Assembly: GCA_045643725.1 (NCBI GenBank)
Contig: JAZRFQ010000043.1
Location: 1,677-65,676 of the forward strand
Length of the DNA: 64,000 bases
Reading direction: 5' to 3'
Source of the DNA: Eubacteriales bacterium
GTDB taxonomy: Bacteria; Bacillota; Clostridia; Oscillospirales; CAG-272
The notes below the pieces were generated by a model, which was given only the letters and a program-made list of their open reading frames with translations, ran no database searches and was not told where the DNA came from. The position numbers and the translations under genes were made by a program. Positions 1 to 64,000 of this stretch are shown in pieces (position 1 is the first letter of the stretch; each line of letters begins with the position of its first letter).

Positions 1-978
1 AGAATTCTCGAATACGCCGGGAGCAATCGCAACCACCTTAAGGTTGCCAATATATGCGGGAATAAATACGCACTTGTCGGTGCAGGTTCCAAGACCCGTA
101 ACGGTGTAGGTGTTATCCCAATTCAACTCATATTCGAGTCCCTCAGAGCCATTCGATACGACACCGCAGCCGGAGCAGGTATAGGTTACAGTCTTGCCGT
201 CAAGGATAGCTGTAACAACGTGACCAAGAGCACGAATAGCAAGTGTCTCGCGACTAAGCTCATCCTTACACGTCGAGCAATAAACTACGCTATCATACTT
301 GCCGTCTACAACGCAGGTCGCCTCGACGCGATTTTCTTCTACAGCGGTCGCAGGGGTATGGCCAAGAGCCGCAATAACGAAAGACTCGCGGCTAAGCTCG
401 TCGTCGCATACCGAGCAATAAGTCACTACGTCGTACTTACCGTCCACAGTACAGGTAGGCTCTACTCGATTCTCTTCTATAGCGGATGCAGGGGCATGAC
501 CAAGAGCCGCAATAACGAAAGACTCGCGGCTAAGTTCAGCATTACATGCCGAGCAGTAGGTTACTTCATCATATCCGCCAGCCTCTGTACAGGTAGGCTC
601 TACGCGATTCTCTTCTATAGCAGGCTTTGCCTTGTGGCTAGACTTTTTGATCTTGGCAACATCAACCTTATCGCAGCCCTCTCTGTTACAAGTACGCTCC
701 TGAGAGCCCTCCTTTGTGCAGGTAGGCTGCTCTGTGACCTTAAAACGAGTGTAATCGTGTCCAAGGGGATCGAGACGCTCGCTCTCAAGAATCTCGCCGC
801 ACTTACCTCGGCATACGAGTTGCCTCTCGCCCGCTTCCGTACAAGTAGCCTCAGTAACAACCCACTCTGTCTTTTTGTGCTCGCAGGGAATGCCAAAAAT
901 GCACGCCAAAACGATCACTACTACCGTGATAACGGATTGAATAGCAAAGACCAGAATTTTAACATGTTCTTTTTTCAT
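1..978 (-). CDS. Surface protein with Cys-rich ~40-46 aa repeat modules followed by BspA-type leucine-rich repeats. Only the N-terminal 326 aa are present because the gene runs off the left edge.
   Basis: My reverse-strand translation from the ATG at 978 gives MKKEHVKILVFAIQSVITVVVIVLACIFGIPCEH (signal/anchor). Five modules follow of the type (E/A)xTCTxxG..YCSxCxxEL..ALGH, then IPAYIGNLKVVAIAPGVFENS (LRR_5-like) at nt 1. The frame is open to the window edge. It is absent from the ORF track because no stop codon lies in the window. Confidence 0.75.
   Translation of the reverse strand, partial: MKKEHVKILVFAIQSVITVVVIVLACIFGIPCEHKKTEWVVTEATCTEAGERQLVCRGKCGEILESERLDPLGHDYTRFKVTEQPTCTKEGSQERTCNREGCDKVDVAKIKKSSHKAKPAIEENRVEPTCTEAGGYDEVTYCSACNAELSRESFVIAALGHAPASAIEENRVEPTCTVDGKYDVVTYCSVCDDELSRESFVIAALGHTPATAVEENRVEATCVVDGKYDSVVYCSTCKDELSRETLAIRALGHVVTAILDGKTVTYTCSGCGVVSNGSEGLEYELNWDNTYTVTGLGTCTDKCVFIPAYIGNLKVVAIAPGVFENS
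220..633 (-). repeat. Three in-frame tandem copies of a 138-bp unit (46 aa each) inside the Cys-repeat surface protein gene
   Basis: Unit starts at 220, 358 and 496. Long identical runs recur, such as ccaagagccgcaataacgaaagactcgcggctaag and acaggtaggctctac. The encoded repeat is AIEENRVEPTCTxxGxYDxVTYCSxCxxELSRESFVIAALGHxPA. Confidence 0.85.
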
Positions 979-1021
979 AACTTTACCTCAATGTAGCGTA
1001 TAAATATGATTTTACACTTAT

Positions 1022-1050
1022 ATTATACACGTGATTTTTTGCTTTGTCAA
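1022..1050 (-). promoter_or_regulatory. Consensus sigma-A type promoter for the Cys-repeat/LRR gene
   Basis: The minus strand reads TTGACA (1050-1045), a 17-nt spacer, then TATAAT (1027-1022), about 45 nt upstream of the ATG at 978. Confidence 0.6.
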
Positions 1051-1085
1051 GTTGTATAAGAAAAAATTGAAAAACAAAGGTAGTC

Positions 1086-1577
1086 CTATTCTACCTCTAT
1101 ACTCGCCGCCCATTTCTCAAACTCGGGAATGTAGTCAGAGGAAAGCGAAGCGTAGCAAAACATCTGGATCATCCAGATACAATCGGTGCCCTTGATAACG
1201 AGAGATCGACAGTAATAAAGCACGCCCTCTGCATCGGCGTCGGCGGCAATATAGCTGAACTCGGCGCGATCGACACCGTACTCTACCTCTACCGCCTCGT
1301 TCATACCGTTTTCGGTCAAGGCGTGGTCGACAAACTCGGCAACGTCAAGCGTTGTGATGCCCTGTACGGCAAGTGCACTCTTCGTGTGCTTGTTGAAGAC
1401 TATATAGGACTCGTCGTCGCCGTAGGCATAGAGCGCGTTCTCTATCGCGCGCTGCTCGAAGCGCGACGGGAGCTCGAAGGATATTCCCTGCTTCTCATAG
1501 CGTGTAGTACCGCAAGAGGTAAGGGTGATGCAGAAAATCAAGGTGAAAACCAGAAGTATCGGGAGCGATTTTTTCAT
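1086..1577 (-). CDS. Hypothetical lipoprotein
   Basis: MKKSLPILLVFTLIFCITLTSCGTT carries a signal peptide and an LTSC lipobox. A GGAG lies 8 nt upstream of the ATG at 1577, so the ATG at 1583 is less likely. I recognised no catalytic motif. Confidence 0.6.
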   Translation of the reverse strand: MKKSLPILLVFTLIFCITLTSCGTTRYEKQGISFELPSRFEQRAIENALYAYGDDESYIVFNKHTKSALAVQGITTLDVAEFVDHALTENGMNEAVEVEYGVDRAEFSYIAADADAEGVLYYCRSLVIKGTDCIWMIQMFCYASLSSDYIPEFEKWAASIEVE

Positions 1578-1598
1578 AAGCATATCTCCGTTTAAGGG

Positions 1599-2249
1599 TT
1601 ATTCGGTTAAGACGCGCAGGATCTGTGCAGGATCATCAGCGACGTAGTCGGCATCCGAGAGCTCTTCTCTCTTGCGGAAGCCCCAGGAAACGCCGATCAC
1701 CCTCGCGGCATTCATATTTTTGCCCGTCTGCACGTCCACGGCGGTGTCGCCGACAAAGGCACACTCTTCGGGAGCGAAACCCAGCGCAGAGAGCACAAAA
1801 AGAGGCGCGTCGGGTGCAGGCTTGAGAGGCACACCGTCCTTGCCGCCGACAACCATATCAAAGGTGTCGGGGAAGAAATGAGCAACGGCATCCTTGGCTA
1901 TTCTGTCCTGCTTGTTCGAAACAACGGCGAGGCGTATGCCTGCGCGATGAAGTTCCGAGAGAAGCTCATCGATACCGTCGTATTTAGCCGAGAGGTAATA
2001 TGGATCAGACTTGTAGTCTCGGTCGTAAGCATCGAGCACCGTATCAACGGTCTTCTCGTCCGTTACGCCGAAATGTGCGAGAGTACGGGTGATGAGAAGT
2101 CTCGCGCCGTTGCCGACGAAGTACTTGCACTGATCCTCGGTGATATTCGGGTATCCGAACTTTTGTAAAGTTTTATTTACAAAATGCGTTATTGTGGTGA
2201 TGGTGTTAAGTATGGTGCCATCAAGGTCAAAGATACAGCATTTGATCAT
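1599..2249 (-). CDS. HAD-IA family hydrolase, phosphoglycolate-phosphatase-like
   Basis: HAD motif I is FDLDGTILNT, motif II is VVSNK, and motif IV is GDTAVDVQTG. Length is 216 aa. Confidence 0.8.
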   Translation of the reverse strand: MIKCCIFDLDGTILNTITTITHFVNKTLQKFGYPNITEDQCKYFVGNGARLLITRTLAHFGVTDEKTVDTVLDAYDRDYKSDPYYLSAKYDGIDELLSELHRAGIRLAVVSNKQDRIAKDAVAHFFPDTFDMVVGGKDGVPLKPAPDAPLFVLSALGFAPEECAFVGDTAVDVQTGKNMNAARVIGVSWGFRKREELSDADYVADDPAQILRVLTE

Positions 2250-2259
2250 TTGAGTCGCC

Positions 2260-4671
2260 TCAATCTATTCTCTTGAGCTTGGCGAAGGTTGCCATCAGGC
2301 GCTTCTCCTGACCGTCATCAAATCTGACGGTATAGAGCACGTCGCCACCCATATCCTTGGCGGCAAGCACCGTTCCCTGACCGAACATCATATGCTCGAC
2401 GCGAGTGCCGGGCTCAAAGCGAGTAACACCAAAGCTCTTCGGCGTTGCACGCTCTGTCGTCTTGGTTATATCGGGACGTCTGTTCCACTCCGCAGACACG
2501 TTTTCGCGTCTGAAATTTGACACGGGTCGCCTGTAAGCAGGCTCGGAGCTGCGTGGCGGCGCGTTCTTCGGTCTATCCTCTTCGATGATCGAGCGAGGGA
2601 TTTCCTCTCTGATGAATGAGGAGAGACGGTTGTACGTAGTCTTGCCGTACATGGTGCGCGATCTTGCCGCGGTTATGCAGAGCTGATCCTTTGCGCGAGT
2701 TATTGCAACGTATGCGAGTCTGCGCTCCTCGCTCATCTCGGCGGAATCGCCGACGTCCTTATCGGACGGGAAGATTCCATCCTCCATACCTGCAAGGAAG
2801 ACCACGGGGAACTCAAGTCCCTTGGCGGCGTGAACCGTCATGAGCACGACGGCATCCGCCGACTCATCATACTTATCTATATCGCTGACGAGAGCAAGCT
2901 CCTCAAGGAAGCCCGAGAGCTCGGGAAGAATATCGGCGTCGCGACACTTGTTCTCATACTCGACCGCCGCCGAGATAAGCTCCTCTACGTTCTCGCTCTT
3001 AGTCTCGCCCTCAAAGCCCTCTGCCGCGAGCATATCGCGGTAGCCGCTCTCGTGGAACACGGCGCGAATAAGCTCGGAGGGGCTCGCCTCACGGCGTCTG
3101 ACTCCGTCAATAAGCGAGTAAAATGCCGCAAGCTTATCGGCGCTCTTGGCGAGCGAGACGTACTCCCCCGCCCTCTCGATGACCGAGAGCATCGAGCATC
3201 CCTCGGCGTTGGCGATCGCCTCGATGGCATCGACTGTTGCCGTACCGATCTTGCGCTTAGGCTCGTTGATTATTCTCTTGAGTCTGAGGTTATCCGACGA
3301 GGACGCGACGACCGAGAGATAGGCAATCATGTCCTTGATCTCCTTGCGATCGTAGAATCCGAGGTCGCCGACAACCTTAAAAGGCACGCCGCTCTTGGCA
3401 AACGAGGTCTGAAGCGATCTGCCGAGGGCGTTGACGCGGTAAAGAACGGCATAGTCGGAATATTTGCGCTTTTCCTTGTATATACCGCCTGTGATTTTGT
3501 CAACTATATACTTGCCCTCTGCCGTCTGATCCTCGAGAATGCGGAGGCTGATGGGACTTCCCTTACCCTTCGCGCACCAGAGGCTCTTCGAGTGGCGGTC
3601 GGGGTTGTTTTTGATAACCGAATTCGCCGCCTCGAGTATTATCTCGGTGGAGCGGTAATTCTGCTCGAGCTTTATCACCGTCGCGTCGGGATAGGTCTTG
3701 TCGAAATTGAGAATGTTCTCGACCGTCGCGCCGCGGAAGCGGTAAATGCTCTGATCGTCGTCGCCGACGACCATAATGTTTCTGTACTTGTCCGACAGAA
3801 GCGTAGTCAGGACGAACTGCGCGTAGTTGGTGTCCTGATACTCGTCCACGAGAACGTGGCGGAACTTGTTCTGATAGTAAGAGCGAACCTCGGCATCATC
3901 GCGAAGAAGCTCTACCGTTTTCATTATAATATCGTCAAAGTCGAGGGCGTTATTTGCCATCATGCGCTTATTGTAAAGCCTGTAGACGTCCTTGACGTGC
4001 GCGGTTCTAGGATCTGCGGTCACGTCGTAATCGTCGGGGAGGATAAGCGCGTCCTTGGCTCTGCTGATAGCATCGGCAACGGCACGGGGAGCCAGGCGCT
4101 TCTCGTCGATGTCAAGCTCCTTCATGCAGAGTGTGACCATTCGCTTCTTATCATCTGTATCATATATAGAGAAGCCCTCACGCAGGCCTACTCTGTCGCC
4201 GTACTTACGCAGAATACGCAGGCAAACAGAATGGAACGTGCCTGCCCAGACGGCGCTCGATGCCTCCTCGTCGTCGAGGGTGCGCGCGAGTCTGTCGCGG
4301 ATCTCGCGAGCCGCCTTGTTGGTGAAGGTGATGGCGAGCAGAGCCCACGGGGGCGTGGGGGCATAGATGAAGCGAGGCAAAATCTCGGCTATCTCATCCT
4401 CGGGAAGCGAAATTGCCGCCTCGAGCGCGTCTACAACCTCGGGCGTTACGTCCGCAGGGACGAAATCGGAGCTGTAAGCATCGCCATATTTAATTATGTA
4501 GGAAATTCTGTTGACGAGGACGGTGGTCTTGCCCGTACCTGCGCCCGCAAGCACGAGAAGCGGTCCTTTGGTGCAGAAGACCGCACGGCGTTGCTCGGGG
4601 TTCAAATCACGAGCGAATACCTTGTCAAAGAGAGCGCGCTTGGCGGCTAAATATCTTTTGCTGAGCTCCAA
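2260..4671 (-). CDS. pcrA: ATP-dependent DNA helicase PcrA/UvrD
   Basis: Walker A is AGAGTGKT. DEYQDTN, the helicase motifs VGDDDQSIYRFRGA and TVHAAKGLEF, and a C-terminal Tudor-like tail (MFGQGTVL..VRFDDG) are present. I place the start at the TTG at 4671, preceded by aaaggaag. Residues upstream of it in the tracked ORF look non-coding. Confidence 0.9.
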   Translation of the reverse strand: MELSKRYLAAKRALFDKVFARDLNPEQRRAVFCTKGPLLVLAGAGTGKTTVLVNRISYIIKYGDAYSSDFVPADVTPEVVDALEAAISLPEDEIAEILPRFIYAPTPPWALLAITFTNKAAREIRDRLARTLDDEEASSAVWAGTFHSVCLRILRKYGDRVGLREGFSIYDTDDKKRMVTLCMKELDIDEKRLAPRAVADAISRAKDALILPDDYDVTADPRTAHVKDVYRLYNKRMMANNALDFDDIIMKTVELLRDDAEVRSYYQNKFRHVLVDEYQDTNYAQFVLTTLLSDKYRNIMVVGDDDQSIYRFRGATVENILNFDKTYPDATVIKLEQNYRSTEIILEAANSVIKNNPDRHSKSLWCAKGKGSPISLRILEDQTAEGKYIVDKITGGIYKEKRKYSDYAVLYRVNALGRSLQTSFAKSGVPFKVVGDLGFYDRKEIKDMIAYLSVVASSSDNLRLKRIINEPKRKIGTATVDAIEAIANAEGCSMLSVIERAGEYVSLAKSADKLAAFYSLIDGVRRREASPSELIRAVFHESGYRDMLAAEGFEGETKSENVEELISAAVEYENKCRDADILPELSGFLEELALVSDIDKYDESADAVVLMTVHAAKGLEFPVVFLAGMEDGIFPSDKDVGDSAEMSEERRLAYVAITRAKDQLCITAARSRTMYGKTTYNRLSSFIREEIPRSIIEEDRPKNAPPRSSEPAYRRPVSNFRRENVSAEWNRRPDITKTTERATPKSFGVTRFEPGTRVEHMMFGQGTVLAAKDMGGDVLYTVRFDDGQEKRLMATFAKLKRID

Positions 4672-5140
4672 TGGTTTTTCTTCCTTTTTTAGTAATAATG
4701 TGCATTTTTCACGAAAATTCGGCGTTTTTTGCAGATAGCGTATAAGGATTTTGGACAAAGCCTCATTGTTTTCGTATATTTTACTCCGAAGAGTACAAAA
4801 TATTGCGACAACGCCCTTTTCAAAGGTCTTGCGTTTGCGAGTAAAAAAACTACATAAAAGCGTTTTTTGAAAAATATCCGTCTTTTTATACACGTCGCGG
4901 AGTGCAATTCGCAAAAATTGTCGCCTAGAGTCGACAAACCGACATACGACAAGGGTTTAGGACTCGAATTAGTCCACTTTTCAACAACTTGAATGTTGGT
5001 TCTGTTGAAAACCGAGGCTTTTGAAAAACTTGCTTTTTTCGTTTTTTGACTAAAAAATCTTCTTTTTTCGTTATCAAGCCTTTTCTCGAATTTTCGCATT
5101 CTGCCGCCGTTTTTCGGCGTTTTCGAGTTCGTAAGATTTA

Positions 5141-7255
5141 CTACTTTTTATTGAACTTTTTCGCAATATCGTTGTTATTTCTCTTTTTTTGAGGTGTTTT
5201 TGCGCCACTATTCGCCTTTTTACCGCCTCTTGTGAGGGCATCGGCCTCGCGGCGTATTCTTGCGGCATCTTCACCAAAAACGCGGTCGAATTTGGTCTTT
5301 TTCTTCGCGGTCTCGGGACGGTGATAGCTAACGTCGGGACGGCGAGCCGATGAGGTCGCGCTGCGCTGTGAGGGCGAGCGCTTGGTGGATCTACCCGACG
5401 ATTTGCCGGCGGTCTTGCCGCGCTTATCATTGTAATATCCGCCGCTATGCTGACCAAATGCAGGACGAACGAGGCAATCGGGGCCGTTGCCAATGAGATC
5501 CTCTCTGCCTGCGAGAGTAAGCGCCTCGCGTACAAGTCCCGCATTCTCGGGACGAGCGTATTGCAGAAGAGCGCGCTGAAGTTGCTTTTCACGGTAGTCG
5601 GTGGTGACCTTGACCGCCTTGCCGGTCATGGGGTGTATGCCGGTGTAATACATAACGGTCGAGATCGTGCCCGGGGTGGGATAGAAGTCCTGCACCTGCT
5701 CAGGCTGGTAGCCCCATCTCTTGAGCCAAAGTGCCATCTCGACGGCATCCTTCATAGTTGCGCCGGGGTGACTCGACATAAGGTAGGGGACGATATACTG
5801 CTCAAGTCCCGCCTCGCGCGAGAGCTCGAAATACTTTTTCTTGAACTGTTCGAATACCTCGATCGGCGGTTTGCCCATCATGGAGAGTGCCGCGTTAGAG
5901 CAATGCTCGGGCGCAACCTTCAGCTGACCCGAAACGTGATGTGTAACGAGCTGACGGAAGAAGGAATCATCCTTATCATATATGAGGTAATCAAAGCGGA
6001 TTCCCGAGCGCACGAAGACCTTTTTGACCTTCGGGAGTCTCTCGATATCAAGGAGAAGCTCAGCGTATTCGGTATGATCGACCTCCAAATTTTTACACGG
6101 GGTGGGGGATAGGCACTTTTTCGCAGGGCAAACGCCATCCTTCGCCTGCTTTTTGCAGGAGGCGTAGCGGAAGTTGGCGGTAGGGCCGCCGACGTCGTTG
6201 ATATAGCCCTTGAAGTCGGGAAGCTCGGTGATCTTCACCGCCTCCTCTATGACCGAGTCGTGACTGCGCGAGCGCACCTCACGTCCCTGATGGAATGCGA
6301 TGGCACAGAAATTGCATGCGCCGAAGCAACCGCGGTTGTGAGTGATCGAATGCTTCACCTCGGTGATTGCGGGAACGCCGCCCTCGGCGATATAGTCGGG
6401 GTGGAAATCGCGAGCATATGGGAGCGAATAAACAAAGTCGAGCTCCTCGCGCTCAAGCGGAGGCATCGGAGGATTCTGCACAAGCAGCTTGTCGCCGTAG
6501 CGCTCAACTATCGCCTTGCCGCGTACCGAATCGTTGTTCTTGTACTGTGTGGCGAAGGCGCGAGCGTAGGCCTGCTTGTCGGTTTTCAAGGTATCGTAAT
6601 CGCCGACCTCGATGGCATCGTAGTGTAGCTTCTCGCCCTCACGGCACATATAGACGGTGCCGCGCACGTCGCGGATCTTCTTGACGGGAACACCCTTATC
6701 AAGCAGGGCCGCGATTCTGCGGAGAATGTTCTCGCCCATTCCGTAGGTGAGAATATCGGCGCGCGAGTCAACGAGGATCGAGCGTCTGACTCTATCCTCC
6801 CAGTAATCGTAGTGAGCAAAGCGGCGCAGAGATGCCTCAAGGCCGCCGATAATGATCGGCACGTCGCCGTATGCCTCGCGGATGCGGTTGCAGTAGACGA
6901 TGGTTGCGCGATCGGGGCGACCGCCCATTTTGCCGCCTGCCGAGTAGTAATCGTAGGAGCGTTTTTTCTTGGAGACGGTATAGTGCGCGACCATAGAGTC
7001 GATATTACCGCCGGAAACCAAAAAAGCGAGCCTCGGGCGGCCAAAGCGTCGGAACGCCTCGGCACTCTTGTAGTCGGGTTGGGCAAGAACTGCCACTCTA
7101 AACCCCTCTGCCTCGAGAACTCGCGTTATAATAGCCGCACCGAAGGAGGGATGATCAACGTATGCATCACCCGTAACGTAGACGAAATCGACCTCCTGCC
7201 AATTTCTGTCGCGAACGTCGTCCATATTGACGGGCAAGAAATCTCTTCTGTCCAT
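5141..7255 (-). CDS. ygiQ: YgiQ-family (UPF0313) radical SAM protein with a long basic C-terminal tail
   Basis: The N-terminus MDRRDFLPVNMDDV..DFVYVTGDAYVDHPSFG is typical of YgiQ. The radical SAM motif is CFGACNFC. Length is 704 aa. Confidence 0.9.
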   Translation of the reverse strand: MDRRDFLPVNMDDVRDRNWQEVDFVYVTGDAYVDHPSFGAAIITRVLEAEGFRVAVLAQPDYKSAEAFRRFGRPRLAFLVSGGNIDSMVAHYTVSKKKRSYDYYSAGGKMGGRPDRATIVYCNRIREAYGDVPIIIGGLEASLRRFAHYDYWEDRVRRSILVDSRADILTYGMGENILRRIAALLDKGVPVKKIRDVRGTVYMCREGEKLHYDAIEVGDYDTLKTDKQAYARAFATQYKNNDSVRGKAIVERYGDKLLVQNPPMPPLEREELDFVYSLPYARDFHPDYIAEGGVPAITEVKHSITHNRGCFGACNFCAIAFHQGREVRSRSHDSVIEEAVKITELPDFKGYINDVGGPTANFRYASCKKQAKDGVCPAKKCLSPTPCKNLEVDHTEYAELLLDIERLPKVKKVFVRSGIRFDYLIYDKDDSFFRQLVTHHVSGQLKVAPEHCSNAALSMMGKPPIEVFEQFKKKYFELSREAGLEQYIVPYLMSSHPGATMKDAVEMALWLKRWGYQPEQVQDFYPTPGTISTVMYYTGIHPMTGKAVKVTTDYREKQLQRALLQYARPENAGLVREALTLAGREDLIGNGPDCLVRPAFGQHSGGYYNDKRGKTAGKSSGRSTKRSPSQRSATSSARRPDVSYHRPETAKKKTKFDRVFGEDAARIRREADALTRGGKKANSGAKTPQKKRNNNDIAKKFNKK

Positions 7256-7295
7256 TTTTCCTCCTATATGTCAACCATAGTTTACATTTTTAGTA

Positions 7296-7321
7296 GGTGG
7301 CGTGTAATTTGTCACGCCACC
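7296..7321 (-). terminator. GC-rich hairpin between hisS and ygiQ, a possible weak terminator or processing site
   Basis: ggtggcgtg-taatttgt-cacgccacc forms a 9-bp stem, but no clear U-tract follows on the minus strand. Confidence 0.3.
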
Positions 7322-7333
7322 GATCCTGTTATA

Positions 7334-8575
7334 TTAGAGAGTGAACTCCGAGAGGATGACCTCGGTCTGCGAGCCGTCCTCCATATTACGAAGCTGTGCT
7401 CTGCCCGACTCGATCTCCGAGTCACCGATGATGAGGGTGCGCTTTGCACCTATCTTGTTGGCGTACTTCATCTGCGCCTTGAGGCTTCTGCCAACTACGT
7501 CGCACTCAACGAATTTGCCGAGCTTTCTCTGTCTCTCGGTAATACCGAGAGCGGCGATTTGCGCGCGCTCACCCATAGCCGCGATATAGAGATCGGGCGC
7601 GGGAGCTGCGATATTATCGAGTCCTGCCTCGCGCATAGCGAGGATAACTCTCGTGATACCCATACCGAAGCCGATACCCGAAAGTGCAGGGCCGCCGAGC
7701 GACTCCACAAGACCGTCGTATCTGCCGCCGCCACAGACGGTGGACTGTGCGCCGATGCCCTCGGCGATGAACTCGAACACCGCACCGGTGTAATAGTCAA
7801 GACCGCGTACGATCGCGGGATCTACAACGTACTCGATGCCCATCTCGTCGAGCGCGGACTTGAGCATCTCAAACTTGGATGCACAGCTTTCGCAGAGGTG
7901 ATCGACGGTTCTGGGTGCGCCCTTTGCGCCCTCGGCGCAGGGGGGATACTTGCAATCAAGAAGGCGAAGAGGATTCTTGTCAAGTCTCTCAACGCAGGTG
8001 GGACAGAGCTTTTCCTTTCTGCCCGAGAAGTAAGAAACGAGCGCGCCGCGATAGTTGGGGCGGCACTCCTTACATCCGATGGAGTTGATGTGAAGCTTCA
8101 CGTTAGTGAGACCGAGGCGGCGAAGCACAGAATTTGCAAGTGCAATCGCGGTAGCATCGGCGGCAGGGCTCTCCGAGCCGAACATCTCTGTTCCGAACTG
8201 GAAGAATTCGCGGCTTCTGCCTGCCTGGGGCTTCTCGTGACGGAAGCAGGAAATTATGTAGTAATATTTGAGAGGCATCGGATCGGAGTACTTTCCGTTC
8301 TCGATAATGGCTCTTACAACCGATGCAGTCCCCTCGGGACGAAGCGAAATGGAGCGATTCTCGTCGCGGTCAGCGAAGGTATACATCTCCTTCTGAACCA
8401 CGTCGGTGGTATCGCCAACACCGCGCACGAAAAGCTCGGTGTTCTCAAAGGTAGGCGTGCGGATCTCGCCGTAGCCGTATTTCTCGGCCTCCTCGCGCAT
8501 AATCCCTTCTATGTAACGGAACAAGGGAGTCTCGCCGGGGAGAATATCCATCGTGCCTTTAATCTTCTGTATCAT
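7334..8575 (-). CDS. hisS: Histidine--tRNA ligase
   Basis: MIQKIKGTMDILPGE, YFRHEKPQAGRSREFFQFG (class II motif 2) and GGGRYDGLV (motif 3) are present. Length is 413 aa. Confidence 0.95.
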   Translation of the reverse strand: MIQKIKGTMDILPGETPLFRYIEGIMREEAEKYGYGEIRTPTFENTELFVRGVGDTTDVVQKEMYTFADRDENRSISLRPEGTASVVRAIIENGKYSDPMPLKYYYIISCFRHEKPQAGRSREFFQFGTEMFGSESPAADATAIALANSVLRRLGLTNVKLHINSIGCKECRPNYRGALVSYFSGRKEKLCPTCVERLDKNPLRLLDCKYPPCAEGAKGAPRTVDHLCESCASKFEMLKSALDEMGIEYVVDPAIVRGLDYYTGAVFEFIAEGIGAQSTVCGGGRYDGLVESLGGPALSGIGFGMGITRVILAMREAGLDNIAAPAPDLYIAAMGERAQIAALGITERQRKLGKFVECDVVGRSLKAQMKYANKIGAKRTLIIGDSEIESGRAQLRNMEDGSQTEVILSEFTL

Positions 8576-8966
8576 TTTTTACGTCCTCCGTATGTGCTAG
8601 TTTTAATATTTCGTCAAGTCGCTCGCGGTCGCCTATCCACTCGAGCATTCCGAGCACCGCTTCAAAGCCCGATGCGGCTCTGTAATCCGCCGCCTTGGCG
8701 TGTCTCGGTCTATTGAGATGCGTGGAATTCGAGGCTCTGCGATAGACCTCTGCCTCGTCCTCGAGGAGCATCGGTTTGATCCTTCGCATCATCTCCGCCT
8801 GCGCCTCGGCGGTAACGTATCTCTGCGCCGCGACGTTGAGGTCGCCCGACTTGCAATGCCCTGCCTCGATGAGCATCCGTCTGACGTAGAGCGAATGCAC
8901 AGCGTCCCCAAGGAATGAGAGCGCCTGCACCGACGGCAGCGTCGCGCCTATTATTTTGTCGTGCAT
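8559..8966 (-). CDS. mrnC: Mini-ribonuclease 3 (MrnC/YazC family)
   Basis: Reading from the ATG at 8966 (GGAGGTGA upstream) gives MHDKIIGATLPSVQALSFLGDAVHSLYVRR..YRAASGFEAVLG, an RNase III-like signature. It overlaps the hisS start by 17 nt. The upstream part of the tracked ORF is AT-rich non-coding sequence. Confidence 0.85.
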   Translation of the reverse strand: MHDKIIGATLPSVQALSFLGDAVHSLYVRRMLIEAGHCKSGDLNVAAQRYVTAEAQAEMMRRIKPMLLEDEAEVYRRASNSTHLNRPRHAKAADYRAASGFEAVLGMLEWIGDRERLDEILKLAHTEDVKNDTED

Positions 8967-9002
8967 CGTCTCACCTCCAATGAGCCCATAACATTTCATT
9001 AT

Positions 9003-9031
9003 ATTATACCATACCCCACAGGAAAAATCAA
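9003..9031 (-). promoter_or_regulatory. Promoter for mrnC-hisS
   Basis: The minus strand reads TTGATT, a 17-nt spacer, then TATAAT with a TGG extended -10. Confidence 0.55.
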
Positions 9032-9100
9032 CGGATTTATAAAATAATATATCGTATTTTATATTATTTTCGTAAATAAAAAAATATTTTTGGAAAACAC

Positions 9101-9129
9101 TTGAAATAATTATTATTATGTGGTACAAT
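9101..9129 (+). promoter_or_regulatory. Promoter for yggS-sepF
   Basis: TTGAAA (9101-9106), a 17-nt spacer, then TACAAT (9124-9129), about 55 nt before the GTG at 9184. Confidence 0.55.
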
Positions 9130-9183
9130 GTTTGATAGAATACTATCTTTATTGGTAGGCAGATATTACGAGGCAGATTTCAA

Positions 9184-9876
9184 GTGAGCGATTTTTCTTA
9201 TATTGAACGCAATCTTGCCGAGGTCAGGTCCGACCTTGCGAGAATAGCCGAATCCTCGGGCAGAAGCATACCGACACTCGTGTGCGTCACGAAGAGCGGT
9301 AGCGACGAGGAGCTTCTTGCGCTTGTGCGCGCGGGAGCGACCGATATAGGCGAGAACAGACCGCAGGAGCTGATGCGACGCGGTGATCTTCTCGGCGGTG
9401 CGGATTTGCATCCGACGCTCCACGAGATCGGCAATCTGCAACGCAACAAGGTCAAGTATATAATCGAGCGCGCGTCACTTATACACTCGCTTGATTCACT
9501 AACACTTGCAGAAGAGATCGAGCGCCAGGCGGCGATGCGCGACATGAAGGCGCGCGTCTTGATCGAGGTCAACTCGGGCGGCGAGGACGCCAAGGGCGGC
9601 GTTATGCCGGAGGCGGTCGAGGAATTCTATCTCGCTCTTGCGAAATTCCCACACATCGAGGTCTGCGGTCTTATGACAATGGGACCTGTGTGCGAGGACG
9701 AAGAGGAGATCAGACCTTATTTCGCGCTTACCAAAAGAATATTTGATGATATTAAAACGCGCCACGGATTCGTCGGTGAGGGCATACTCTCCATGGGCAT
9801 GAGCGACAGCTACAGAGTCGCCATTGAGGAGGGCTCGACTCTTGTAAGAATCGGACGCAGACTATTTAAAAAATAA
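9184..9876 (+). CDS. yggS: YggS/YlmE-family pyridoxal-phosphate homeostasis protein
   Basis: LVCVTKSGS contains the PLP-binding lysine, and IGENRPQEL is present. At 230 aa it lies immediately upstream of sepF, as in Firmicutes dcw-distal clusters. Confidence 0.9.
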   Translation: MSDFSYIERNLAEVRSDLARIAESSGRSIPTLVCVTKSGSDEELLALVRAGATDIGENRPQELMRRGDLLGGADLHPTLHEIGNLQRNKVKYIIERASLIHSLDSLTLAEEIERQAAMRDMKARVLIEVNSGGEDAKGGVMPEAVEEFYLALAKFPHIEVCGLMTMGPVCEDEEEIRPYFALTKRIFDDIKTRHGFVGEGILSMGMSDSYRVAIEEGSTLVRIGRRLFKK

Positions 9877-9890
9877 GGAGTGACAAAGAC

Positions 9891-10313
9891 ATGTTTGAAA
9901 AATGGGCAGAAAAGTTCCAGACCAGAGCTGAGGACAACAACGTAACCTTTAAGAATTTTGATGAGAGAGCAGAGGCACCCGCTCCCGCTCCCGTACAGAG
10001 ACCTGCACAGAAGAAGACCGAGGAGGCTCCCGCGCCTGCACCTGTTATCAAGAACAGCCTCTCTTCCGCAGATAACCTTGAGCTCAAGGTCGTAAGACCC
10101 GAGACCTTCGGCGAGGTAAGCACCATCGCTGACTACCTTCTCGCAGATTGCACCGTAGTTCTCAATCTCGAGCTTCTCGACAAGGCAGCATCGCTTCGTA
10201 TGCTTGACTTCCTCAACGGTGTAACCTACTCCAAGGATGGCGAGATCAAGAAGGTTGCACAGAGCACCTACATCATCACTCCCCACAACGTTGACGTCAA
10301 CGACGCCAAGTAA
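9891..10313 (+). CDS. sepF: Cell division protein SepF
   Basis: A disordered N-terminal half is followed by VVRPETFGEVSTIADYLLADCTVVLNLE..DFLNGVTYSKDGEIKKV..YIITP, which is the SepF core. Confidence 0.9.
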   Translation: MFEKWAEKFQTRAEDNNVTFKNFDERAEAPAPAPVQRPAQKKTEEAPAPAPVIKNSLSSADNLELKVVRPETFGEVSTIADYLLADCTVVLNLELLDKAASLRMLDFLNGVTYSKDGEIKKVAQSTYIITPHNVDVNDAK

Positions 10314-10351
10314 TTTTCGGCGAGCTAAATACGTAAAAACTGATTTTCTAT

Positions 10352-10390
10352 GGGAATCGGCAACGGTTGCCGATTCCCATTTTATTTTTG
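10352..10390 (+). terminator. Rho-independent terminator after sepF
   Basis: gggaatcggcaac/ggttgccgattccc forms a hairpin and is followed by attttatttttg. Confidence 0.75.
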
Positions 10391-10404
10391 TTTGGAGTTA
10401 AAAA

Positions 10405-10974
10405 ATGGTTTTATTGAAGAAGCAAAAGCCGATCGACTACATCCTCTACACCGCCATCATTCTCGGCGGAATCTTTGTCGATCAGCTCTCAAAATTCCTG
10501 ATCGATAAATTCATGGTAGTCACGCAGTCGATACCGATCATCAAGGATTTCCTGCATATTACCTATCACACTAATCCCGGTATGGCATTCAGTCTGATGA
10601 GCGAGCCGGGCAAGAGATGGATATTCATCGCTTTCTCGACTATCGCGATCATCGGATTTGCCCTTTACCTCTATTTTGGTCACGCCGAGAACAAGCTGTA
10701 CGGCGTATCTATCGCCATGGTGGTTTCGGGCGGACTTGGCAATATGATCGACCGTATCGGCATCGGCTTTTACACAAATCCCGACGGCATGGGCGAGGTA
10801 ATCGACTTTATTGATTTTTGCGGTATCTGGAACGCGGTGTTCAACGTTGCAGACTCCTTCGTGTGCGTTGGCGCAGGCCTTCTGATTCTCGCATGCGTTA
10901 TGGACATAATCAAAGAGGAGAAGGCAAAAAAGGCTCTCTCCAAGGAATCCGACGATGACTCACAGAGTAAGTAA
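10405..10974 (+). CDS. lspA: Lipoprotein signal peptidase (signal peptidase II)
   Basis: Four TM segments are present, with GNMIDR and FNVADS (catalytic Asp motifs). Confidence 0.9.
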   Translation: MVLLKKQKPIDYILYTAIILGGIFVDQLSKFLIDKFMVVTQSIPIIKDFLHITYHTNPGMAFSLMSEPGKRWIFIAFSTIAIIGFALYLYFGHAENKLYGVSIAMVVSGGLGNMIDRIGIGFYTNPDGMGEVIDFIDFCGIWNAVFNVADSFVCVGAGLLILACVMDIIKEEKAKKALSKESDDDSQSK

Positions 10975-11890
10975 GGACGAGGCGGGAATGCGCCTCGACG
11001 CCTATATCGCCGCAGTATCCGATCTCTCGAGAAGCGCGGCGGCAAGGCTCATTGAGTCGAGCAGCGTGACCGTGAACGGCAAACTCGCCGAGAAAAAGCG
11101 CGCGATCGCCGAGGGTGACGTGGTCGAGATCACACTCCCCGACCCCGAGGAATGCGAGGCACAGCCCGAGGATATCCCTCTCGACGTCGTCTATGAGGAC
11201 GATGACATTATCGTTATAAACAAGCCCGAGGGCATGGTTGTTCACCCCGCGCCCGGCAACTATTCGGGCACGCTTGTCAACGCCCTGCTTTTCAGATGTC
11301 GCGATTCCCTCTCGGGCATCGGCGGCGTTATGCGCCCCGGTATCGTACACAGAATCGACAAGGACACATCGGGACTTCTCGTTGTGGCGAAGAATGATTT
11401 TGCCCACACGGCACTCTCGGAGGAGCTGAAACATCACGGCATCGAGCGCGAGTATCACGCTCTCGTCAAGGGTGGCTTCGGCGAGGACACGGGTACTGTC
11501 GATCTGCCGATCGGGCGTCATCCCATCGATCGCAAGAAGATGGCGGTGCTGAAGAACTCTGAGTCGGCTCGCGAGGCTGTGACTCACTACGAGGTACTGG
11601 CAAGATACGGAAATATCAGCTATCTAAAGCTGATGCTCGAGACCGGCAGAACGCATCAGATAAGGGTGCATATGTCATACACGGGTCACCCCCTTCTCGG
11701 CGACGAGGTCTACGGACAGTCGAAAATCCCCTTCGAAAAGCGACACGCCCCCCTACTAAACGGTCAGGCACTCCACGCAAAGCGCCTATCGCTCACTCAC
11801 CCGAGGACGAAGGAGCGTATGACCTTTGAGTGCGATCTTCCCGAGAATTTCAAGCAGCTGATCGAGATCCTGGAGAAGAATTCGCAGTAA
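10955..11890 (+). CDS. rluD: RluA-family 23S rRNA pseudouridine synthase (RluD-like)
   Basis: An N-terminal S4-like region and the catalytic motif HRIDKDTSGLLVVAKN are present. It shows the conserved lspA-rluD adjacency, with a 20-nt overlap. Confidence 0.9.
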   Translation: MTHRVSKDEAGMRLDAYIAAVSDLSRSAAARLIESSSVTVNGKLAEKKRAIAEGDVVEITLPDPEECEAQPEDIPLDVVYEDDDIIVINKPEGMVVHPAPGNYSGTLVNALLFRCRDSLSGIGGVMRPGIVHRIDKDTSGLLVVAKNDFAHTALSEELKHHGIEREYHALVKGGFGEDTGTVDLPIGRHPIDRKKMAVLKNSESAREAVTHYEVLARYGNISYLKLMLETGRTHQIRVHMSYTGHPLLGDEVYGQSKIPFEKRHAPLLNGQALHAKRLSLTHPRTKERMTFECDLPENFKQLIEILEKNSQ

Positions 11891-11913
11891 GGAAAATCAA
11901 AAAACACAAAAAT

Positions 11914-11940
11914 ACGCCACGCGGTTTTGCCGCGTGGCGT
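11914..11940. terminator. Hairpin terminator between the convergent rluD and M20 amidohydrolase genes
   Basis: acgccacgcgg-tttt-gccgcgtggcgt forms the hairpin. A T-rich tract follows on the minus strand, and only a weak one on the plus strand. Confidence 0.7.
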
Positions 11941-11947
11941 TTCGTTA

Positions 11948-13387
11948 TTAAAGCTCAACGGCCTTTGCGTACTCGTCCTTGGGAATCGGGCAAACGTAGC
12001 CGTCGCCAACGTTCTCATCGAACTCGTCCTTGGCCTTTGCCAAGACGTCGGGGCTCTCATAGAGCTCAACCGCCGTCGATGCCAACACCTTTGCGGCGTA
12101 GAGCATTCCCTTATGCGCTATCGAGGTCTTGCCGAGCGAGACGTTCTGCCAGGAGTGACCGGGCGCGCCCGAGGTGAAGCAGGCGGTATAAACCTGCACC
12201 GTAGGTGTCTGCCAGGAGACGTCGCCGACATCTGTCGAGCCGGGCGAGAAGTGATCTCCGCGGTGAAGCGGTGCTACAAAATCGTTGAGAGCGCGCTTGC
12301 CGCCGTCGGTGAGAGCCGCGATCTCGGTCTTGACTTTCTTATCGTACTGTGCGGCGATGGAGAGATCTCCGTAGCTCTCGTAGGTAGCCTTCATAGCCTT
12401 GGCGAATTTCCACTCCTCCTCGGTGTATTCAGGGAGAGCAACCTCGCACAGATTCTTGTACGCGAGTTCCTCAAGCGTCGCGTTCGGTAGCGTGGTAGAG
12501 CATCCGTCGATGAACACGCGCTCGTAGCTCGTCTCGGTCATAAGCGCCGCGCCGTCAGCGATCTTGTCAACTCTTGCCTGCAGGGCGAGCGCGTCCTTTA
12601 CCATCTTGGAGCGCACCATATAGAGCACCGACGCCGTGGGCTGAACCACGTTTGGAGATGCTCCGCCGCCATCGATGATGGCGTAGTGTATTCTCGCGTC
12701 GTCCTTGGTGTGCTCGCGCAGATACTGCACGCCCACGTTCATAAGCTCAACGGCATCGAGCGCGCTTCTGCCGTGCTCGGGATCGCCTGCCGCGTGAGAG
12801 GCAACGCCCTTGTATTTATAGAGCACCTGAATGCAGGAGTTACAGCTGCCGACCGACACCTCGTTAACGTCAAAGGGATGCCAGGTGATAGCGGCGTCGA
12901 GACCGTACCAAATCCCCTCCTTCGCCATAAAGGCCTTACCTGCTCCGCCCTCCTCGCCGGGAGTGCCGAAGAAGATGACAGTACCCTCTTTACCCGTCGA
13001 CTTCAGATATTCCTTGACTCCGTAAGCCGCCGCGAGCGAGCCTGCACCGAGAAGATTATGTCCGCAACCGTGTCCCGTGCCGCCCTTGACGAGCTCGCAT
13101 CTCTCGGTAGCTCCGCCAACCTGCGAGAGTCCGGAGAGTGCATCGTACTCGCCGAGAATGCCGATAACAGGCTTACCCGAGCCGTACTTGCCGAGAAACG
13201 CCGTGGGAATATTCGCAACGCCTCGCTCGACCTCAAAGCCGAGGCTCTCGAGCGTGTTGCAGTAGTCCTCTGCCGACTTGAACTCCTTGAGCGAGAGCTC
13301 CGCGTACTCCCATATTCTATCGGAGATCGCGGTGAAGCAATCTTTTTTTGTATCTATTGCATCTAATGCTATCTGTTTTGTGTTCAT
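11948..13387 (-). CDS. M20-family metallo-amidohydrolase (aminobenzoyl-glutamate hydrolase subunit B-like)
   Basis: At 479 aa it carries an AbgB-like N-terminus (AISDRIWEYAELSLKEFKS), GILGEYDALSGL, and the metal ligands HGCGHNLLG and GTPGEEGG. Confidence 0.8.
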   Translation of the reverse strand: MNTKQIALDAIDTKKDCFTAISDRIWEYAELSLKEFKSAEDYCNTLESLGFEVERGVANIPTAFLGKYGSGKPVIGILGEYDALSGLSQVGGATERCELVKGGTGHGCGHNLLGAGSLAAAYGVKEYLKSTGKEGTVIFFGTPGEEGGAGKAFMAKEGIWYGLDAAITWHPFDVNEVSVGSCNSCIQVLYKYKGVASHAAGDPEHGRSALDAVELMNVGVQYLREHTKDDARIHYAIIDGGGASPNVVQPTASVLYMVRSKMVKDALALQARVDKIADGAALMTETSYERVFIDGCSTTLPNATLEELAYKNLCEVALPEYTEEEWKFAKAMKATYESYGDLSIAAQYDKKVKTEIAALTDGGKRALNDFVAPLHRGDHFSPGSTDVGDVSWQTPTVQVYTACFTSGAPGHSWQNVSLGKTSIAHKGMLYAAKVLASTAVELYESPDVLAKAKDEFDENVGDGYVCPIPKDEYAKAVEL

Positions 13388-13404
13388 AATACGCTCCGTA
13401 TTCT

Positions 13405-13436
13405 AAAAAATGGCTGTGCGAGACAGCCATTTTTTT
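13405..13436. terminator. Terminator downstream of the amino-acid ABC operon
   Basis: aaaaaatggctgt-gcgag-acagccattttttt is a stem flanked by A and T tracts, so it could act in both directions. Confidence 0.75.
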
Positions 13437-13441
13437 GCTTT

Positions 13442-14347
13442 TTAAAGTACTTTGGAGAGGAAATCGCGAAGTCTTGCGTCCTTTGGGTTGCCAAAGAGCT
13501 CTACAGGAGTTCCCTCCTCCTTGATAATTCCCTCGTCAACGAAGAGAACGCGGTTGGAGACCTCGCGGGCAAAGCCCATCTCGTGAGTAACGATAACCAT
13601 CGTCATACCCTCGGAGGCAAGCTGCTTCATAAGGTCAAGAACCTCTCCGATCATCTCGGGGTCGAGCGCCGAGGTGGGCTCGTCAAAGAGGATAACGTCG
13701 GGATCCATGGCAAGAGAGCGAATGATTGCAACTCTCTGCTTCTGACCGCCCGAGAGTGTCGAGGGATATACGTTTGCCTTATCCTCAAGACCGATTCTGC
13801 GAAGAAGCTCCATAGCCTTTGCCTCCGCCTCCTCCTTGGTCTTGAGCTTAAGCTTTACGGGAGCGAGCGTGAGGTTCTCGAGAACCGTTTTATTGTTAAA
13901 GAGATTGAACTGCTGGAACACCATACCCATCTTCTGACGGGCAAGGTCAATATCGAGGTGATTCTCATCGTAGATCTTCTTAATAGCCGCCTTGTACGCC
14001 TTTCCCTCGGCTACCGAGAACTTCTCGTTGAGAAGATCCTCCGCCTTGATCTTTGCGACAGCGTCGTCCTCGGACATACCGCCCTCGACGAGCTTTGCGA
14101 AGGTCTTGGATGCCTTGATTACCTCGGGATGAAGATAGGGATCGACGGGAGTGAGGAGCTTGCCCTCCATCCACACCTCACCGAAGGTGGGTGTCTCAAG
14201 GAGATTCATACAACGAAGCAAGGTGGACTTACCCGAGCCGGACGCGCCGATAATGGAAACGACCTCGCCCTCGGCAATAGTGGTGGATACACCCTTCAGC
14301 ACCTCGAGCTTACCGAAGTTTTTATATACGCCTTTAATATCAAGCAT
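13442..14347 (-). CDS. Polar amino-acid ABC transporter ATP-binding protein with an internal ~60-70 aa insertion
   Basis: Walker A is GASGSGKST, the signature is LSGGQKQR, and Walker B is [11 protein letters not shown]. It is 301 aa, against about 240 aa usual for this family. Confidence 0.9.
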
Positions 14348-15023
14348 GAGCCTTGAGTCTCCTTTCCACGAGTTTCAGTGCTTTCGAAAGAATGAAGTTA
14401 AGAACAAAGTAAATTATGCCAACGATCATAAGGGTAGGAATAGGCGAGAACGTGATGCCCTTTACCATAGCGTAAACGGTCATAAGCTCTCCGACGAAGA
14501 AGGTCGATGCAAGCGAGGTCTCCTTGATAATAGTGATAAACTCGTTGCAAAGCGCAGGAAGAATGTTCTTTATTGCCTGAGGAAGAACAATCTGGATCAT
14601 AGTTGTAGCGCCGTTAAGTCCAAGGCTACGTGCCGCCTCGGTCTGTCCCTTGTCTACCGCCTCGATTCCGGAACGGATAATCTCGGATACATACGCCGCA
14701 CTGTTGAGAATAAGCGCCAGCGCCACGCTCCAGAACTCATTGAGATCAAGAAACGGAAGAATCTCGGGCAAAAGGAAATAACCTATGTATAGCTGCAAAA
14801 GCAGAGGCGTTCCGCGAACGACCTCAACAAAAGCAGTTATAATCCAGCCTATTGGCTTAAACTTTGACATTTTCATAATTGCGAGCAATGCTCCAAGCAC
14901 AGCACCGCAGGAAACGGTTATGAGCGAAAGAACAAGCGTAGTTCCAACACCCTCAACGAGGAAATTGTACCAATACTCCGAGAAAATTTCGCCCATTTTC
15001 TTTATGATTTCAATAAGATACAA
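14340..15023 (-). CDS. Polar amino-acid ABC transporter permease (His/Glu/Gln/Arg/opine type)
   Basis: The EAA-like loop is [17 protein letters not shown]. The start is uncertain: a TTG at 15023 has GGAGGT 6 nt upstream, and an ATG lies at 14996. The tracked start at 15071 would run through the intercistronic hairpin. Confidence 0.85.
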
Positions 15024-15061
15024 GGTCTTACCTCCAAAAAATATTCTTGAATTGACAAAGC

Positions 15062-15088
15062 GAACTGCCACGCGCCGCGTGGCAGTTC
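15062..15088 (-). promoter_or_regulatory. Intercistronic stem-loop between the binding-protein and permease genes
   Basis: gaactgccacgcg/ccgcgtggcagttc is a near-perfect 13-bp stem. This type of hairpin is commonly used to stabilise or attenuate the upstream binding-protein message (inference). Confidence 0.5.
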
Positions 15089-15102
15089 AACCGTTTTATT
15101 TA

Positions 15103-16023
15103 TTACTCGGTAATCTTGTTACCGTCGTCGTCATAACCAAGCTGGTCAGCGGTCTTGATCTCGGAGTAGATCTCGCAGGTCTCGTACCAGGTGTTGTAGA
15201 GACCGGCTGCCTTTGCCTTTGCAAGAGCAGCGTTGATAGTTGCAAGAAGCGCGGTGTTACCCTTCTGAAGAAGGATTACGTTGTTCTTGTAGAGGTCGTC
15301 AACTACGAAGTCAAAGCCTGCCCAATCAAGAGAGTCGGGGTTCTGAGAGATGTAAGCCTCGCCGTTACCGTGTGCAACTGCAAGTGCGTCGATCTTGCCA
15401 GTCTTAAGAGCCTCTACTGCAAGGGAAAGATCGCCGTAAAGCGAGATCTCTGCACCCTTGGAAACAAGCTGCTCGTTAACGAGGAGCTCCTGAAGAGATG
15501 CACCCTGCGCGCCTATCTTCTTGCCTGCAAGAGACTCTGCGGTAGTGAACTTACCTGCATTCTCCTTGGTGGTGATAAGAACCTGCTCGGTCTCATTATC
15601 GCCTGCCTCATACCAATCGGTGATCTCGTAGTTCTCTGCACGATCTGCGGTCCAAGAGAAACCGGAGATAGCTGCATCTACCTGGCCGGACTGAACTGCT
15701 GCCTGGCATGCGTCGAAGGACATGGGCTTAATAACGAGCTTCTTGTTCATTTCCTTTGCAAGATACATTGCAAGGAGAACGTCGAAACCAACATACTTAT
15801 CATCGCCGGACTTTGCAAGGTCAACGAACTCCATGGGAGCGAAGTCGGGAGACATAGCAACTACAAACTCTTCACAACCGGAGTCATCAAACTTCAGGCT
15901 CTCAGCGATTTTGTCATACGCTGCGGAAAGGCCGTTGGATTCGGGCTGCTTACAAGAGCCAAGTGCGAATACGGAGCAGAGCATGAGAGCTGCTGCAAGT
16001 GCGAGTGAGATAATCTTTTTCAT
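15103..16023 (-). CDS. Amino-acid ABC transporter substrate-binding lipoprotein
   Basis: The signal peptide ends in an LGSC lipobox. PBP type 2 features are present (VDAAISGFSWTADRAENYEITDWY). Length is 306 aa. Confidence 0.85.
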   Translation of the reverse strand: MKKIISLALAAALMLCSVFALGSCKQPESNGLSAAYDKIAESLKFDDSGCEEFVVAMSPDFAPMEFVDLAKSGDDKYVGFDVLLAMYLAKEMNKKLVIKPMSFDACQAAVQSGQVDAAISGFSWTADRAENYEITDWYEAGDNETEQVLITTKENAGKFTTAESLAGKKIGAQGASLQELLVNEQLVSKGAEISLYGDLSLAVEALKTGKIDALAVAHGNGEAYISQNPDSLDWAGFDFVVDDLYKNNVILLQKGNTALLATINAALAKAKAAGLYNTWYETCEIYSEIKTADQLGYDDDGNKITE

Positions 16024-16078
16024 GATTTTTTCCTTCTTTCTTTTCTGGGGTGTTGCCCCGTGTTTTTAAGATGGCATA

Positions 16079-16107
16079 ATTATACACCCGCCAAAAACAA
16101 AAGTCAA
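16079..16107 (-). promoter_or_regulatory. Promoter for the amino-acid ABC operon
   Basis: The minus strand reads TTGACT, a 17-nt spacer, then TATAAT. Confidence 0.55.
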
Positions 16108-16138
16108 TAGTTTTTTGCAAAAAAATTCACTTTTGTTG

Positions 16139-16158
16139 AATTATTATGCATAATAATT
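16139..16158. promoter_or_regulatory. Perfect 20-bp palindrome, a candidate operator or activator site
   Basis: aattattatg|cataataatt is perfectly self-complementary. It lies about 32 bp upstream of the -35 of the ABC-operon promoter, in an AT-rich spacer rich in ATGCA motifs. Confidence 0.45.
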
Positions 16159-16356
16159 GTTTCATATAGCCTCATTTGTGCATTTTTACCATAAAAGCGC
16201 TCCTTTTAATATAAAATTAGATATTATCTATTGCTTTCAGATACATAAAATATTTGTCGCGCGCGTGAGAGTTGTGCATATATTCATCAAGTATGCAATA
16301 AATATGCAGACTTTTATTCGCATAAATATGCATATATGCATGCATAAACGTCACTA

Positions 16357-16385
16357 TTGATTTTCTCGCGCGTTTATGATAGAAT
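16357..16385 (+). promoter_or_regulatory. Promoter for the ABC-F gene
   Basis: TTGATT (16357-16362), a 17-nt spacer, then TAGAAT (16380-16385). Confidence 0.5.
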
Positions 16386-16462
16386 ATTAAGGATAGTTTT
16401 CGCGGAAAGGAGTGTGCCCAAGCGGAATCCGCTACGGCGGTCTTGCGGCTTTATATAATATA

Positions 16463-18385
16463 ATGATAGCTTTATCGGTTTCCGATCTCAATCTGTCCTT
16501 TGGAACAGACGTTATACTGAAGGACGTGTCCTTCGCTTTGAACGATGGTGACAGAGTTGGCATCATCGGAGTCAACGGCGCGGGCAAGACCTCGCTCTTC
16601 CGCGTGATAACCGGCGAATACGAGGCAGACTCCGGAGGAGTATATCTGCAGAAGGGTCACACCATCGGTTGCCTCGAGCAGAATCCCGACCTCTCGCATC
16701 TGCCGGGTGAGACTACCTGTCTTGAATATATGTACACCGCGTTCGAGGGACTTCTTGGTCTTGAGAAGTCGATCTCGCTGTGCGAGCGCGAGCTCGCGGC
16801 GGCGACGAGCGAGGATGATATACTCACTCTGACCGCGCGCTTAAACGAGCTCAATCGTCGCTTCTCTTCCGAGGGCGGACTCGAGTTTCGCTCAAGATGT
16901 CGCGGAATGCTTCTGCGCCTCGGATTCTCCGAGGAGCTGATCGAGAGGAAGATAAAGACTCTCTCGGGCGGACAGTACACGAGACTCGCTCTTGCGAGAC
17001 TTCTCGCGACCGAGCCCGACGTTCTGATGCTCGACGAGCCGACAAACCACCTTGACATTGACGCGCTTGAGTGGCTCGAGGGCTTCCTCGCATCTTATAA
17101 AAAGACGGTTCTTATCATCTCACACGACAGATATTTCCTCGATCGCACTACTTCAAAAACTCTTGAACTGCAGTACGGCAAGGCTCGTCTCTATAACGGC
17201 AGCTACACCGCCTGCAAGGAGGAGCAGGAGCGCGAGCGCGCCCCGGGCGAAAAGCGGTACAAGGAGCAGCAGAAGGAGATCGCAAAGATCCGCGCGAACA
17301 TCGAGTTCCAGCGCAGATGCAACCAGGAGCACAACTACGTCACCATTCGCTCGAAGGAAAAGCAGCTCGCGAGAATGGAAAAGATCGAGCTGATGCCCAA
17401 AGCACCGCGCGATATAAGACTCACCTTCTCTGCCGAGGAGGAATCGGCAGGCGACGTTCTCAAGGTCGAGGAGCTCTCGTTCTCCTACGGCGGAGACGAG
17501 CTCATCAAGAATCTTTCCTTCTTAATAAGAAGAGGCGAGCGCGCGATGTTCCTCGGTCCCAACGGCTGTGGAAAATCCACGCTCATGAAGCTGATAAACT
17601 CTCTGCTCACCCCCACGGGAGGCAGACTGACGCTCGGCTATAATATTAAAATAGGATATTACGATCAGGAAAACCGCGGACTCGACTCGCGCAAGACGGT
17701 GTTCGAGGAGATGCACGACGAGTATCCCGACAGAAACGACGGCGATCTGCGAAGCACGCTGGCGCTCTTTCTCTTCGGACCTGACGATATAACAAAGCAG
17801 ATCTCGACGATCTCTGGCGGCGAGCGAGCGCGACTGACTCTCGCGAAGCTGATTCTCAAGAAGGTCAACCTGCTCATAATGGACGAGCCGACCAACCATC
17901 TCGACATTGGCTCCTGCGAGGCACTTGAGAACGCGCTTCTCGCATTCGACGGCACGATAATCGCCGTGTCGCACGACAGATATTTTATTAACAGAATCGC
18001 GACGAGAATAATCGAGCTCGATCCCGCGAGGGACAACGGAATGCTCGACTATCGCCTCGAGGACTACGACGATGCCTTCACCGAATATATGCGCCTGCGC
18101 CGTCTGCGCGATGCCGATATGGCACAGACCGTGGCGGCAAAGACCGTCACCGATGCAAAGCAGGACTACGAGCAGAAAAAGCGCGAGAACGCCAAGCGCC
18201 GCTCCGAGGAAAAGAAGATCGAGCGCGCAAAGGTTCGCATCGCCGAGCTTGAGGAGGAGACCGAGCGCCTCGACGCCGAGCTCTTCGGCGAGGCGGCTAG
18301 CGACTACGTCAGAGCCGCCGAGATCGAAAACCGAAAGGCCGAGATCGAGGAAGAGCTGCTCGAGCTCTACGAGCTTGTGATGTAA
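16463..18385 (+). CDS. ABC-F family ATPase (two ABC domains plus a charged C-terminal coiled coil), a translation factor or ribosome-protection type
   Basis: MIALSVSDLNLSFG is a typical ABC-F start. There are two Walker A motifs (GVNGAGKTS, GPNGCGKST) and two signatures (LSGGQYTR, ISGGERAR). A K/E-rich tail is present and there are no TM segments. Confidence 0.9.
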   Translation: MIALSVSDLNLSFGTDVILKDVSFALNDGDRVGIIGVNGAGKTSLFRVITGEYEADSGGVYLQKGHTIGCLEQNPDLSHLPGETTCLEYMYTAFEGLLGLEKSISLCERELAAATSEDDILTLTARLNELNRRFSSEGGLEFRSRCRGMLLRLGFSEELIERKIKTLSGGQYTRLALARLLATEPDVLMLDEPTNHLDIDALEWLEGFLASYKKTVLIISHDRYFLDRTTSKTLELQYGKARLYNGSYTACKEEQERERAPGEKRYKEQQKEIAKIRANIEFQRRCNQEHNYVTIRSKEKQLARMEKIELMPKAPRDIRLTFSAEEESAGDVLKVEELSFSYGGDELIKNLSFLIRRGERAMFLGPNGCGKSTLMKLINSLLTPTGGRLTLGYNIKIGYYDQENRGLDSRKTVFEEMHDEYPDRNDGDLRSTLALFLFGPDDITKQISTISGGERARLTLAKLILKKVNLLIMDEPTNHLDIGSCEALENALLAFDGTIIAVSHDRYFINRIATRIIELDPARDNGMLDYRLEDYDDAFTEYMRLRRLRDADMAQTVAAKTVTDAKQDYEQKKRENAKRRSEEKKIERAKVRIAELEEETERLDAELFGEAASDYVRAAEIENRKAEIEEELLELYELVM

Positions 18386-18424
18386 ATCCGCGTTTTTACC
18401 ACAATTTAACAAATCTAACCCTAT

Positions 18425-18470
18425 AAAACCGACAAGAGTACGTTTTCGTGCGTTTTTCTTGTCGGTTTTT
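18425..18470 (+). terminator. Rho-independent terminator after the ABC-F gene
   Basis: aaaaccgacaag...cttgtcggttttt is a 12-bp stem followed by a T-run. Confidence 0.75.
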
Positions 18471-18518
18471 CACATATTTGCGGTCACTTAATAGGTGATT
18501 TTTTGGAAGGCAACTATA

Positions 18519-18547
18519 CTTACAAATCACACGGGGTAGGATATAAT
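18519..18547 (+). promoter_or_regulatory. Candidate promoter for the phage-like cluster
   Basis: cttaca, a 17-nt spacer, then tataat (18542-18547), about 130 nt upstream of terS. The -35 matches only 4 of 6 positions. Confidence 0.35.
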
Positions 18548-18676
18548 ATTCTTGCCAAGGCAAAAACGGCGGCAAAAGTCACTCATAGAGTTGATTTTGC
18601 CACCCTGCTCTGTCGGTTGCAAACAACAGAGCAAAAACACATCCGTCCGCAGAACAAAAAACGAAAGGAGAGAGAA

Positions 18677-18988
18677 ATGAAGTACACGGGAGATCTGGCG
18701 AGGAGAATGTATCTATACTTCGCCGAATATAGCGAGCCGTCAGGCGTGCCGAGCTTTGGAAAATTCGCGAGAGGCATCGGCGTCACCCTTGAGGAGCTTT
18801 CCTCCTACAGAAAAAAGGAGAAGTTCGACAGGGCATGGCGCGAGTGCATCGAAATCAGGAGAGATTATCTCATAGATATGGCACTGACCAAGCGGTTTGA
18901 CTCCTCGTTTGCTAAATTTCTTCTCTCTCTTGAGACAGAAAGCGATTCTGCGGACGGCGAGCTTGCCGTATCGCTGGAGGTGGTCTAG
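18677..18988 (+). CDS. Phage terminase small subunit (HTH type)
   Basis: Reading from the ATG at 18677 (aaaggagag upstream) gives GVPSFGKFARGIGVTLEELSSYRKKEKFDRAWRECIEIRRDYL..FAKFLLS. This matches the P27-type small terminase pattern and sits immediately upstream of TerL. Confidence 0.7.
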   Translation: MKYTGDLARRMYLYFAEYSEPSGVPSFGKFARGIGVTLEELSSYRKKEKFDRAWRECIEIRRDYLIDMALTKRFDSSFAKFLLSLETESDSADGELAVSLEVV

Positions 18989-20346
18989 TGAGGCTGCCGC
19001 TCTCGGTGACGAAAAAACAAAAGCTGTTTATCGATGCAAAGGAGTCCGAGGTTCTCTTCGGTGGGGCAGCAGGCGGAGGAAAGTCCTACGGTCAGGTCGT
19101 GGACGCTCTTCTGTTTGCGCTGAAGTACCCTCGCTCAAAGCAGCTGATACTCAGACGAACCTTCGCCGAGCTTGATAAATCACTCATCCGCACCGCTCTC
19201 GCGGTATATCCCAGGGAGATATTCACTCTCAACGCCTCCTCCCACGTGGGCAGGTTCAAGAATGGCTCGATCCTCGATTTCGGCTATTGCGCGGCCGAAA
19301 ACGACGTCTATCAGTACCAATCGGCCGAGTACGACGTCGTGCGCTTTGACGAGCTGACTCACTTCACCGAGTCGCAATACCTCTACCTCATATCGCGAGT
19401 GAGGGGAGCGAATTCATACCCAAAGCAGATAAAATCCTCGACCAATCCCGGCGGCGTCGGGCACGTGTGGGTAAAGGAGCGCTTTGTGTCGCCATCGGCC
19501 CACGGACGAGCCTTTCTCGGCCGCGACGGACTTGAGAGGATATTTATCCCCTCGCTTCTTGACGACAACGGATTTCTGTGCGCACAGGACCCCTCCTACC
19601 GCGATCGACTTTTGGCTCTGCCGGAGCGGGAGAAGAAGGCTCTGCTCTACGGCGATTGGGACATCTTTGACGGGCAGTATTTCACCGAATTCGATGCGGC
19701 GCGGCACGTTATCTCTGCATTTGAGGTACCGAGGGAGTGGCGCAGATACCGCACTATTGATTACGGACTCGACCGCCTCGCTTGTCTGTGGATCGCCGTG
19801 AGTCCCGACGGTATCGCCTACGTCTACCGCGAATATTGCGAGTCAAATCTCACGATAAGCGCGGCGGCGCGCGCCATCACCGAGAGGACGCCGCCCGGTG
19901 AGAACGTCTATGCAACTCTCGCGCCGCCCGACCTGTGGTCGCGCGGCCAGGAGACGGGAAAAAGCAAGGCGATCCTCTTTGCCGAGGGCGGAGTTGCACT
20001 CACGAAGACCTCGAACGACCGCGAGTGCGGATGGCTGGCGGTAAAGGAGCTTCTCTCGCCCGGCGGGCGAATGCAGATACGCTTCTTCGAGAATTGCCGC
20101 GAGATCATTAAGTGCCTCCCTGCTCTGACGGTTGACAAAACCCGTCCAACCGATTGTGCAAACGAGCCGCACGCCATAACTCACGCGCCCGACGCTCTGC
20201 GCGGATTCGCGATATTCTATGCAAGACCGAGCGAGACACGATGCGAGCCGAAGCGGATCTGGTCTGCCGATATGTGGGAGGACTATATGCAGGCAAGCGA
20301 AGAAGAAAAAATCTATCTAAGACGAAGATACGGAGAACCAAATTGA
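18988..20346 (+). CDS. Phage terminase large subunit
   Basis: Walker A is GGAAGGGKS and the Walker B-like motif is VVRFDELTHF, with a C-terminal nuclease-like half. The GTG start overlaps the terS stop (TAGTG). Length is 452 aa. Confidence 0.9.
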   Translation: MRLPLSVTKKQKLFIDAKESEVLFGGAAGGGKSYGQVVDALLFALKYPRSKQLILRRTFAELDKSLIRTALAVYPREIFTLNASSHVGRFKNGSILDFGYCAAENDVYQYQSAEYDVVRFDELTHFTESQYLYLISRVRGANSYPKQIKSSTNPGGVGHVWVKERFVSPSAHGRAFLGRDGLERIFIPSLLDDNGFLCAQDPSYRDRLLALPEREKKALLYGDWDIFDGQYFTEFDAARHVISAFEVPREWRRYRTIDYGLDRLACLWIAVSPDGIAYVYREYCESNLTISAAARAITERTPPGENVYATLAPPDLWSRGQETGKSKAILFAEGGVALTKTSNDRECGWLAVKELLSPGGRMQIRFFENCREIIKCLPALTVDKTRPTDCANEPHAITHAPDALRGFAIFYARPSETRCEPKRIWSADMWEDYMQASEEEKIYLRRRYGEPN

Positions 20347-22076
20347 AAACCGAAACAACATCAAAAGAATTAAGACTTGAATTCTTCAAGGAGCTGTACG
20401 AAAGAGCGAAGAGCGCCTTTTCGGAAACCGCAGAAGAGTTTGAGCAGCATCTTGAGCAGTATCGCGGCTCAAAGGCCATAGACGGCTCATCCGAGGAGGC
20501 TCTCACGGTGAGAAACGTGACCTACGAGATAATCGAGAGCCAGGTGTCCTCGGAGATCCCGATGCCGAAGGTAGATCCTGCGGCATACAGCACAGTCCGC
20601 GACAAAAACGCCCACACGATCGAGATGCTCTGCACCTCGGTGCGCGACAAGCTTCCCTTTGAGGAGATGAACGACATCGACGAGCGTAACACCTACATAT
20701 TCGGCGGCGGTGTGTGGCTCGTGGAGTGGGATAACTCGCAGACCGTAGGCTCGGAGGTCGGCGGCGTGAAGGTACACGTCATCTCGCCGCGTGATTTCAT
20801 TCCCGAGCCCTGCGTGTGTCACGTAGAGGATATGGAATACTGCTTCATCCGCACTCGCGCCACTCGCGGTGACGTGATGAGAAAATACCGCGTTGCAGAC
20901 GAGGACGCCTCGCTTCTCGAGTGCGAATTCTCGGCGTGGGAGAGCGACTGCGCCGATGACACCGTATCGGTGGTAATATGCTTCTATCGCGGCGAGGGCG
21001 GCGAGGTAGGAAGATTCATCTTCTCGGGTGATATCACCCTCTCGGATCTGCCCGACTACTACAGACGTCGCATCGTGAAATGCCGCAAGTGCGGAAGACC
21101 TGCCACCGACTGCAGATGCGAGGACAAGGATCTCTACGACGAGGGTATCGATACCGAGCGCGTGAGGCTCACGGCCGATCAGCTTGGCAGAATATTCGGC
21201 GGCGCGAGAGTGCACGGCGGCGAGATTTCCGTCCCCTACTATCTGCCGCACAGCTTCCCTATAGTTATAAGGAAGAACACCTCGGCGGACGGCAGACTCT
21301 TCGGTCAGTCGGACTGCGAATACATCCGTCCCGAGCAGCAGGCGATAAACAAGATCGAGTCGAGAATACTCCAAAAGCTCCTGCGCGCAGGAATCACGCC
21401 TATAATCCCCGAGGATGCGACCATCTCGCTCAACAACTCGGTGTTCGGTCAGGTCATAAAGATGAAGCCCGGCGAGAGCGCCGACATGTACGGCAAGGTG
21501 GACACCACACCCGACATCTCGCAGGACGTGACCGAGGCGGACAGACTCTACGATCACACCAAGCGAGTTATGGGTATCTCGGATGCCTTCCAGGGCATTG
21601 ACTCGGCAAAGGGCGAGTCGGGATATGCAAAGCAGTTGAGAATCTCGCAGGCGAGCGGTCGTCTTGAATCCAAAAGACGAATGAAAAAGGCGGCGTACGC
21701 CGAGCTTTATCGCCTTATTTTCGAGCATTATCTCGCTTTCGCAGACGAGCCGAGAAGCCTCTACTCAAAGGACGTGCTCGGCAGAGTGCGTATCGAGGCG
21801 TTTAACCGACACGATTTCATCACTCTTGACGAGAGACGCGGTGAGTGCGTCTATGACGATGCATTTCTCTTCTCATCCGACTCGTCGGGCGAGGAATATC
21901 AGCGCGATGCACTCTGGGAGAGAAATCTCGAGAATCTGCGCTCGGGCTCGCTTGGTGATCCCACCCTGCCGAGAACGCTTTTGCGCTACTGGCAGAGTCA
22001 GGAGAGAGCGCACTATCCTTACGCAAGAGAAAACGTAGAATACTTCCGCGCGCTGATAGGCGAGGAAGCAAATTGA
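20343..22076 (+). CDS. Probable portal protein
   Basis: This 577-aa ORF directly follows TerL. Its TTG start overlaps the TerL stop (ATTGA). The call rests on size and position only. Confidence 0.65.
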   Translation: MKTETTSKELRLEFFKELYERAKSAFSETAEEFEQHLEQYRGSKAIDGSSEEALTVRNVTYEIIESQVSSEIPMPKVDPAAYSTVRDKNAHTIEMLCTSVRDKLPFEEMNDIDERNTYIFGGGVWLVEWDNSQTVGSEVGGVKVHVISPRDFIPEPCVCHVEDMEYCFIRTRATRGDVMRKYRVADEDASLLECEFSAWESDCADDTVSVVICFYRGEGGEVGRFIFSGDITLSDLPDYYRRRIVKCRKCGRPATDCRCEDKDLYDEGIDTERVRLTADQLGRIFGGARVHGGEISVPYYLPHSFPIVIRKNTSADGRLFGQSDCEYIRPEQQAINKIESRILQKLLRAGITPIIPEDATISLNNSVFGQVIKMKPGESADMYGKVDTTPDISQDVTEADRLYDHTKRVMGISDAFQGIDSAKGESGYAKQLRISQASGRLESKRRMKKAAYAELYRLIFEHYLAFADEPRSLYSKDVLGRVRIEAFNRHDFITLDERRGECVYDDAFLFSSDSSGEEYQRDALWERNLENLRSGSLGDPTLPRTLLRYWQSQERAHYPYARENVEYFRALIGEEAN

Positions 22077-22087
22077 AAGGAACGAAA

Positions 22088-22219
22088 ATGAACAAGAAGA
22101 AACCCGATTACAGACACACAGGCCTCGAGAAGATCGCCGCCACGAACCAGAAGAAAGCGGGCGGGCCCAAGGCCGTAAAGAAGGCGGCAAAGCGCGATCT
22201 TCGCGTGAAGGGAGGCTGA
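22088..22219 (+). CDS. Possible 43-aa lysine-rich virion-associated peptide
   Basis: My translation gives MNKKKPDYRHTGLEKIAATNQKKAGGPKAVKKAAKRDLRVKGG. It lies between the portal and scaffold-like genes, 11 nt after the portal stop, and falls below the ORF-track size cutoff. Confidence 0.35.
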   Translation: MNKKKPDYRHTGLEKIAATNQKKAGGPKAVKKAAKRDLRVKGG

Positions 22220-22223
22220 TCCC

Positions 22224-22649
22224 ATGGTGGAAAGCACCGAGATCATAACCGAGGCCCTTGACGAGAAGCTCGCCGAGGACGCAATATGCGAGAGCGCGGA
22301 CGCGGAGGGCGAGGTATATGCCGAAGAGCCTGCGTCCGAATCCCTTGACACGCTCACCGAGCTCTACGAAAGCTATCCCGAGCTTACACCCGAGAGTGCC
22401 GCGGCGATCTGCAATCTCGATAGATACCGCGAGCTTCGCACCCTCGGCTTAAGTGTCGAGGAGGCCTACCGTGCCACCGCAAAGAAGAAGCCTGCCCCCG
22501 ACAACCGCGCTCACCTCTCGGTATCGGTAGGCGGCGGAGGCGTGCCCGCATCTCACGGCATCTCCGAGCCCGAGCTTCGCTCCGCGCGAGAGATATTCTC
22601 GGGTATGAGTGATGCCGAAATCAGACGACTCTATAAAAGAGTCACCTAA
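22224..22649 (+). CDS. Acidic scaffold-like protein (hypothetical)
   Basis: At 141 aa it has a very acidic N-terminal half and a helical C-terminus. It sits upstream of the capsid-like gene and has a GGGAGG RBS. Confidence 0.4.
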   Translation: MVESTEIITEALDEKLAEDAICESADAEGEVYAEEPASESLDTLTELYESYPELTPESAAAICNLDRYRELRTLGLSVEEAYRATAKKKPAPDNRAHLSVSVGGGGVPASHGISEPELRSAREIFSGMSDAEIRRLYKRVT

Positions 22650-22673
22650 AAAACAAGAAAAGAAAGGAACAAT

Positions 22674-23087
22674 ATGTTTAAGCTTATTAAAATTCTTAAC
22701 AAAGGTGTAAACGTACCCGAGCCCGAGTTGCTTCCCTGCGAGACCAACGTTGCTCTTGATGCAGGAAGCTGCGTTGTATACGACAACTCCAGCAATATAA
22801 TCTACGCCTGCGATCACACCTTGCCCCCCACACATATCCTCGTAAAGGACGTAAAAAAGGGCGATGCTTTTGCCCTCTGCTACCGAGTTTCCTCCGAGAT
22901 GATCTTCGAGGTACCGCTCATCGGATCTCCTGCTAACGTTCGCACCGGAATGGACGCAGAATTCATCATCAAGGATGGCCACGGTGCATATGCAATAAGC
23001 GACAATGACGGCGGCGCTGCCATCATCTACAGCCTTGAGGGCGCAAAGAAATCCGGCGACAAGGTGCTCGTCACCTTTAACGTATAA
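22674..23087 (+). CDS. Hypothetical head-associated protein (decoration or accessory candidate)
   Basis: This 137-aa ORF lies between the scaffold-like and capsid-like genes and has a gaaagga RBS. I recognised no motif. Confidence 0.35.
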   Translation: MFKLIKILNKGVNVPEPELLPCETNVALDAGSCVVYDNSSNIIYACDHTLPPTHILVKDVKKGDAFALCYRVSSEMIFEVPLIGSPANVRTGMDAEFIIKDGHGAYAISDNDGGAAIIYSLEGAKKSGDKVLVTFNV

Positions 23088-23119
23088 AAGATCAGCGAAC
23101 AAGAGAAAGGAAGAAAAAA

Positions 23120-24178
23120 ATGATAGTTTATTCTAAATCCTCGGGTCTTAATCCTGCCGCGTGTGGCAGACTTGAGACACCCATCAAGATGATAATCGAG
23201 CACGAGAGTGATCTTCTCACCAAGAAGGGCGGCATCTGCTCCTGGCTCTTCAACGTTGAGAAGAGCGGCAAGTTCGGCGAGACTATTGTCGGTGAAAACG
23301 AGTTCAGCGTCTTCAGCGCCGCCCTTGAGGGCGCAGGCGCGGAGAACGATACCGTTATCGAGACCTACCGCAAGTTCATCGAGCACATTCAGTTCATGAA
23401 GGAGTTTACCATCACCGCAGAGATGATGGAGGACGCACAGTTCGGCGTTGCACAGGATGCAAAGCGCCGTGCAGAGAACTTCACCAGAGCCTACTACAAG
23501 ACCATCAACAAGATCTGCGAGTACGCTCTTATGAACGGCACTCAGGCGAGCGGTACTTTCGCGAGAGCGGCTCTCGATCTCACCGCTCCCGACGGCAAGC
23601 CTCTCTTCTCCTCCGCTCACACCTACGGCACTCCCGATATGAACGGCACACAGTCCAACTACTTCTGGGGTGACATCTTCAAGAGCGGCACACAGGGCGC
23701 ACGCGCCGCATCTGCGGCGGCCTTTGAGGAGGCGCTCAGCGAGCTCTCCATCAAGCTCAGAAATATGAAGGACGAGAACGGCGAGCCTCTCGGCTACACC
23801 GCCGACACCATCATCCTCCCCGGCAACAGAATCGTATCCGAGTCCATCGCAAAGAAGGTCTGCGGCTCCGAGTTCACCCTCGGCTCGGCAAACAACGATA
23901 TCAACCTCTGCTACGGCAACTGGAATATCGTAATCATGCCCAACTGGCAGACCGAGGACGACAGAGTTATGATCATGTCCTCCGAGGCAAACAAGAATCT
24001 TGCAGGTAATATGTTCTTTAACCGTGTTCCTCTCACCGTAACCAACTGGGTGGATCACCACACCGGCAACTACATCTGGAACGGCAGATGCCGCTTTGGC
24101 GTAGGCTTCGGCACATACAAGCACATTCTTCTCGCCGTTGACTCGGAGAGTGCCGTCGGCGGTGCGACTGCACTCTGA
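23120..24178 (+). CDS. Probable major capsid protein
   Basis: The call for this 352-aa ORF rests on its position after the scaffold-like ORF and a strong RBS (gaaaggaag). No signal or TM segment is present. The fold was not verifiable. Confidence 0.6.
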   Translation: MIVYSKSSGLNPAACGRLETPIKMIIEHESDLLTKKGGICSWLFNVEKSGKFGETIVGENEFSVFSAALEGAGAENDTVIETYRKFIEHIQFMKEFTITAEMMEDAQFGVAQDAKRRAENFTRAYYKTINKICEYALMNGTQASGTFARAALDLTAPDGKPLFSSAHTYGTPDMNGTQSNYFWGDIFKSGTQGARAASAAAFEEALSELSIKLRNMKDENGEPLGYTADTIILPGNRIVSESIAKKVCGSEFTLGSANNDINLCYGNWNIVIMPNWQTEDDRVMIMSSEANKNLAGNMFFNRVPLTVTNWVDHHTGNYIWNGRCRFGVGFGTYKHILLAVDSESAVGGATAL

Positions 24179-24220
24179 TACTCCAACACATAAATTCGGG
24201 AAGAAAGGAGATACAGAGCT

Positions 24221-25048
24221 ATGACTCTCTTCGAACTTAAAAAGGAGGTGGAGGCCCTCGGCTTTGAGCCCGGGGCCGACACCGACGCCATATTCATAAG
24301 CGCGGCAAACCGCGCGCTCGCTATGATCTCGGCAGAGCTTCCCACCCTGAAAACCCTGCGCGCACCTGCTTGCCAATACGCACCCTCCTACTACCTTGCA
24401 CAGCTGCATCACGGAGCAGGAGAGAAAATAGAGCTAACCTTATCGGGCAAGGCCTATTCCTGCTATATATCAGGCAAAGGCAAGATCACCGAGATCACAG
24501 GCGGCACAAAGATCACATACAGCTTTGATACTCCACTCACCGAGCGACGCGCCATGTTAAGCGGCGTTGGCAGACTGGTGCTTGAGGGCGACGGAAACTT
24601 TGATCTGATTGATCTGTCTGTGTACGACAAGCTTGTCGGCGACGACGTAAACGGAATCCCCGTAGGACACGACAACAGAATCATCCCCGGCGAGCTTGTA
24701 GACGATTTTGCTGCATTTGCCGACGTTCCGCGCGACAATTACGGAAGGATTATAAGCGGCGCGCGCATTGACGGCGGAGAGATAGTGCTTCCCACGGGAT
24801 ATCGCGGAATCGTAACGGTGCGCTACGAGAGCAAGCCGCAGAAAATAACCGCCGACACTACGGTCATCGACCTGAATGCCGATGCGCTATATCTTCTGCC
24901 TGTTCTGACCGCCTATTTCGTCTGGCTTGCCGACGAGCCGAGGCTCGCAGAGAGCTATCTCGACCTCTATCACAAGCTTATGGCAATAGCCAAGAGAAGA
25001 GCCGGCGCCTGCCCTGCTGAATATACCGACGTGACGAGGTGGAGCTGA
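24221..25048 (+). CDS. Hypothetical virion protein (head-tail adaptor candidate)
   Basis: This 275-aa ORF has helical N- and C-terminal segments flanking a beta-rich insert, and lies between the capsid-like gene and the large tail-like gene. Confidence 0.35.
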   Translation: MTLFELKKEVEALGFEPGADTDAIFISAANRALAMISAELPTLKTLRAPACQYAPSYYLAQLHHGAGEKIELTLSGKAYSCYISGKGKITEITGGTKITYSFDTPLTERRAMLSGVGRLVLEGDGNFDLIDLSVYDKLVGDDVNGIPVGHDNRIIPGELVDDFAAFADVPRDNYGRIISGARIDGGEIVLPTGYRGIVTVRYESKPQKITADTTVIDLNADALYLLPVLTAYFVWLADEPRLAESYLDLYHKLMAIAKRRAGACPAEYTDVTRWS

Positions 25049-27717
25049 TGAGAGAAAATCTTATAAAAAGCGACGCCGAGTACAATCGCATACTCGAAAA
25101 TATGCGCGGCGTGGATTTCTCGGGTAAAAAGAAATCGGTGGACAAGCGATACTCTTATCTTGAGAACATGTACCGCGACTACACCGCGGGCGGCAGTGAT
25201 CTTATTGAGAGCGTGCCCGGTTTTCGCCGCATACACTCGGGAACGCGAATAAACGGTCTTCATCTGCAGGGCACGCCGTCGGCCGACCGCTATCTCGTCA
25301 TAAATGACGACGGAGAGCTCTATCGCTGTAACACAAAGGAGCTCGACTCGCTCGTAAAATTAAGCGGAAATGCTACGATCGACTGCGATGCAAAAAGTCA
25401 CGCCTTCAACTTCAAGGGCAAGCTTTATCTCGGCGACGGTTGTGAGCTGATCGCTGTTGATAAGGACGGCGTATGCTCGCAGGTGGAGGACGGTGCGCCT
25501 AGCGCGCCGCACGTTCCGACGGTCTATCTGAACGGCAAGGAGCACGAGCAGAGAAATCTCCTGACCTCCGCCTTCCGCGAGCAATACAATATTGAGATAC
25601 TCGCTAATTTATCGCGCGGCACACCTACTCTCGTCTATCGAGTAACCGACGAGAAGTCCGCGCTCTGCCACGTCTGCGGTATCCTCGATAACCCTGTCAC
25701 CGTATTTATACCCTCGGTGACGAGAATCGGAGAACGAGAGTACTCCGTTGTCGGTATAGACATGGGTGCGTTCATAGGCAAAGACGGTATCAACACTGTG
25801 TGTATCGGCGACAGCGTCGTCACGATCGGCACATCCGCCTTTTTCGGATGCTCACATCTCACCGCAGTCATATGCGGTAGCGGAGTTACCGGCATACACG
25901 CCTATGCGTTTGCCGGAACCGATCTCGAAGAGATCTACGTTCCCGGTGCGATTAAGCGATTCGGACAAAGCTCGATCCCTTCGAATGCCGTCATTAAATA
26001 CGAGCTGGATGAAGACTCCTACAATCTGATTGAAGGAGCGCCCAACGACAACGTTCTCTATGAGCAGGTAGTCGATATCCTTGATCTCGGCATAAAGCTC
26101 CACTCGAAAACCACCAGCATCGACTCGGTAACTCTTAACGGTCGCGCCATCGAATTCAAAACTCTGCGCGACGAGGACAATTATATATCCGAGATACTGA
26201 TACACGCCGCTAAAAAATCCGAGTGGATCGGTGCAACCCTCTCGATCGTCGGATCGGCCGATACGCGCATCGAGCAGCCCGATGCCAAGATCGGAGGCTT
26301 CACCGCGAGAACGGCTAAGGGGAGCAAAGATTTTACGCAGGCGCTCAGGCTCTGCACACACTCCGCCGTTATCGACGGGCGCGTATTTCTCTGGGGTAAC
26401 CCCGAGTATCCCGGCATTCTCTTCTATTCTCACCGCGAGGATGCGGCGATCGACGGCCTGTATTTCGGTGCGCTCGATTACATAGACGAGGGTGCTAACG
26501 CCGAGATACTGTCGGTGCTCGGCTTCTCGGGCGGCGTTCTCGTTTTCTCTCGAGGCGCAAATGACGGCGAGTGCATTCGTCTTTACACTCCCGCGGCGGC
26601 AGAGGGCGACAACGGGCACACGGTGTTTGAGATTTCCGAGGCTCACCGAGGTAATTATCCTCTCGGTGCGGCGATCAATCAGGGCAACGAGGCGCTCTAC
26701 GTCACAAAGGACGGTCTATCGGCTATCGGCGAGCGATCGCTCTATCGCAGCGGCTCTATCTATCCGCGCTCTACGGCGGTTGCCGCTATGCTTGCGGGAG
26801 AGGATCTTACGAAAGCTACTCTCACCCATTGGTGCGGCTACGTAGTCCTGGCGATCGGGGGCAGAATGTACCTCGCAGACACGCGCGCCATGGACGATTT
26901 CGGCGGAGGAAAGGAATACGAATGGTTCTTCCTCTCCGGTGTCGGCTCATACAGAAACGACTCGCGCGTTTACCGTTATGCGAGCGTGGCTCACGACGGA
27001 TATCTCCTCTCGGACACACCCGATGCTATCGTCTCTGATGAGATATGGAGCGAGGGCAACTCGCGTGGCGAGATCGTTTATTTCGTGAATGGAGAGGAGG
27101 GTAAGACCGAGGTCTATCCCACCGAGGAATACTCGGGTGGCGATTTCTACCCTGCCGAGATCTCACTCGGCTTTGAGGATAAGTTAACCTTCTCTACCGG
27201 ATGCGGCGACGTTTTCGTATTCAACAACGATATGCGCGGCATCGCTCCCGAAAGAATAGCCGCTGACCCCGATTTTGACCCAGTTGAGTACGAAAAGGTA
27301 ATGGGAAAACGCATTCATCCCGATTTCTACGCCTTTCATAATCACTCGCCGAGGTATGCTCTGATCTGTGCCTACGACGACTGCGGCGTGCCGCATCTGC
27401 GAAAAAACACAGTCAAGAGCTCGCTGACCGCAAAGCTCGCAATACTCGGCGGCGGTCGCATCTTCTGCGAGGTTGGGCGTGACGGCAACGGATACCGTCC
27501 CATCGCCTCCGTCGACGGAGCGAGCGACTTCTCGGCTCTGTCCTTCACAGCACCTCCCTTTGCGAGCGGCACAAGCGTGACCATCGCTCTGCCCGAGTGC
27601 GAGCGAGGATGGGTCGAAAAGAGCCTGGCACTCTATTCGGAGGACTTTCGCTCTCCCTTTGGCGTGTACTCTATCTGCTACCGCTACAGGATAAGCGGAA
27701 GAATAAAAAATTCTTAA
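25048..27717 (+). CDS. Large virion protein with an inserted BspA-type leucine-rich-repeat segment (tail, nozzle or receptor-binding candidate)
   Basis: The 889-aa reading from the ATG at 25048 overlaps the upstream stop (TGATG). The LRR_5-like segment reads IPSVTRIGEREYSVVGIDMGAFIG..VCIGDSVVTIGTSAFFGCSHLTAVICGSGVTGIHAYAFAGTDLEEIYVPGAIKRFG. The remainder is beta-rich. Confidence 0.55.
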   Translation: MRENLIKSDAEYNRILENMRGVDFSGKKKSVDKRYSYLENMYRDYTAGGSDLIESVPGFRRIHSGTRINGLHLQGTPSADRYLVINDDGELYRCNTKELDSLVKLSGNATIDCDAKSHAFNFKGKLYLGDGCELIAVDKDGVCSQVEDGAPSAPHVPTVYLNGKEHEQRNLLTSAFREQYNIEILANLSRGTPTLVYRVTDEKSALCHVCGILDNPVTVFIPSVTRIGEREYSVVGIDMGAFIGKDGINTVCIGDSVVTIGTSAFFGCSHLTAVICGSGVTGIHAYAFAGTDLEEIYVPGAIKRFGQSSIPSNAVIKYELDEDSYNLIEGAPNDNVLYEQVVDILDLGIKLHSKTTSIDSVTLNGRAIEFKTLRDEDNYISEILIHAAKKSEWIGATLSIVGSADTRIEQPDAKIGGFTARTAKGSKDFTQALRLCTHSAVIDGRVFLWGNPEYPGILFYSHREDAAIDGLYFGALDYIDEGANAEILSVLGFSGGVLVFSRGANDGECIRLYTPAAAEGDNGHTVFEISEAHRGNYPLGAAINQGNEALYVTKDGLSAIGERSLYRSGSIYPRSTAVAAMLAGEDLTKATLTHWCGYVVLAIGGRMYLADTRAMDDFGGGKEYEWFFLSGVGSYRNDSRVYRYASVAHDGYLLSDTPDAIVSDEIWSEGNSRGEIVYFVNGEEGKTEVYPTEEYSGGDFYPAEISLGFEDKLTFSTGCGDVFVFNNDMRGIAPERIAADPDFDPVEYEKVMGKRIHPDFYAFHNHSPRYALICAYDDCGVPHLRKNTVKSSLTAKLAILGGGRIFCEVGRDGNGYRPIASVDGASDFSALSFTAPPFASGTSVTIALPECERGWVEKSLALYSEDFRSPFGVYSICYRYRISGRIKNS

Positions 27718-27721
27718 TTTC

Positions 27722-28108
27722 ATGAAAGGAATCAAAATGAACGCAACAAGGATCACAGATGAGGAGATCACAGCGTTAAGCGTGGCTTCTCTTCCCACCC
27801 GTCCTACCTCCCCTGCCGCCTTTGGCGGTGGGGGCTACACCGCAAAGGAGATGAAGGCGGCCTTCGACCGTCTTCCGCTTCTTCTCGCCAAGCGATACAA
27901 CTCGCTTCTCGAGGATGCAGAGGCTCTCGGCGAGGGCTCGCTCGCGGCGAGCATCCCGACAGGCATCGCCGAGGGACACACGCTCTCCGACCTCTTTGCC
28001 GACGTGGAAAACGGCAATCTCGCAACCCACCTCACAGTAGGTGATGAGAGTCTGTATTCGGTTATCAACCGCCTGCTCGAGGCGGTATTCGGGGAGGGCG
28101 CAAAGTGA
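27722..28108 (+). CDS. Hypothetical virion protein
   Basis: This ORF is 128 aa, or 123 aa if the ATG at 27737 preceded by aaagga is used. Its stop overlaps the next start (GTGA). Confidence 0.4.
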   Translation: MKGIKMNATRITDEEITALSVASLPTRPTSPAAFGGGGYTAKEMKAAFDRLPLLLAKRYNSLLEDAEALGEGSLAASIPTGIAEGHTLSDLFADVENGNLATHLTVGDESLYSVINRLLEAVFGEGAK

Positions 28109-28497
28109 GTAAATTCAGGTTTATATTCAGCCGCGGCGCATGCGAGCTCGCATCCTATGAGGAATCGGGCGGTGCGGCGGAAATGCTCTTCCCGAGAGGT
28201 ACATACGGCGAGGTTGCCGTGGGCGAGGCCGTCTATCCTCTCGTATCGGGCAAGGCTCAAGTGAAGCTCGCAGGATTCGCCGACGGAATCTACCGCCCTA
28301 CGCTCAGATACGGCGACAGAGAGTACGCTCTGCCCGAGGTAAAGAAAGAGGGCAACATAATCAGCTTCGTCGGCTATAGCACAGAGGAGATGTGCGAGAG
28401 ATTCGGCGAGCTCCGCCGTGCTCGCACTGCTCTGCGCGAGCTCGGTGAAAAATACAAGCAGCTCGAGGACTACGTCTTCGGCAAAGGAATATTTTAG
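28105..28497 (+). CDS. Hypothetical virion protein
   Basis: This 130-aa ORF is translationally coupled to the previous ORF. Confidence 0.4.
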   Translation: MSKFRFIFSRGACELASYEESGGAAEMLFPRGTYGEVAVGEAVYPLVSGKAQVKLAGFADGIYRPTLRYGDREYALPEVKKEGNIISFVGYSTEEMCERFGELRRARTALRELGEKYKQLEDYVFGKGIF

Positions 28498-28509
28498 AAA
28501 GGAAAAGCT

Positions 28510-29133
28510 ATGAAAAGAATGAAATTCGTAAAACATCTTATCGCACTTGCGCTCTGCGCCGTGATGCTTCTCGGCTTCGGCACGGCGTCGGCTGCGGAGG
28601 ATAGCGAGATCACGAATGAGGTCACCGGCGAATCCGCGCCCACCGAGACCGAGAATACCAACGTATTCGAGGAGCTTTACGCGGCGGCGAGCGAGTTCTC
28701 GGGCGAGATCGCCTCGGCGCTCGCATTCCTCGGTTCTCTTATCGTTGCCCTCGCCTACAAGCGCGGACTTATGCCTGCGGTAAAGAGCGGAATCGGTGCG
28801 ATCGGCGGCGCGGTAAGTCAGCTCAAGGACTCGACCGAAAGCTACTCAAAGCATCAGGACGAGCTTCTCACCGAGTTTAGCGAGAGGCTCTGTCGCGCCG
28901 AGGAGGTGCTCGAGCGCTTCGGTCAGGCTATCGATGAGATCGCCGAAAAGACCGAGGACGGAAAGTCCGCCGCCGAGGACAGAGCAAGCATGAAGGCTCT
29001 GATGTCGGCGCAGATAGATATGCTCTACGATATCTTTATGACCTCCTCGCTTCCGCAGTATCAGAAGGATGCCGTGAACAAGCGCATCGGTGAAATGAAA
29101 GAGGTGACCAAGAGTGAAAGTCACGTCGAATAA
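28510..29133 (+). CDS. Secreted or membrane coiled-coil protein
   Basis: It has a signal peptide (LALCAVMLLGFGTASAAED), an acidic stretch, one TM segment (IASALAFLGSLIVALAY) and a helical C-terminal half. Confidence 0.5.
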   Translation: MKRMKFVKHLIALALCAVMLLGFGTASAAEDSEITNEVTGESAPTETENTNVFEELYAAASEFSGEIASALAFLGSLIVALAYKRGLMPAVKSGIGAIGGAVSQLKDSTESYSKHQDELLTEFSERLCRAEEVLERFGQAIDEIAEKTEDGKSAAEDRASMKALMSAQIDMLYDIFMTSSLPQYQKDAVNKRIGEMKEVTKSESHVE

Positions 29134-29488
29134 GCAGACGGTTAAAAGCATTTTTCTGCGCGTTACCGGACTCGTTTTGTGCGTTATCCCCGTGACCGTG
29201 TCAATTCTTTGCTATTTTCCTGCCTGGCGTGCCGAGGGCGGCGAGGTTCTGCTCTCGGGCGCGACACTACTGCTTTTATGCATGGCGGCGGTGCCTCTTT
29301 ACAAGCTGATATCCGCAAAGCTACGCTCGCCTGCGGCGTACACGCTGTGGCTTATCGCGTTTATCCTTTTCTTTTTACTCTCCAATATCGCACAGGAGAT
29401 GGTCGTGATATCCTTCACAGGCTTTATCGGAAATCTCCTCGGTGCTATCGCCTTCAAGCTGGCGGGAGGTAAAAATGAAGGAGCTTGA
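29114..29488 (+). CDS. Small polytopic membrane protein (about 4 TM)
   Basis: This 124-aa ORF has four hydrophobic segments. Its GTG start overlaps the upstream gene by 20 nt. Confidence 0.5.
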   Translation: MKVTSNKQTVKSIFLRVTGLVLCVIPVTVSILCYFPAWRAEGGEVLLSGATLLLLCMAAVPLYKLISAKLRSPAAYTLWLIAFILFFLLSNIAQEMVVISFTGFIGNLLGAIAFKLAGGKNEGA

Positions 29489-30320
29489 AAATCTCGGATT
29501 TACTAAAACCGAGGGGCCCGGCGCTCTCATATCGGGAATCGGCACTCTGGTAGCGGTGATCTCTACCGCCATCGCGGTGCTCGTGACCTTCACCGACATA
29601 ACCTTTGGCGGTCTCGGCACGAAGGAGATGACCACCGTCCTTGCGGTGCTTCTCGCCTCTGCCTACGTCATATATTTCTCTCTTGAGGAATCGGGAGAGC
29701 GCAGAGGTGAGGAGACCGAGGAGTTCCGCACGGCATTCGCTCGCCACCGCGAGCTCTGTGCAAGGCTGACACCCGAGATGCTCCCCGCCCTGCGAAGCTA
29801 TCTGACCGAATACACGCTCGAGGAGGCGTCGTCGAGACGGCGCACGCTTCTTATGCGAGCGGGCTTCACCGAGGAGGACTACGATGCATACCGCTCGGGC
29901 AAAAAGCTCGAGTGGTCGGCGCGGCGCGTAATGCGCCGTGCCGAGAAAATAGAGGCGGCACAGATCTCGCCCGGCGACCTGCTCTCACAGGGCAAGCCGA
30001 AAAACCGCGGCGAGCTCTACAACCCCGAGCCTCGCGCGAGGATCAAAATGCTGCTCAATCTCCTGCCGACGACCGTCTGCATGCTTGTGACCGTGTCGGT
30101 AATGCTCAGCCTGAAGGAGAGCCTCGGCCCTGCGGAAATCTTCGAGGGACTGATGAAGCTCTCGGCGCTTCCCATCATCGGAGCGCGCGGCTACGTCTGC
30201 GGATTTAACTACGCGAAGGACGTGCGCGCAAGCTGGCTCGAAACGAAGTCCAGGCTTCTCGTCGGATTTCTCGACAAGTCGGGCAATACGGGCGCGGCGG
30301 GATTGACAAGCGCGGTCTAA
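29475..30320 (+). CDS. Membrane protein with N- and C-terminal TM pairs around a basic helical cytoplasmic domain
   Basis: The ATG at 29475 follows GGGAGG. Length is 281 aa. TM segments occur near ALISGIGTLVAVISTAIAVLV, TVLAVLLASAYVIYF, LLNLLPTTVCMLVTVSVML and LSALPIIGARGYVCGF. Confidence 0.5.
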   Translation: MKELENLGFTKTEGPGALISGIGTLVAVISTAIAVLVTFTDITFGGLGTKEMTTVLAVLLASAYVIYFSLEESGERRGEETEEFRTAFARHRELCARLTPEMLPALRSYLTEYTLEEASSRRRTLLMRAGFTEEDYDAYRSGKKLEWSARRVMRRAEKIEAAQISPGDLLSQGKPKNRGELYNPEPRARIKMLLNLLPTTVCMLVTVSVMLSLKESLGPAEIFEGLMKLSALPIIGARGYVCGFNYAKDVRASWLETKSRLLVGFLDKSGNTGAAGLTSAV

Positions 30321-30362
30321 TATGATAAAATAAATAAAACACTCTGAAAGGGGGAGACGGCC

Positions 30363-32759
30363 GTGAGGTACGACGAGATCACCGACAAAATAAGAATCGG
30401 CGTAAAGGAATTCGTCGCTATTGCCAAGCGCGCCGTCTCCCCTACGTCGCCATATGAGGAAGACGAGCCGAGCGCCATCGAGCTTGGCAGATTGCAGGCG
30501 CGCGCCATCGGCATCACCGACGAGGAGATGACGGTCGAGCACACTGTAGAGTGCGGCGAGGAGGCGCTTTGCATTTTCGGTCGCGGCTTCTTCTCTGAGT
30601 GCGGCGACGTTACTCTCGCCTGCGAGTCCGATAGGATCAGCGCGCCCTCAAAGGAGCTCTCGGCAAAGATGAGAGCCGAGGGATTTGTCCTTGGATACAT
30701 TCGCGCGCTCGAGCTTGAGCGAGACTCGTTTGTGTTAACTTTAGTTTACATTAATCCTTCCTCGGGCGAGAAAATCGAGACCCGCGAGAGCGTCAAAACC
30801 GCTACTGCCGAGAGATTTTTCTCAAAATGCCTGGGTACCGTGTTAAATTATTATCGTCCCGAGCGTGACAGAGTCAAGTATAGACTCCCCACGATGCGCT
30901 CGGTAAAGTTCCCCTACAAGAGCATTCGCGATGGACAGAGCGAGTTCATCAAGCGCGCCTACAAGGCGCTCTGCCGCGGCGGCTCTCTCTTTGCGCTCGC
31001 GCCTACCGGCACGGGCAAGACGGTGTCGGCGATCTTCCCTGCTATCCGCGCGCTCGGCGAGGGACGGGTGAGCAAGGTCTTCTATCTCACTCCCAAAACC
31101 ACCACCGCCACGGCGGCGAAGGAATGCATCGAGCTTCTCTCAAGGAGCGGCGCACAGATCCGCGCTATGATACTGACGGCAAAGGAGCGCAGCTGCAAGC
31201 TTGATCTACGCTGTCGCGAGCTGCAGGGCGGCTGTGAGATGATGCACTACGAGAATATGTCCGACGCGGTGCTTGAGGTCTACGATCTCGGTCTTCCCGT
31301 CGTGACGATAAACGAAATACACCCGATTGCAAAGAAGCACTCGATCTGCCCCTATGAGCTTGAGCTCACCTATGCCGAGCTTTGCGACGTGGTCGTCTGC
31401 GACTTCAACTATCTCTTTGACCCACGCGCGTATCTGCGCCGATTTTTCGACGAGGGCGGCGACTACGCCTTTCTTATCGACGAGGCACATAATCTGCCCG
31501 ACCGTGCGCGAGAGATGTTCTCTGCCGAGATCACCGCAGAGGAGATCTGCGCCCCCTGCGCCTCGCCTCTTCTCGGCGAGCTATCTGCAGTAAGAAGGGC
31601 GAGCCTCGAGGCATCGCACCGCTTCTTTGATCTACTCTATCCCTATCTCAAGGACGAGCTCCGCACCGACAAGGACGGCGCGGTCTTTGGTGCGACGCAT
31701 CTGTCTGAGCTTCCCGGCGAGCTTTTCGGCATTTTTGAGAACCTGCTCGCGGCGTACGAGGAGGAGATCCTCGACACCAAGAGGGCAAAGGACGAGGAGC
31801 GCGCGGCGCGCCTGAAGATGCTCTACGAGCACTACTATCCGATCAAAAAGGTCTACGATACGATGCTCGCCTTCAACTCCTGCTATCAGCTCTTCCTCTT
31901 CTACGAACAGGGCATACTGCGAATGAAGCTATACTGTATCGACACCGGCGAGCGCATCTCCGAATGCATCGCGAAGGGACACTCGGCGCTCTTCTTCTCG
32001 GCAACGCTATCGCCGCTTGACTACTATCGTGCGGTGCTTGGCGGCGACAGATCCTCCGACGTCATGGAGGTCGACTCGCCCTTTGCGCCCGAGCAGCTCG
32101 CGGTGGCGATAATGGACAAGATAAGCACCCGCTACTCCGAGCGCGAGGACACTCTCGCGGCGGTTTGCCGCGCTATCGCGGCGACTCTCTCGGCAAGGCG
32201 CGGACATTATATCGTTTTCTCGCCCTCGTTTGCATACTCCGAGGCTCTGTGTCGCATCTTCGCGGCAAAATATCCCAAAATAAAAGTACTCTATCAGGAC
32301 AAGAATATGTCCCGAGAGAAAAAAGCCGAGTTCCTCGCCGCGCTCGAGAACACCGAGGACGGCTACCTCGTGGCATTCTGCGTTATGGGCGGAATCTTCG
32401 CCGAGGGAATCGACCTCGTCGGCGACTCGCTGATTGGTGCTGTCGTCGTTGGCATCGGTCTGCCGCAGCTCTCATACGAGCGCGAGGCTATCGCCGCCTA
32501 CTTTGGCGACAAGTATGAGGCAGGGCGCGAGTTCGCATATATTTACCCCGGCATGAACCGCGTGCTTCAGGCGGCGGGGCGCGTCATAAGGCGCGAGGAG
32601 GATCGCGGCGTTATCGTCCTGATCGACGACCGATTCGACGATCCAATATACAAAAAAAGCCTGCCAAAGCTATGGCGAGGCGTGCAATTTATCGCCGATC
32701 CCGTCGAGCTCAAGGCCTCGCTCGAGCAGTTCTGGCGTGAAAATCTATCAGACAAATAA
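30363..32759 (+). CDS. XPD/DinG-family (Rad3-related) Fe-S DNA helicase with an about 170-aa N-terminal extension
   Basis: Walker A is APTGTGKT and the DEAH box is IDEAHNL. Four Cys sit between them (SCKL, RCRE, GGCEM, SICPY), and the C-terminal motif is QAAGRVIRRE. The GTG start follows GGGGGAG. Confidence 0.85.
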   Translation: MRYDEITDKIRIGVKEFVAIAKRAVSPTSPYEEDEPSAIELGRLQARAIGITDEEMTVEHTVECGEEALCIFGRGFFSECGDVTLACESDRISAPSKELSAKMRAEGFVLGYIRALELERDSFVLTLVYINPSSGEKIETRESVKTATAERFFSKCLGTVLNYYRPERDRVKYRLPTMRSVKFPYKSIRDGQSEFIKRAYKALCRGGSLFALAPTGTGKTVSAIFPAIRALGEGRVSKVFYLTPKTTTATAAKECIELLSRSGAQIRAMILTAKERSCKLDLRCRELQGGCEMMHYENMSDAVLEVYDLGLPVVTINEIHPIAKKHSICPYELELTYAELCDVVVCDFNYLFDPRAYLRRFFDEGGDYAFLIDEAHNLPDRAREMFSAEITAEEICAPCASPLLGELSAVRRASLEASHRFFDLLYPYLKDELRTDKDGAVFGATHLSELPGELFGIFENLLAAYEEEILDTKRAKDEERAARLKMLYEHYYPIKKVYDTMLAFNSCYQLFLFYEQGILRMKLYCIDTGERISECIAKGHSALFFSATLSPLDYYRAVLGGDRSSDVMEVDSPFAPEQLAVAIMDKISTRYSEREDTLAAVCRAIAATLSARRGHYIVFSPSFAYSEALCRIFAAKYPKIKVLYQDKNMSREKKAEFLAALENTEDGYLVAFCVMGGIFAEGIDLVGDSLIGAVVVGIGLPQLSYEREAIAAYFGDKYEAGREFAYIYPGMNRVLQAAGRVIRREEDRGVIVLIDDRFDDPIYKKSLPKLWRGVQFIADPVELKASLEQFWRENLSDK

Positions 32760-32770
32760 CAGGAGAATCT

Positions 32771-33058
32771 ATGAAAACGTTAATGCTGATCTGCGAGCTT
32801 GTGATTTGCGTCGCGGGAATATACACCATCATAGGAGCAAAGGATCTGCACGACAGAATGCACGGCATCTTCGTTGTACTGCTCTGCTGTGACGGTCTGT
32901 GCGAGCATTTCTTCTCGCACTATAACATCGTGACCGAGATCTCGCTCGGTATCACCGCGGTTTACGGTCTGTTCTTTGTCATATTCTTCACGACGAAGGA
33001 CGTTCGCGAGCGCACCGCGCATCTCAAGAATAAAAAAGAAGAAAACAAAGAAAAATAA
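32771..33058 (+). CDS. Small membrane protein (3 TM), hypothetical
   Basis: This 95-aa ORF has three hydrophobic segments and a K/E-rich tail. It starts 12 nt after the helicase stop. Confidence 0.5.
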   Translation: MKTLMLICELVICVAGIYTIIGAKDLHDRMHGIFVVLLCCDGLCEHFFSHYNIVTEISLGITAVYGLFFVIFFTTKDVRERTAHLKNKKEENKEK

Positions 33059-33060
33059 GC

Positions 33061-33093
33061 AAAAACCGGCGGAGTAGGTGCTCCGCCGGTTTC
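33061..33093. terminator. Bidirectional terminator between the convergent small membrane gene and mtnN
   Basis: aaccggcggag-taggtg-ctccgccggtt forms the hairpin. A strong T-run follows on the minus strand. Confidence 0.75.
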
Positions 33094-33106
33094 GTATTAT
33101 GTCAGG

Positions 33107-33802
33107 TTACCACTCTCGGATAAGCTCGAGGGTGAGGGATGCGGAGTTCTTTGCCGCGATGGGGAGGAACTCCATATAGTCCATATTCGCGCCGCCGTCG
33201 GCGGAGTCGGAGATGGCTCTGACGACGAGAAATGCCGTGCCGTTGACAAAGGCGGTGTGGGCGACTGCCGCGCCCTCCATCTCGCAGACGTCGGCCGAGA
33301 AGTCGGCGACGATTCTATCCTTGTCTGCGCTCTGCGCGACGAATTTGTCGCCCGAGGCAACGATGCCGCCTCTTGCCTTGATGCCGAGGCGCTCTGCCGC
33401 CGCGAGAACGATCTCTGCCGCGCGAGAATCGGTGTCAAAGTACACCTTATTGATACCCGAGATGAGTCCCTTTGGGTCGCCGAGAGGCGAGGTGTCCATA
33501 TCGTGCTGAAGAAGCTGCCTCGCGACCACGGTATCGGTAGGACGAAGATCGGACGCGAGCGCGCCGCCGACGCCGGAGTTAACTACCAGATCGGGCGAGT
33601 AGCGAAGGATCATAGCCTCGGTGCAGATCGCGGCAAAAACCTTGCCGACTCCGCACTGTGCAACCACGATTTTCTTGCCAAAGAGGCTACCCGTGTTAAA
33701 TTCTATACCGCTGACGGTCTCTTTTTCTCTGTTTTCAAGCTTTGCGATAAGAGCCTCGACCTCGATGCTCATAGCGCCGATAATTCCAATATCTGCCTTC
33801 AT
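33107..33802 (-). CDS. mtnN: 5-methylthioadenosine/S-adenosylhomocysteine nucleosidase
   Basis: MKADIGIIGAMSIEVEAL, GVGKV, EMEGAAVA and VVRAISDSAD are present. The ATG at 33802 follows GAGGTG. An alternative ATG at 33814 overlaps the luxS stop. Confidence 0.9.
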   Translation of the reverse strand: MKADIGIIGAMSIEVEALIAKLENREKETVSGIEFNTGSLFGKKIVVAQCGVGKVFAAICTEAMILRYSPDLVVNSGVGGALASDLRPTDTVVARQLLQHDMDTSPLGDPKGLISGINKVYFDTDSRAAEIVLAAAERLGIKARGGIVASGDKFVAQSADKDRIVADFSADVCEMEGAAVAHTAFVNGTAFLVVRAISDSADGGANMDYMEFLPIAAKNSASLTLELIREW

Positions 33803-33810
33803 TTCACACC

Positions 33811-34260
33811 TCATTTATACTCAAAATCATTGACCTTTGAGTTTAGGATATCGAGATATCTCTTGCACTCGACCTTAGCCGCCTCAAGCGAGAGGTTGGC
33901 GTAGTTGCCGCACTCGATACGGCTCTGTCCGTACATTTCGGGGGCGGTGAGGGTATCGGCGAGAGCCTTTTTCAAGACCTCGAGGACCTCGGAGTTCTCG
34001 GCATCGCGCACGAGAAGATAGAAGCCCGTCTGACAGCCCATAGGGCCGAAGTATATGATCTTGTCGGCGATCGCGCCGTTGCGAAGATGAGTCGCAAGCA
34101 TATGCTCCACCGAGTGCATCGTCAAATTATCCATATAATCGCCTGCGTTGGGCACTCTCGTGCGTAGATCGTAGGTGGTGACGTCGCCGTCGATGCGCGA
34201 CACGTAGATACCCTCTGTAAGAGTATCGTGATTAACCGTGAAGGAGGCTATCTTTTTCAT
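33811..34260 (-). CDS. luxS: S-ribosylhomocysteine lyase
   Basis: The metal motif HSVEHMLATHLR and GPMGCQTGFY are present. Length is 149 aa. Confidence 0.95.
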   Translation of the reverse strand: MKKIASFTVNHDTLTEGIYVSRIDGDVTTYDLRTRVPNAGDYMDNLTMHSVEHMLATHLRNGAIADKIIYFGPMGCQTGFYLLVRDAENSEVLEVLKKALADTLTAPEMYGQSRIECGNYANLSLEAAKVECKRYLDILNSKVNDFEYK

Positions 34261-34328
34261 TTTTTCTCCTCTTTATCTAGTAGTTGCGGAGCGACAGTGC
34301 CGCTCCGCAGATTTTCTTGAATTTAAGA

Positions 34329-35720
34329 TCAGAACGCGATTCTCTCGCGGATGTAGCTCTTAACCTCGGAGAGAGGAATACGAACCTGCTCCATAGAATC
34401 TCTGTCACGAACGGTTACGCAACCGTCGTTCTCGGTATCGAAGTCGTAGGTGATGCAGAAGGGAGTACAGATCTCGTCCTCACGGCGATATCTCTTACCG
34501 ATAGAGCCGGTCTCGTCGAAGTCAACGGGGAACTCCTTTGCAAGCTCGTCGTAGAGCTCGAGAGCCTTATCGGAGAGCTTCTTGGAGAGAGGAAGCACTG
34601 CCGCCTTGACGGGTGCAAGTGCGGGATGAAGGTGAAGAACGACTCTTACGTCGCCCTCGCCGAGAGTCTCCTCGTCGTAAGCGTCAACAAGGAATGCAAG
34701 CGCTACTCTGTCTGCACCGAGAGAGGGCTCGACAACGTAGGGGATATAATGCTCGCCGGTCTCCTGATCGAAGTAGGTCATATCCTTGCCGGAATGGTTC
34801 TGATGCTGACCGAGGTCGTAGTCGGTTCTGTCTGCGATGCCCCAGAGCTCGCCCCAACCGAAGGGGAAGAGGAACTCGAAGTCGGTGGTCGCCTTGGAGT
34901 AGAAGCAAAGCTCGTCGGGATCGTGGTCACGAAGACGAAGGTTCTCGGATCTCATACCGAGGTCGAGAAGCCACTTGTGGCAGAAGTCCTTCCAATACTT
35001 GAACCACTCGAGGTCGGTGCCGGGCTTGCAGAAGAACTCAAGCTCCATCTGCTCGAACTCACGGGTACGGAATACGAAGTTACCGGGGGTGATCTCGTTT
35101 CTGAAGGACTTACCGATCTGGCAAACGCCGAAGGGAAGCTTCTTTCTCGTGGATCTCTGTACCGCGGGGAAGTTAACAAAGATACCCTGCGCGGTCTCGG
35201 GACGAAGATATACGGTGTTGGTCGAATCCTCGGTAACACCGATGAAGGTCTTGAACATAAGGTTGAACTTCTTGATGTCGGTGAAGGTCTTGCCGCCGCA
35301 AAGAGGGCAGGCGATGTCCTTCTCCTTGATGTACTCTGCCATCTGCTCGAATGTCCAGCCTGCAGGATTGTCATCGGTACCGTTCTGGAAAGCGTAATCC
35401 TCAATGAGCTTGTCCGCTCTGTGACGCGCCTTACACTGCTTGCAGTCCATAAGGGGATCGGAGAAGCCGCCAACGTGGCCGGATGCTACCCAAGCCTCGG
35501 GGTTCATAATGATCGCCGAATCAAGTCCGACGTTGTATCTGGACTCCTGAACGAACTTCTTCCACCAAGCACGCTTTACGTTGTTCTTGAACTCAACGCC
35601 GAGAGGGCCGTAGTCCCAGGAGTTAGCAAGTCCGCCGTAGATCTCAGAGCCGGGGAAGATGAATCCGCGAGTCTTGCACAGAGCTACGATTTTGTCCATT
35701 GTCTTTTTACTGTTTTCCAT
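34329..35720 (-). CDS. glyQS: Glycine--tRNA ligase (single-chain class II)
   Basis: [46 protein letters not shown] and [12 protein letters not shown] are present. Length is 463 aa. Confidence 0.95.
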
Positions 35721-35758
35721 TTTCTTTCTCCATTTTATGTAAATAATTGTTTACAAAT

Positions 35759-37060
35759 TTATACTAACCTTGCGGTTATAATACCGTTTTTATTTGACAC
35801 GGGTACGACCTTAACCATCTCTCCCGAGAGATTTGGGCATTCAGACTCAACTCGTACCTCGGCAAAGTTATCGGCGTGTGCGGCATAGGCCTCGCCGTCG
35901 TAGGTCTCGAGGATAACCGAGAGAGGCTCACCGCGCAGGGTAAGCTCTGCGAGCACCTCGTCGCGCACCTCGTGGCAGACCTTGATCAAGGTCTCTGATC
36001 TTCTGCGCTTGGTCGCCTCGTCAACCTGGTCGGGATAGTCAGCCGCAGGTGTTCCTGCACGGCGCGAGTAGGCGAAGACGTGAGCGTCGATGAAGCGTGC
36101 CTCCCTTGCAAATGCAACGGTGTCGAGAAAATCCTCCTCGGTCTCGCCGGGAAATCCAACCATAAGATCGGTGGTAAACGCCGCGCCGGCGATGCTTTCT
36201 CGTATCATCCTTATATTATCGAGGGCCTGCGTTCTGTTATATCTGCGCTTCATGGCGCGGAGCACTCGGTCCGAGCCGCTCTGCACCGACAGATGAAAGT
36301 GCGGTGCCAGGATCTTCAGGTCGCGAACCTTCTCGATAAAGCTCTTCCCTATCAGCTCGGGGGCAAGCGATCCGAGGCGAATGCGCTCTGCACTGCCGCG
36401 AGCGTCAAGCTCGCACAGAAGCTCTGCGAGGCCGTAGCCGTCCTCGAAATCTCTGCCGTAGGAGCCCGTCTCGATGCCGGTGAGCACGATCTCGCGCACG
36501 CCCGACGCCGAAAGCCCCTCGACCTCTCTGATGACCTCGTCCTTCGGCTTCGATCTGACTCTGCCGCGAGCGTCGGCGATGGCACAGTAGGTGCATCGGC
36601 ACTCACAGCCGTCCTCGATCTTAACGTAGGCGCGTGTGCGCTCTGCGCGGCGAATGGACATAGGCTCAAAGTCGGCAACCGACACGTCGGTGAGCGAGAG
36701 ATAGGTGTCTCGCTCGTTATTCAAAAGCTCGATCGCTATCTTCACAAGCGAGAGCTTATTCTCATTTCCGATAACGGCGCGCACGCCGTCGATCGCAGCG
36801 ACATCCTCGGGCGAGCGCTGACTGTAGCAGCCCATAACCATAACGATGCCATCGGGGTTATTCTTTCTCGCGCGGCGAATTATCTGCCGCGACTTTCTGT
36901 CGCTCTCCGCGGTAACGGTGCAGGTGTTCACGACGTAGACGTCGCAGGCCTCGTCGAAGGAGCGAAGCTCAAAGCCCGCCGCCTCGAACGCCTCTGCAAC
37001 CGCCTCGGTCTCATACTGCGAGACCTTACAGCCGAGAGAATAAAATCCAACGCTATACAA
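35759..37060 (-). CDS. mtaB: MiaB-family radical SAM methylthiotransferase, MtaB-like
   Basis: The N-terminal UPF0004 domain begins FYSLGCKVSQYE. The radical SAM motif is CECRCTYC, and a C-terminal TRAM-like region is present. Confidence 0.85.
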   Translation of the reverse strand: MYSVGFYSLGCKVSQYETEAVAEAFEAAGFELRSFDEACDVYVVNTCTVTAESDRKSRQIIRRARKNNPDGIVMVMGCYSQRSPEDVAAIDGVRAVIGNENKLSLVKIAIELLNNERDTYLSLTDVSVADFEPMSIRRAERTRAYVKIEDGCECRCTYCAIADARGRVRSKPKDEVIREVEGLSASGVREIVLTGIETGSYGRDFEDGYGLAELLCELDARGSAERIRLGSLAPELIGKSFIEKVRDLKILAPHFHLSVQSGSDRVLRAMKRRYNRTQALDNIRMIRESIAGAAFTTDLMVGFPGETEEDFLDTVAFAREARFIDAHVFAYSRRAGTPAADYPDQVDEATKRRRSETLIKVCHEVRDEVLAELTLRGEPLSVILETYDGEAYAAHADNFAEVRVESECPNLSGEMVKVVPVSNKNGIITARLV

Positions 37061-37074
37061 AACGGCAGCTCCGA

Positions 37075-37626
37075 TCAGCCCTCGGTGTAGATCTCGGGCT
37101 TCAGAACTCCGACGTAAGGCAGAGCGCGGAAGCGCTCGTCATAGTCAAGTCCGTAGCCCACGACGAACTCGTCGGGAATCTCAAGACCAACGTAGTCGGG
37201 GGTGAACTCTACCTTTCTTCTCGCGGGCTTATCAAGAAGCGCGCAGGTCTTGACCGATCTCGCGCCACGAAGCTTGAGATAATCGGTAAGATAAGAAAGG
37301 GTGTATCCGCTGTCTATAATGTCCTCTATAATGAGGAAATCACAGTCGGAAAGGTCGGGACGGGTGACGTCAAGATGAATCTTGACACTGCCCGAGGAGG
37401 TCGTGCCGCTACCGTAGGAGGACACCTTCATACAGTCGATCTCAACGGGGACGGTGAGCTTCTTCATAAGATCGCCCATAAACACGATAGAGCCCTTGAG
37501 AATGCAAAGAAGCACAAGTTTTTTGTCGCTTCCCTTATAATCGGCGTCTATCTGTGCGGCAAGACGGGAGACAGTCGCCTCGAGCTCGGCCTCGGAGACA
37601 AGAATTTTAGCAATTGCATTATTCAC
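37075..37626 (-). CDS. hpt: Hypoxanthine phosphoribosyltransferase
   Basis: The PRPP motif is FLIIEDIIDSGYTL, and VGYGLDYDERFR is present. Length is 183 aa. Confidence 0.9.
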   Translation of the reverse strand: MNNAIAKILVSEAELEATVSRLAAQIDADYKGSDKKLVLLCILKGSIVFMGDLMKKLTVPVEIDCMKVSSYGSGTTSSGSVKIHLDVTRPDLSDCDFLIIEDIIDSGYTLSYLTDYLKLRGARSVKTCALLDKPARRKVEFTPDYVGLEIPDEFVVGYGLDYDERFRALPYVGVLKPEIYTEG

Positions 37627-37664
37627 AGTGGTATTCCCTCCGCAAAAAATAACTTTCCTATGAT

Positions 37665-37693
37665 ATTCTAGCAGAAAAGGCGAGGAAAGTCAA
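37665..37693 (-). promoter_or_regulatory. Promoter for the hpt-mtaB-glyQS-luxS-mtnN unit
   Basis: The minus strand reads TTGACT, a 17-nt spacer, then TAGAAT with a TGC extended -10. Confidence 0.55.
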
Positions 37694-37745
37694 GGCAATT
37701 CCCCGACTTTGATAAACTTTTGGCAAAAAATATTTTGAAAATCTA

Positions 37746-37774
37746 TTGACATTTGAAGTTCTTTAATATATAAT
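37746..37774 (+). promoter_or_regulatory. Perfect-consensus promoter for rpmH
   Basis: TTGACA (37746-37751), a 17-nt spacer, then TATAAT (37769-37774). Confidence 0.7.
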
Positions 37775-37859
37775 ATATGGTGTTTTCGTATGAATACGCG
37801 AAAATCCGGCGTGAAATTCGCCGAAGACGTTAATTTTTTATCATAAGGAGGTGCTATCT

Positions 37860-37994
37860 GTGAAAAGAACGTATCAGCCTAAGAAGAGACAGAGAAACAA
37901 AGAACACGGTTTCAGAAAAAGAATGGCGACCGCTAACGGTAGAAAAGTTCTTAAGAGAAGACGCGCCAAGGGTAGAGCTAAGCTCACCTACTAA
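37860..37994 (+). CDS. rpmH: 50S ribosomal protein L34
   Basis: My translation from the GTG at 37860 (AAGGAGGTG upstream) gives (M)[43 protein letters not shown]. It falls below the ORF-track size cutoff. Confidence 0.92.
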
Positions 37995-38020
37995 TCGTCA
38001 CGCTGCGTGACTCACAAAAC

Positions 38021-38074
38021 CTCCGATAAAGCGCATCGCATTACCTGCATTGTGCATTATCGGGGTTTTTGTTT
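38021..38074 (+). terminator. Weak hairpin plus T-run between rpmH and rnpA, a possible attenuator
   Basis: ctccgataa...ttatcgggg is followed by tttttgttt. The loop is long, so the structure is uncertain. Confidence 0.3.
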
Positions 38075-38090
38075 AGAAAGGAGCGTTACT

Positions 38091-38468
38091 GTGAAATTTA
38101 ACGCAATAACCGAAAATCATCTTTATTCAAAAGCGTATTCAAAGGGCAAGAGAGCGGTGACGTCGGCTCTCGCGGTTTACGTATTGCCCGACTACGCGGC
38201 AAAGCGTCTGGCTTTGGCGCGTCCCGATAAGAAGATCAAGAACAGAATTGGACTCACCGCCTCCACAAAGCTTGGTGGCGCTGTGGTCAGAAGCCGCGTG
38301 CGACGCATTCTCAGAGCGGGACTTACCTCTCTTGAGCATGACAGACCGCTGAAGCAGGGCTTTCTCATCGTTATAGCAGCAAGGAGCGCGGCAGTCGAGC
38401 TGAAGAGCACCGACATAAGAGCGCATCTTGAATCGGCATTCGAGAAGCTCGGAATGTACGCACAGTAA
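38091..38468 (+). CDS. rnpA: Ribonuclease P protein component
   Basis: Reading from the GTG at 38091 (gaaaggag upstream) gives a basic 125-aa protein with [22 protein letters not shown], in the canonical position after rpmH. Confidence 0.85.
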
Positions 38469-38749
38469 TGAAACACGTAATGATTTGGCTTATCGGCCTT
38501 TATCGAAAATATATTTCTCCCCTAAAACCGCCCTGTTGCAGGTTCACGCCTACCTGCTCCGCCTATGCCATTGAGGCATTTCAGAAACGTGGCTTTTTCG
38601 TGGGATTTGCACTTATGACCTGGCGCCTATTGCGCTGTAATCCATTCTGCAGAGGTGGGTACGATCCCGTACCCGAGAAGAAGGTGCGAGTCAAGCGAGA
38701 TCAAAGGATCGGGAGAGATAACGAGGCGAAAGAAAAAGAAAAGGAATAA
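38468..38749 (+). CDS. yidD: Membrane protein insertion efficiency factor YidD
   Basis: [41 protein letters not shown] is present. Confidence 0.9.
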
Positions 38750-38757
38750 CAACGAAA

Positions 38758-39837
38758 ATGTTGAATTGGTTGTATAATCTGCTCGGCACCATGCTCGCGT
38801 GGTTCGAGTCCTGGACAGGCAGCTATGCTCTGGCGCTCTTATTCTATGCGCTGATCTTCAAGATCGTATTTCTTCCCTTCTCTATCAAGCAGCAGAAGAA
38901 TCAGATCAAGATGGCAAAGCTCGCCCCTCAATTAGAAACCATCAAGGCTAAATATAAGGGTAGAAACTCGAGAGAAGCTCAGCAGCAGATGCAGCAGGAG
39001 ATCATGGAGTTTCAGCAGAAGGAGGGCTACAGCCCCTTCGCAGGATGTCTCCCTATGCTCATCCAGCTTCCCCTTATTATGTGGCTTTACACAGTTATAA
39101 GAAATCCTCTTTCCTACATTGCAAAGTTTGCTGATGAAATTATAGTCAAGGCAAACACGATAGTTTACAATCTTGAAGCAGACGTTGCTCTCAAGCAGAT
39201 CGATCAGATCAATCTTGTTTCCAAGATCAACGAATACATGCATGCCCATCCCGAAACCACCGACTTTGAGAGGATCGGTCTCGACATCACGAAGCTCCCG
39301 AATTTCGATTTGTTCGGAATCAACCTTGCGGAGACTCCCGGCTTCGGACTTATCGGCTCTATTGACGGTTGGCTCATTCTGATTCCCTTCCTGGCAGCAG
39401 GCTTCTCCTGGCTCTCTATGTTCCTGATGAGAAGATGGAATCACAACCCCGCATCCGCAGGTGCAGACGCGCAGGCACAGGCATCGACCAAGATGATGGA
39501 TCTCATGATGCCCGCAATGTCGCTCTTCATCTCCTTCGGCTTCTCGGGTATGCTCGGCGTATACTGGATCTATCAGTCGGTATTCTCTATCCTTCAGTCC
39601 TTCATTCTCAGTAAGGTAATGCCTATGCCGACCTTCACCGAGGAGGAGATCAAGGCTATGAAGAAGGCGCAGAAGGAAGCCGAGAAGGCACAGAAGGAGG
39701 CTCTCAAGGCACAGCCCAAGCACCGTTCTCTTCATTATATAGATGAGGATGACTACGATGAGCTCCCCGAGGTTAAGAATCAGCCTACCAAGGCGAAGAA
39801 GAACGTCAATATGGACGTTCCCGAAATCAAAGACTAA
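38758..39837 (+). CDS. yidC: YidC/Oxa1-family membrane insertase (SpoIIIJ type)
   Basis: It is polytopic, with FKIVFLPFSIKQQKNQIKM and PFAGCLPMLIQLPLIMWLY, and a K/E-rich C-terminal tail. Confidence 0.9.
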   Translation: MLNWLYNLLGTMLAWFESWTGSYALALLFYALIFKIVFLPFSIKQQKNQIKMAKLAPQLETIKAKYKGRNSREAQQQMQQEIMEFQQKEGYSPFAGCLPMLIQLPLIMWLYTVIRNPLSYIAKFADEIIVKANTIVYNLEADVALKQIDQINLVSKINEYMHAHPETTDFERIGLDITKLPNFDLFGINLAETPGFGLIGSIDGWLILIPFLAAGFSWLSMFLMRRWNHNPASAGADAQAQASTKMMDLMMPAMSLFISFGFSGMLGVYWIYQSVFSILQSFILSKVMPMPTFTEEEIKAMKKAQKEAEKAQKEALKAQPKHRSLHYIDEDDYDELPEVKNQPTKAKKNVNMDVPEIKD

Positions 39838-39855
39838 ACAAGGAAGAAAACACTA

Positions 39856-40911
39856 ATGATAAAAGAAGTAACCGCAACAGGTAAAGACATCGTTGAGGCT
39901 CAGGAAAATGCCAGAGCCGCACTTGGTGCAGACGTACTCGACGACGTAAAGTTCGAGATCCTTCATGCAGGCAGCAAGGGTATTTTCGGTATCATCGGCG
40001 TTAAGCCCGCACAGGTAAGAGCCTACATCGAGCTTCCTGACGTTAAGGAAAAGCGCCGCGAGCGCCCCAAGAAGGAAAGACGCGAGGCATCGGCTGACGC
40101 CCCCCGTCGTGACAACAAGAACAACTCTAACAACAATAAGAAGAAGGGCGACAAGAAGCCCCGTCCCCAGAACGAGCAGAAGGATTCCAAGCCCAAGAGC
40201 GAGGTTATTCCCGAGGAAGAGCTCAAGATGGAGCGCCGCGAGGTAGCTGCAGGCGAGGATATGTCCTTTGACTTCATCAAGACCGTTATCTCCGACATCG
40301 GCCTCTCCGCCGAGGCAGAGCTCTATGCCTGCGAGGACGGCACCAGAAGAATCACCATCGTTGGTGAGGACGCATCCGCCCTTATCGGTCATCACGGCGA
40401 CACTCTCGACGCGCTTCAGTACCTTGCCAATCTCGCATCCGCGAAGAAGAATGCAAACGGTGAGCGCGACAAGAGCCGCGTAACCCTCGACATCGAGGGC
40501 TACCGTGCAAAGCGCGAGGCTACTCTCCGTGCTCTCGCTCGCAGAATGGGCGCAAAGGCACTCAAGAGCCACAGAAGCATTATGCTCGAGCCCATGAGCG
40601 CATACGAGAGAAGAATCATTCACTCCGAGATCCAGAAGATGGAGGGCATCTCCACCAACTCTATCGGCTCTGATAACAACAGAAAGATCGTTATCTTCCT
40701 CACCGACAAGAAGCCGAAGGAGCTCTTCGAGGATAAGGACAGCATTCCTCCCATCACCGACGAGATGAATGCAGACGTTGACGACAACAGCGGCGCAGTT
40801 GATCCCGTTGTTACCTCCGACGCTTCCGAAGAGGGTGAGACCTCGGCATTCGAGCAGACCTATTCCGCAGAGGACTACGTCATATCCGGCGCAGACTCCG
40901 AGAATAACTAA
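39856..40911 (+). CDS. jag: Jag/KhpB RNA-binding protein (Jag_N, KH, R3H) with extended linker and tail
   Basis: Jag_N is MIKEVTATGKDIVEAQENARAALG. The KH-like region contains IGHHGDTLDALQYL, and the R3H motif is YERRIIHSEIQ. At 351 aa it is longer than typical family members. Confidence 0.85.
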   Translation: MIKEVTATGKDIVEAQENARAALGADVLDDVKFEILHAGSKGIFGIIGVKPAQVRAYIELPDVKEKRRERPKKERREASADAPRRDNKNNSNNNKKKGDKKPRPQNEQKDSKPKSEVIPEEELKMERREVAAGEDMSFDFIKTVISDIGLSAEAELYACEDGTRRITIVGEDASALIGHHGDTLDALQYLANLASAKKNANGERDKSRVTLDIEGYRAKREATLRALARRMGAKALKSHRSIMLEPMSAYERRIIHSEIQKMEGISTNSIGSDNNRKIVIFLTDKKPKELFEDKDSIPPITDEMNADVDDNSGAVDPVVTSDASEEGETSAFEQTYSAEDYVISGADSENN

Positions 40912-40912
40912 T

Positions 40913-42292
40913 ATGCTCCGCTCGGATATAATAGCAGCAATTTCTACCCCACCCGGCAAGGGTGGGGTAGCCCTTATCCGCCTGTCAGGCGATGGCGCTA
41001 TAGCTCTCACGGATAAATTCTTCCGCGCGGCGTCGGGCCGCAAGGTCACCGACTATCCTCTGCGCACGCAGATCTACGGATACGTTATCGACGGCGAGCG
41101 CACGGTTGACGACGGAATGCTCACCTGCTTTGGCGCAGGGGCATCCTATACCGGCGAGGAAACCGTCGAGATCACCTGCCACGGCGGTATTCTCGTGAGC
41201 GAGCTTGTGCTCGCTACTCTCCTGAAGGCAGGCGCAAGAGCCGCCGAGGCCGGCGAGTTCACACGTCGCGCCTTTCTGAACGGCAGACTTTCTCTCTCTG
41301 ATGCCGAGGCTATCGGTCTCCTGCTCGAAGCGAAGAGCGAGGAGCAGATCGCCCTCGCAGGCAAGGACTCGCGCGACAGACTCTCGGAAAAGATCCGCGA
41401 GATAGCTAAAAAAATGACCGAGCTTCTCGGCTCGGTGTATGCGAGGATCGACTATCCCGACGAGGATCTCGGTGACTTCACAGACGATGAGATGCTCGGT
41501 ATGCTAAAGGAAGTTGCGAGCGAGCTTGAAGCTCTGATCGCGACCTACAGAACGGGCCACTCCATCGCCGAGGGCATAAAAACCGCCATAATCGGCAAGC
41601 CCAACGTGGGCAAAAGCAGTCTTTACAACATTCTCTGCGGCAGAGATGCCGCTATCGTCACCGACATTGCGGGTACAACGCGCGACGTGCTCGAGGATAC
41701 CGTAACGCTCGGCAAGGTGACACTTCGTCTTGCTGACACGGCAGGCATTCGAGCAGACAGCGCAGATCCAGTCGAGAAGATAGGTATCGAGCGCTCGCTC
41801 TCACAGCTCGCAGAGAGTGAGCTGATTCTGGCGGTAGCGGACGCCACCGAGGGTATAGACGGTGAGATCGTCGAATCGGTGCAGAACAGCTCTGCGGCGA
41901 AAATCGCAATATATAATAAAGTAGATAAGCTCGGCGCAGGCTTTGCGCCTGAGTGTCCCGAAGGATTTGACCGCGCTATCGCGGTGTCGGCAACCGCATC
42001 GCCCGATGAGGCACTCGCGGCGATCAAGGCGGTCGTCAAGGAGCTCTTCATCGACGGGCGCATATCGGTCGGCTCTGACGCGATAGTGTCCTCCGCAAGA
42101 CAGAGAGCCGAGCTCGCCGAGGCAAGCGAGGCGATAGCCGCCGCGATCGATGCAATATCGTCAGGCGTGTTCGCGGATGCCGTATCCTCCGACGTCGAGA
42201 TCGCACTCGGCGCGGTGTCGCGAGTTGACGGCAGAGCCGTCTCCGAGGCGGTAGTAGACAACATCTTCTCGCGCTTCTGCGTTGGAAAGTGA
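40913..42292 (+). CDS. mnmE: tRNA modification GTPase MnmE
   Basis: Reading from the ATG at 40913 gives MLRSDIIAAISTPPGKGGVALIRLSG. G1 is GKPNVGKSS, DTAGIR is present, and the C-terminus is FCVGK. Confidence 0.95.
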   Translation: MLRSDIIAAISTPPGKGGVALIRLSGDGAIALTDKFFRAASGRKVTDYPLRTQIYGYVIDGERTVDDGMLTCFGAGASYTGEETVEITCHGGILVSELVLATLLKAGARAAEAGEFTRRAFLNGRLSLSDAEAIGLLLEAKSEEQIALAGKDSRDRLSEKIREIAKKMTELLGSVYARIDYPDEDLGDFTDDEMLGMLKEVASELEALIATYRTGHSIAEGIKTAIIGKPNVGKSSLYNILCGRDAAIVTDIAGTTRDVLEDTVTLGKVTLRLADTAGIRADSADPVEKIGIERSLSQLAESELILAVADATEGIDGEIVESVQNSSAAKIAIYNKVDKLGAGFAPECPEGFDRAIAVSATASPDEALAAIKAVVKELFIDGRISVGSDAIVSSARQRAELAEASEAIAAAIDAISSGVFADAVSSDVEIALGAVSRVDGRAVSEAVVDNIFSRFCVGK

Positions 42293-42298
42293 GGCAAT

Positions 42299-42628
42299 AT
42301 GGAAACCAAGAGATTTTCTAAAAACGATTCGGGCTTTATCTGTGCCGCCTGCGGCCGTGAGGTTCTGCCCCTCGGTTATACCTCGCGTAATCACTGTCCC
42401 TTCTGCCTCTCATCGCTCCACGTTGATATAAACCCCGGTGACAGAGCCAACGAATGTCGCGGAATTCTCCGCGCGGTTGGTGCTATGCCCGACCCGAAGA
42501 AGGGATATATCATAATTCACCGCTGTGAAAAATGCGGCAAGACGGTCAGAAACAAGGCCGCCCACGAGGCAAAGGTACAGCCCGACGATATGGACCTGAT
42601 CATCAAGCTCACCGCCGCAGAATACTAA
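42299..42628 (+). CDS. RNHCP domain-containing zinc-ribbon protein
   Basis: CAACGREV...SRNHCPFCLSSLH...HRCEKCGK carries the literal RNHCP motif with paired CxxC motifs. Confidence 0.8.
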   Translation: METKRFSKNDSGFICAACGREVLPLGYTSRNHCPFCLSSLHVDINPGDRANECRGILRAVGAMPDPKKGYIIIHRCEKCGKTVRNKAAHEAKVQPDDMDLIIKLTAAEY

Positions 42629-42668
42629 AAACAAGGCTTTTTTTGCCGGTTGAATATCAAAAATTAAA

Positions 42669-42706
42669 GGCATATTGTAAACTTTGGTTTACAATATGCC
42701 TTTTTT
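42669..42706. terminator. Bidirectional rho-independent terminator
   Basis: ggcatattgtaaac-tttg-gtttacaatatgcc is a 14-bp stem. It is followed by tttttt on the plus strand and by a T-rich tract on the minus strand. Confidence 0.8.
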
Positions 42707-42715
42707 AGCGCCTTT

Positions 42716-42961
42716 TTACGCGAGTGAAAGTAAAAGGTAAAGAAGGAGATACGCGACGGTAATTATACCTATTGTGACAAGCATCGGAATTATCATAAGC
42801 TTAACCGTGTCGATGTAGGTCTTGAACTTCTCCTTGAAGGTCGATTTGCTGCCGCCGGCTCTGAATCCGTAGTTTTCAAGAGACGACATATCGACGATCG
42901 TCGAGCCGTCGTCTACGTACTTCTCCTTGCTCTTGTCGTTTTTATCCTTTGTATTCTTCAT
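42716..42961 (-). CDS. Small tail-anchored membrane protein, last gene of the Opp-like operon
   Basis: This 81-aa ORF has a K/D-rich N-terminus and a C-terminal TM (IIPMLVTIGIITVAYLLLYLLLSLA). Its ATG lies 1 nt after the upstream ATPase stop. Confidence 0.5.
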   Translation of the reverse strand: MKNTKDKNDKSKEKYVDDGSTIVDMSSLENYGFRAGGSKSTFKEKFKTYIDTVKLMIIPMLVTIGIITVAYLLLYLLLSLA

Positions 42962-42962
42962 A

Positions 42963-44048
42963 TCACTTCTCTAAAAGGTGGCAGGCTACGAAGTGACCGG
43001 GCTCGTACTCTCTGTACTCCGGTGCTACGTGCTTGCACTTCTCTGTCGCGTGGGGGCATCTGGTGTGGAATCTGCAGCCCTTGGGCGGATTGGTGGGAGA
43101 AGGAATATCGCCGCTCAGGACGATACGGTTCATCTTCACGTCGGGATCGGGGTTGGGTATCGCCGAGAACAGAGCTTGGGTGTAAGGGTGAAGAGGATTC
43201 TTGAAGATGTCCTTCTTCTCACCGAACTCGACCATAGAGCCGAGATACATAACGCCGATCTTGTCGGAAATGAACTTAACGACCGAGAGGTCGTGCGAAA
43301 TGAAGATGTAGGTGAGATTCATCGACTGCTGAAGCTCCTTGAGCAGATTGATGATCTGCGCCTGGATCGAAACGTCGAGCGCCGATACGGGCTCGTCGCA
43401 GATCACAAGCTCGGGATTAACCGAAAGAGCTCTTGCAATACAGATTCTCTGACGCTGACCGCCCGAGAACTCGTGAGGATAGCGCTCGAAATAATAGTCG
43501 CGCAGACCGCACTTGTCCATAAGGCTGAGAACGTAGTCCTTTACCTCGTCCTTGGGCACGATGCCGTGCACCTGAACCGGCTCGGAGAGTATATCGCCGA
43601 CGGTGCTTCTCGGAGGAAGCGACGAGTAGGGGTCCTGGAAGATGATCTGCATCTTGGTGCGATGCTTTCTCATCTCTCTTACGTTGTAATCGGTGATGTC
43701 CTCACCCTTGAAGATGATTCTGCCGCCGGAGGGCTCGTGGAGCTTCAGGATCGCACGGCCGAGGGTGGTCTTGCCACAGCCCGACTCACCAACGATACCG
43801 AGCGTCTCTCCCGCCTTGAGAGTGAAGGAAACGTCGTCTACCGCGACGAGCTCCTTCTCTACCTTGCCGAGAAGGCTCTTCTTGATGGGGAATCGCTTTG
43901 AGAGGTGTCTTATCTCGAGAATCGCGTCGGGATCGTAGGGCTTCTCAAGATCAGCCTCAATGCGAGCCTGCTTCTCCTCTGCCGCCTTGATCGCGATGGC
44001 ATCGTCGTCGTACATCTCGATCTCTTGTGTGTTAACCGATTCACTCAT
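42963..44048 (-). CDS. Oligopeptide/dipeptide ABC transporter ATP-binding protein (OppF-like)
   Basis: Walker A is GESGCGKTT, the signature is FSGGQRQR, and Walker B is [11 protein letters not shown]. The C-terminal oligopeptide-type domain carries CRFHTRCP. The ATG at 44048 follows GAGGAGG. Confidence 0.9.
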
Positions 44049-45396
44049 TGGTCTTTTCCTCCTCTCTGTACAGGTGGCACGCAACGTAATGAGTGGGGCT
44101 TACCTGCACCATTCCGGGATAGTTGCCGGAGCAGCTGCCAATGCACTGCGAGCATCTCTCCTTGAAGAAGCAATGCTTCGGCATATTTACGGGGTTAGGA
44201 ACGTTACCGGGAATGTTGAAGAGCGTGTCGCTGTCTGAGTCCATCGTGGGCTTCGACTTCTGAAGACCGATGGTGTAGGGATGGAGGGGATTATGGAAGA
44301 TCTCCTCTACAGTTCCCTGCTCGATGACTCTACCCGCGTACATAACTACAACGTAGTCTGCCATCTCGGCGATGATACCGAGGTCGTGGGTGATGAGCAT
44401 TATCGAGCCGTCGATACGCTTCTTAAGATCGCGGAGCAGATCGAGGATCTGCGCCTGAATGGTAACGTCAAGAGCCGTGGTAGGCTCGTCGGCAATGATG
44501 AGTCTCGGGTCGCAGGCGAGTGCCATAGAGATCATTACTCTCTGGCGCATACCGCCCGACAGCTCGTGGGGATAAGCGTTGTAAACGCGCTCGGGCGCGG
44601 CAATTCCGACGAGCGAAAGCATCTCGAGCGAGCGTGCCTTTGCCATCTCCTTGGTTGCGCCGGGAGTGTGGATGAACACTACCTCGTCAAGCTGATTTCC
44701 GATAGTGAAAACGGGGTTCAAGGAGGTCATAGGCTCCTGGAAGATCATGGAGATCTGACGGCCTCTGATGCGGTGGATCTCACTGATGGGCATCTCGGCG
44801 ATGTCGTAGACCTTCTCCTCCATACGGTAGACGGGCGTGCCGTACTCGTTTCGCTTTACCGCGGGAACTCTGACGGGCTTGCCGTTCTTTCCGATAATAT
44901 CGTTGCCATCGGCATCCTTCTCGTTCTCGAAGAGGATCTTGCCGTTTTTCTTGCGCTTGAAGACGGGAATGGGGTTACCAAGCGCGTCGCGCTTGTAGTC
45001 ATACGCCTTGAAGCGTATGCTACCCGAGTAGATCTGTCCCTGCGGTCCCTGGAGGAGTCGCATGACCGACATACTCGTGACCGACTTACCGCATCCCGAC
45101 TCGCCGACGATGCCGACGGTGGCACCCTTCGGAATGTTGAAGGAAACGCCGTTTACCGCCTTAACGACACCCTGATCGGTGAAGAAGTAGGTGTGCAGAT
45201 TATCGATCTCAAGGATATTTCTGTTATCCTTCATCTCGGTGACGAATTCGCTCTCATCAGCCTTTCTGTGCTTTTTCTTCTCGAGAGCCTTCATAACGTG
45301 GGCATTTGCCTTTGCTATTTCCTTGATCTCTTTGCCGGAGAGGTAATGTCTGTCAGCACTTGTTGTGCTCTTATGATCTCTTGCGAATCTACTCAT
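44041..45396 (-). CDS. Oligopeptide/dipeptide ABC transporter ATP-binding protein (OppD-like) with an N-terminal extension and an about 70-aa insertion
   Basis: Walker A is GESGCGKSV, the signature is LSGGMRQR, and Walker B is [11 protein letters not shown]. It is 451 aa, against about 330 aa usual for this family. Confidence 0.9.
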
Positions 45397-45399
45397 ATA

Positions 45400-46473
45400 T
45401 TACCTCCTCATCTTGGGGTCAAGGGCGTCACGAAGACCGTCGCCGATAAAGTTGAAGCCGAGAACGGCAATGATGATACATATGCCGGGAGGGCCCCAAA
45501 CGTTGAAATAGTTGGAAAGAATGTCGGGATCCTTTGCCGCGTTGATCATAGTACCCCACGCCGCGTACTGCTCGGGAGCACCAAGACCAAGGTAGGAGAG
45601 CGATGCCTCGTAAAGAATCATACTACCAAGGCTCAGGGTCATAGAAACGATGAGCTGGGGCATTACGTTAGGAACGAGGTGCTTGAAGATCTTACGGCCG
45701 GTGGAATAGCCCATCGCCTCTGCCGCGACCATATACTCCTGCTCACGAAGAGAGAGGATCTGACCGCGCACGAGTCTGGCTGTTCCCGACCAGGAGATGA
45801 GAGTGAGGAAGCCCATCAGCCAATAGATCTTGTACTGATAGTCAAACATCGCGACACCGCCCTCTCGCAGACCGTCGATTATCGTACCGACGATAAGGAG
45901 GATCGGGAATCCGGGCAGACACATAAGGATGTCACAGACTCTCATTATGATGTTATCAACAACGCCGCCGAAGTAGCCGGCGAGACCGCCGAAGATAATG
46001 CCAAAGAATGTGATAATAAAGACCGCCATAAAGCTGATGGTGAGCGAGATCTTACCGCCGTTCATCAGTCGTGCGAGCACGTCCTTACCCGTCTTATCAG
46101 TGCCGAGCGGATGCTTTGCCGAGGGCTCGGAGAGCATATTGTCGGTGAGCTCGGTCTCGATGACCTGTATGAAGGTGTGAGTTACGCCGTTCTCATCGGT
46201 GTATGTAACCTCACGCTCGGTGTACTCGATCTTACCGTCCTTGTCGATCTCGGTGGGAGATACGTTGTAGATCAAGGGACCTACCCAACAGAAGAGGAAG
46301 AGCGACACTACCATAACAAGTCCAACGATACTGAGCTTGGAACGGAAGAAACGGCGGATGACCATCTGCATAGGGGACATGAGCTTCAGCGACTGCTCGT
46401 GCGATACTTCTTCTGCAGCTTCTACGATTTTCTCGTTCTCTTCTGCTTCAAGATTGATTTTCTTATCTTTCAT
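45400..46473 (-). CDS. Peptide ABC transporter permease (OppC-like)
   Basis: A BPD_transp_1-type core is present (YMVAAEAMGYSTGRKIFKHLVPN). The ATG at 46473 follows GGAGGTG. Confidence 0.85.
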   Translation of the reverse strand: MKDKKINLEAEENEKIVEAAEEVSHEQSLKLMSPMQMVIRRFFRSKLSIVGLVMVVSLFLFCWVGPLIYNVSPTEIDKDGKIEYTEREVTYTDENGVTHTFIQVIETELTDNMLSEPSAKHPLGTDKTGKDVLARLMNGGKISLTISFMAVFIITFFGIIFGGLAGYFGGVVDNIIMRVCDILMCLPGFPILLIVGTIIDGLREGGVAMFDYQYKIYWLMGFLTLISWSGTARLVRGQILSLREQEYMVAAEAMGYSTGRKIFKHLVPNVMPQLIVSMTLSLGSMILYEASLSYLGLGAPEQYAAWGTMINAAKDPDILSNYFNVWGPPGICIIIAVLGFNFIGDGLRDALDPKMRR

Positions 46474-46484
46474 ACCGCACCTCC

Positions 46485-47465
46485 TCACTCAAGCTTAACT
46501 CTCGGGTCAACTACAGCGTACATAACGTCTGCAAGCAGAACGCCGATAACGCTGAGAAGCGCGAGGAACATATTGTATCCCATTATGAAGGGGATATCTG
46601 CAACGAGCATCGCGTCAAAGGCCTTGTTACCGATACCGGGAAGACCGAAGACCTGCTCTGTGATGATAGCACCCGAGAAAAGACCGGGAAGAAGTCCCGC
46701 AAGCGAGGTAACGAGAGGGATCATGGTGTTTCTGAAGGCGTGCTTGTAGATAACGACCTTCTCCTTAAGTCCCTTTGCTCTTGCGGTACGGATGTAATCG
46801 GAGTTGAGCACCTCAAGCATATTGGTACGGGTCATTCTCATTCGTCCGCCTATCGAGAGGATAACGACGGTGAGTATGGGAATGAACAGGTGCCACGCCT
46901 GGTCGAGTATCAAAGCGATTCCCGACAGATCCTTTGACGCGTCAATAAGACCCGACGACGGGAAGAGTCCCAGCTGTATCGCAAATACGTTCTTGAGAAG
47001 CTGTCCGAAGAAGAAGGAGGGCAGCGAGATACCTATCATAACAAGAACGGTAACGATGTAATCGCGTACAGAGTACTGATGCGTTGCGGCGGTGACGCCG
47101 AGAGGAATCGCAATCAGGAACTCGAAGATGGTCGCTATGAGAGCTACCGCGAAGGAAACGCCCATAGAATCCTTGATAACGTCGATAACAGGGATCTGAT
47201 ACTTGAAGCTGTTGCCGAAATCAAATCTGACGAGCTTGCCAAGCCAGCCAAGATAACCCTCGAATATGTTGGTGTCGAGGCCGTAGAGCTTCATCATATT
47301 GTCGATCTGCTCCTGGGAGACCTCGGTGCCCGTGGTGGTAAGCGATGCAAGCTTCTGCGTTACGAAGTCGACGGGCATGCATCTGATAAGGGCGTATATG
47401 ATCAGCGATACGCCGAGAAGTATGAATATCGAAAGAGCAAGTCTTTTAACTATATACTTTACCAT
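46485..47465 (-). CDS. Peptide ABC transporter permease (OppB-like)
   Basis: MVKYIVKRLALSIFILLGVSLIIYALI is a typical OppB/DppB start, and YIRTARAKGLKEKVVIYKHAFRN is present. Confidence 0.9.
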   Translation of the reverse strand: MVKYIVKRLALSIFILLGVSLIIYALIRCMPVDFVTQKLASLTTTGTEVSQEQIDNMMKLYGLDTNIFEGYLGWLGKLVRFDFGNSFKYQIPVIDVIKDSMGVSFAVALIATIFEFLIAIPLGVTAATHQYSVRDYIVTVLVMIGISLPSFFFGQLLKNVFAIQLGLFPSSGLIDASKDLSGIALILDQAWHLFIPILTVVILSIGGRMRMTRTNMLEVLNSDYIRTARAKGLKEKVVIYKHAFRNTMIPLVTSLAGLLPGLFSGAIITEQVFGLPGIGNKAFDAMLVADIPFIMGYNMFLALLSVIGVLLADVMYAVVDPRVKLE

Positions 47466-47475
47466 AACGTCCTCC

Positions 47476-50307
47476 TTACCATTTCATTTTTTTGAGAGCG
47501 CGGAAGTCCTCAAGGTCTTCCTCGTCGATCTCGGAGATAGGAATGCGGTAGCCCTGTGCCGCCTTCTTCTTTTTCTTGATTATTACCGTCGATGCCGCAC
47601 CGACTGCTATAACTGCCACGGTGACGAGTGCTATTACCATACCCGTACCCGAATCGGCGGTCGCGGTTGCGCCCGTATTGAGCTTGATCTCCCATATTCT
47701 GTCAAGGGGCGAGGAATAGGGATTGACCTCCTCGGGGAAGGATGCCGGATCAACGACGTTTGCATTGTAGGCGTAGAGCTGCTTTCTCTGGTAAACGGGA
47801 AGCTCAACCGCGAGGTCGAGGACGTAGCCCATCGCCTTTTCATAAAGCGCGGTACGCTCTGCCTGATCGTCGGTCTCACGCGCCTGATCGATGATCTCAC
47901 TCATCTCGTTGAGGATTCTGTTCTCCTCGGCGTAGGCGCTCTCGTTAGCGAGGATCTGGGGATAACCCCAGGCTCTGACGCTCGATGCGTTGGAATTCTT
48001 GTGATATACCTGATACATATCGGGGTCGACCGTAGTTCCCCAAGCCGCCGCCCACACTGCAAGAGAGCCTGTGGAAAGCTTGGTAAGAGCCTGGGTGTCC
48101 GCGATAACCTCGACCTCCCAGCCGCAATCGTTAAGAAGCTTTGCCGCTGTCTGGAATACCTGATAGGTCGGGTGATCGGTGAGGTCGGAGCCTGCGATAG
48201 TAAAGGTGACCTTGAGATCGGCGTCGCTGTAGCCTGTGCCGTGATCGTACGCCTTGCTCATAAGATCCTTGATGTTCTCAATAGCCTTTGCCTCATCGAA
48301 TCTTATATAAGGATAGGTATGACCGTTGGTCTGCTTATTATTGCCGTTCTCATCCTTGGGATATGCCCAGCTTACAGTAGACATAGGCCAGAAGATCTGC
48401 TCTGCCGTACCTGCATCGTAATACTGAAGCGCAAGGCTGGTATCCATCGCCGCCATAATTGCGCGGCGAAGATAGAGGTTGGGAATCTTACCTGCGTTTA
48501 TACCGATATAACCGTAACCGAGCTGGTCAACGGTGATCTGCTCGTAGCCCTTGGACTTGATGGAGTTAAGGATCGATGCGTTGTCCTTGGTGAGCTGGGG
48601 GGTAACGTAGTGAACTGTGCCCGACTGAAGCATATTGAGTGCGTCGTTGGCGGGTACTATCTGATAACGAACCTTCTCGATATTTACGTGATAATCAATA
48701 GTGGAATCCTCAGGAAGACTTGCCTCAAGGCTCTCCTCGAAGTAGGGATTTGCCTTGAAGTAAACAACGTTGGAGTTGAAGAACTCGGTTCCCGATACGT
48801 TATCCTCGTTCTTGTTGTTGGTGGCCATATATGCGCCCGCACCAACGGGAACGGTTACGTTTCTCTGGGACTGAATGACCTTGGTCATAAAGTCGAAGCT
48901 ACCGTAATCAACGCCGAAGTTATCATGCTCGATATCTACGGTATAGCCCTCTGCATAGTAGTGCTGGGGTGCAACCGCAAAGGCGAAGTTCCATATAGCC
49001 TTGGGGTCAACGCCGTTGATGGATATCTCGAGAACGTCGTACTCGCCCTCGTTCTTGGGGGTTCCGTCCTCGTTGTGCTCGTGCGCGACCTTGTAGGTAG
49101 TGCCGTTGATCTCAACGGTCTCAACGTCGGTGGTGTGACCGAGAGACTTGATGCCCGATATATTCTTGATGGTGAGCTCACCGTCAACGATATTCTCCTT
49201 GAGGATGACCTCCTTTGCCTGCGAGGTATAGAGGGTCTGAAGCTCGGATGCCGACACGGAATAGAGGAGGATCGCATCGAGTGCGTTCTCTGCCATATCG
49301 CCGAACACGTAATCTATTGCCGACTGCTTATCCTTAACAACCGAGGGAGTGTACTGAAGGTTGAGGCTCTCGAACTTGGTCTTATCCTCCTTGCCGTTTG
49401 CATCCTTGGCATACTCTACCTCTACGTAGCCCTCAAGGAACATAAAGCAGAACACCTCGTCGTTGAAGTACTCGCTCCACTCATTGTAGGGGGCCTTCGT
49501 AACGTCAAAGTTGCTCTTTGCACTCGAGAAATCTCTCTCGAGCTCCTTATAGAACATATCGAGCGCGCGCTCGTAGTCCTCAATAAGAGTCTCGTAGGTG
49601 ACCGACTCGGGATTCGCCGAAACGGCACTCTTATATCCGTCGGAGAGCGAATGCTTCTTGATCGCCTCGATCATCATGTCGTGATCTGCGCTGAAGACAC
49701 CGTCGGTAGATATAAGCGCGTTATAGATGTTGAGAAGCTCGTTGATACGGGTTCTCGCTCTGCTTGCCGCTACAGATTCGATCGAGCTGTCTGCATCGGT
49801 GGAGTTAGAGCCGAGCTTCTGGGTTCTGTAGTCCTTGAGACCTATGATATCGGTAGAATACATAGTAGACGAGCCCGAATATACAGGGTCAAGGTAAACG
49901 TACATATTGAAGAGGACGTCCTCGATGGTGAGGGGGTGTCCATCGGAATACTTGATGCCGTTTTTAATAACGAAGGTGTAGGTGGTTACGCCCTTCTTGC
50001 CGGAGTTCTCACTCTGCGCGTTCTCGTCGTATCTCGACGCGTAATCGAGGGTAACTACCGCCTCGCCGGGACCGTAGGCCACGGTGGCGTCACCCTTCTC
50101 GTCGATTCCCGAGGTAAGCATTCCGATCTGAGTCATCGAAACGATAGTACCGTCAGATGCACTCGTGGAGAAGAACGGGTTGAAGAGACCGTCAAGGTTG
50201 TCGGTCATAATTACGAACGCCCGATTTCCGCCGCCGCATCCCGAAAGAACCGACGTGATACCGATCAGCATAACGACACACAATATTAGTGATATTATTC
50301 TTTTCAT
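47476..50307 (-). CDS. Family-5 (peptide/nickel type) ABC substrate-binding lipoprotein, oversized, with an additional C-terminal TM anchor
   Basis: The N-terminus has an LSGC lipobox. GYGYIGINAGKIPNLYLRRAIMAAMD is an SBP_bac_5-like motif. The 943-aa protein ends with the TM MVIALVTVAVIAVGAASTVII followed by KKKKK and an acidic tail. Confidence 0.85.
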   Translation of the reverse strand: MKRIISLILCVVMLIGITSVLSGCGGGNRAFVIMTDNLDGLFNPFFSTSASDGTIVSMTQIGMLTSGIDEKGDATVAYGPGEAVVTLDYASRYDENAQSENSGKKGVTTYTFVIKNGIKYSDGHPLTIEDVLFNMYVYLDPVYSGSSTMYSTDIIGLKDYRTQKLGSNSTDADSSIESVAASRARTRINELLNIYNALISTDGVFSADHDMMIEAIKKHSLSDGYKSAVSANPESVTYETLIEDYERALDMFYKELERDFSSAKSNFDVTKAPYNEWSEYFNDEVFCFMFLEGYVEVEYAKDANGKEDKTKFESLNLQYTPSVVKDKQSAIDYVFGDMAENALDAILLYSVSASELQTLYTSQAKEVILKENIVDGELTIKNISGIKSLGHTTDVETVEINGTTYKVAHEHNEDGTPKNEGEYDVLEISINGVDPKAIWNFAFAVAPQHYYAEGYTVDIEHDNFGVDYGSFDFMTKVIQSQRNVTVPVGAGAYMATNNKNEDNVSGTEFFNSNVVYFKANPYFEESLEASLPEDSTIDYHVNIEKVRYQIVPANDALNMLQSGTVHYVTPQLTKDNASILNSIKSKGYEQITVDQLGYGYIGINAGKIPNLYLRRAIMAAMDTSLALQYYDAGTAEQIFWPMSTVSWAYPKDENGNNKQTNGHTYPYIRFDEAKAIENIKDLMSKAYDHGTGYSDADLKVTFTIAGSDLTDHPTYQVFQTAAKLLNDCGWEVEVIADTQALTKLSTGSLAVWAAAWGTTVDPDMYQVYHKNSNASSVRAWGYPQILANESAYAEENRILNEMSEIIDQARETDDQAERTALYEKAMGYVLDLAVELPVYQRKQLYAYNANVVDPASFPEEVNPYSSPLDRIWEIKLNTGATATADSGTGMVIALVTVAVIAVGAASTVIIKKKKKAAQGYRIPISEIDEEDLEDFRALKKMKW

Positions 50308-50333
50308 TATCTGCCTTCTTTCTCTGAACTACT

Positions 50334-53300
50334 TCATCCCGCGGCGCCGGTGACGACGGGCTCTGTGCCGTCGTCATCAGCCTTGGGGCTCTGGGCGATG
50401 ACCGCGTTATCCGCGAGGTCGTCTATATCGGTGACCTCGTTCTGCTCCCACTCGGTGTAGAGCTTGATAACAGGAGTCTTAAGGGTTGCGGTCTCGGGGT
50501 CCACTTCACTCTCGATGGAAGTGCCGCCCGCGAGCTTAATGCCGCTATCAAGGTAGTAAACGCCCTTGAGAGTATAGCCCTCGCGCTCGGGGAAGCTGCC
50601 GTATGCTATGTCCTTGCCATTCTCGGTCTCGGGAATGGTGAGAGAAATTGCGGAAACCGTAGACAGAAGTGTGACTCCGTCCTCTGCATAGATCTCGAAG
50701 GTGCAATAAGGAATCCAAGCGGCGTAAAGCGTAAGCACGCTCTCGTCGGGATCATAGCTCTTACCGGGATCTATTGTGATCTTATCATTCTCGAAGTCCC
50801 ACTTACCATAGTAGGTATATCCCTTTGAGGGATCGCTAGGATCGATGAGCTCGCGCTCTCTGTACCAACCGGCAAAGGTGTGCTCTGCCTTGGTAACCGT
50901 CATAACGTTGTTCTTATCACGTCTTGAATCATCGGGAGCAAGAATGGTGATACCGTTCGCGCCGATCTGCTCGGGCTTATAGAAATCGATGATAGACGAC
51001 TTGCTTCCTCTGAAGGTACCGCCGTTGGAATCGAAGGTCACGCTGACGGTATAGCCTGCATTGACCATATTGTCGAACTTCGACTTGCCTGCGCCGAGTA
51101 TCACGGCTACGATAGCGGCAGCCAGGAGCAATGCGCCCACGGCACCTGTGATGATGTAGAGAAGCTTACGCTTCTTGCGGATAGCATCCTTATCAACGTA
51201 GCCCTCGGTGATGTCCTCGAAGTCGACGGGACTGTCGTAGATCACCTTCTCGAAGGGAGCGTCGTCCTTACACTCCTCATAGGAGTCCTCGGTCGTGGAG
51301 AGGACCTCGTCCTCATACTCTTCGTCCGAGAGCTCGCGCTCCGAGTCATCCGCGCCGCTGTCCTTGTTATCGGAGGCATTGCGGGAGGAATATGCGCCAC
51401 TCTTAACCGATTTGATGAAGTAAATGAGATAAATAATGAGAGCTATGAGGCAAAGTGCGAGAACGATCACCGCGATGATTACCGCGGTAAGTGCCGCTCT
51501 GAGGCCTGCGTCGCCGTTGACCACGGGATCGGTAGGACCTGCGGGCTTATTGCCGCCTGCGAGGTACTCGAGGTCCTCGATCATCTGCTCTGCCTTCTGG
51601 AGGATCTCGTAATTTGTAACGAGGTCTCTCTGTGTGCCGGAGGTGATCTTGTCGTATGCCGCTCTTGCCGCAACGACGATCTCCTTATCCTTGAGAGTTA
51701 CCGTCTCGGGAATGCGGTTGATCGCCTCGATAGCGGCGAGCGTGGTCGAGTCTGCGGCCGCGCCACCAGCAACTGTAAGCACGAAGTACTGATCAAAAAT
51801 GAAGGAATCGTAGCCAACACCGTTGGTAGGTCTTACCATGGTGATGTTCTGATCTACGCGTCCTATGTAATCAGAGAAGTTTGCGCCGTAATAGATAACC
51901 GAAGGAGCTTCGGTAGCGTTCCACATGAAGTAAGGAACGATTTCAAGGCCGGGATAGGTTACGATCTCGCCCGTGAAGGCATCCTGATACTGATAATTGC
52001 CCGTTGCGGGAAGGTTCTCCGCGCTGAGCCAATAGCTGTAATCGTACTCCTCCTCGAGAACGGGAGCATCATAGCTTGCGAAGGATACCATGGCAAGCTT
52101 GTCACAACCGTAGAACGCCTTGTGTCCTATGGATTTAAGAGTAGACGGGAGAACAACGTTGGTTATTTTCGAGCCAATGAATGCCTGCGCGGAAATTCTT
52201 ACCGTTCCCTCGGGAATGGTAATCATAACAGCGTCGCCTGCGTAGGTTATAAGCTCAAGGCCGTTGGGAACTACTCTGTAGAGCATACCGTCGATTACCT
52301 TGACGGCATCGCTGATATCGTAAGTGAGGGTAAGCTTGGTAAACTCCTCCTTGCCAAAGGTCTCGGTCACGGTGGACTCGAAGGCTACGAGCTTACACAT
52401 TGCGAAGGGATTCTCACCGATGTCGGCAAGATTCGCACCGAGTATTACGCTGAAGGGCGTCATCTCCTCCTTCAGGAAGGCGAAGTCGCCGATGCTGATA
52501 GCGCCGGTAAGATCAACCGAGGTCAGAGCCGTGTATGCAAAAGCATAATCGCCAACCACCGAGACGTGCTCGATGTTCTCTACACCGTCGAGCTTCGAGC
52601 AGTAGGAGAATGCACCCTCGCCGATAACGGCACCTGTCTCGCCCAAAATTATCTTTGTGATCTCATCGTTGTAAACGAAGGCGAACTTGCCGATATTCTC
52701 TGCGCTCGAAAGATCGATCTCACCCGCGAGAGCCGTCTCGCAGAAGGCGTTGTCGCCAACTACCTTGATGCCGGAGAGATTGATGTCAGCAAGCTTTTCA
52801 CAGTAGTTGAAGCAACGCTCGGGAATCTCGGTAATAGCCTCGCCGAGCTTGACGGAGGTCAGCTCGCGGCAGAACTCGAATGCGCCGATGCCGATGTGCT
52901 CAACCGACGAAAGATCGATGGAGGTAAGTGCGGGAGCGTAGTATCTGTATACGTACTCTCTGTCGGGACCGATATGAGCCTCGCTCATATTGATATCGCG
53001 GAATTCGTACAGAACGTCGCCCGAGAATGCGCCTGCGCCGATGCTCTTGACCTGCGAGAGATCAATATTCTTCAGCATAGGCGTATTGAAGAATGCGTTG
53101 TCGCCTATCACGGCACCTGCACCGAGAGTTACCGACTCAAGCTCGGCCGCGCCCATAAATGCACCGGAGCCGATATTGACGTCCTCACCTATGATGAGGC
53201 TGTGAAGAGGAGACGTATAGATATAATAGTAGACTTTGAGACCGTCTATACCGACGTAAGAGCCGTGATTCTCGCTGAAGTTGGTCTCTCTGTCGAGTCT

Positions 53301-56300
53301 AAAGGCATCGCTCTCGATTTTGACGTTGTTGCCGATGGTGATCGATGCCAGCGATTTACACTCTCTGAACGCGCCCTGGCCTACGGTCATACCGTCGCGG
53401 ACAACAAGAGAGGTGACGTCGGTGTACGCAAATGCGTATGCGCCGATTCTGTCTATCTTGTCAAGCGAGGGAACGCTCTTAAGCGAGGTTCTGTAGAATG
53501 CGTAATCGCCTATATGAGTAAGAGCACCAAGCTCAACCGACGTGAGTCTCTCGCAATATGCGAAGGCGTAGTCCGAAACTACGGTCACACTCGGGATAAC
53601 GACCTTTGTGATACCGCGGTAGTTGCCGGAAAAGGCACCTGCGCCGATAGTGGTGATCTTCGGATCGTTAACCACGAACTCACCCTTGATACCGGGAGCT
53701 ACGTGAACGAGAGTGTCGCCTGCCTTGTTGGTAATGTATCTACCGTCGGCAGATGCGGAGAGTGTGGGGTTCTCGGGATCTACGACGAAGGTCGTAGCCG
53801 AGCAGTTACTGAAGGCGTACTCGCCGATGACTGCAACGTCACGGCCGAGCGTGATCGTCTTGAGCGAGGTACACTCGTTGAAGGCGGCGGCAGGAATAAC
53901 CGCGGCGTTGATGGAGATCTCCTCAAGCGCGGTACAGCCGTCAAAGGCATACTGACCAAGCTTGATTATGGGAGCGTTGATCGTCACCTTCTTCATAGCG
54001 GTGTTGCCGCTGAAGGCATAAGCGCCAACCGACTGAAGTCCTGCGCCGAGAGTGATGCTCTCAAGCTTCTTATTTCCTGCAAAGGCGCCGTCGGCTATAG
54101 CGACCACGCTATCGAGGGATATATTGCCTCTGAGGGCACAGCCCTCGAAGGCGCTTCTGTTAATGAACTTAACGTTCTCAAGACCCTCTACCGTAGTAAG
54201 CGAGGTACATCCGTAGAACGCGCCGAAGTCGATCCTCTCAAGAGTAGAAGGAAGAACGACCTTGGTAAGCTTAGTAAGGTTTGCAAAGGCGTAGGAATTT
54301 ATCGTCTTTACGCCCTCGGGAATGATGACGGTCTCGATGGTATTCTCACCGATGAACCACTGCTTCGTCTCGGTGGGATCATCCTCGGATATCTCGTCAT
54401 CGGGACCCTTGTCGACGTAGTCGAAGTTCGAGAATGCGAACTGTCCTATATCGGTGATGCCGAGAGTCTTGGGTATCTCGACCACGCCGCCGTTACCGAA
54501 GTAATGGGTGAGCGAGGGACCTGTGGTGATATAGGGATCCTTGATCTCAATGCTGATGGTCTGCGAGTAGTAGGTGCTCTTGCCGTCCATTACGACGTTG
54601 ACGTTCACAGACGCGAAGCCCTCGGCCCACGCCGTGATCACCCACTCGCCGCCAATCTTGTCTACCTTTACGAGATCACTGTTGCTCGACACGGCAACTA
54701 CGTCGGTGATGTCGGGATAGAACTCGGTCAGGCGATAACGGAGAGTTACCGACTCGGAGGGATACATCGAAAGGAAGTATCCTTCGGTAAACTTCATCTC
54801 GTCGCCGGCACTACCGATCTCTCTCTCCTCGGTGGAGAGGAAATAGAAGGCCTTGTTGGTCATGTAGCCCGTCAGAGCGAAGTCGTCGGTGACAGGCTTA
54901 TCGTACTTGCGATAGCCCTCGTCATCCGGGCCGAGAACCGTGAGGTTCATCGTGACCTGCTTGTTCGTTGCGGGATCTCTCGCGATGATTACCGTCTCGC
55001 CGGGAGCGTCGGTAACGATCTTGTTGCCAACGATGCGGGCAACCTTCTTATTAGTAGAAACGTAATCAAGAAGCTCAGTCCACTCTGTGCCGGGGTAGGA
55101 CATGGGTCTGAGAGTGTATACCTGGTTGGGACTCAGGGTGAGCGACTCCTCCTCAAAGTAGAAGGAATCGAAGTCGTCGGGAAGCTGAATCTCGTAGGTT
55201 GCGGTGTTAAGAGCGTAGTCGTAGGTCGCAACCGTGAAGGAGTTCTTGTTTACGGCACCGCGCTTGATGTCGTCAACGTAATCGGTAAGCTCGTAAACGA
55301 CGTAGGTGGTGGAGTTCTTCTCGGAATAGATGGGAGTCAGGTACTGATCGAAGGTCTCGAGCATATATCCGTCGGAGCTATTCTTAACGTATCCTACCTG
55401 AAGCGCCATCGAATAGTGGTTATCGTAAACCGCGACCTTTGCAAACAGACGGGTACGGTTGTTGGTGCGGTCGTACTCGGTGTAGAACTCACAGTCGGTA
55501 ACTGCAGGAGCCTGGAAGTCGGCGGTAAGGGGGAACTCAAAGGTATTCTTGAGGTTGGTATCAACTCCGCCGTCGCCGTAATCGAGGTAAGCCTGGAGCT
55601 TAACGGTGTAGGTGGTGTTGTTCTTGAGGTTATGCTCGTATGCGTCGAAGCCGATCTCGACGTCTGCGGGATAGATAGATCCGCCGTCACCGTAGGACTT
55701 ACGGATATCGGTATCAACCTTACTGAATACCACCTCTCCGGTAGCATCGTCGGTAATGGTGATCTCTATCTTCGCACAGTTACGAAGAAGACCCGCCCAG
55801 ACGTTACTGAGCTCGTGTACAGTTCCCTCCTGATTGGAGAGCGAGATGTACTTACGATCTGCCGCGATCTGAGTGGTGGTGGGATTCTGAACGAAGTAGA
55901 AGGATCCAAGATAGCTTACGTAGTCGCTCTGAACGCTACCGATAGGACGGCTGGCGTAAGCATCGGGAAGAGTCTTGTCAAGAAGGTCGATGGAGTCGTC
56001 AAGCTCGTCCTTGCTGGTCTCGAAGTAATCGAGGTCGAAGATGGGAGCCTGAGTCCAGTCGCCGTAGAATGCAAGATAAGGAACGCTGAGGTCAACAACG
56101 CTCTCCTCAGCGGCGTCGAGGACTATGAAGCCCTCTACGTACATACCGTTGGCGAAGGAATCGTCAAGGTACTTCTTGTCTGCATCGCTGAGAGTGATGG
56201 TAACCGTCACGTTTGCGGTCGCACCTGCGCCGACGGTAATGTTCATACCGTTCTGCTCTGCGCCCGAGATAGAGGTGATCTCTACCTTTGCGCCGCCGAG

Positions 56301-58583
56301 GATATAGCCCTGCTCGTCAACGGTGGTCAGACCCTGATTGGTCTTGTTATCGCTGACGCCCTCGGTCATAACGTATGCAGATACGTCGTAGGAAAGGGGC
56401 GCGCTTCCGAAGTTCTTAACGGCAAAGTTGAGGGTGTAAACACCGCTCTTGGCAGGATCGTCGCCAAGCTCGAGCTTGGTCTTATCCATTTCATTGCCGT
56501 TTCTGTAGGTAACTATGTATGCCTTGGTGTTTGCGATGTTATCGAGATTTGCAAGACCTGCGCCCTGCGTTCTTACCGCGTAGGGCAGACCGTTGGTGTT
56601 ATAAACGATATCCGCGGTGGACATCATAAGCTGGTTGACGAATGCAGTAACCTTGACGGCGTCATTCGCGATCTCGGGGAAATTCTCAACCACGTACTGA
56701 CGGATGAGTGCAGTAACGCCCGCGATGTTGGGGGAAGCCATCGACGTACCGGACTGACGGTCATAGCTCTGACCGGGAACCGAGGAGTAGATCATACCGC
56801 CGTGCGCGGTGATCTCGGGTTTAATGCCGAGGTCGGGAGTGGGGCCCCAGGAGGAGAAGTCGGACATGAAGGGGCCGGATTTCTGCGCTCTCGAGAGCTT
56901 GAGCGTACCCGAGCCCTGTGCGGCGAGCATCTCACCGTTGTCACGGTCGATAGAACAAGCGCCGAGCTTTGCCTCGCCGACGTTCATCTTGATCTCACCC
57001 GAGGTATTGTTATAAATGATGATACCCGCAGCGCCCTTTGACTGTGCTACGTTCGCCTTCTCCTCGAAGGTCGTCGAGCCACGGCGCACGAGAACGATCT
57101 TGCCGCTGACGTCGAGACCGGTATAGTCGGCAGAACGTCCGACACCGGGGATGGTGACGTACTCGATCTCCATCTCGTCAACGCCGTCAGGCATTATATC
57201 GTCGTAGAAGTTCTTCTCTTCACTGACTCGGTCGGTGGACTCTGCGAAGTACACGATCTTGTCACCATAGAGAAGGTAGGGAGTCTTGGTACCGCTGATA
57301 GATGCGACCGACATCGCACCCTCGTAGGTGGAGGGAGAGCCGACGGTAGCGCTATCGGGGTTGGAGGTAAGACCGAGGTTACCGTTCTTCTCGGAGCCGT
57401 AGGTGGAGTTGTAGCTGTTAGACGCCGCAACTACCATACTGATTCCGGTCGCACGGATTCTGTCGTAAACTCCGTCTACCGCCTCCTTGTCCATCTCACG
57501 GCTGAAGCCGCAGCTGGTACCGATGGACATATTGATGACGTCAACGCCGAGAACTACGCAGTCCTCAAGAGCGCTGAGTATCCAAGAGGTACGCGCGGTG
57601 GATACAACGTCGGAGAATATCTTCATGATAGCGAGCTGTGCGTTGGGAGCAACGCCGGTTATCACGTCGTCCTTACCGGCGATAACGCCGGCAACGTGAG
57701 TACCGTGCTCACTTGCAGAGGGAGTCATGGGATATACGTCGGGATCGTAGTCTGCATAGTCAAAGGCGAAAGGAACCTTATCATTAAGGTAGACGTCGGA
57801 TGCCGTAAGTCCCGAATGAAGCTTATTTGCCTTGGTGTCGGAGACCAATTTCTCAACGTCGGAGAAGGTCATACCGAGCTTGGATCTGTCCGCAGTAAAG
57901 TTATCAACAGAAAAAGCGGTGTGGTTATAGTCGAGACCGGTATCGAGAACGGCAACGACCATTCCGGTTCCGTCGTATGCGAACGAGGAGCTGTCGAAGA
58001 TACCCGTGTCGTATACGTTGACCTTGTTCTCAACAAGGAGAGTCTCGCAGGTGTTGTACTCGTCGCCCACGATGATATCGGCTCTGTCGCCGATAGCCTT
58101 GCGGAGCGTCTCAAAGTCGCCTGCCTTTATAACCATCTCGAATCCGCCGAATACCGCCTTGTAATCAGCGCCGAGATCGTAATTTATGTTCTTACCCTCA
58201 AGGGATGCGAGAATAGAGCTCTTCTCCTCGAGGATATCCTCTGCAAGAAGCTCTGCCTCCTCGGAGTAGGCATACTCGCTAAAGGACATAGCTCTGTCGC
58301 CCGCCTCATAGGCGTCGAGGAGCGAATCCTTCTTAACTCGTATTATCACCGATATATCGTCGGTGTCCTTCACCGTGCTGGGAAGCTTGTACACCGCCGA
58401 GCTATCAAAAAATTTGCTTATGTCGTTGAGAACGTCGCCCTCAACCAATTTAATGATAGATTCGGTAATGCCGGCTGTCAGCTTCTGTATCAGAATTCCG
58501 CCTGCGGAAAATACGATTGCCAGAAGGAGCAGCACCGCCGTTGCTACACGCAACGGGCTCATCCATTTGCTTGATTTCGCCAT
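50334..58583 (-). CDS. Giant cell-envelope subtilisin-like (S8) serine protease with a PA domain, Ig-like domains, a long BspA-type LRR array, a TM hairpin and a C-terminal Listeria-Bacteroides-repeat-like domain
   Basis: The catalytic triad motifs are VAVLDTGLDYNH (Asp), EHGTHVAGVIAG (His) and SGTSMASPNIAGV (Ser). The PA-like insert is GKIVLVRRGSTTFEEKANVAQSKGAAGIIIYNN. Many LRR_5 units are present (for example IPEGVKTINSYAFANLTKLTKVVLPSTLERIDFGAFYGCTSL). There are two late TM segments, and VTFDSNGGTF...HTFAGWY occurs near the C-terminus. Confidence 0.9.
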   Translation of the reverse strand: MAKSSKWMSPLRVATAVLLLLAIVFSAGGILIQKLTAGITESIIKLVEGDVLNDISKFFDSSAVYKLPSTVKDTDDISVIIRVKKDSLLDAYEAGDRAMSFSEYAYSEEAELLAEDILEEKSSILASLEGKNINYDLGADYKAVFGGFEMVIKAGDFETLRKAIGDRADIIVGDEYNTCETLLVENKVNVYDTGIFDSSSFAYDGTGMVVAVLDTGLDYNHTAFSVDNFTADRSKLGMTFSDVEKLVSDTKANKLHSGLTASDVYLNDKVPFAFDYADYDPDVYPMTPSASEHGTHVAGVIAGKDDVITGVAPNAQLAIMKIFSDVVSTARTSWILSALEDCVVLGVDVINMSIGTSCGFSREMDKEAVDGVYDRIRATGISMVVAASNSYNSTYGSEKNGNLGLTSNPDSATVGSPSTYEGAMSVASISGTKTPYLLYGDKIVYFAESTDRVSEEKNFYDDIMPDGVDEMEIEYVTIPGVGRSADYTGLDVSGKIVLVRRGSTTFEEKANVAQSKGAAGIIIYNNTSGEIKMNVGEAKLGACSIDRDNGEMLAAQGSGTLKLSRAQKSGPFMSDFSSWGPTPDLGIKPEITAHGGMIYSSVPGQSYDRQSGTSMASPNIAGVTALIRQYVVENFPEIANDAVKVTAFVNQLMMSTADIVYNTNGLPYAVRTQGAGLANLDNIANTKAYIVTYRNGNEMDKTKLELGDDPAKSGVYTLNFAVKNFGSAPLSYDVSAYVMTEGVSDNKTNQGLTTVDEQGYILGGAKVEITSISGAEQNGMNITVGAGATANVTVTITLSDADKKYLDDSFANGMYVEGFIVLDAAEESVVDLSVPYLAFYGDWTQAPIFDLDYFETSKDELDDSIDLLDKTLPDAYASRPIGSVQSDYVSYLGSFYFVQNPTTTQIAADRKYISLSNQEGTVHELSNVWAGLLRNCAKIEITITDDATGEVVFSKVDTDIRKSYGDGGSIYPADVEIGFDAYEHNLKNNTTYTVKLQAYLDYGDGGVDTNLKNTFEFPLTADFQAPAVTDCEFYTEYDRTNNRTRLFAKVAVYDNHYSMALQVGYVKNSSDGYMLETFDQYLTPIYSEKNSTTYVVYELTDYVDDIKRGAVNKNSFTVATYDYALNTATYEIQLPDDFDSFYFEEESLTLSPNQVYTLRPMSYPGTEWTELLDYVSTNKKVARIVGNKIVTDAPGETVIIARDPATNKQVTMNLTVLGPDDEGYRKYDKPVTDDFALTGYMTNKAFYFLSTEEREIGSAGDEMKFTEGYFLSMYPSESVTLRYRLTEFYPDITDVVAVSSNSDLVKVDKIGGEWVITAWAEGFASVNVNVVMDGKSTYYSQTISIEIKDPYITTGPSLTHYFGNGGVVEIPKTLGITDIGQFAFSNFDYVDKGPDDEISEDDPTETKQWFIGENTIETVIIPEGVKTINSYAFANLTKLTKVVLPSTLERIDFGAFYGCTSLTTVEGLENVKFINRSAFEGCALRGNISLDSVVAIADGAFAGNKKLESITLGAGLQSVGAYAFSGNTAMKKVTINAPIIKLGQYAFDGCTALEEISINAAVIPAAAFNECTSLKTITLGRDVAVIGEYAFSNCSATTFVVDPENPTLSASADGRYITNKAGDTLVHVAPGIKGEFVVNDPKITTIGAGAFSGNYRGITKVVIPSVTVVSDYAFAYCERLTSVELGALTHIGDYAFYRTSLKSVPSLDKIDRIGAYAFAYTDVTSLVVRDGMTVGQGAFRECKSLASITIGNNVKIESDAFRLDRETNFSENHGSYVGIDGLKVYYYIYTSPLHSLIIGEDVNIGSGAFMGAAELESVTLGAGAVIGDNAFFNTPMLKNIDLSQVKSIGAGAFSGDVLYEFRDINMSEAHIGPDREYVYRYYAPALTSIDLSSVEHIGIGAFEFCRELTSVKLGEAITEIPERCFNYCEKLADINLSGIKVVGDNAFCETALAGEIDLSSAENIGKFAFVYNDEITKIILGETGAVIGEGAFSYCSKLDGVENIEHVSVVGDYAFAYTALTSVDLTGAISIGDFAFLKEEMTPFSVILGANLADIGENPFAMCKLVAFESTVTETFGKEEFTKLTLTYDISDAVKVIDGMLYRVVPNGLELITYAGDAVMITIPEGTVRISAQAFIGSKITNVVLPSTLKSIGHKAFYGCDKLAMVSFASYDAPVLEEEYDYSYWLSAENLPATGNYQYQDAFTGEIVTYPGLEIVPYFMWNATEAPSVIYYGANFSDYIGRVDQNITMVRPTNGVGYDSFIFDQYFVLTVAGGAAADSTTLAAIEAINRIPETVTLKDKEIVVAARAAYDKITSGTQRDLVTNYEILQKAEQMIEDLEYLAGGNKPAGPTDPVVNGDAGLRAALTAVIIAVIVLALCLIALIIYLIYFIKSVKSGAYSSRNASDNKDSGADDSERELSDEEYEDEVLSTTEDSYEECKDDAPFEKVIYDSPVDFEDITEGYVDKDAIRKKRKLLYIITGAVGALLLAAAIVAVILGAGKSKFDNMVNAGYTVSVTFDSNGGTFRGSKSSIIDFYKPEQIGANGITILAPDDSRRDKNNVMTVTKAEHTFAGWYRERELIDPSDPSKGYTYYGKWDFENDKITIDPGKSYDPDESVLTLYAAWIPYCTFEIYAEDGVTLLSTVSAISLTIPETENGKDIAYGSFPEREGYTLKGVYYLDSGIKLAGGTSIESEVDPETATLKTPVIKLYTEWEQNEVTDIDDLADNAVIAQSPKADDDGTEPVVTGAAG

Positions 58584-58651
58584 TATTTCAGTTACCTTTC
58601 ATTGTGGGCGAGCGTCGGACATTCGCGCGCCCGGATTTATTAAACAAAAGA

Positions 58652-58680
58652 ATTATAGCACACACGCGCGCAAAACGCAA
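58652..58680 (-). promoter_or_regulatory. Candidate promoter for the giant protease gene
   Basis: The minus strand reads TTGCGT, a 17-nt spacer, then TATAAT with a TGC extended -10. Confidence 0.4.
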
Positions 58681-58721
58681 GAATTATTTGACACAAATAC
58701 GATATTTTTTAAATCTTTTTA

Positions 58722-58749
58722 TTGACTTTTTAAAAACTTGTGTTATAAT
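58722..58749 (+). promoter_or_regulatory. Promoter for the thioredoxin-fusion/Cys-repeat operon
   Basis: TTGACT (58722-58727), a 16-nt spacer, then TGT-TATAAT (extended -10, 58741-58749). Confidence 0.55.
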
Positions 58750-58826
58750 ATAAAGTGGACTAATATTGCCTTTTTGCAGTTATATGCAGAAAGCAAGTAG
58801 ATCAAAACAAAAAAAGGAGCATGTTT

Positions 58827-61664
58827 ATGAAAAGATTTCTCCATCTTGCTACGACGGTACTGTTGCTTATTGCTATGGTTCTGTCGCTGTGCACGACCAT
58901 GATCGGTTGTGACAATTCAACCAACGATCCTACCCCTAGCGGCCCCTCCGGCGATGGCGGCAATGGCGGTAGCGGAGGCGGCGGAGGCGATACTCCCCCT
59001 GCTTCGAAGGTTACCTATTCGATAAGTGTTAAGACCATCGGCGGCCTTGGCCTCGCCGACATAACCTATGGTATCTACGATGGCGAGGATCTAAAGGCCT
59101 ACGGTAAGACCGACAAGAACGGTTACGCGACCGTAGATCTCGTACCCTCCGACAATTACAGCGTCGAGCTCTCCACCTCGAGCCTCGAAGGATACAACGC
59201 AGAGGAAAGATATCCCTTCGTTGAGAGAACGGCTAATATCGTACTCTCCTCCTCTGTAATTGAAGACACCGACCTCACCGGCGTTTACTACGAGCTCGGT
59301 GACGTTATGAGAGACTTCACGGTTACCACCATCGACGGCGAGACCTTCACCCTCTCCGAGGTTCTCAAGACCAAGAAGGCCGTCCTCATCAACTTCTGGT
59401 ACTCCACCTGCAGCCCCTGCATCAACGAGTTCCCCTTCATGGATTCGGCTTATCAGAAGTATCAGGATGACATCGCTGTCATCGCAATCAACAACTATGC
59501 CGGTGATGCCGCAGATGACGTTAAGATCTTCCAGTCTACTATGGGACTCACTATTCCTTTAGCAAAGGATTATTCCCAGCTTGGATCAGCGTTTAACGTA
59601 GCATACTATCCCACCTCTATCATAGTTGACCGTTACGGCACTATCTGCCTTATCGAGGTCGGCGGACTCACCAGCGAGAAGCCCTTCATTGCGGCATTCG
59701 AGCACTTCTCCGCTACCGATTATCAGCAGAAGCTCATCACATCCTTCGAGGAGCTCACTCCCGCAGAGCTTCCCGACGTAGAGATGCCCTCCTCCGACGA
59801 GATCGGTGCGGCTCTCAACGGCGAGGGCTTCAGCGCGATCTACACCCCCGAGACCGAGTCTGCGAACTCCGAGTACTCCTGGCCCTTCCTCGTCGGCGAG
59901 ATCGACGGTGAGAAATTCGTCTACACCTCCAACTCCTACAAGGACAGCTCCTACGCGGCAATGCACGCAGAAATCAATCTCAAGGCAGGTCAGGCTCTCG
60001 CAGTTGACTGGCTCGCAGACACCGAGCTTGGCGCGGACATTCTATTCATTCTCGTAGACGGCAAGGACATCTATCAGCTCTCCGGTACCAGCGATGAGTG
60101 GGAGACTTTATATCCTTACGTCGCTACCGAGGACGGAACATATAAGGTTTCCTTCGTATACGTAAAGGATGAGGACACCGACGTGGGATACGACCGCGTT
60201 TACCTCAGGAACATGCGCGCCGTTGATCTCAGTCAGGTAGATCGCGAGACGTACATTCCCCGTCAGGCTGCTACCAAGCCCAACGCTAACGGCCTTGGCT
60301 TCCAGCAGTATATCACTCCCGTTTTCAATCCTATCGACGGTTACTACCACGTTGGAACTGCAGACGGTCCCCTCATTCTTGTAAATCTCATGGGCTCTAC
60401 CCAGCTTTCCAAGGACGCGTCTCTTAACGATCTCGGTTATAACGGCGAGCTTGTTGACAGCCAGGGTGACGTCTACGAGATTCTCGTAAACTACTGTAAC
60501 TACGCTATCAACGGTACTCTCTACGGCTACAGCCCCGTAACCCAGGAGCTCAAGGAGCTTCTCGACAGAGCTGCAGACAAGATCGGCTTCGAGCCCGGTA
60601 ACCCCAATCAGTGGCTCCAGGCCTGCGAGTATTACGACGCTTACGCTACCGGCGGCAAGCAGCTCGATGACCCCGTCAAGGGCATTGCGTTCTTCGCGGC
60701 ATTCGATACCATTGTATCTACCGATTCCGAGGTTAAGTACAACACCGTTAAGTACGACGGCCGCGTTATTATGCCTCGCGGACTCAAGTACAAGTTCGTT
60801 CCCGCCGTATCCGGCGCATACCTCATCAAGTCGCAGTCCGACGATCAGGTAGACGGCTGGCTGTTCGACGAGAACTGTGAGCTTATCTACACCGCAGAGA
60901 TAGTTCACCGTCCCTACGGCGGCAAGCCTGTCGATACTATCAACGTGAGCATGATCCACTACTTCGAGGCAGGCAAGACCTACTACATCGATATCGCTTA
61001 CTACGATATTTACGCAGAGGGCGAGTTCACCTTCACCGTTGAGTATCTTGGCGAGACCTATCAGCAGTTCCACCTTGCATCTCCCGGCTATTACACCTAC
61101 ATCGAGAGCACTACCGGTCAGGTAAACAGCTATACCGCCGGCGGTATCAACGTTAAGCTTGGCGCAGACGGCTACTACCACGAGCTCCTTGCAGACGGCT
61201 CTCTCGGATCTATCGTTTACGCAGACTTCAAGTTTGCTACCGCAGTATCCAGTCACTCTATTCTCAAGGCTATCGAGCTCGGCGCGTTTGACTTCAGATA
61301 CAACGAGACCGACGATATGGTTGTCGCAAAGCTCGAGGAGCTCGGCGGTGACATTGACGCCTGCCGCAAATACTACCAGGAGCTCTGGGGCGAGTCCTAC
61401 GCAGAGTGGGAAGCCATCTATAAGCTCGAAGAAGTGCTTGCAGGCAAGTACCACGGCGGCGGAGATGATCTCACAGACGAGATCTCCGAATATATAAGCA
61501 AGATGATTGCCTATAGCAGCGCAAGTCCCGAGCTTGAGGGATGCGTTCCCGTAGATGCCGAGCTTGCAAAGATCCTTCAGGCGTTCATGGATAAGTTCTC
61601 CTTCTCCGGTGTCAAAGACTCCTGGACCAAGCTCTGCTACTACTACAAGAACATTGCTCCGTAA
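58827..61664 (+). CDS. Lipoprotein fusing a TlpA/ResA-like extracytoplasmic thioredoxin domain to large beta-rich domains of unknown function
   Basis: MKRFLHLATTVLLLIAMVLSLCTTMIGC supplies the lipobox, followed by a G/S/P linker. The thioredoxin fold region reads KAVLINFWYSTCSPCINEFPFM...YYPTSIIVDRYG, with CSPC as the active site. About 650 aa follow with no motif I recognise. The ATG at 58827 lies 7 nt after GGAG. Confidence 0.8.
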   Translation: MKRFLHLATTVLLLIAMVLSLCTTMIGCDNSTNDPTPSGPSGDGGNGGSGGGGGDTPPASKVTYSISVKTIGGLGLADITYGIYDGEDLKAYGKTDKNGYATVDLVPSDNYSVELSTSSLEGYNAEERYPFVERTANIVLSSSVIEDTDLTGVYYELGDVMRDFTVTTIDGETFTLSEVLKTKKAVLINFWYSTCSPCINEFPFMDSAYQKYQDDIAVIAINNYAGDAADDVKIFQSTMGLTIPLAKDYSQLGSAFNVAYYPTSIIVDRYGTICLIEVGGLTSEKPFIAAFEHFSATDYQQKLITSFEELTPAELPDVEMPSSDEIGAALNGEGFSAIYTPETESANSEYSWPFLVGEIDGEKFVYTSNSYKDSSYAAMHAEINLKAGQALAVDWLADTELGADILFILVDGKDIYQLSGTSDEWETLYPYVATEDGTYKVSFVYVKDEDTDVGYDRVYLRNMRAVDLSQVDRETYIPRQAATKPNANGLGFQQYITPVFNPIDGYYHVGTADGPLILVNLMGSTQLSKDASLNDLGYNGELVDSQGDVYEILVNYCNYAINGTLYGYSPVTQELKELLDRAADKIGFEPGNPNQWLQACEYYDAYATGGKQLDDPVKGIAFFAAFDTIVSTDSEVKYNTVKYDGRVIMPRGLKYKFVPAVSGAYLIKSQSDDQVDGWLFDENCELIYTAEIVHRPYGGKPVDTINVSMIHYFEAGKTYYIDIAYYDIYAEGEFTFTVEYLGETYQQFHLASPGYYTYIESTTGQVNSYTAGGINVKLGADGYYHELLADGSLGSIVYADFKFATAVSSHSILKAIELGAFDFRYNETDDMVVAKLEELGGDIDACRKYYQELWGESYAEWEAIYKLEEVLAGKYHGGGDDLTDEISEYISKMIAYSSASPELEGCVPVDAELAKILQAFMDKFSFSGVKDSWTKLCYYYKNIAP

Positions 61665-61689
61665 TATATACAGAATGTGAGGTTTTTGT

Positions 61690-63858
61690 ATGAAAAAAGT
61701 AAACAATTATTTACATTTAATTTTTCTTGTTTTTCTGTTGATTTCTGCGTTATCCCTGGTAGCGTGTGACTTTTTCTCCCCGACCGAGAAGTGCTCGCAC
61801 GAATCTACGGAGTGGATAATCGACAAGAATCCCACCTGCACTGAAGAGGGTGCAAGACACAACGTCTGCAAGCTCTGCGAGGCTACTCTCAAGAGTGAGT
61901 CTATAAGCAGAACGAAGCACGTTGAGAAGCTCATTCCCGCAGTTTCCGCCACCTGTACCGAGAGCGGTCTTACCGCAGGTAAGGTGTGCGCGAACTGCGA
62001 CACTACACTCGTAATTCAGGCGACCATTCCCACGAGAGGCCATACCGAGATTACCGTAGCGGGCACAAAGCCCACCTGCACAAGCGAAGGTCTCTCCGAT
62101 GGCAAGAAGTGCTCCGTATGTAACACCGTAACTCTTGCACAGAGCGTGCTTCCCATGCTCGACCACGTTGCAAGCGACTGGATCGTCGACAAGAGTGCAG
62201 AGGTAGGCGTGGAGGGCAGTAAGCACAAGGAGTGCGTAAGCTGTCACATCCCTCTCGACACCGCCAGCATCCCTGCGCTCAAGGAAACCCACGTACACGC
62301 AGGTGCTACCTGGAACGTTGTTGTTCCCGCCACCTGCAAGCTTCCCGGCACGAAGAACTTCGTTTGCTCCTGCGGTCTGACAATGGATTCCGCTTCCATT
62401 GACGTTATCCCTCATACTCCGGTGGATATCCCTGCGGTTGCATCTACCTGTATTTCTACCGGTCTTACCACCGGTAAGAAGTGCTCTGCCTGCGATGAGA
62501 TTCTGGTAAGCCAGTCGGTTGTCGCAAAATCCGGCCACACCGAGGAAACTATTCTCGGCTATGCCGCAAGCTGTACCACAACCGGTCTCACCGACGGTAA
62601 GAAGTGCATCGTCTGCACCGCTACAACCCTCGCACAGCAGATCATTCCCGCTACAGGTCACACCTTTGAGGTCGGAGCTTGCAAGGACTGCGGTATCAGC
62701 GAGCCTTACGGCATCTGGATCGTAGACGGTCAGGGCAACCCCATCACCGACGTAATCGTAAAGATCATGAAGGACGGCGAGATGCTCAGCATGTATCCCT
62801 ACAAGGGAGAGTTTCTCTCTCTGCCTCTTGAGAGCGGCAACTATGAGATCGAGCTCGACCTCTCCCAGCTCAAAACAACCTATATCTACGACGAGTCGGT
62901 ATGCGTTCTCACTCCCGAGAAGAGAACCACTACCGTTCGCCTCTTCAAGACGGTTGGCAAGAAGACCACCCTCTTCGTCGGCGCTCCTATTGAGCGTAAC
63001 TATACCGCTAACTTCATCAGCGAGGGAGCAACGAAAATAGACCTTGTTCCCGGCGACTATGCGTTCTTTGTTTTCGAGCCCACATCCCCTGCTATTTACA
63101 CCTTCACTTATGAATGCGACACCGATATCGCTATCAGCTATCACGGCGCATCTCACTTTGTTCAGGGTATAGATCTCACCAACTCCTCTTCGGATACCGC
63201 GAGATATGAGAACGGTATCTCTCTCGACGTATACGCCAGCAACATCGGCGCAAGCTACGTCATAGCTGTTAAGTCTACCACCGCGACCTCCTGTATTCTT
63301 CACATAAAGAACGCGGGCGACCCCGGAACGAGAATCGAGGACGAGCCCTGGACCCCCTACCTTGAGGACGAGAGCGTAGTTGAGGCAGGTCTTGCAGTAG
63401 AAAAGGTCGGCACCTACAACGTAATCGACCTCACCGACCTTTCCATCAAGGCCGTTTACAACGAGACCGACGGCTACTACCATCTCGGTACTGCAGACGG
63501 TCCCATCATCTTCATCGATCTCACCTCCAGCTCCATCTACGTTGCCAGCATTCAAACCATATGCAGTAATCAGTGTATGGGCGAGTACATCTACGATATG
63601 AACGGAAAGGTCGTTGAAAAGCGCAGCTACAATGAGCTCTTCTATCAGTACGGCATGCCCGAGAGCTCTGACGTCATCGTTGACGAGCCGATCAGAGTTC
63701 CTCTGACCGCAAAGCTTGCCCTGGCAATTCAGCGCTTCGGCGACAGTAACGGCTGGTGGAGCGAGACCTCCGAGAGCAACATCTTCACCCAGGCGCTCCT
63801 CGGCGCTCCCTACAACCGCGATTTCGCTTGGCTTCTCTACTGCGGCTACTACAATTAA
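61690..63858 (+). CDS. Secreted or anchored protein with about seven Cys3-His ~40-aa modules plus C-terminal domains paralogous to the upstream lipoprotein
   Basis: The signal sequence with a Cys is LLISALSLVAC. Repeats such as ATCTESGLTAGKVCANCDTTLVIQATIPTRGH follow. The C-terminus carries DGYYHLGTADGPIIFIDL and WLLYCGYYN, also seen in the 58827 gene. Confidence 0.8.
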   Translation: MKKVNNYLHLIFLVFLLISALSLVACDFFSPTEKCSHESTEWIIDKNPTCTEEGARHNVCKLCEATLKSESISRTKHVEKLIPAVSATCTESGLTAGKVCANCDTTLVIQATIPTRGHTEITVAGTKPTCTSEGLSDGKKCSVCNTVTLAQSVLPMLDHVASDWIVDKSAEVGVEGSKHKECVSCHIPLDTASIPALKETHVHAGATWNVVVPATCKLPGTKNFVCSCGLTMDSASIDVIPHTPVDIPAVASTCISTGLTTGKKCSACDEILVSQSVVAKSGHTEETILGYAASCTTTGLTDGKKCIVCTATTLAQQIIPATGHTFEVGACKDCGISEPYGIWIVDGQGNPITDVIVKIMKDGEMLSMYPYKGEFLSLPLESGNYEIELDLSQLKTTYIYDESVCVLTPEKRTTTVRLFKTVGKKTTLFVGAPIERNYTANFISEGATKIDLVPGDYAFFVFEPTSPAIYTFTYECDTDIAISYHGASHFVQGIDLTNSSSDTARYENGISLDVYASNIGASYVIAVKSTTATSCILHIKNAGDPGTRIEDEPWTPYLEDESVVEAGLAVEKVGTYNVIDLTDLSIKAVYNETDGYYHLGTADGPIIFIDLTSSSIYVASIQTICSNQCMGEYIYDMNGKVVEKRSYNELFYQYGMPESSDVIVDEPIRVPLTAKLALAIQRFGDSNGWWSETSESNIFTQALLGAPYNRDFAWLLYCGYYN

Positions 63859-63876
63859 ACAATTTTGGAGGAAATA

Positions 63877-64000
63877 TGAAAAATTCCGTATTGATCAAGA
63901 TTTTTGCAATTCTTTGCATTCTCTGCATGTCGCTCGCGATCTGCGCGTGTGGCGGCGATCAGTCCGATCCTCACGAGCATAGCTTCGTTAATGGCAAATG
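63877..64000 (+). CDS. Lipoprotein, N-terminal fragment only (runs off the right edge)
   Basis: My translation gives MKNSVLIKIFAILCILCMSLAICACGGDQSDPHEHSFVNGK, with an AICAC lipobox. A GGAGG RBS lies upstream, and the gene starts 18 nt after the previous stop. Confidence 0.5.

Follow-up and report, generated by a model that had tools for sequence, protein, structure and literature searches.

Why should an uncultured Clostridia bacterium from the gut carry, in its chromosome, an operon that codes for DNA packaging, head and short tail of a phage and for nothing else? The locus occupies ~12 kb (positions 18425-30320) of the 64-kb stretch of DNA that we analysed (hereafter the window) and comprises 14 plus-strand ORFs (Table 1), which a preliminary description had read as a domesticated, short-tailed particle locus resembling a gene transfer agent (GTA), with the late module of a decaying prophage as its alternative. 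The ORFs are indeed co-directional and intact, with no frameshift or stop in any of the 14 genes, and the reported stop/start overlaps are real (1 nt between TerS and TerL, 4 nt between TerL and portal, 1 nt between adaptor and nozzle, and 4 nt between g10 and g11, the 123- and 130-aa ORFs). The claim that a Shine-Dalgarno (SD) sequence precedes every ORF held for 12 of the 14 originally called starts and failed for g10 and g14 (the 281-aa membrane protein), each of which has a better, SD-preceded internal ATG (27737 and 29475, respectively); the start of the small basic peptide was corrected to 22088 (43 aa). The flanks are as described, an ABC-F gene with a strong terminator hairpin (18425-18470) on one side and a DinG-like helicase followed by mtnN and luxS on the other, and the host-like codon style was borne out by relative synonymous codon usage (RSCU r=0.93, compared to 0.95 in a host-versus-host control) and GC3 (0.676 versus 0.668).

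Table 1. Features of the particle operon and its control region, in window coordinates.
Feature	Position	Strand	Basis
Intrinsic terminator hairpin of upstream ABC-F gene	18425..18470	+	read from sequence
Palindrome GTCACTTAATAGGTGA (candidate operator)	18483..18498	.	just 5' of -35 hexamer
Sigma-70-like promoter CTTACA-17-TATAAT	18519..18547	+	pattern scan, 10/12 matches
5' leader	18548..18676	+	ends in SD AAAGGAGAG
Small terminase TerS, 103 aa	18677..18988	+	phrog_3064 'terminase' 3e-8
Large terminase TerL, 452 aa	18988..20346	+	Terminase_3 1e-11, phrog_979 4e-47
Portal protein, 577 aa	20343..22076	+	phrog_156 9e-28, P22_portal 3e-7
Very basic peptide, 43 aa, pI 10.7	22088..22219	+	positional ORF in relatives
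Acidic scaffold-like protein, 141 aa, pI 4.5	22224..22649	+	sits between portal and capsid
Beta-rich protein, 137 aa	22674..23087	+	directly 5' of capsid gene
Major capsid protein, 352 aa, HK97 fold	23120..24178	+	phrog_371 3.5e-8, Phage_capsid_4 9e-4
Head-to-tail adaptor, 275 aa	24221..25048	+	SU10_adaptor 3.6e-5, under Pfam cut-off
Tail nozzle, 889 aa, T7-gp12/SU10-type	25048..27717	+	AF2 model pLDDT 88, Foldseek
123-aa protein (128 aa from 27722), g10	27737..28108	+	homology to N-terminus of sister-phage tail protein
130-aa ORF, g11	28105..28497	+	closest relatives only
207-aa protein	28510..29133	+	hydropathy analysis
124-aa protein, 3-4 transmembrane segments, g13	29114..29488	+	hydropathy analysis
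281-aa membrane protein (292 aa from GTG 29442), last gene, g14	29475..30320	+	hydropathy analysis

The operon has its own control region upstream of TerS. The ABC-F terminator (stem AAAACCGACAAGA / TCTTGTCGGTTTT with a 3' run of T residues), of which the terminator pattern scan picked up the inner part only, is kept in the related loci L088 and L086 and isolates the operon from read-through. The palindrome GTCACTTAATAGGTGA, a candidate operator for a host regulator, occurs once in the 64 kb (0.08 chance matches expected) and is kept in L088 and L086 but not in L006, and both promoter hexamers are invariant across the four closest relatives. The promoter-like site falls inside a 161-aa TTG ORF first called as TerS; we reject this ORF, the true start being the ATG at 18677 (103 aa) preceded by the SD AAAGGAGAG. 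The first 93 nt of the leader are predicted to fold into three hairpins, in which the loop CGGTTGCAAAC is invariant, and RNAalifold on four sequences predicted 16 pairs, 7 of them with compensatory changes; a covariance model of the leader matched only the window, L088, L086 and L006, and a comparison with Rfam gave no family match.

The ancestry of the operon can be read from TerL and capsid, whose host-locus sequences form one clade with a sister group that includes a temperate phage of ~42 kb (IMGVR_UViG_3300029705_000297, 41.8 kb, one of the ~40-kb phages of gut Clostridia in IMG/VR). This phage, the one member of the sister group on whose full reading (~42 kb) our account of its gene content rests, has the same late order (scaffold, small ORF, capsid, adaptor, nozzle, fibre, membrane proteins), and its TerL, capsid and membrane protein at the g13 position are 67%, 56% and 38% identical to those of the window. 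It additionally encodes a serine recombinase, an XRE repressor, a DnaC-like loader, a reverse transcriptase and a 2597-aa polyvalent protein, and it has a 174-aa TerS, a 263-aa scaffold-like ORF, a 1160-aa fibre and a nozzle free of leucine-rich repeats (LRR); each of these items is missing, shortened or altered in the window cluster.

Profile-HMM searches (Pfam, PHROG) confirmed the identities proposed for TerS, TerL, portal and capsid, and structure prediction with fold searches did so for capsid and nozzle. TerS, called at 104-112 aa in relatives, aligns with the C-terminal part (residues 84-172) of the sister phage's GP3_package TerS, a shortness that is not diagnostic, because ORFs of ~100 aa also lie 5' of TerL in some ~40-kb phage relatives. 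TerL carries the Walker A motif GGAAGGGKS and is 61-89% identical to its relatives (dN/dS 0.04-0.10); the portal (dN/dS 0.04-0.18) also matches SU10_portal, below threshold. An ORF of 42-43 aa stands at the position of the basic peptide in L003, L086 and L088, with a common C-terminal motif DLR[VI]K. We call the 141-aa ORF scaffold-like from its position and acidity, since it matched no family; almost every relative has a homologue by tblastn, and the ORF is 31% identical to the sister phage's ORF at the same position. The 137-aa protein, for which PDB, Pfam and PHROG gave no match, has homologues in ~60 relatives (26-41% identity) and aligns with same-position ORFs of 126-135 aa (31% identity in the sister phage, 22% in L001); a role as head accessory or in head decoration is possible. 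For the capsid, the top PDB matches of the AlphaFold model (pLDDT 63) in Foldseek are all HK97-fold capsids, among them that of RcGTA (6tsu); the protein matched 1755 database clusters, is 72-84% identical across 80 species representatives and has a dN/dS of 0.01-0.14.

Besides a DNA-packaging motor (TerS, TerL, portal) and an HK97-fold head (scaffold-like protein, small accessory protein, capsid), the operon has the genes of a podovirus tail (adaptor, nozzle, fibre stub). The adaptor keeps its position between capsid and nozzle in relatives, and a PDB profile search with it gave no match. The 24 top PDB matches of the nozzle model are all podovirus nozzles (cyanophage A4, SU10, T7 gp12, P22 gp10 and similar; E down to 9e-20), so that the operon has the portal, adaptor and beta-propeller nozzle architecture in common with the T7 gp12, SU10 and P22 gp10 tail machines, but at 7-11% identity only, with an LRR insertion in the nozzle and without a full-length fibre, tailspike or recognisable internal core proteins. 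The insertion is a BspA-type domain (residues ~181-381), found as LRR_5 in 24 of 24 relatives scanned and missing from the sister phage's nozzle (750 aa); the nozzle as a whole evolves fast (32-92% identity among relatives). Residues 10-102 of the 123-aa protein align by BLASTP with residues 7-105 of the sister phage's 1160-aa tail protein (28% identity, E 4e-8), and 24 host loci match the same N-terminal segment of ~100 residues, so the protein looks like the N-terminal, anchoring stub of a tail fibre. The 130-aa ORF has tblastn matches in L006, L084 and L086 only; other relatives carry 2-3 kb of different ORFs at its position (155, 155, 377 and 140 aa).

The three membrane proteins that end the operon were inherited from a phage late module. 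The 207-aa protein, which starts with a signal-peptide-like stretch, has one more hydrophobic segment and closes with an acidic helical tail, is kept in ~58 relatives and gives only weak PHROG hints (for example, Rz-like spanin, 0.005); the 124-aa protein (29-64% identity in host relatives) may be a holin or an ejection protein; and the 281-aa protein (dN/dS 0.09-0.39) is homologous to a 302-aa ORF that ends the sister phage's late module (E 1e-6). Pfam and PHROG searches found neither an endolysin nor a recognised holin in the operon. Likewise, the reported absence of phage replication, integration, tail-tube and lysin genes from the window was upheld by Pfam scans of 44 further ORFs, nearly all of its long ORFs, which encode housekeeping, transport and surface proteins only and gave no integrase, repressor, replication, tape-measure, tube, sheath or lysin family.

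How the operon is transmitted was addressed by comparison across relatives. The capsid gene matches 197 GTDB species representatives, and the 80 that were examined are all uncultured gut Clostridia, one of them mapping to the Oscillospirales family CAG-272. All carriers are metagenome-assembled genomes, in which binning errors are possible (L039 is labelled Coriobacteriaceae). Among the 53 loci available over their full span, 50 have a core that is complete and collinear; the gene directly upstream is ABC-F in 26 of the 53, DinG follows the cluster in 11 of 16, and ABC-F synteny in about half of the loci implies that the cluster moved, or its neighbourhood was rearranged, in some lineages. All genes are under purifying selection (dN/dS 0.01-0.18 for TerL, portal and capsid, 0.05-0.42 for the other cluster genes and 0.04-0.13 for the neighbouring ABC-F). 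Most dS values are saturated (>1), and the two least saturated pairs, which give the reliable rates, show cluster dS of 0.14-0.20 and 0.34-0.48 against ABC-F dS of 0.16 and 0.43, respectively. Cluster divergence tracks ABC-F divergence (Mantel r=0.78, p=2e-4), with a higher mean identity for the capsid (81%) than for ABC-F (69%). By these sequence comparisons, the operon is passed on with the chromosome by vertical descent, and is held under purifying selection, in at least 80 related species.

These data support the domesticated, GTA-like reading of the preliminary description and decide for domestication against a decaying late module. We consider it probable that the locus belongs to the host and is what remains of a temperate short-tailed phage after reduction to the particle-making late operon, most likely serving as a GTA. 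The defining behaviour of GTAs is the packaging of random host DNA in pieces too small to hold the locus, together with transfer to recipients. We infer both that these particles package random host DNA and that the operon merits the label GTA-like; since the sister phages package ~40 kb, the head may be large enough to take in all 12 kb of the locus, in breach of the classical criterion.

The evidence for domestication would fit equally well a particle kept for something other than gene transfer, such as lysis-linked killing or decoy, DNA release for biofilm or nutrient sharing, or delivery by the LRR nozzle. A capsid conserved beyond a housekeeping gene signals strong constraint, and the gain of a BspA-type LRR adhesin domain by the fast-evolving nozzle, along with truncation of the long fibre, shows that the binding end was re-engineered after domestication. 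However, constraint on TerS, TerL and portal is among the strongest in the operon (dN/dS 0.04-0.18), which places DNA packaging within the selected function and agrees better with transfer than with a pure toxin or an empty shell; we therefore regard a non-transfer role as rather unlikely.

Less likely still is a helper-dependent satellite that packages itself into small capsids of its own but needs a helper phage to be induced and replicated and to lyse the cell. Such a satellite, like the operon, would encode packaging, head and tail genes without a lysis enzyme; related temperate phages circulate in the same habitats, and in L086 an XRE-type HTH gene and three phage-like ORFs are inserted just upstream of TerS. 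Yet the window yielded no integrase, excisionase, primase or replication initiator, tblastn with the sister phage's recombinase, XRE repressor, DnaC-like loader, reverse transcriptase and polyvalent protein gave no match within 10 kb either side of the cluster at 86 host loci, and the cluster is without tRNA or att-type context, a tRNA lying nearby in just 2 of 54 loci. Chromosome-like dS and co-divergence with the flank are also unexpected for mobile satellites. Capsid-forming PICIs and PBSX-type prophages are likewise chromosomal and make phage-like particles from a reduced gene set, but the former carry int, a replication module and regulators and move horizontally, none of which was found for the operon, and PBSX, which has sheath and lysis genes, resembles a myovirus (TerL here scores 33.5 bits against a cut-off of 105 for the PBSX terminase model). 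An ordinary defective prophage, either a neutrally decaying late module or part of an active prophage with its other modules elsewhere, would account for a phage late operon with true temperate phages as close relatives, but is very improbable given the conservation data: uninterrupted genes, an intact core in nearly all species, dN/dS far below 1 for every gene, ameliorated codon usage, a monophyletic host-locus clade with host-like dS, no other phage genes among the scanned ORFs of the 64 kb, and no sign of the cluster dS far below flank dS that recent independent insertions would leave.

The closest known system to the domesticated operon is FpGTA of Faecalibacterium prausnitzii, a podovirus-like GTA in gut Oscillospirales with 40-nm particles that hold ~8.5-9 kb of random host DNA; the same study reports GTA-like packaging of 4-10 kb in several uncultured Clostridia, without an identified locus (Borodovich et al., Nat Commun 2026, PMC12946183). 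FpGTA is likewise chromosomal and structural-only (TerS, TerL, portal, scaffold, capsid, adaptor), with podovirus-like components, no replication genes and conservation across a gut Oscillospirales genus, and its existence lowers the novelty of the present locus somewhat. The FpGTA capsid is annotated as N4-gp56 family, and a Prp-like protease gene lies between its portal and capsid genes; the capsid here had no match to the N4-gp56 model at E<=1, matching Phage_capsid_4 and phrog_371 instead, and the operon has no Prp protease. Moreover, the FpGTA genes lie in two operons separated by ~125 kb, with fibre, holin and endolysin in the second, as opposed to one contiguous operon without a lysin. 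Because capsid family and architecture differ, the operon looks like a separate domestication, FpGTA having been compared by description only.

The same logic, a phage-derived head-packaging-tail cluster that is inherited vertically under purifying selection and is without phage replication and integration functions, applies to the RcGTA-type GTAs of Alphaproteobacteria (and to CcGTA, BaGTA, VSH-1, Dd1 and VTA), in which the capsid is also the best-conserved gene. RcGTA resembles a siphovirus in having tape measure, tube and head spikes, genes for none of which are present here, and RcGTA-type elements, whose packaging and transfer have been demonstrated, belong to an unrelated bacterial phylum and phage ancestor.

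If the operon acts as a GTA, its host-controlled promoter, with the operator-like palindrome and structured leader, would turn it on in a few cells, procapsids would assemble on the portal, and the terminase would fill them with chromosomal DNA by a headful mechanism; without element-specific replication or excision, the locus itself could not be enriched in the packaged DNA. Adaptor and nozzle would then close the particle, lysis would release it, possibly helped by the three membrane proteins or by unlinked host genes, and the DNA would be delivered to related cells, where the newly inserted LRR domain of the nozzle may be an adhesin that replaces the lost long fibre. We conclude that the operon very probably encodes a host-owned particle of the gene-transfer-agent kind, not a dying prophage, in a clade of uncultured gut Clostridia that belongs at least in part to the Oscillospirales family CAG-272.

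From its gene content the operon specifies a complete packaging motor, a head of the HK97 type and a podovirus tail, and no means of excision or replication. All 14 of its ORFs are co-directional and read through without frameshift or internal stop, and the gene junctions overlap, both as the preliminary description had claimed; its further claim that every ORF has a Shine-Dalgarno (SD) site held for 12 ORFs with their initially assigned starts, the other two genes having better internal starts. Because the promoter-like site falls within the longer TTG ORF first called for TerS, that ORF was replaced by one starting at a downstream ATG, and the start of the small peptide was corrected as well. 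In profile searches TerS matched phrog_3064 (3e-8), TerL matched Terminase_3 (1e-11) and phrog_979 (4e-47) and carries the expected Walker A motif GGAAGGGKS, the portal-sized ORF proved to be a portal (phrog_156, 9e-28; P22_portal, 3e-7), the capsid matched phrog_371 (3.5e-8) and Phage_capsid_4 (9e-4), and the 275-aa ORF matched SU10_adaptor below threshold.

Positions in the window of the features discussed in the text
Feature	Position	Strand	Remarks
Operon, 14 ORFs (TerS to g14)	18425-30320	+	
Terminator hairpin of the ABC-F gene	18425-18470		strong
Palindrome	18483-18498		GTCACTTAATAGGTGA; just upstream of the -35 hexamer; unique in the window
Promoter-like site	18519-18547		CTTACA-17-TATAAT
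Leader	18548-18640		93 nt
TerS, corrected start	18677	+	ATG; 103 aa; SD AAAGGAGAG
Small peptide, corrected start	22088	+	
Capsid gene	23120-24178	+	
Nozzle LRR insertion	25588-26190	+	residues ~181-381
g10 (fibre-stub ORF)	27722-28108	+	
rpmH, rnpA, yidC, jag, mnmE	37851-42292		~8 kb downstream of the cluster
Surface protein	50334-58583	-	2749 aa; subtilase/PA/Fn3/LRR

Structure predictions answered the two fold questions raised earlier, whether the capsid-sized protein has an HK97 fold and whether the 889-aa protein resembles the T7 gp12 nozzle. The capsid model (pLDDT 63) matched HK97-fold capsids only, among them those of P4/P2, YSD1, phi29 and SU10 and the RcGTA capsid (6tsu). For the 889-aa protein (pLDDT 88, pTM 0.82) the first 24 structural matches were podovirus nozzle proteins, with E-values down to 9e-20, including those of cyanophage A4, Carin-1, LME-1, SU10, T7 (gp12) and P22 (gp10). 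Searches of PDB sequences with the capsid and adaptor profiles, the portal and the profile of the 137-aa ORF g06 returned nothing significant, and scans with Pfam, PHROG and NCBIfam found neither an endolysin nor a recognised holin in the operon, nor a protease match in the three ORFs between portal and capsid. The profile matches of portal and adaptor, the nozzle fold and the lack of detectable long-tail genes together describe a podovirus virion module.

The operon sits between ordinary chromosomal genes. Upstream lies an ABC-F gene whose terminator hairpin insulates the operon from read-through, and downstream a DinG-like helicase gene followed by mtnN and luxS, flanks that were found as previously claimed. 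A scan of 44 further ORFs revealed PcrA, HisRS, mini-RNase III, SepF, LspA, RluD and an amino-acid ABC transporter on one side, and an aminoacyl-tRNA synthetase, a MiaB-like protein, HPRT, the rpmH-rnpA-yidC-jag-mnmE set, an Opp transporter and a 2749-aa subtilase/LRR surface protein on the other. The rpmH-rnpA-yidC-jag-mnmE set adjoins oriC and dnaA in many Firmicutes; dnaA was not found within the window, and cumulative GC skew has its maximum near 58 kb, where gene orientation flips. The claimed absence of phage genes also stood: with Pfam, PHROG and NCBIfam, no integrase, repressor, replication protein, tape measure, tube, sheath or lysin was found among the cluster and the 44 further ORFs. 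The cluster is thus, like a gene transfer agent (GTA), a chromosomal set of structural and packaging genes devoid of phage replication, integration and immunity genes. Its GC content is like that of the host genes (GC3 0.676 versus 0.668), and its codon usage, described as host-like by eye, correlates with that of the host at r=0.93 (RSCU), compared to 0.95 in a host-versus-host control.

Relatives of the capsid are numerous. It matched 1755 database clusters, the best 120 of which are all 77-98% identical to it, ~350 aa long and derived from MAGs of Clostridia, Ruminococcaceae or Oscillospiraceae, on contigs of up to 359 kb; a search of a 50%-cluster library placed 2747 clusters in the capsid superfamily. 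At one genome per species, 197 GTDB species representatives carry a capsid relative by pattern-plus-tblastn matching, and the best 80 of these, which were inspected, have a capsid identity of 72-84% and all come from uncultured gut MAGs of humans, ruminants and other animals, UBA1740 (GTDB Oscillospirales, family CAG-272) being among them. Comparison of all window proteins with the relative loci by tblastn revealed a near-universally conserved gene order, with a complete collinear core in 50 of the 53 loci whose contig spans the whole region. The immediate upstream neighbour is ABC-F in 26 of 53 loci, and the immediate downstream neighbour is DinG in 11 of 16. In three loci (L046, L056 and L069) the TerS-TerL-portal block lies ~9-10 kb downstream of the capsid gene, past the tail and membrane genes; TerL was detected over 93-99% of its length at the moved site and the portal in two of the three. 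These loci retain the gene content, not the phage gene order, which recalls split GTA loci.

Mean pairwise protein identity was 81% for the capsid, 74% for TerL, 69% for ABC-F, 64% for the portal and 40% for the nozzle, and dN/dS from codon alignments (NG86; orthologue boundaries taken from tblastn HSPs, relatives all MAGs) was 0.01-0.18 for TerL, portal and capsid, 0.05-0.42 for the other cluster genes and 0.04-0.13 for ABC-F. In most comparisons dS is saturated; in the two pairs where it is not, cluster dS equals that of the flank (0.14-0.20 versus 0.16 for L037/L039; 0.34-0.48 versus 0.43 for L030/L032). Across 28 genomes, ABC-F identity correlated with the mean identity of TerL, portal and capsid (r=0.78, Mantel permutation p=2e-4). 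Together with the monophyly of the host loci (see below), the collinear core, dN/dS, dS and the Mantel correlation point to vertical inheritance and purifying selection across the host clade, as in GTAs; the synteny and dN/dS comparison proposed in the preliminary description thus came out on its side. By these measures the cluster has diverged along with the chromosome and under constraint, which rules out a neutrally decaying prophage remnant and likewise, since cluster dS matches flank dS, recent independent insertions. The L039 contig (CAVEOF010000004.1) is labelled Coriobacteriaceae, yet its content is almost the same as that of L037, a Eubacteriales MAG; the label is probably a binning or labelling error rather than a sign of cross-phylum transfer.

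The IMG/VR relatives are of two kinds. Those of the first kind are fragments of at most 17 kb with a capsid identity of 73-80% that fall within the host clade and probably represent chromosomal DNA of the host labelled as viral; L089-L098 and L107-L113, for example, are host-clade cluster fragments catalogued as viral genomes, and L089 includes ABC-F. Those of the second kind are many viral contigs with a TerL identity of 49-67%, some of which measure 38-46 kb. One of these, the temperate sister phage IMGVR_UViG_3300029705_000297 (41.8 kb), shares 67% identity with the window in TerL, 56% in the capsid and 38% in the membrane protein g13, has the same late-gene order and additionally encodes a large serine recombinase, an XRE-type HTH protein, a DnaC-like loader, DUF6291, a reverse transcriptase and a 2597-aa polyvalent protein. 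In an NJ tree of TerL (BLOSUM distances), all 66 host-locus sequences group with 12 short IMG/VR fragments in a single clade, to which this phage group is sister, and the capsid tree, built in the same way, is concordant. None of the sister phage's non-structural proteins had a tblastn match in the 86 host loci (±10 kb). Compared to the phage, the domesticated version is without recombinase, repressor, replication genes and polyvalent protein, and its scaffold-like ORF (141 aa) is about half as long as the homologous phage ORF (263 aa), the sister phages having genomes of ~40 kb; the last two membrane proteins, g13 and g14, were inherited from the phage late module. A short TerS is not diagnostic as a GTA hallmark, since ~100-aa ORFs also precede TerL in some ~40-kb viral contigs.

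The nozzle carries an insertion of ~170 aa with BspA-type leucine-rich repeats (LRRs) that is absent from the sister phage nozzle: residues 3-180 and 382-888 align to the phage protein, whereas the stretch between them is almost without counterpart. LRRs were present in 24 of 24 host-clade nozzles scanned, and the nozzle evolves fast (32-92% identity). The repeats are 30-37% identical to those of the surface protein encoded in the same genome, which hints at a host adhesin module grafted into the tail. The fibre-stub ORF g10 corresponds to only the N-terminal ~100 residues of the sister phage's 1160-aa fibre (L103:14282-17764), and at its position other host-clade members have 2-3 kb of different small ORFs (155, 155, 377 and 140 aa); it is thus in the distal tail that the operon varies. 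An LRR insertion in a nozzle that evolves quickly, combined with the truncated fibre, suggests that the nozzle itself became the adhesin. The three membrane proteins gave weak and inconsistent PHROG and Pfam hints (spanin-like, SpoIIIAH, DUF2105) and could be lysis or ejection factors, or the lysis genes could be sited elsewhere, as in the GTA of Faecalibacterium prausnitzii (FpGTA).

Upstream of TerS lie an operator-like palindrome, a promoter-like site that is conserved in the closest relatives and a leader with three hairpins, covarying stems (compensatory changes in 7 of 16 pairs) and an invariant loop, CGGTTGCAAAC; the leader matched no Rfam family. The conservation of this control region contrasts with the synonymous sites of the genes beside it, which approach saturation (dS 0.6-1.4 in the measured pairs). 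The elements are kept only in the four closest sequences (the window, L088, L086 and L006), the only ones that the leader's covariance model matches, so the leader was rejected as a family-wide element and the case for regulation is local and weak: palindrome, promoter and structured leader are candidates through which the host may control the operon. L086 has four extra genes between ABC-F and TerS (L086:3000-5208), encoding an XRE-type HTH protein on the opposite strand, a 71-aa ORF, a 203-aa ORF and a 344-aa zinc-ribbon ORF (phrog_6586). These may form a regulatory module, or the insertion may be unrelated.

Among known systems, the general logic of the cluster recurs in RcGTA-type agents, PBSX and capsid-forming PICIs, whose defining features the cluster lacks. 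Capsid-forming PICIs and satellites have an integrase, a replication initiator or primase and att integration, none of which occurs among the scanned window ORFs; homologues of the sister phage's recombinase are likewise absent from the 86 host loci, and a tRNA gene is adjacent in only 2 of 54. RcGTA-type agents have a siphovirus-like tail with tape measure and tube and their own gene order, whereas neither tail gene was detected in the cluster and its tail is of the nozzle type. Of the known systems FpGTA comes closest. This podovirus-like, structural-only GTA belongs to a genus of gut Oscillospirales, and its 40-nm capsids package 8.5-9 kb of host DNA (PMC12946183). The FpGTA capsid (RCH50849.1) is annotated as N4-gp56 family, whereas that of the window matches Phage_capsid_4/phrog_371 and has no NCBIfam match to the N4-gp56 model at E<=1. 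FpGTA has an annotated Prp-like cysteine protease gene (RCH50850.1) between portal and capsid, where none was found in the window cluster, and consists of two operons, the second with baseplate, fibre and RBP, holin and endolysin genes; the 64-kb window holds one contiguous operon without a lysin, and a second locus may lie outside it. On this comparison with the FpGTA annotations only, membership in the FpGTA family is not supported, and a common origin, if there is one, may be very deep.

In INPHARED, matches to capsid and portal were confined to two unannotated virome scaffolds from human faeces (25-33% identity). These (L001 and L002, MT836833 and MT837280) represent a second capsid family, 25-28% identical to the window capsid and highly conserved internally, which occurs in ~43-kb viral contigs, including real phages, and also in Oscillospiraceae, Allofournierella and Ruthenibacterium genomes and on contigs of up to 370 kb; some of its proteins are named by NCBI from Gemmiger, Allofournierella, Ruthenibacterium and Intestinibacillus. 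Some members could be further domesticated clusters. The family gave no link to Faecalibacterium.

We conclude that the cluster is a variant of an already known type of system and not a new type. The earlier preference for a domesticated, GTA-like locus is borne out as far as sequence analysis can go: the operon is maintained by selection and vertically inherited, and we are highly confident that a podovirus-derived particle operon was domesticated in a clade of uncultured gut Oscillospirales. We consider it somewhat more likely than not that the operon works as a strict-sense GTA. If the operon is transcribed, its terminase would act only on chromosomal DNA in situ, so that particles should carry host DNA, by analogy with GTAs. 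We tentatively propose, at a little less than even confidence, that a temperate podophage was domesticated long ago into a single-operon GTA, throughout a clade of uncultured gut Oscillospirales (CAG-272 and relatives) and independently of FpGTA, and that the particle later lost its long fibre and gained an LRR adhesin domain in the nozzle.

GTA-like packaging of 4-10 kb has been reported for CAG-115, Onthomonas, UBA11524, UBA1829, UBA1206, HGM11616, QANA01, UMGS856 and Ruminococcus callidus, CAG-272 not being mentioned among these taxa, and a GTA locus is named only for Faecalibacterium, though many uncultured Clostridia show such packaging (PMC12946183). The cluster could be one of the missing loci behind this 'orphan' packaging, seen in gut viromes and coming from uncultured Clostridia.

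The interest of the cluster rests on its species breadth, with matches in 197 species representatives of an abundant uncultured clade of the animal and human gut, on a capsid more conserved than a housekeeping gene and on the clear comparison with a sister phage. That temperate phage offers a natural before-and-after comparison of losses, shortenings (scaffold-like protein, fibre) and the LRR gain. The host-gene fragments flagged as viral in IMG/VR are a warning to virome analysts of false phage calls; if our reading is true, capsid and TerL would be marker genes for screening viromes and metagenomes. To our knowledge, GTAs have been described in just a few lineages, FpGTA being the sole one from the gut microbiome. 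A second, independent podovirus-type locus would mean that gut Firmicutes have repeatedly domesticated phages into particles that package DNA.
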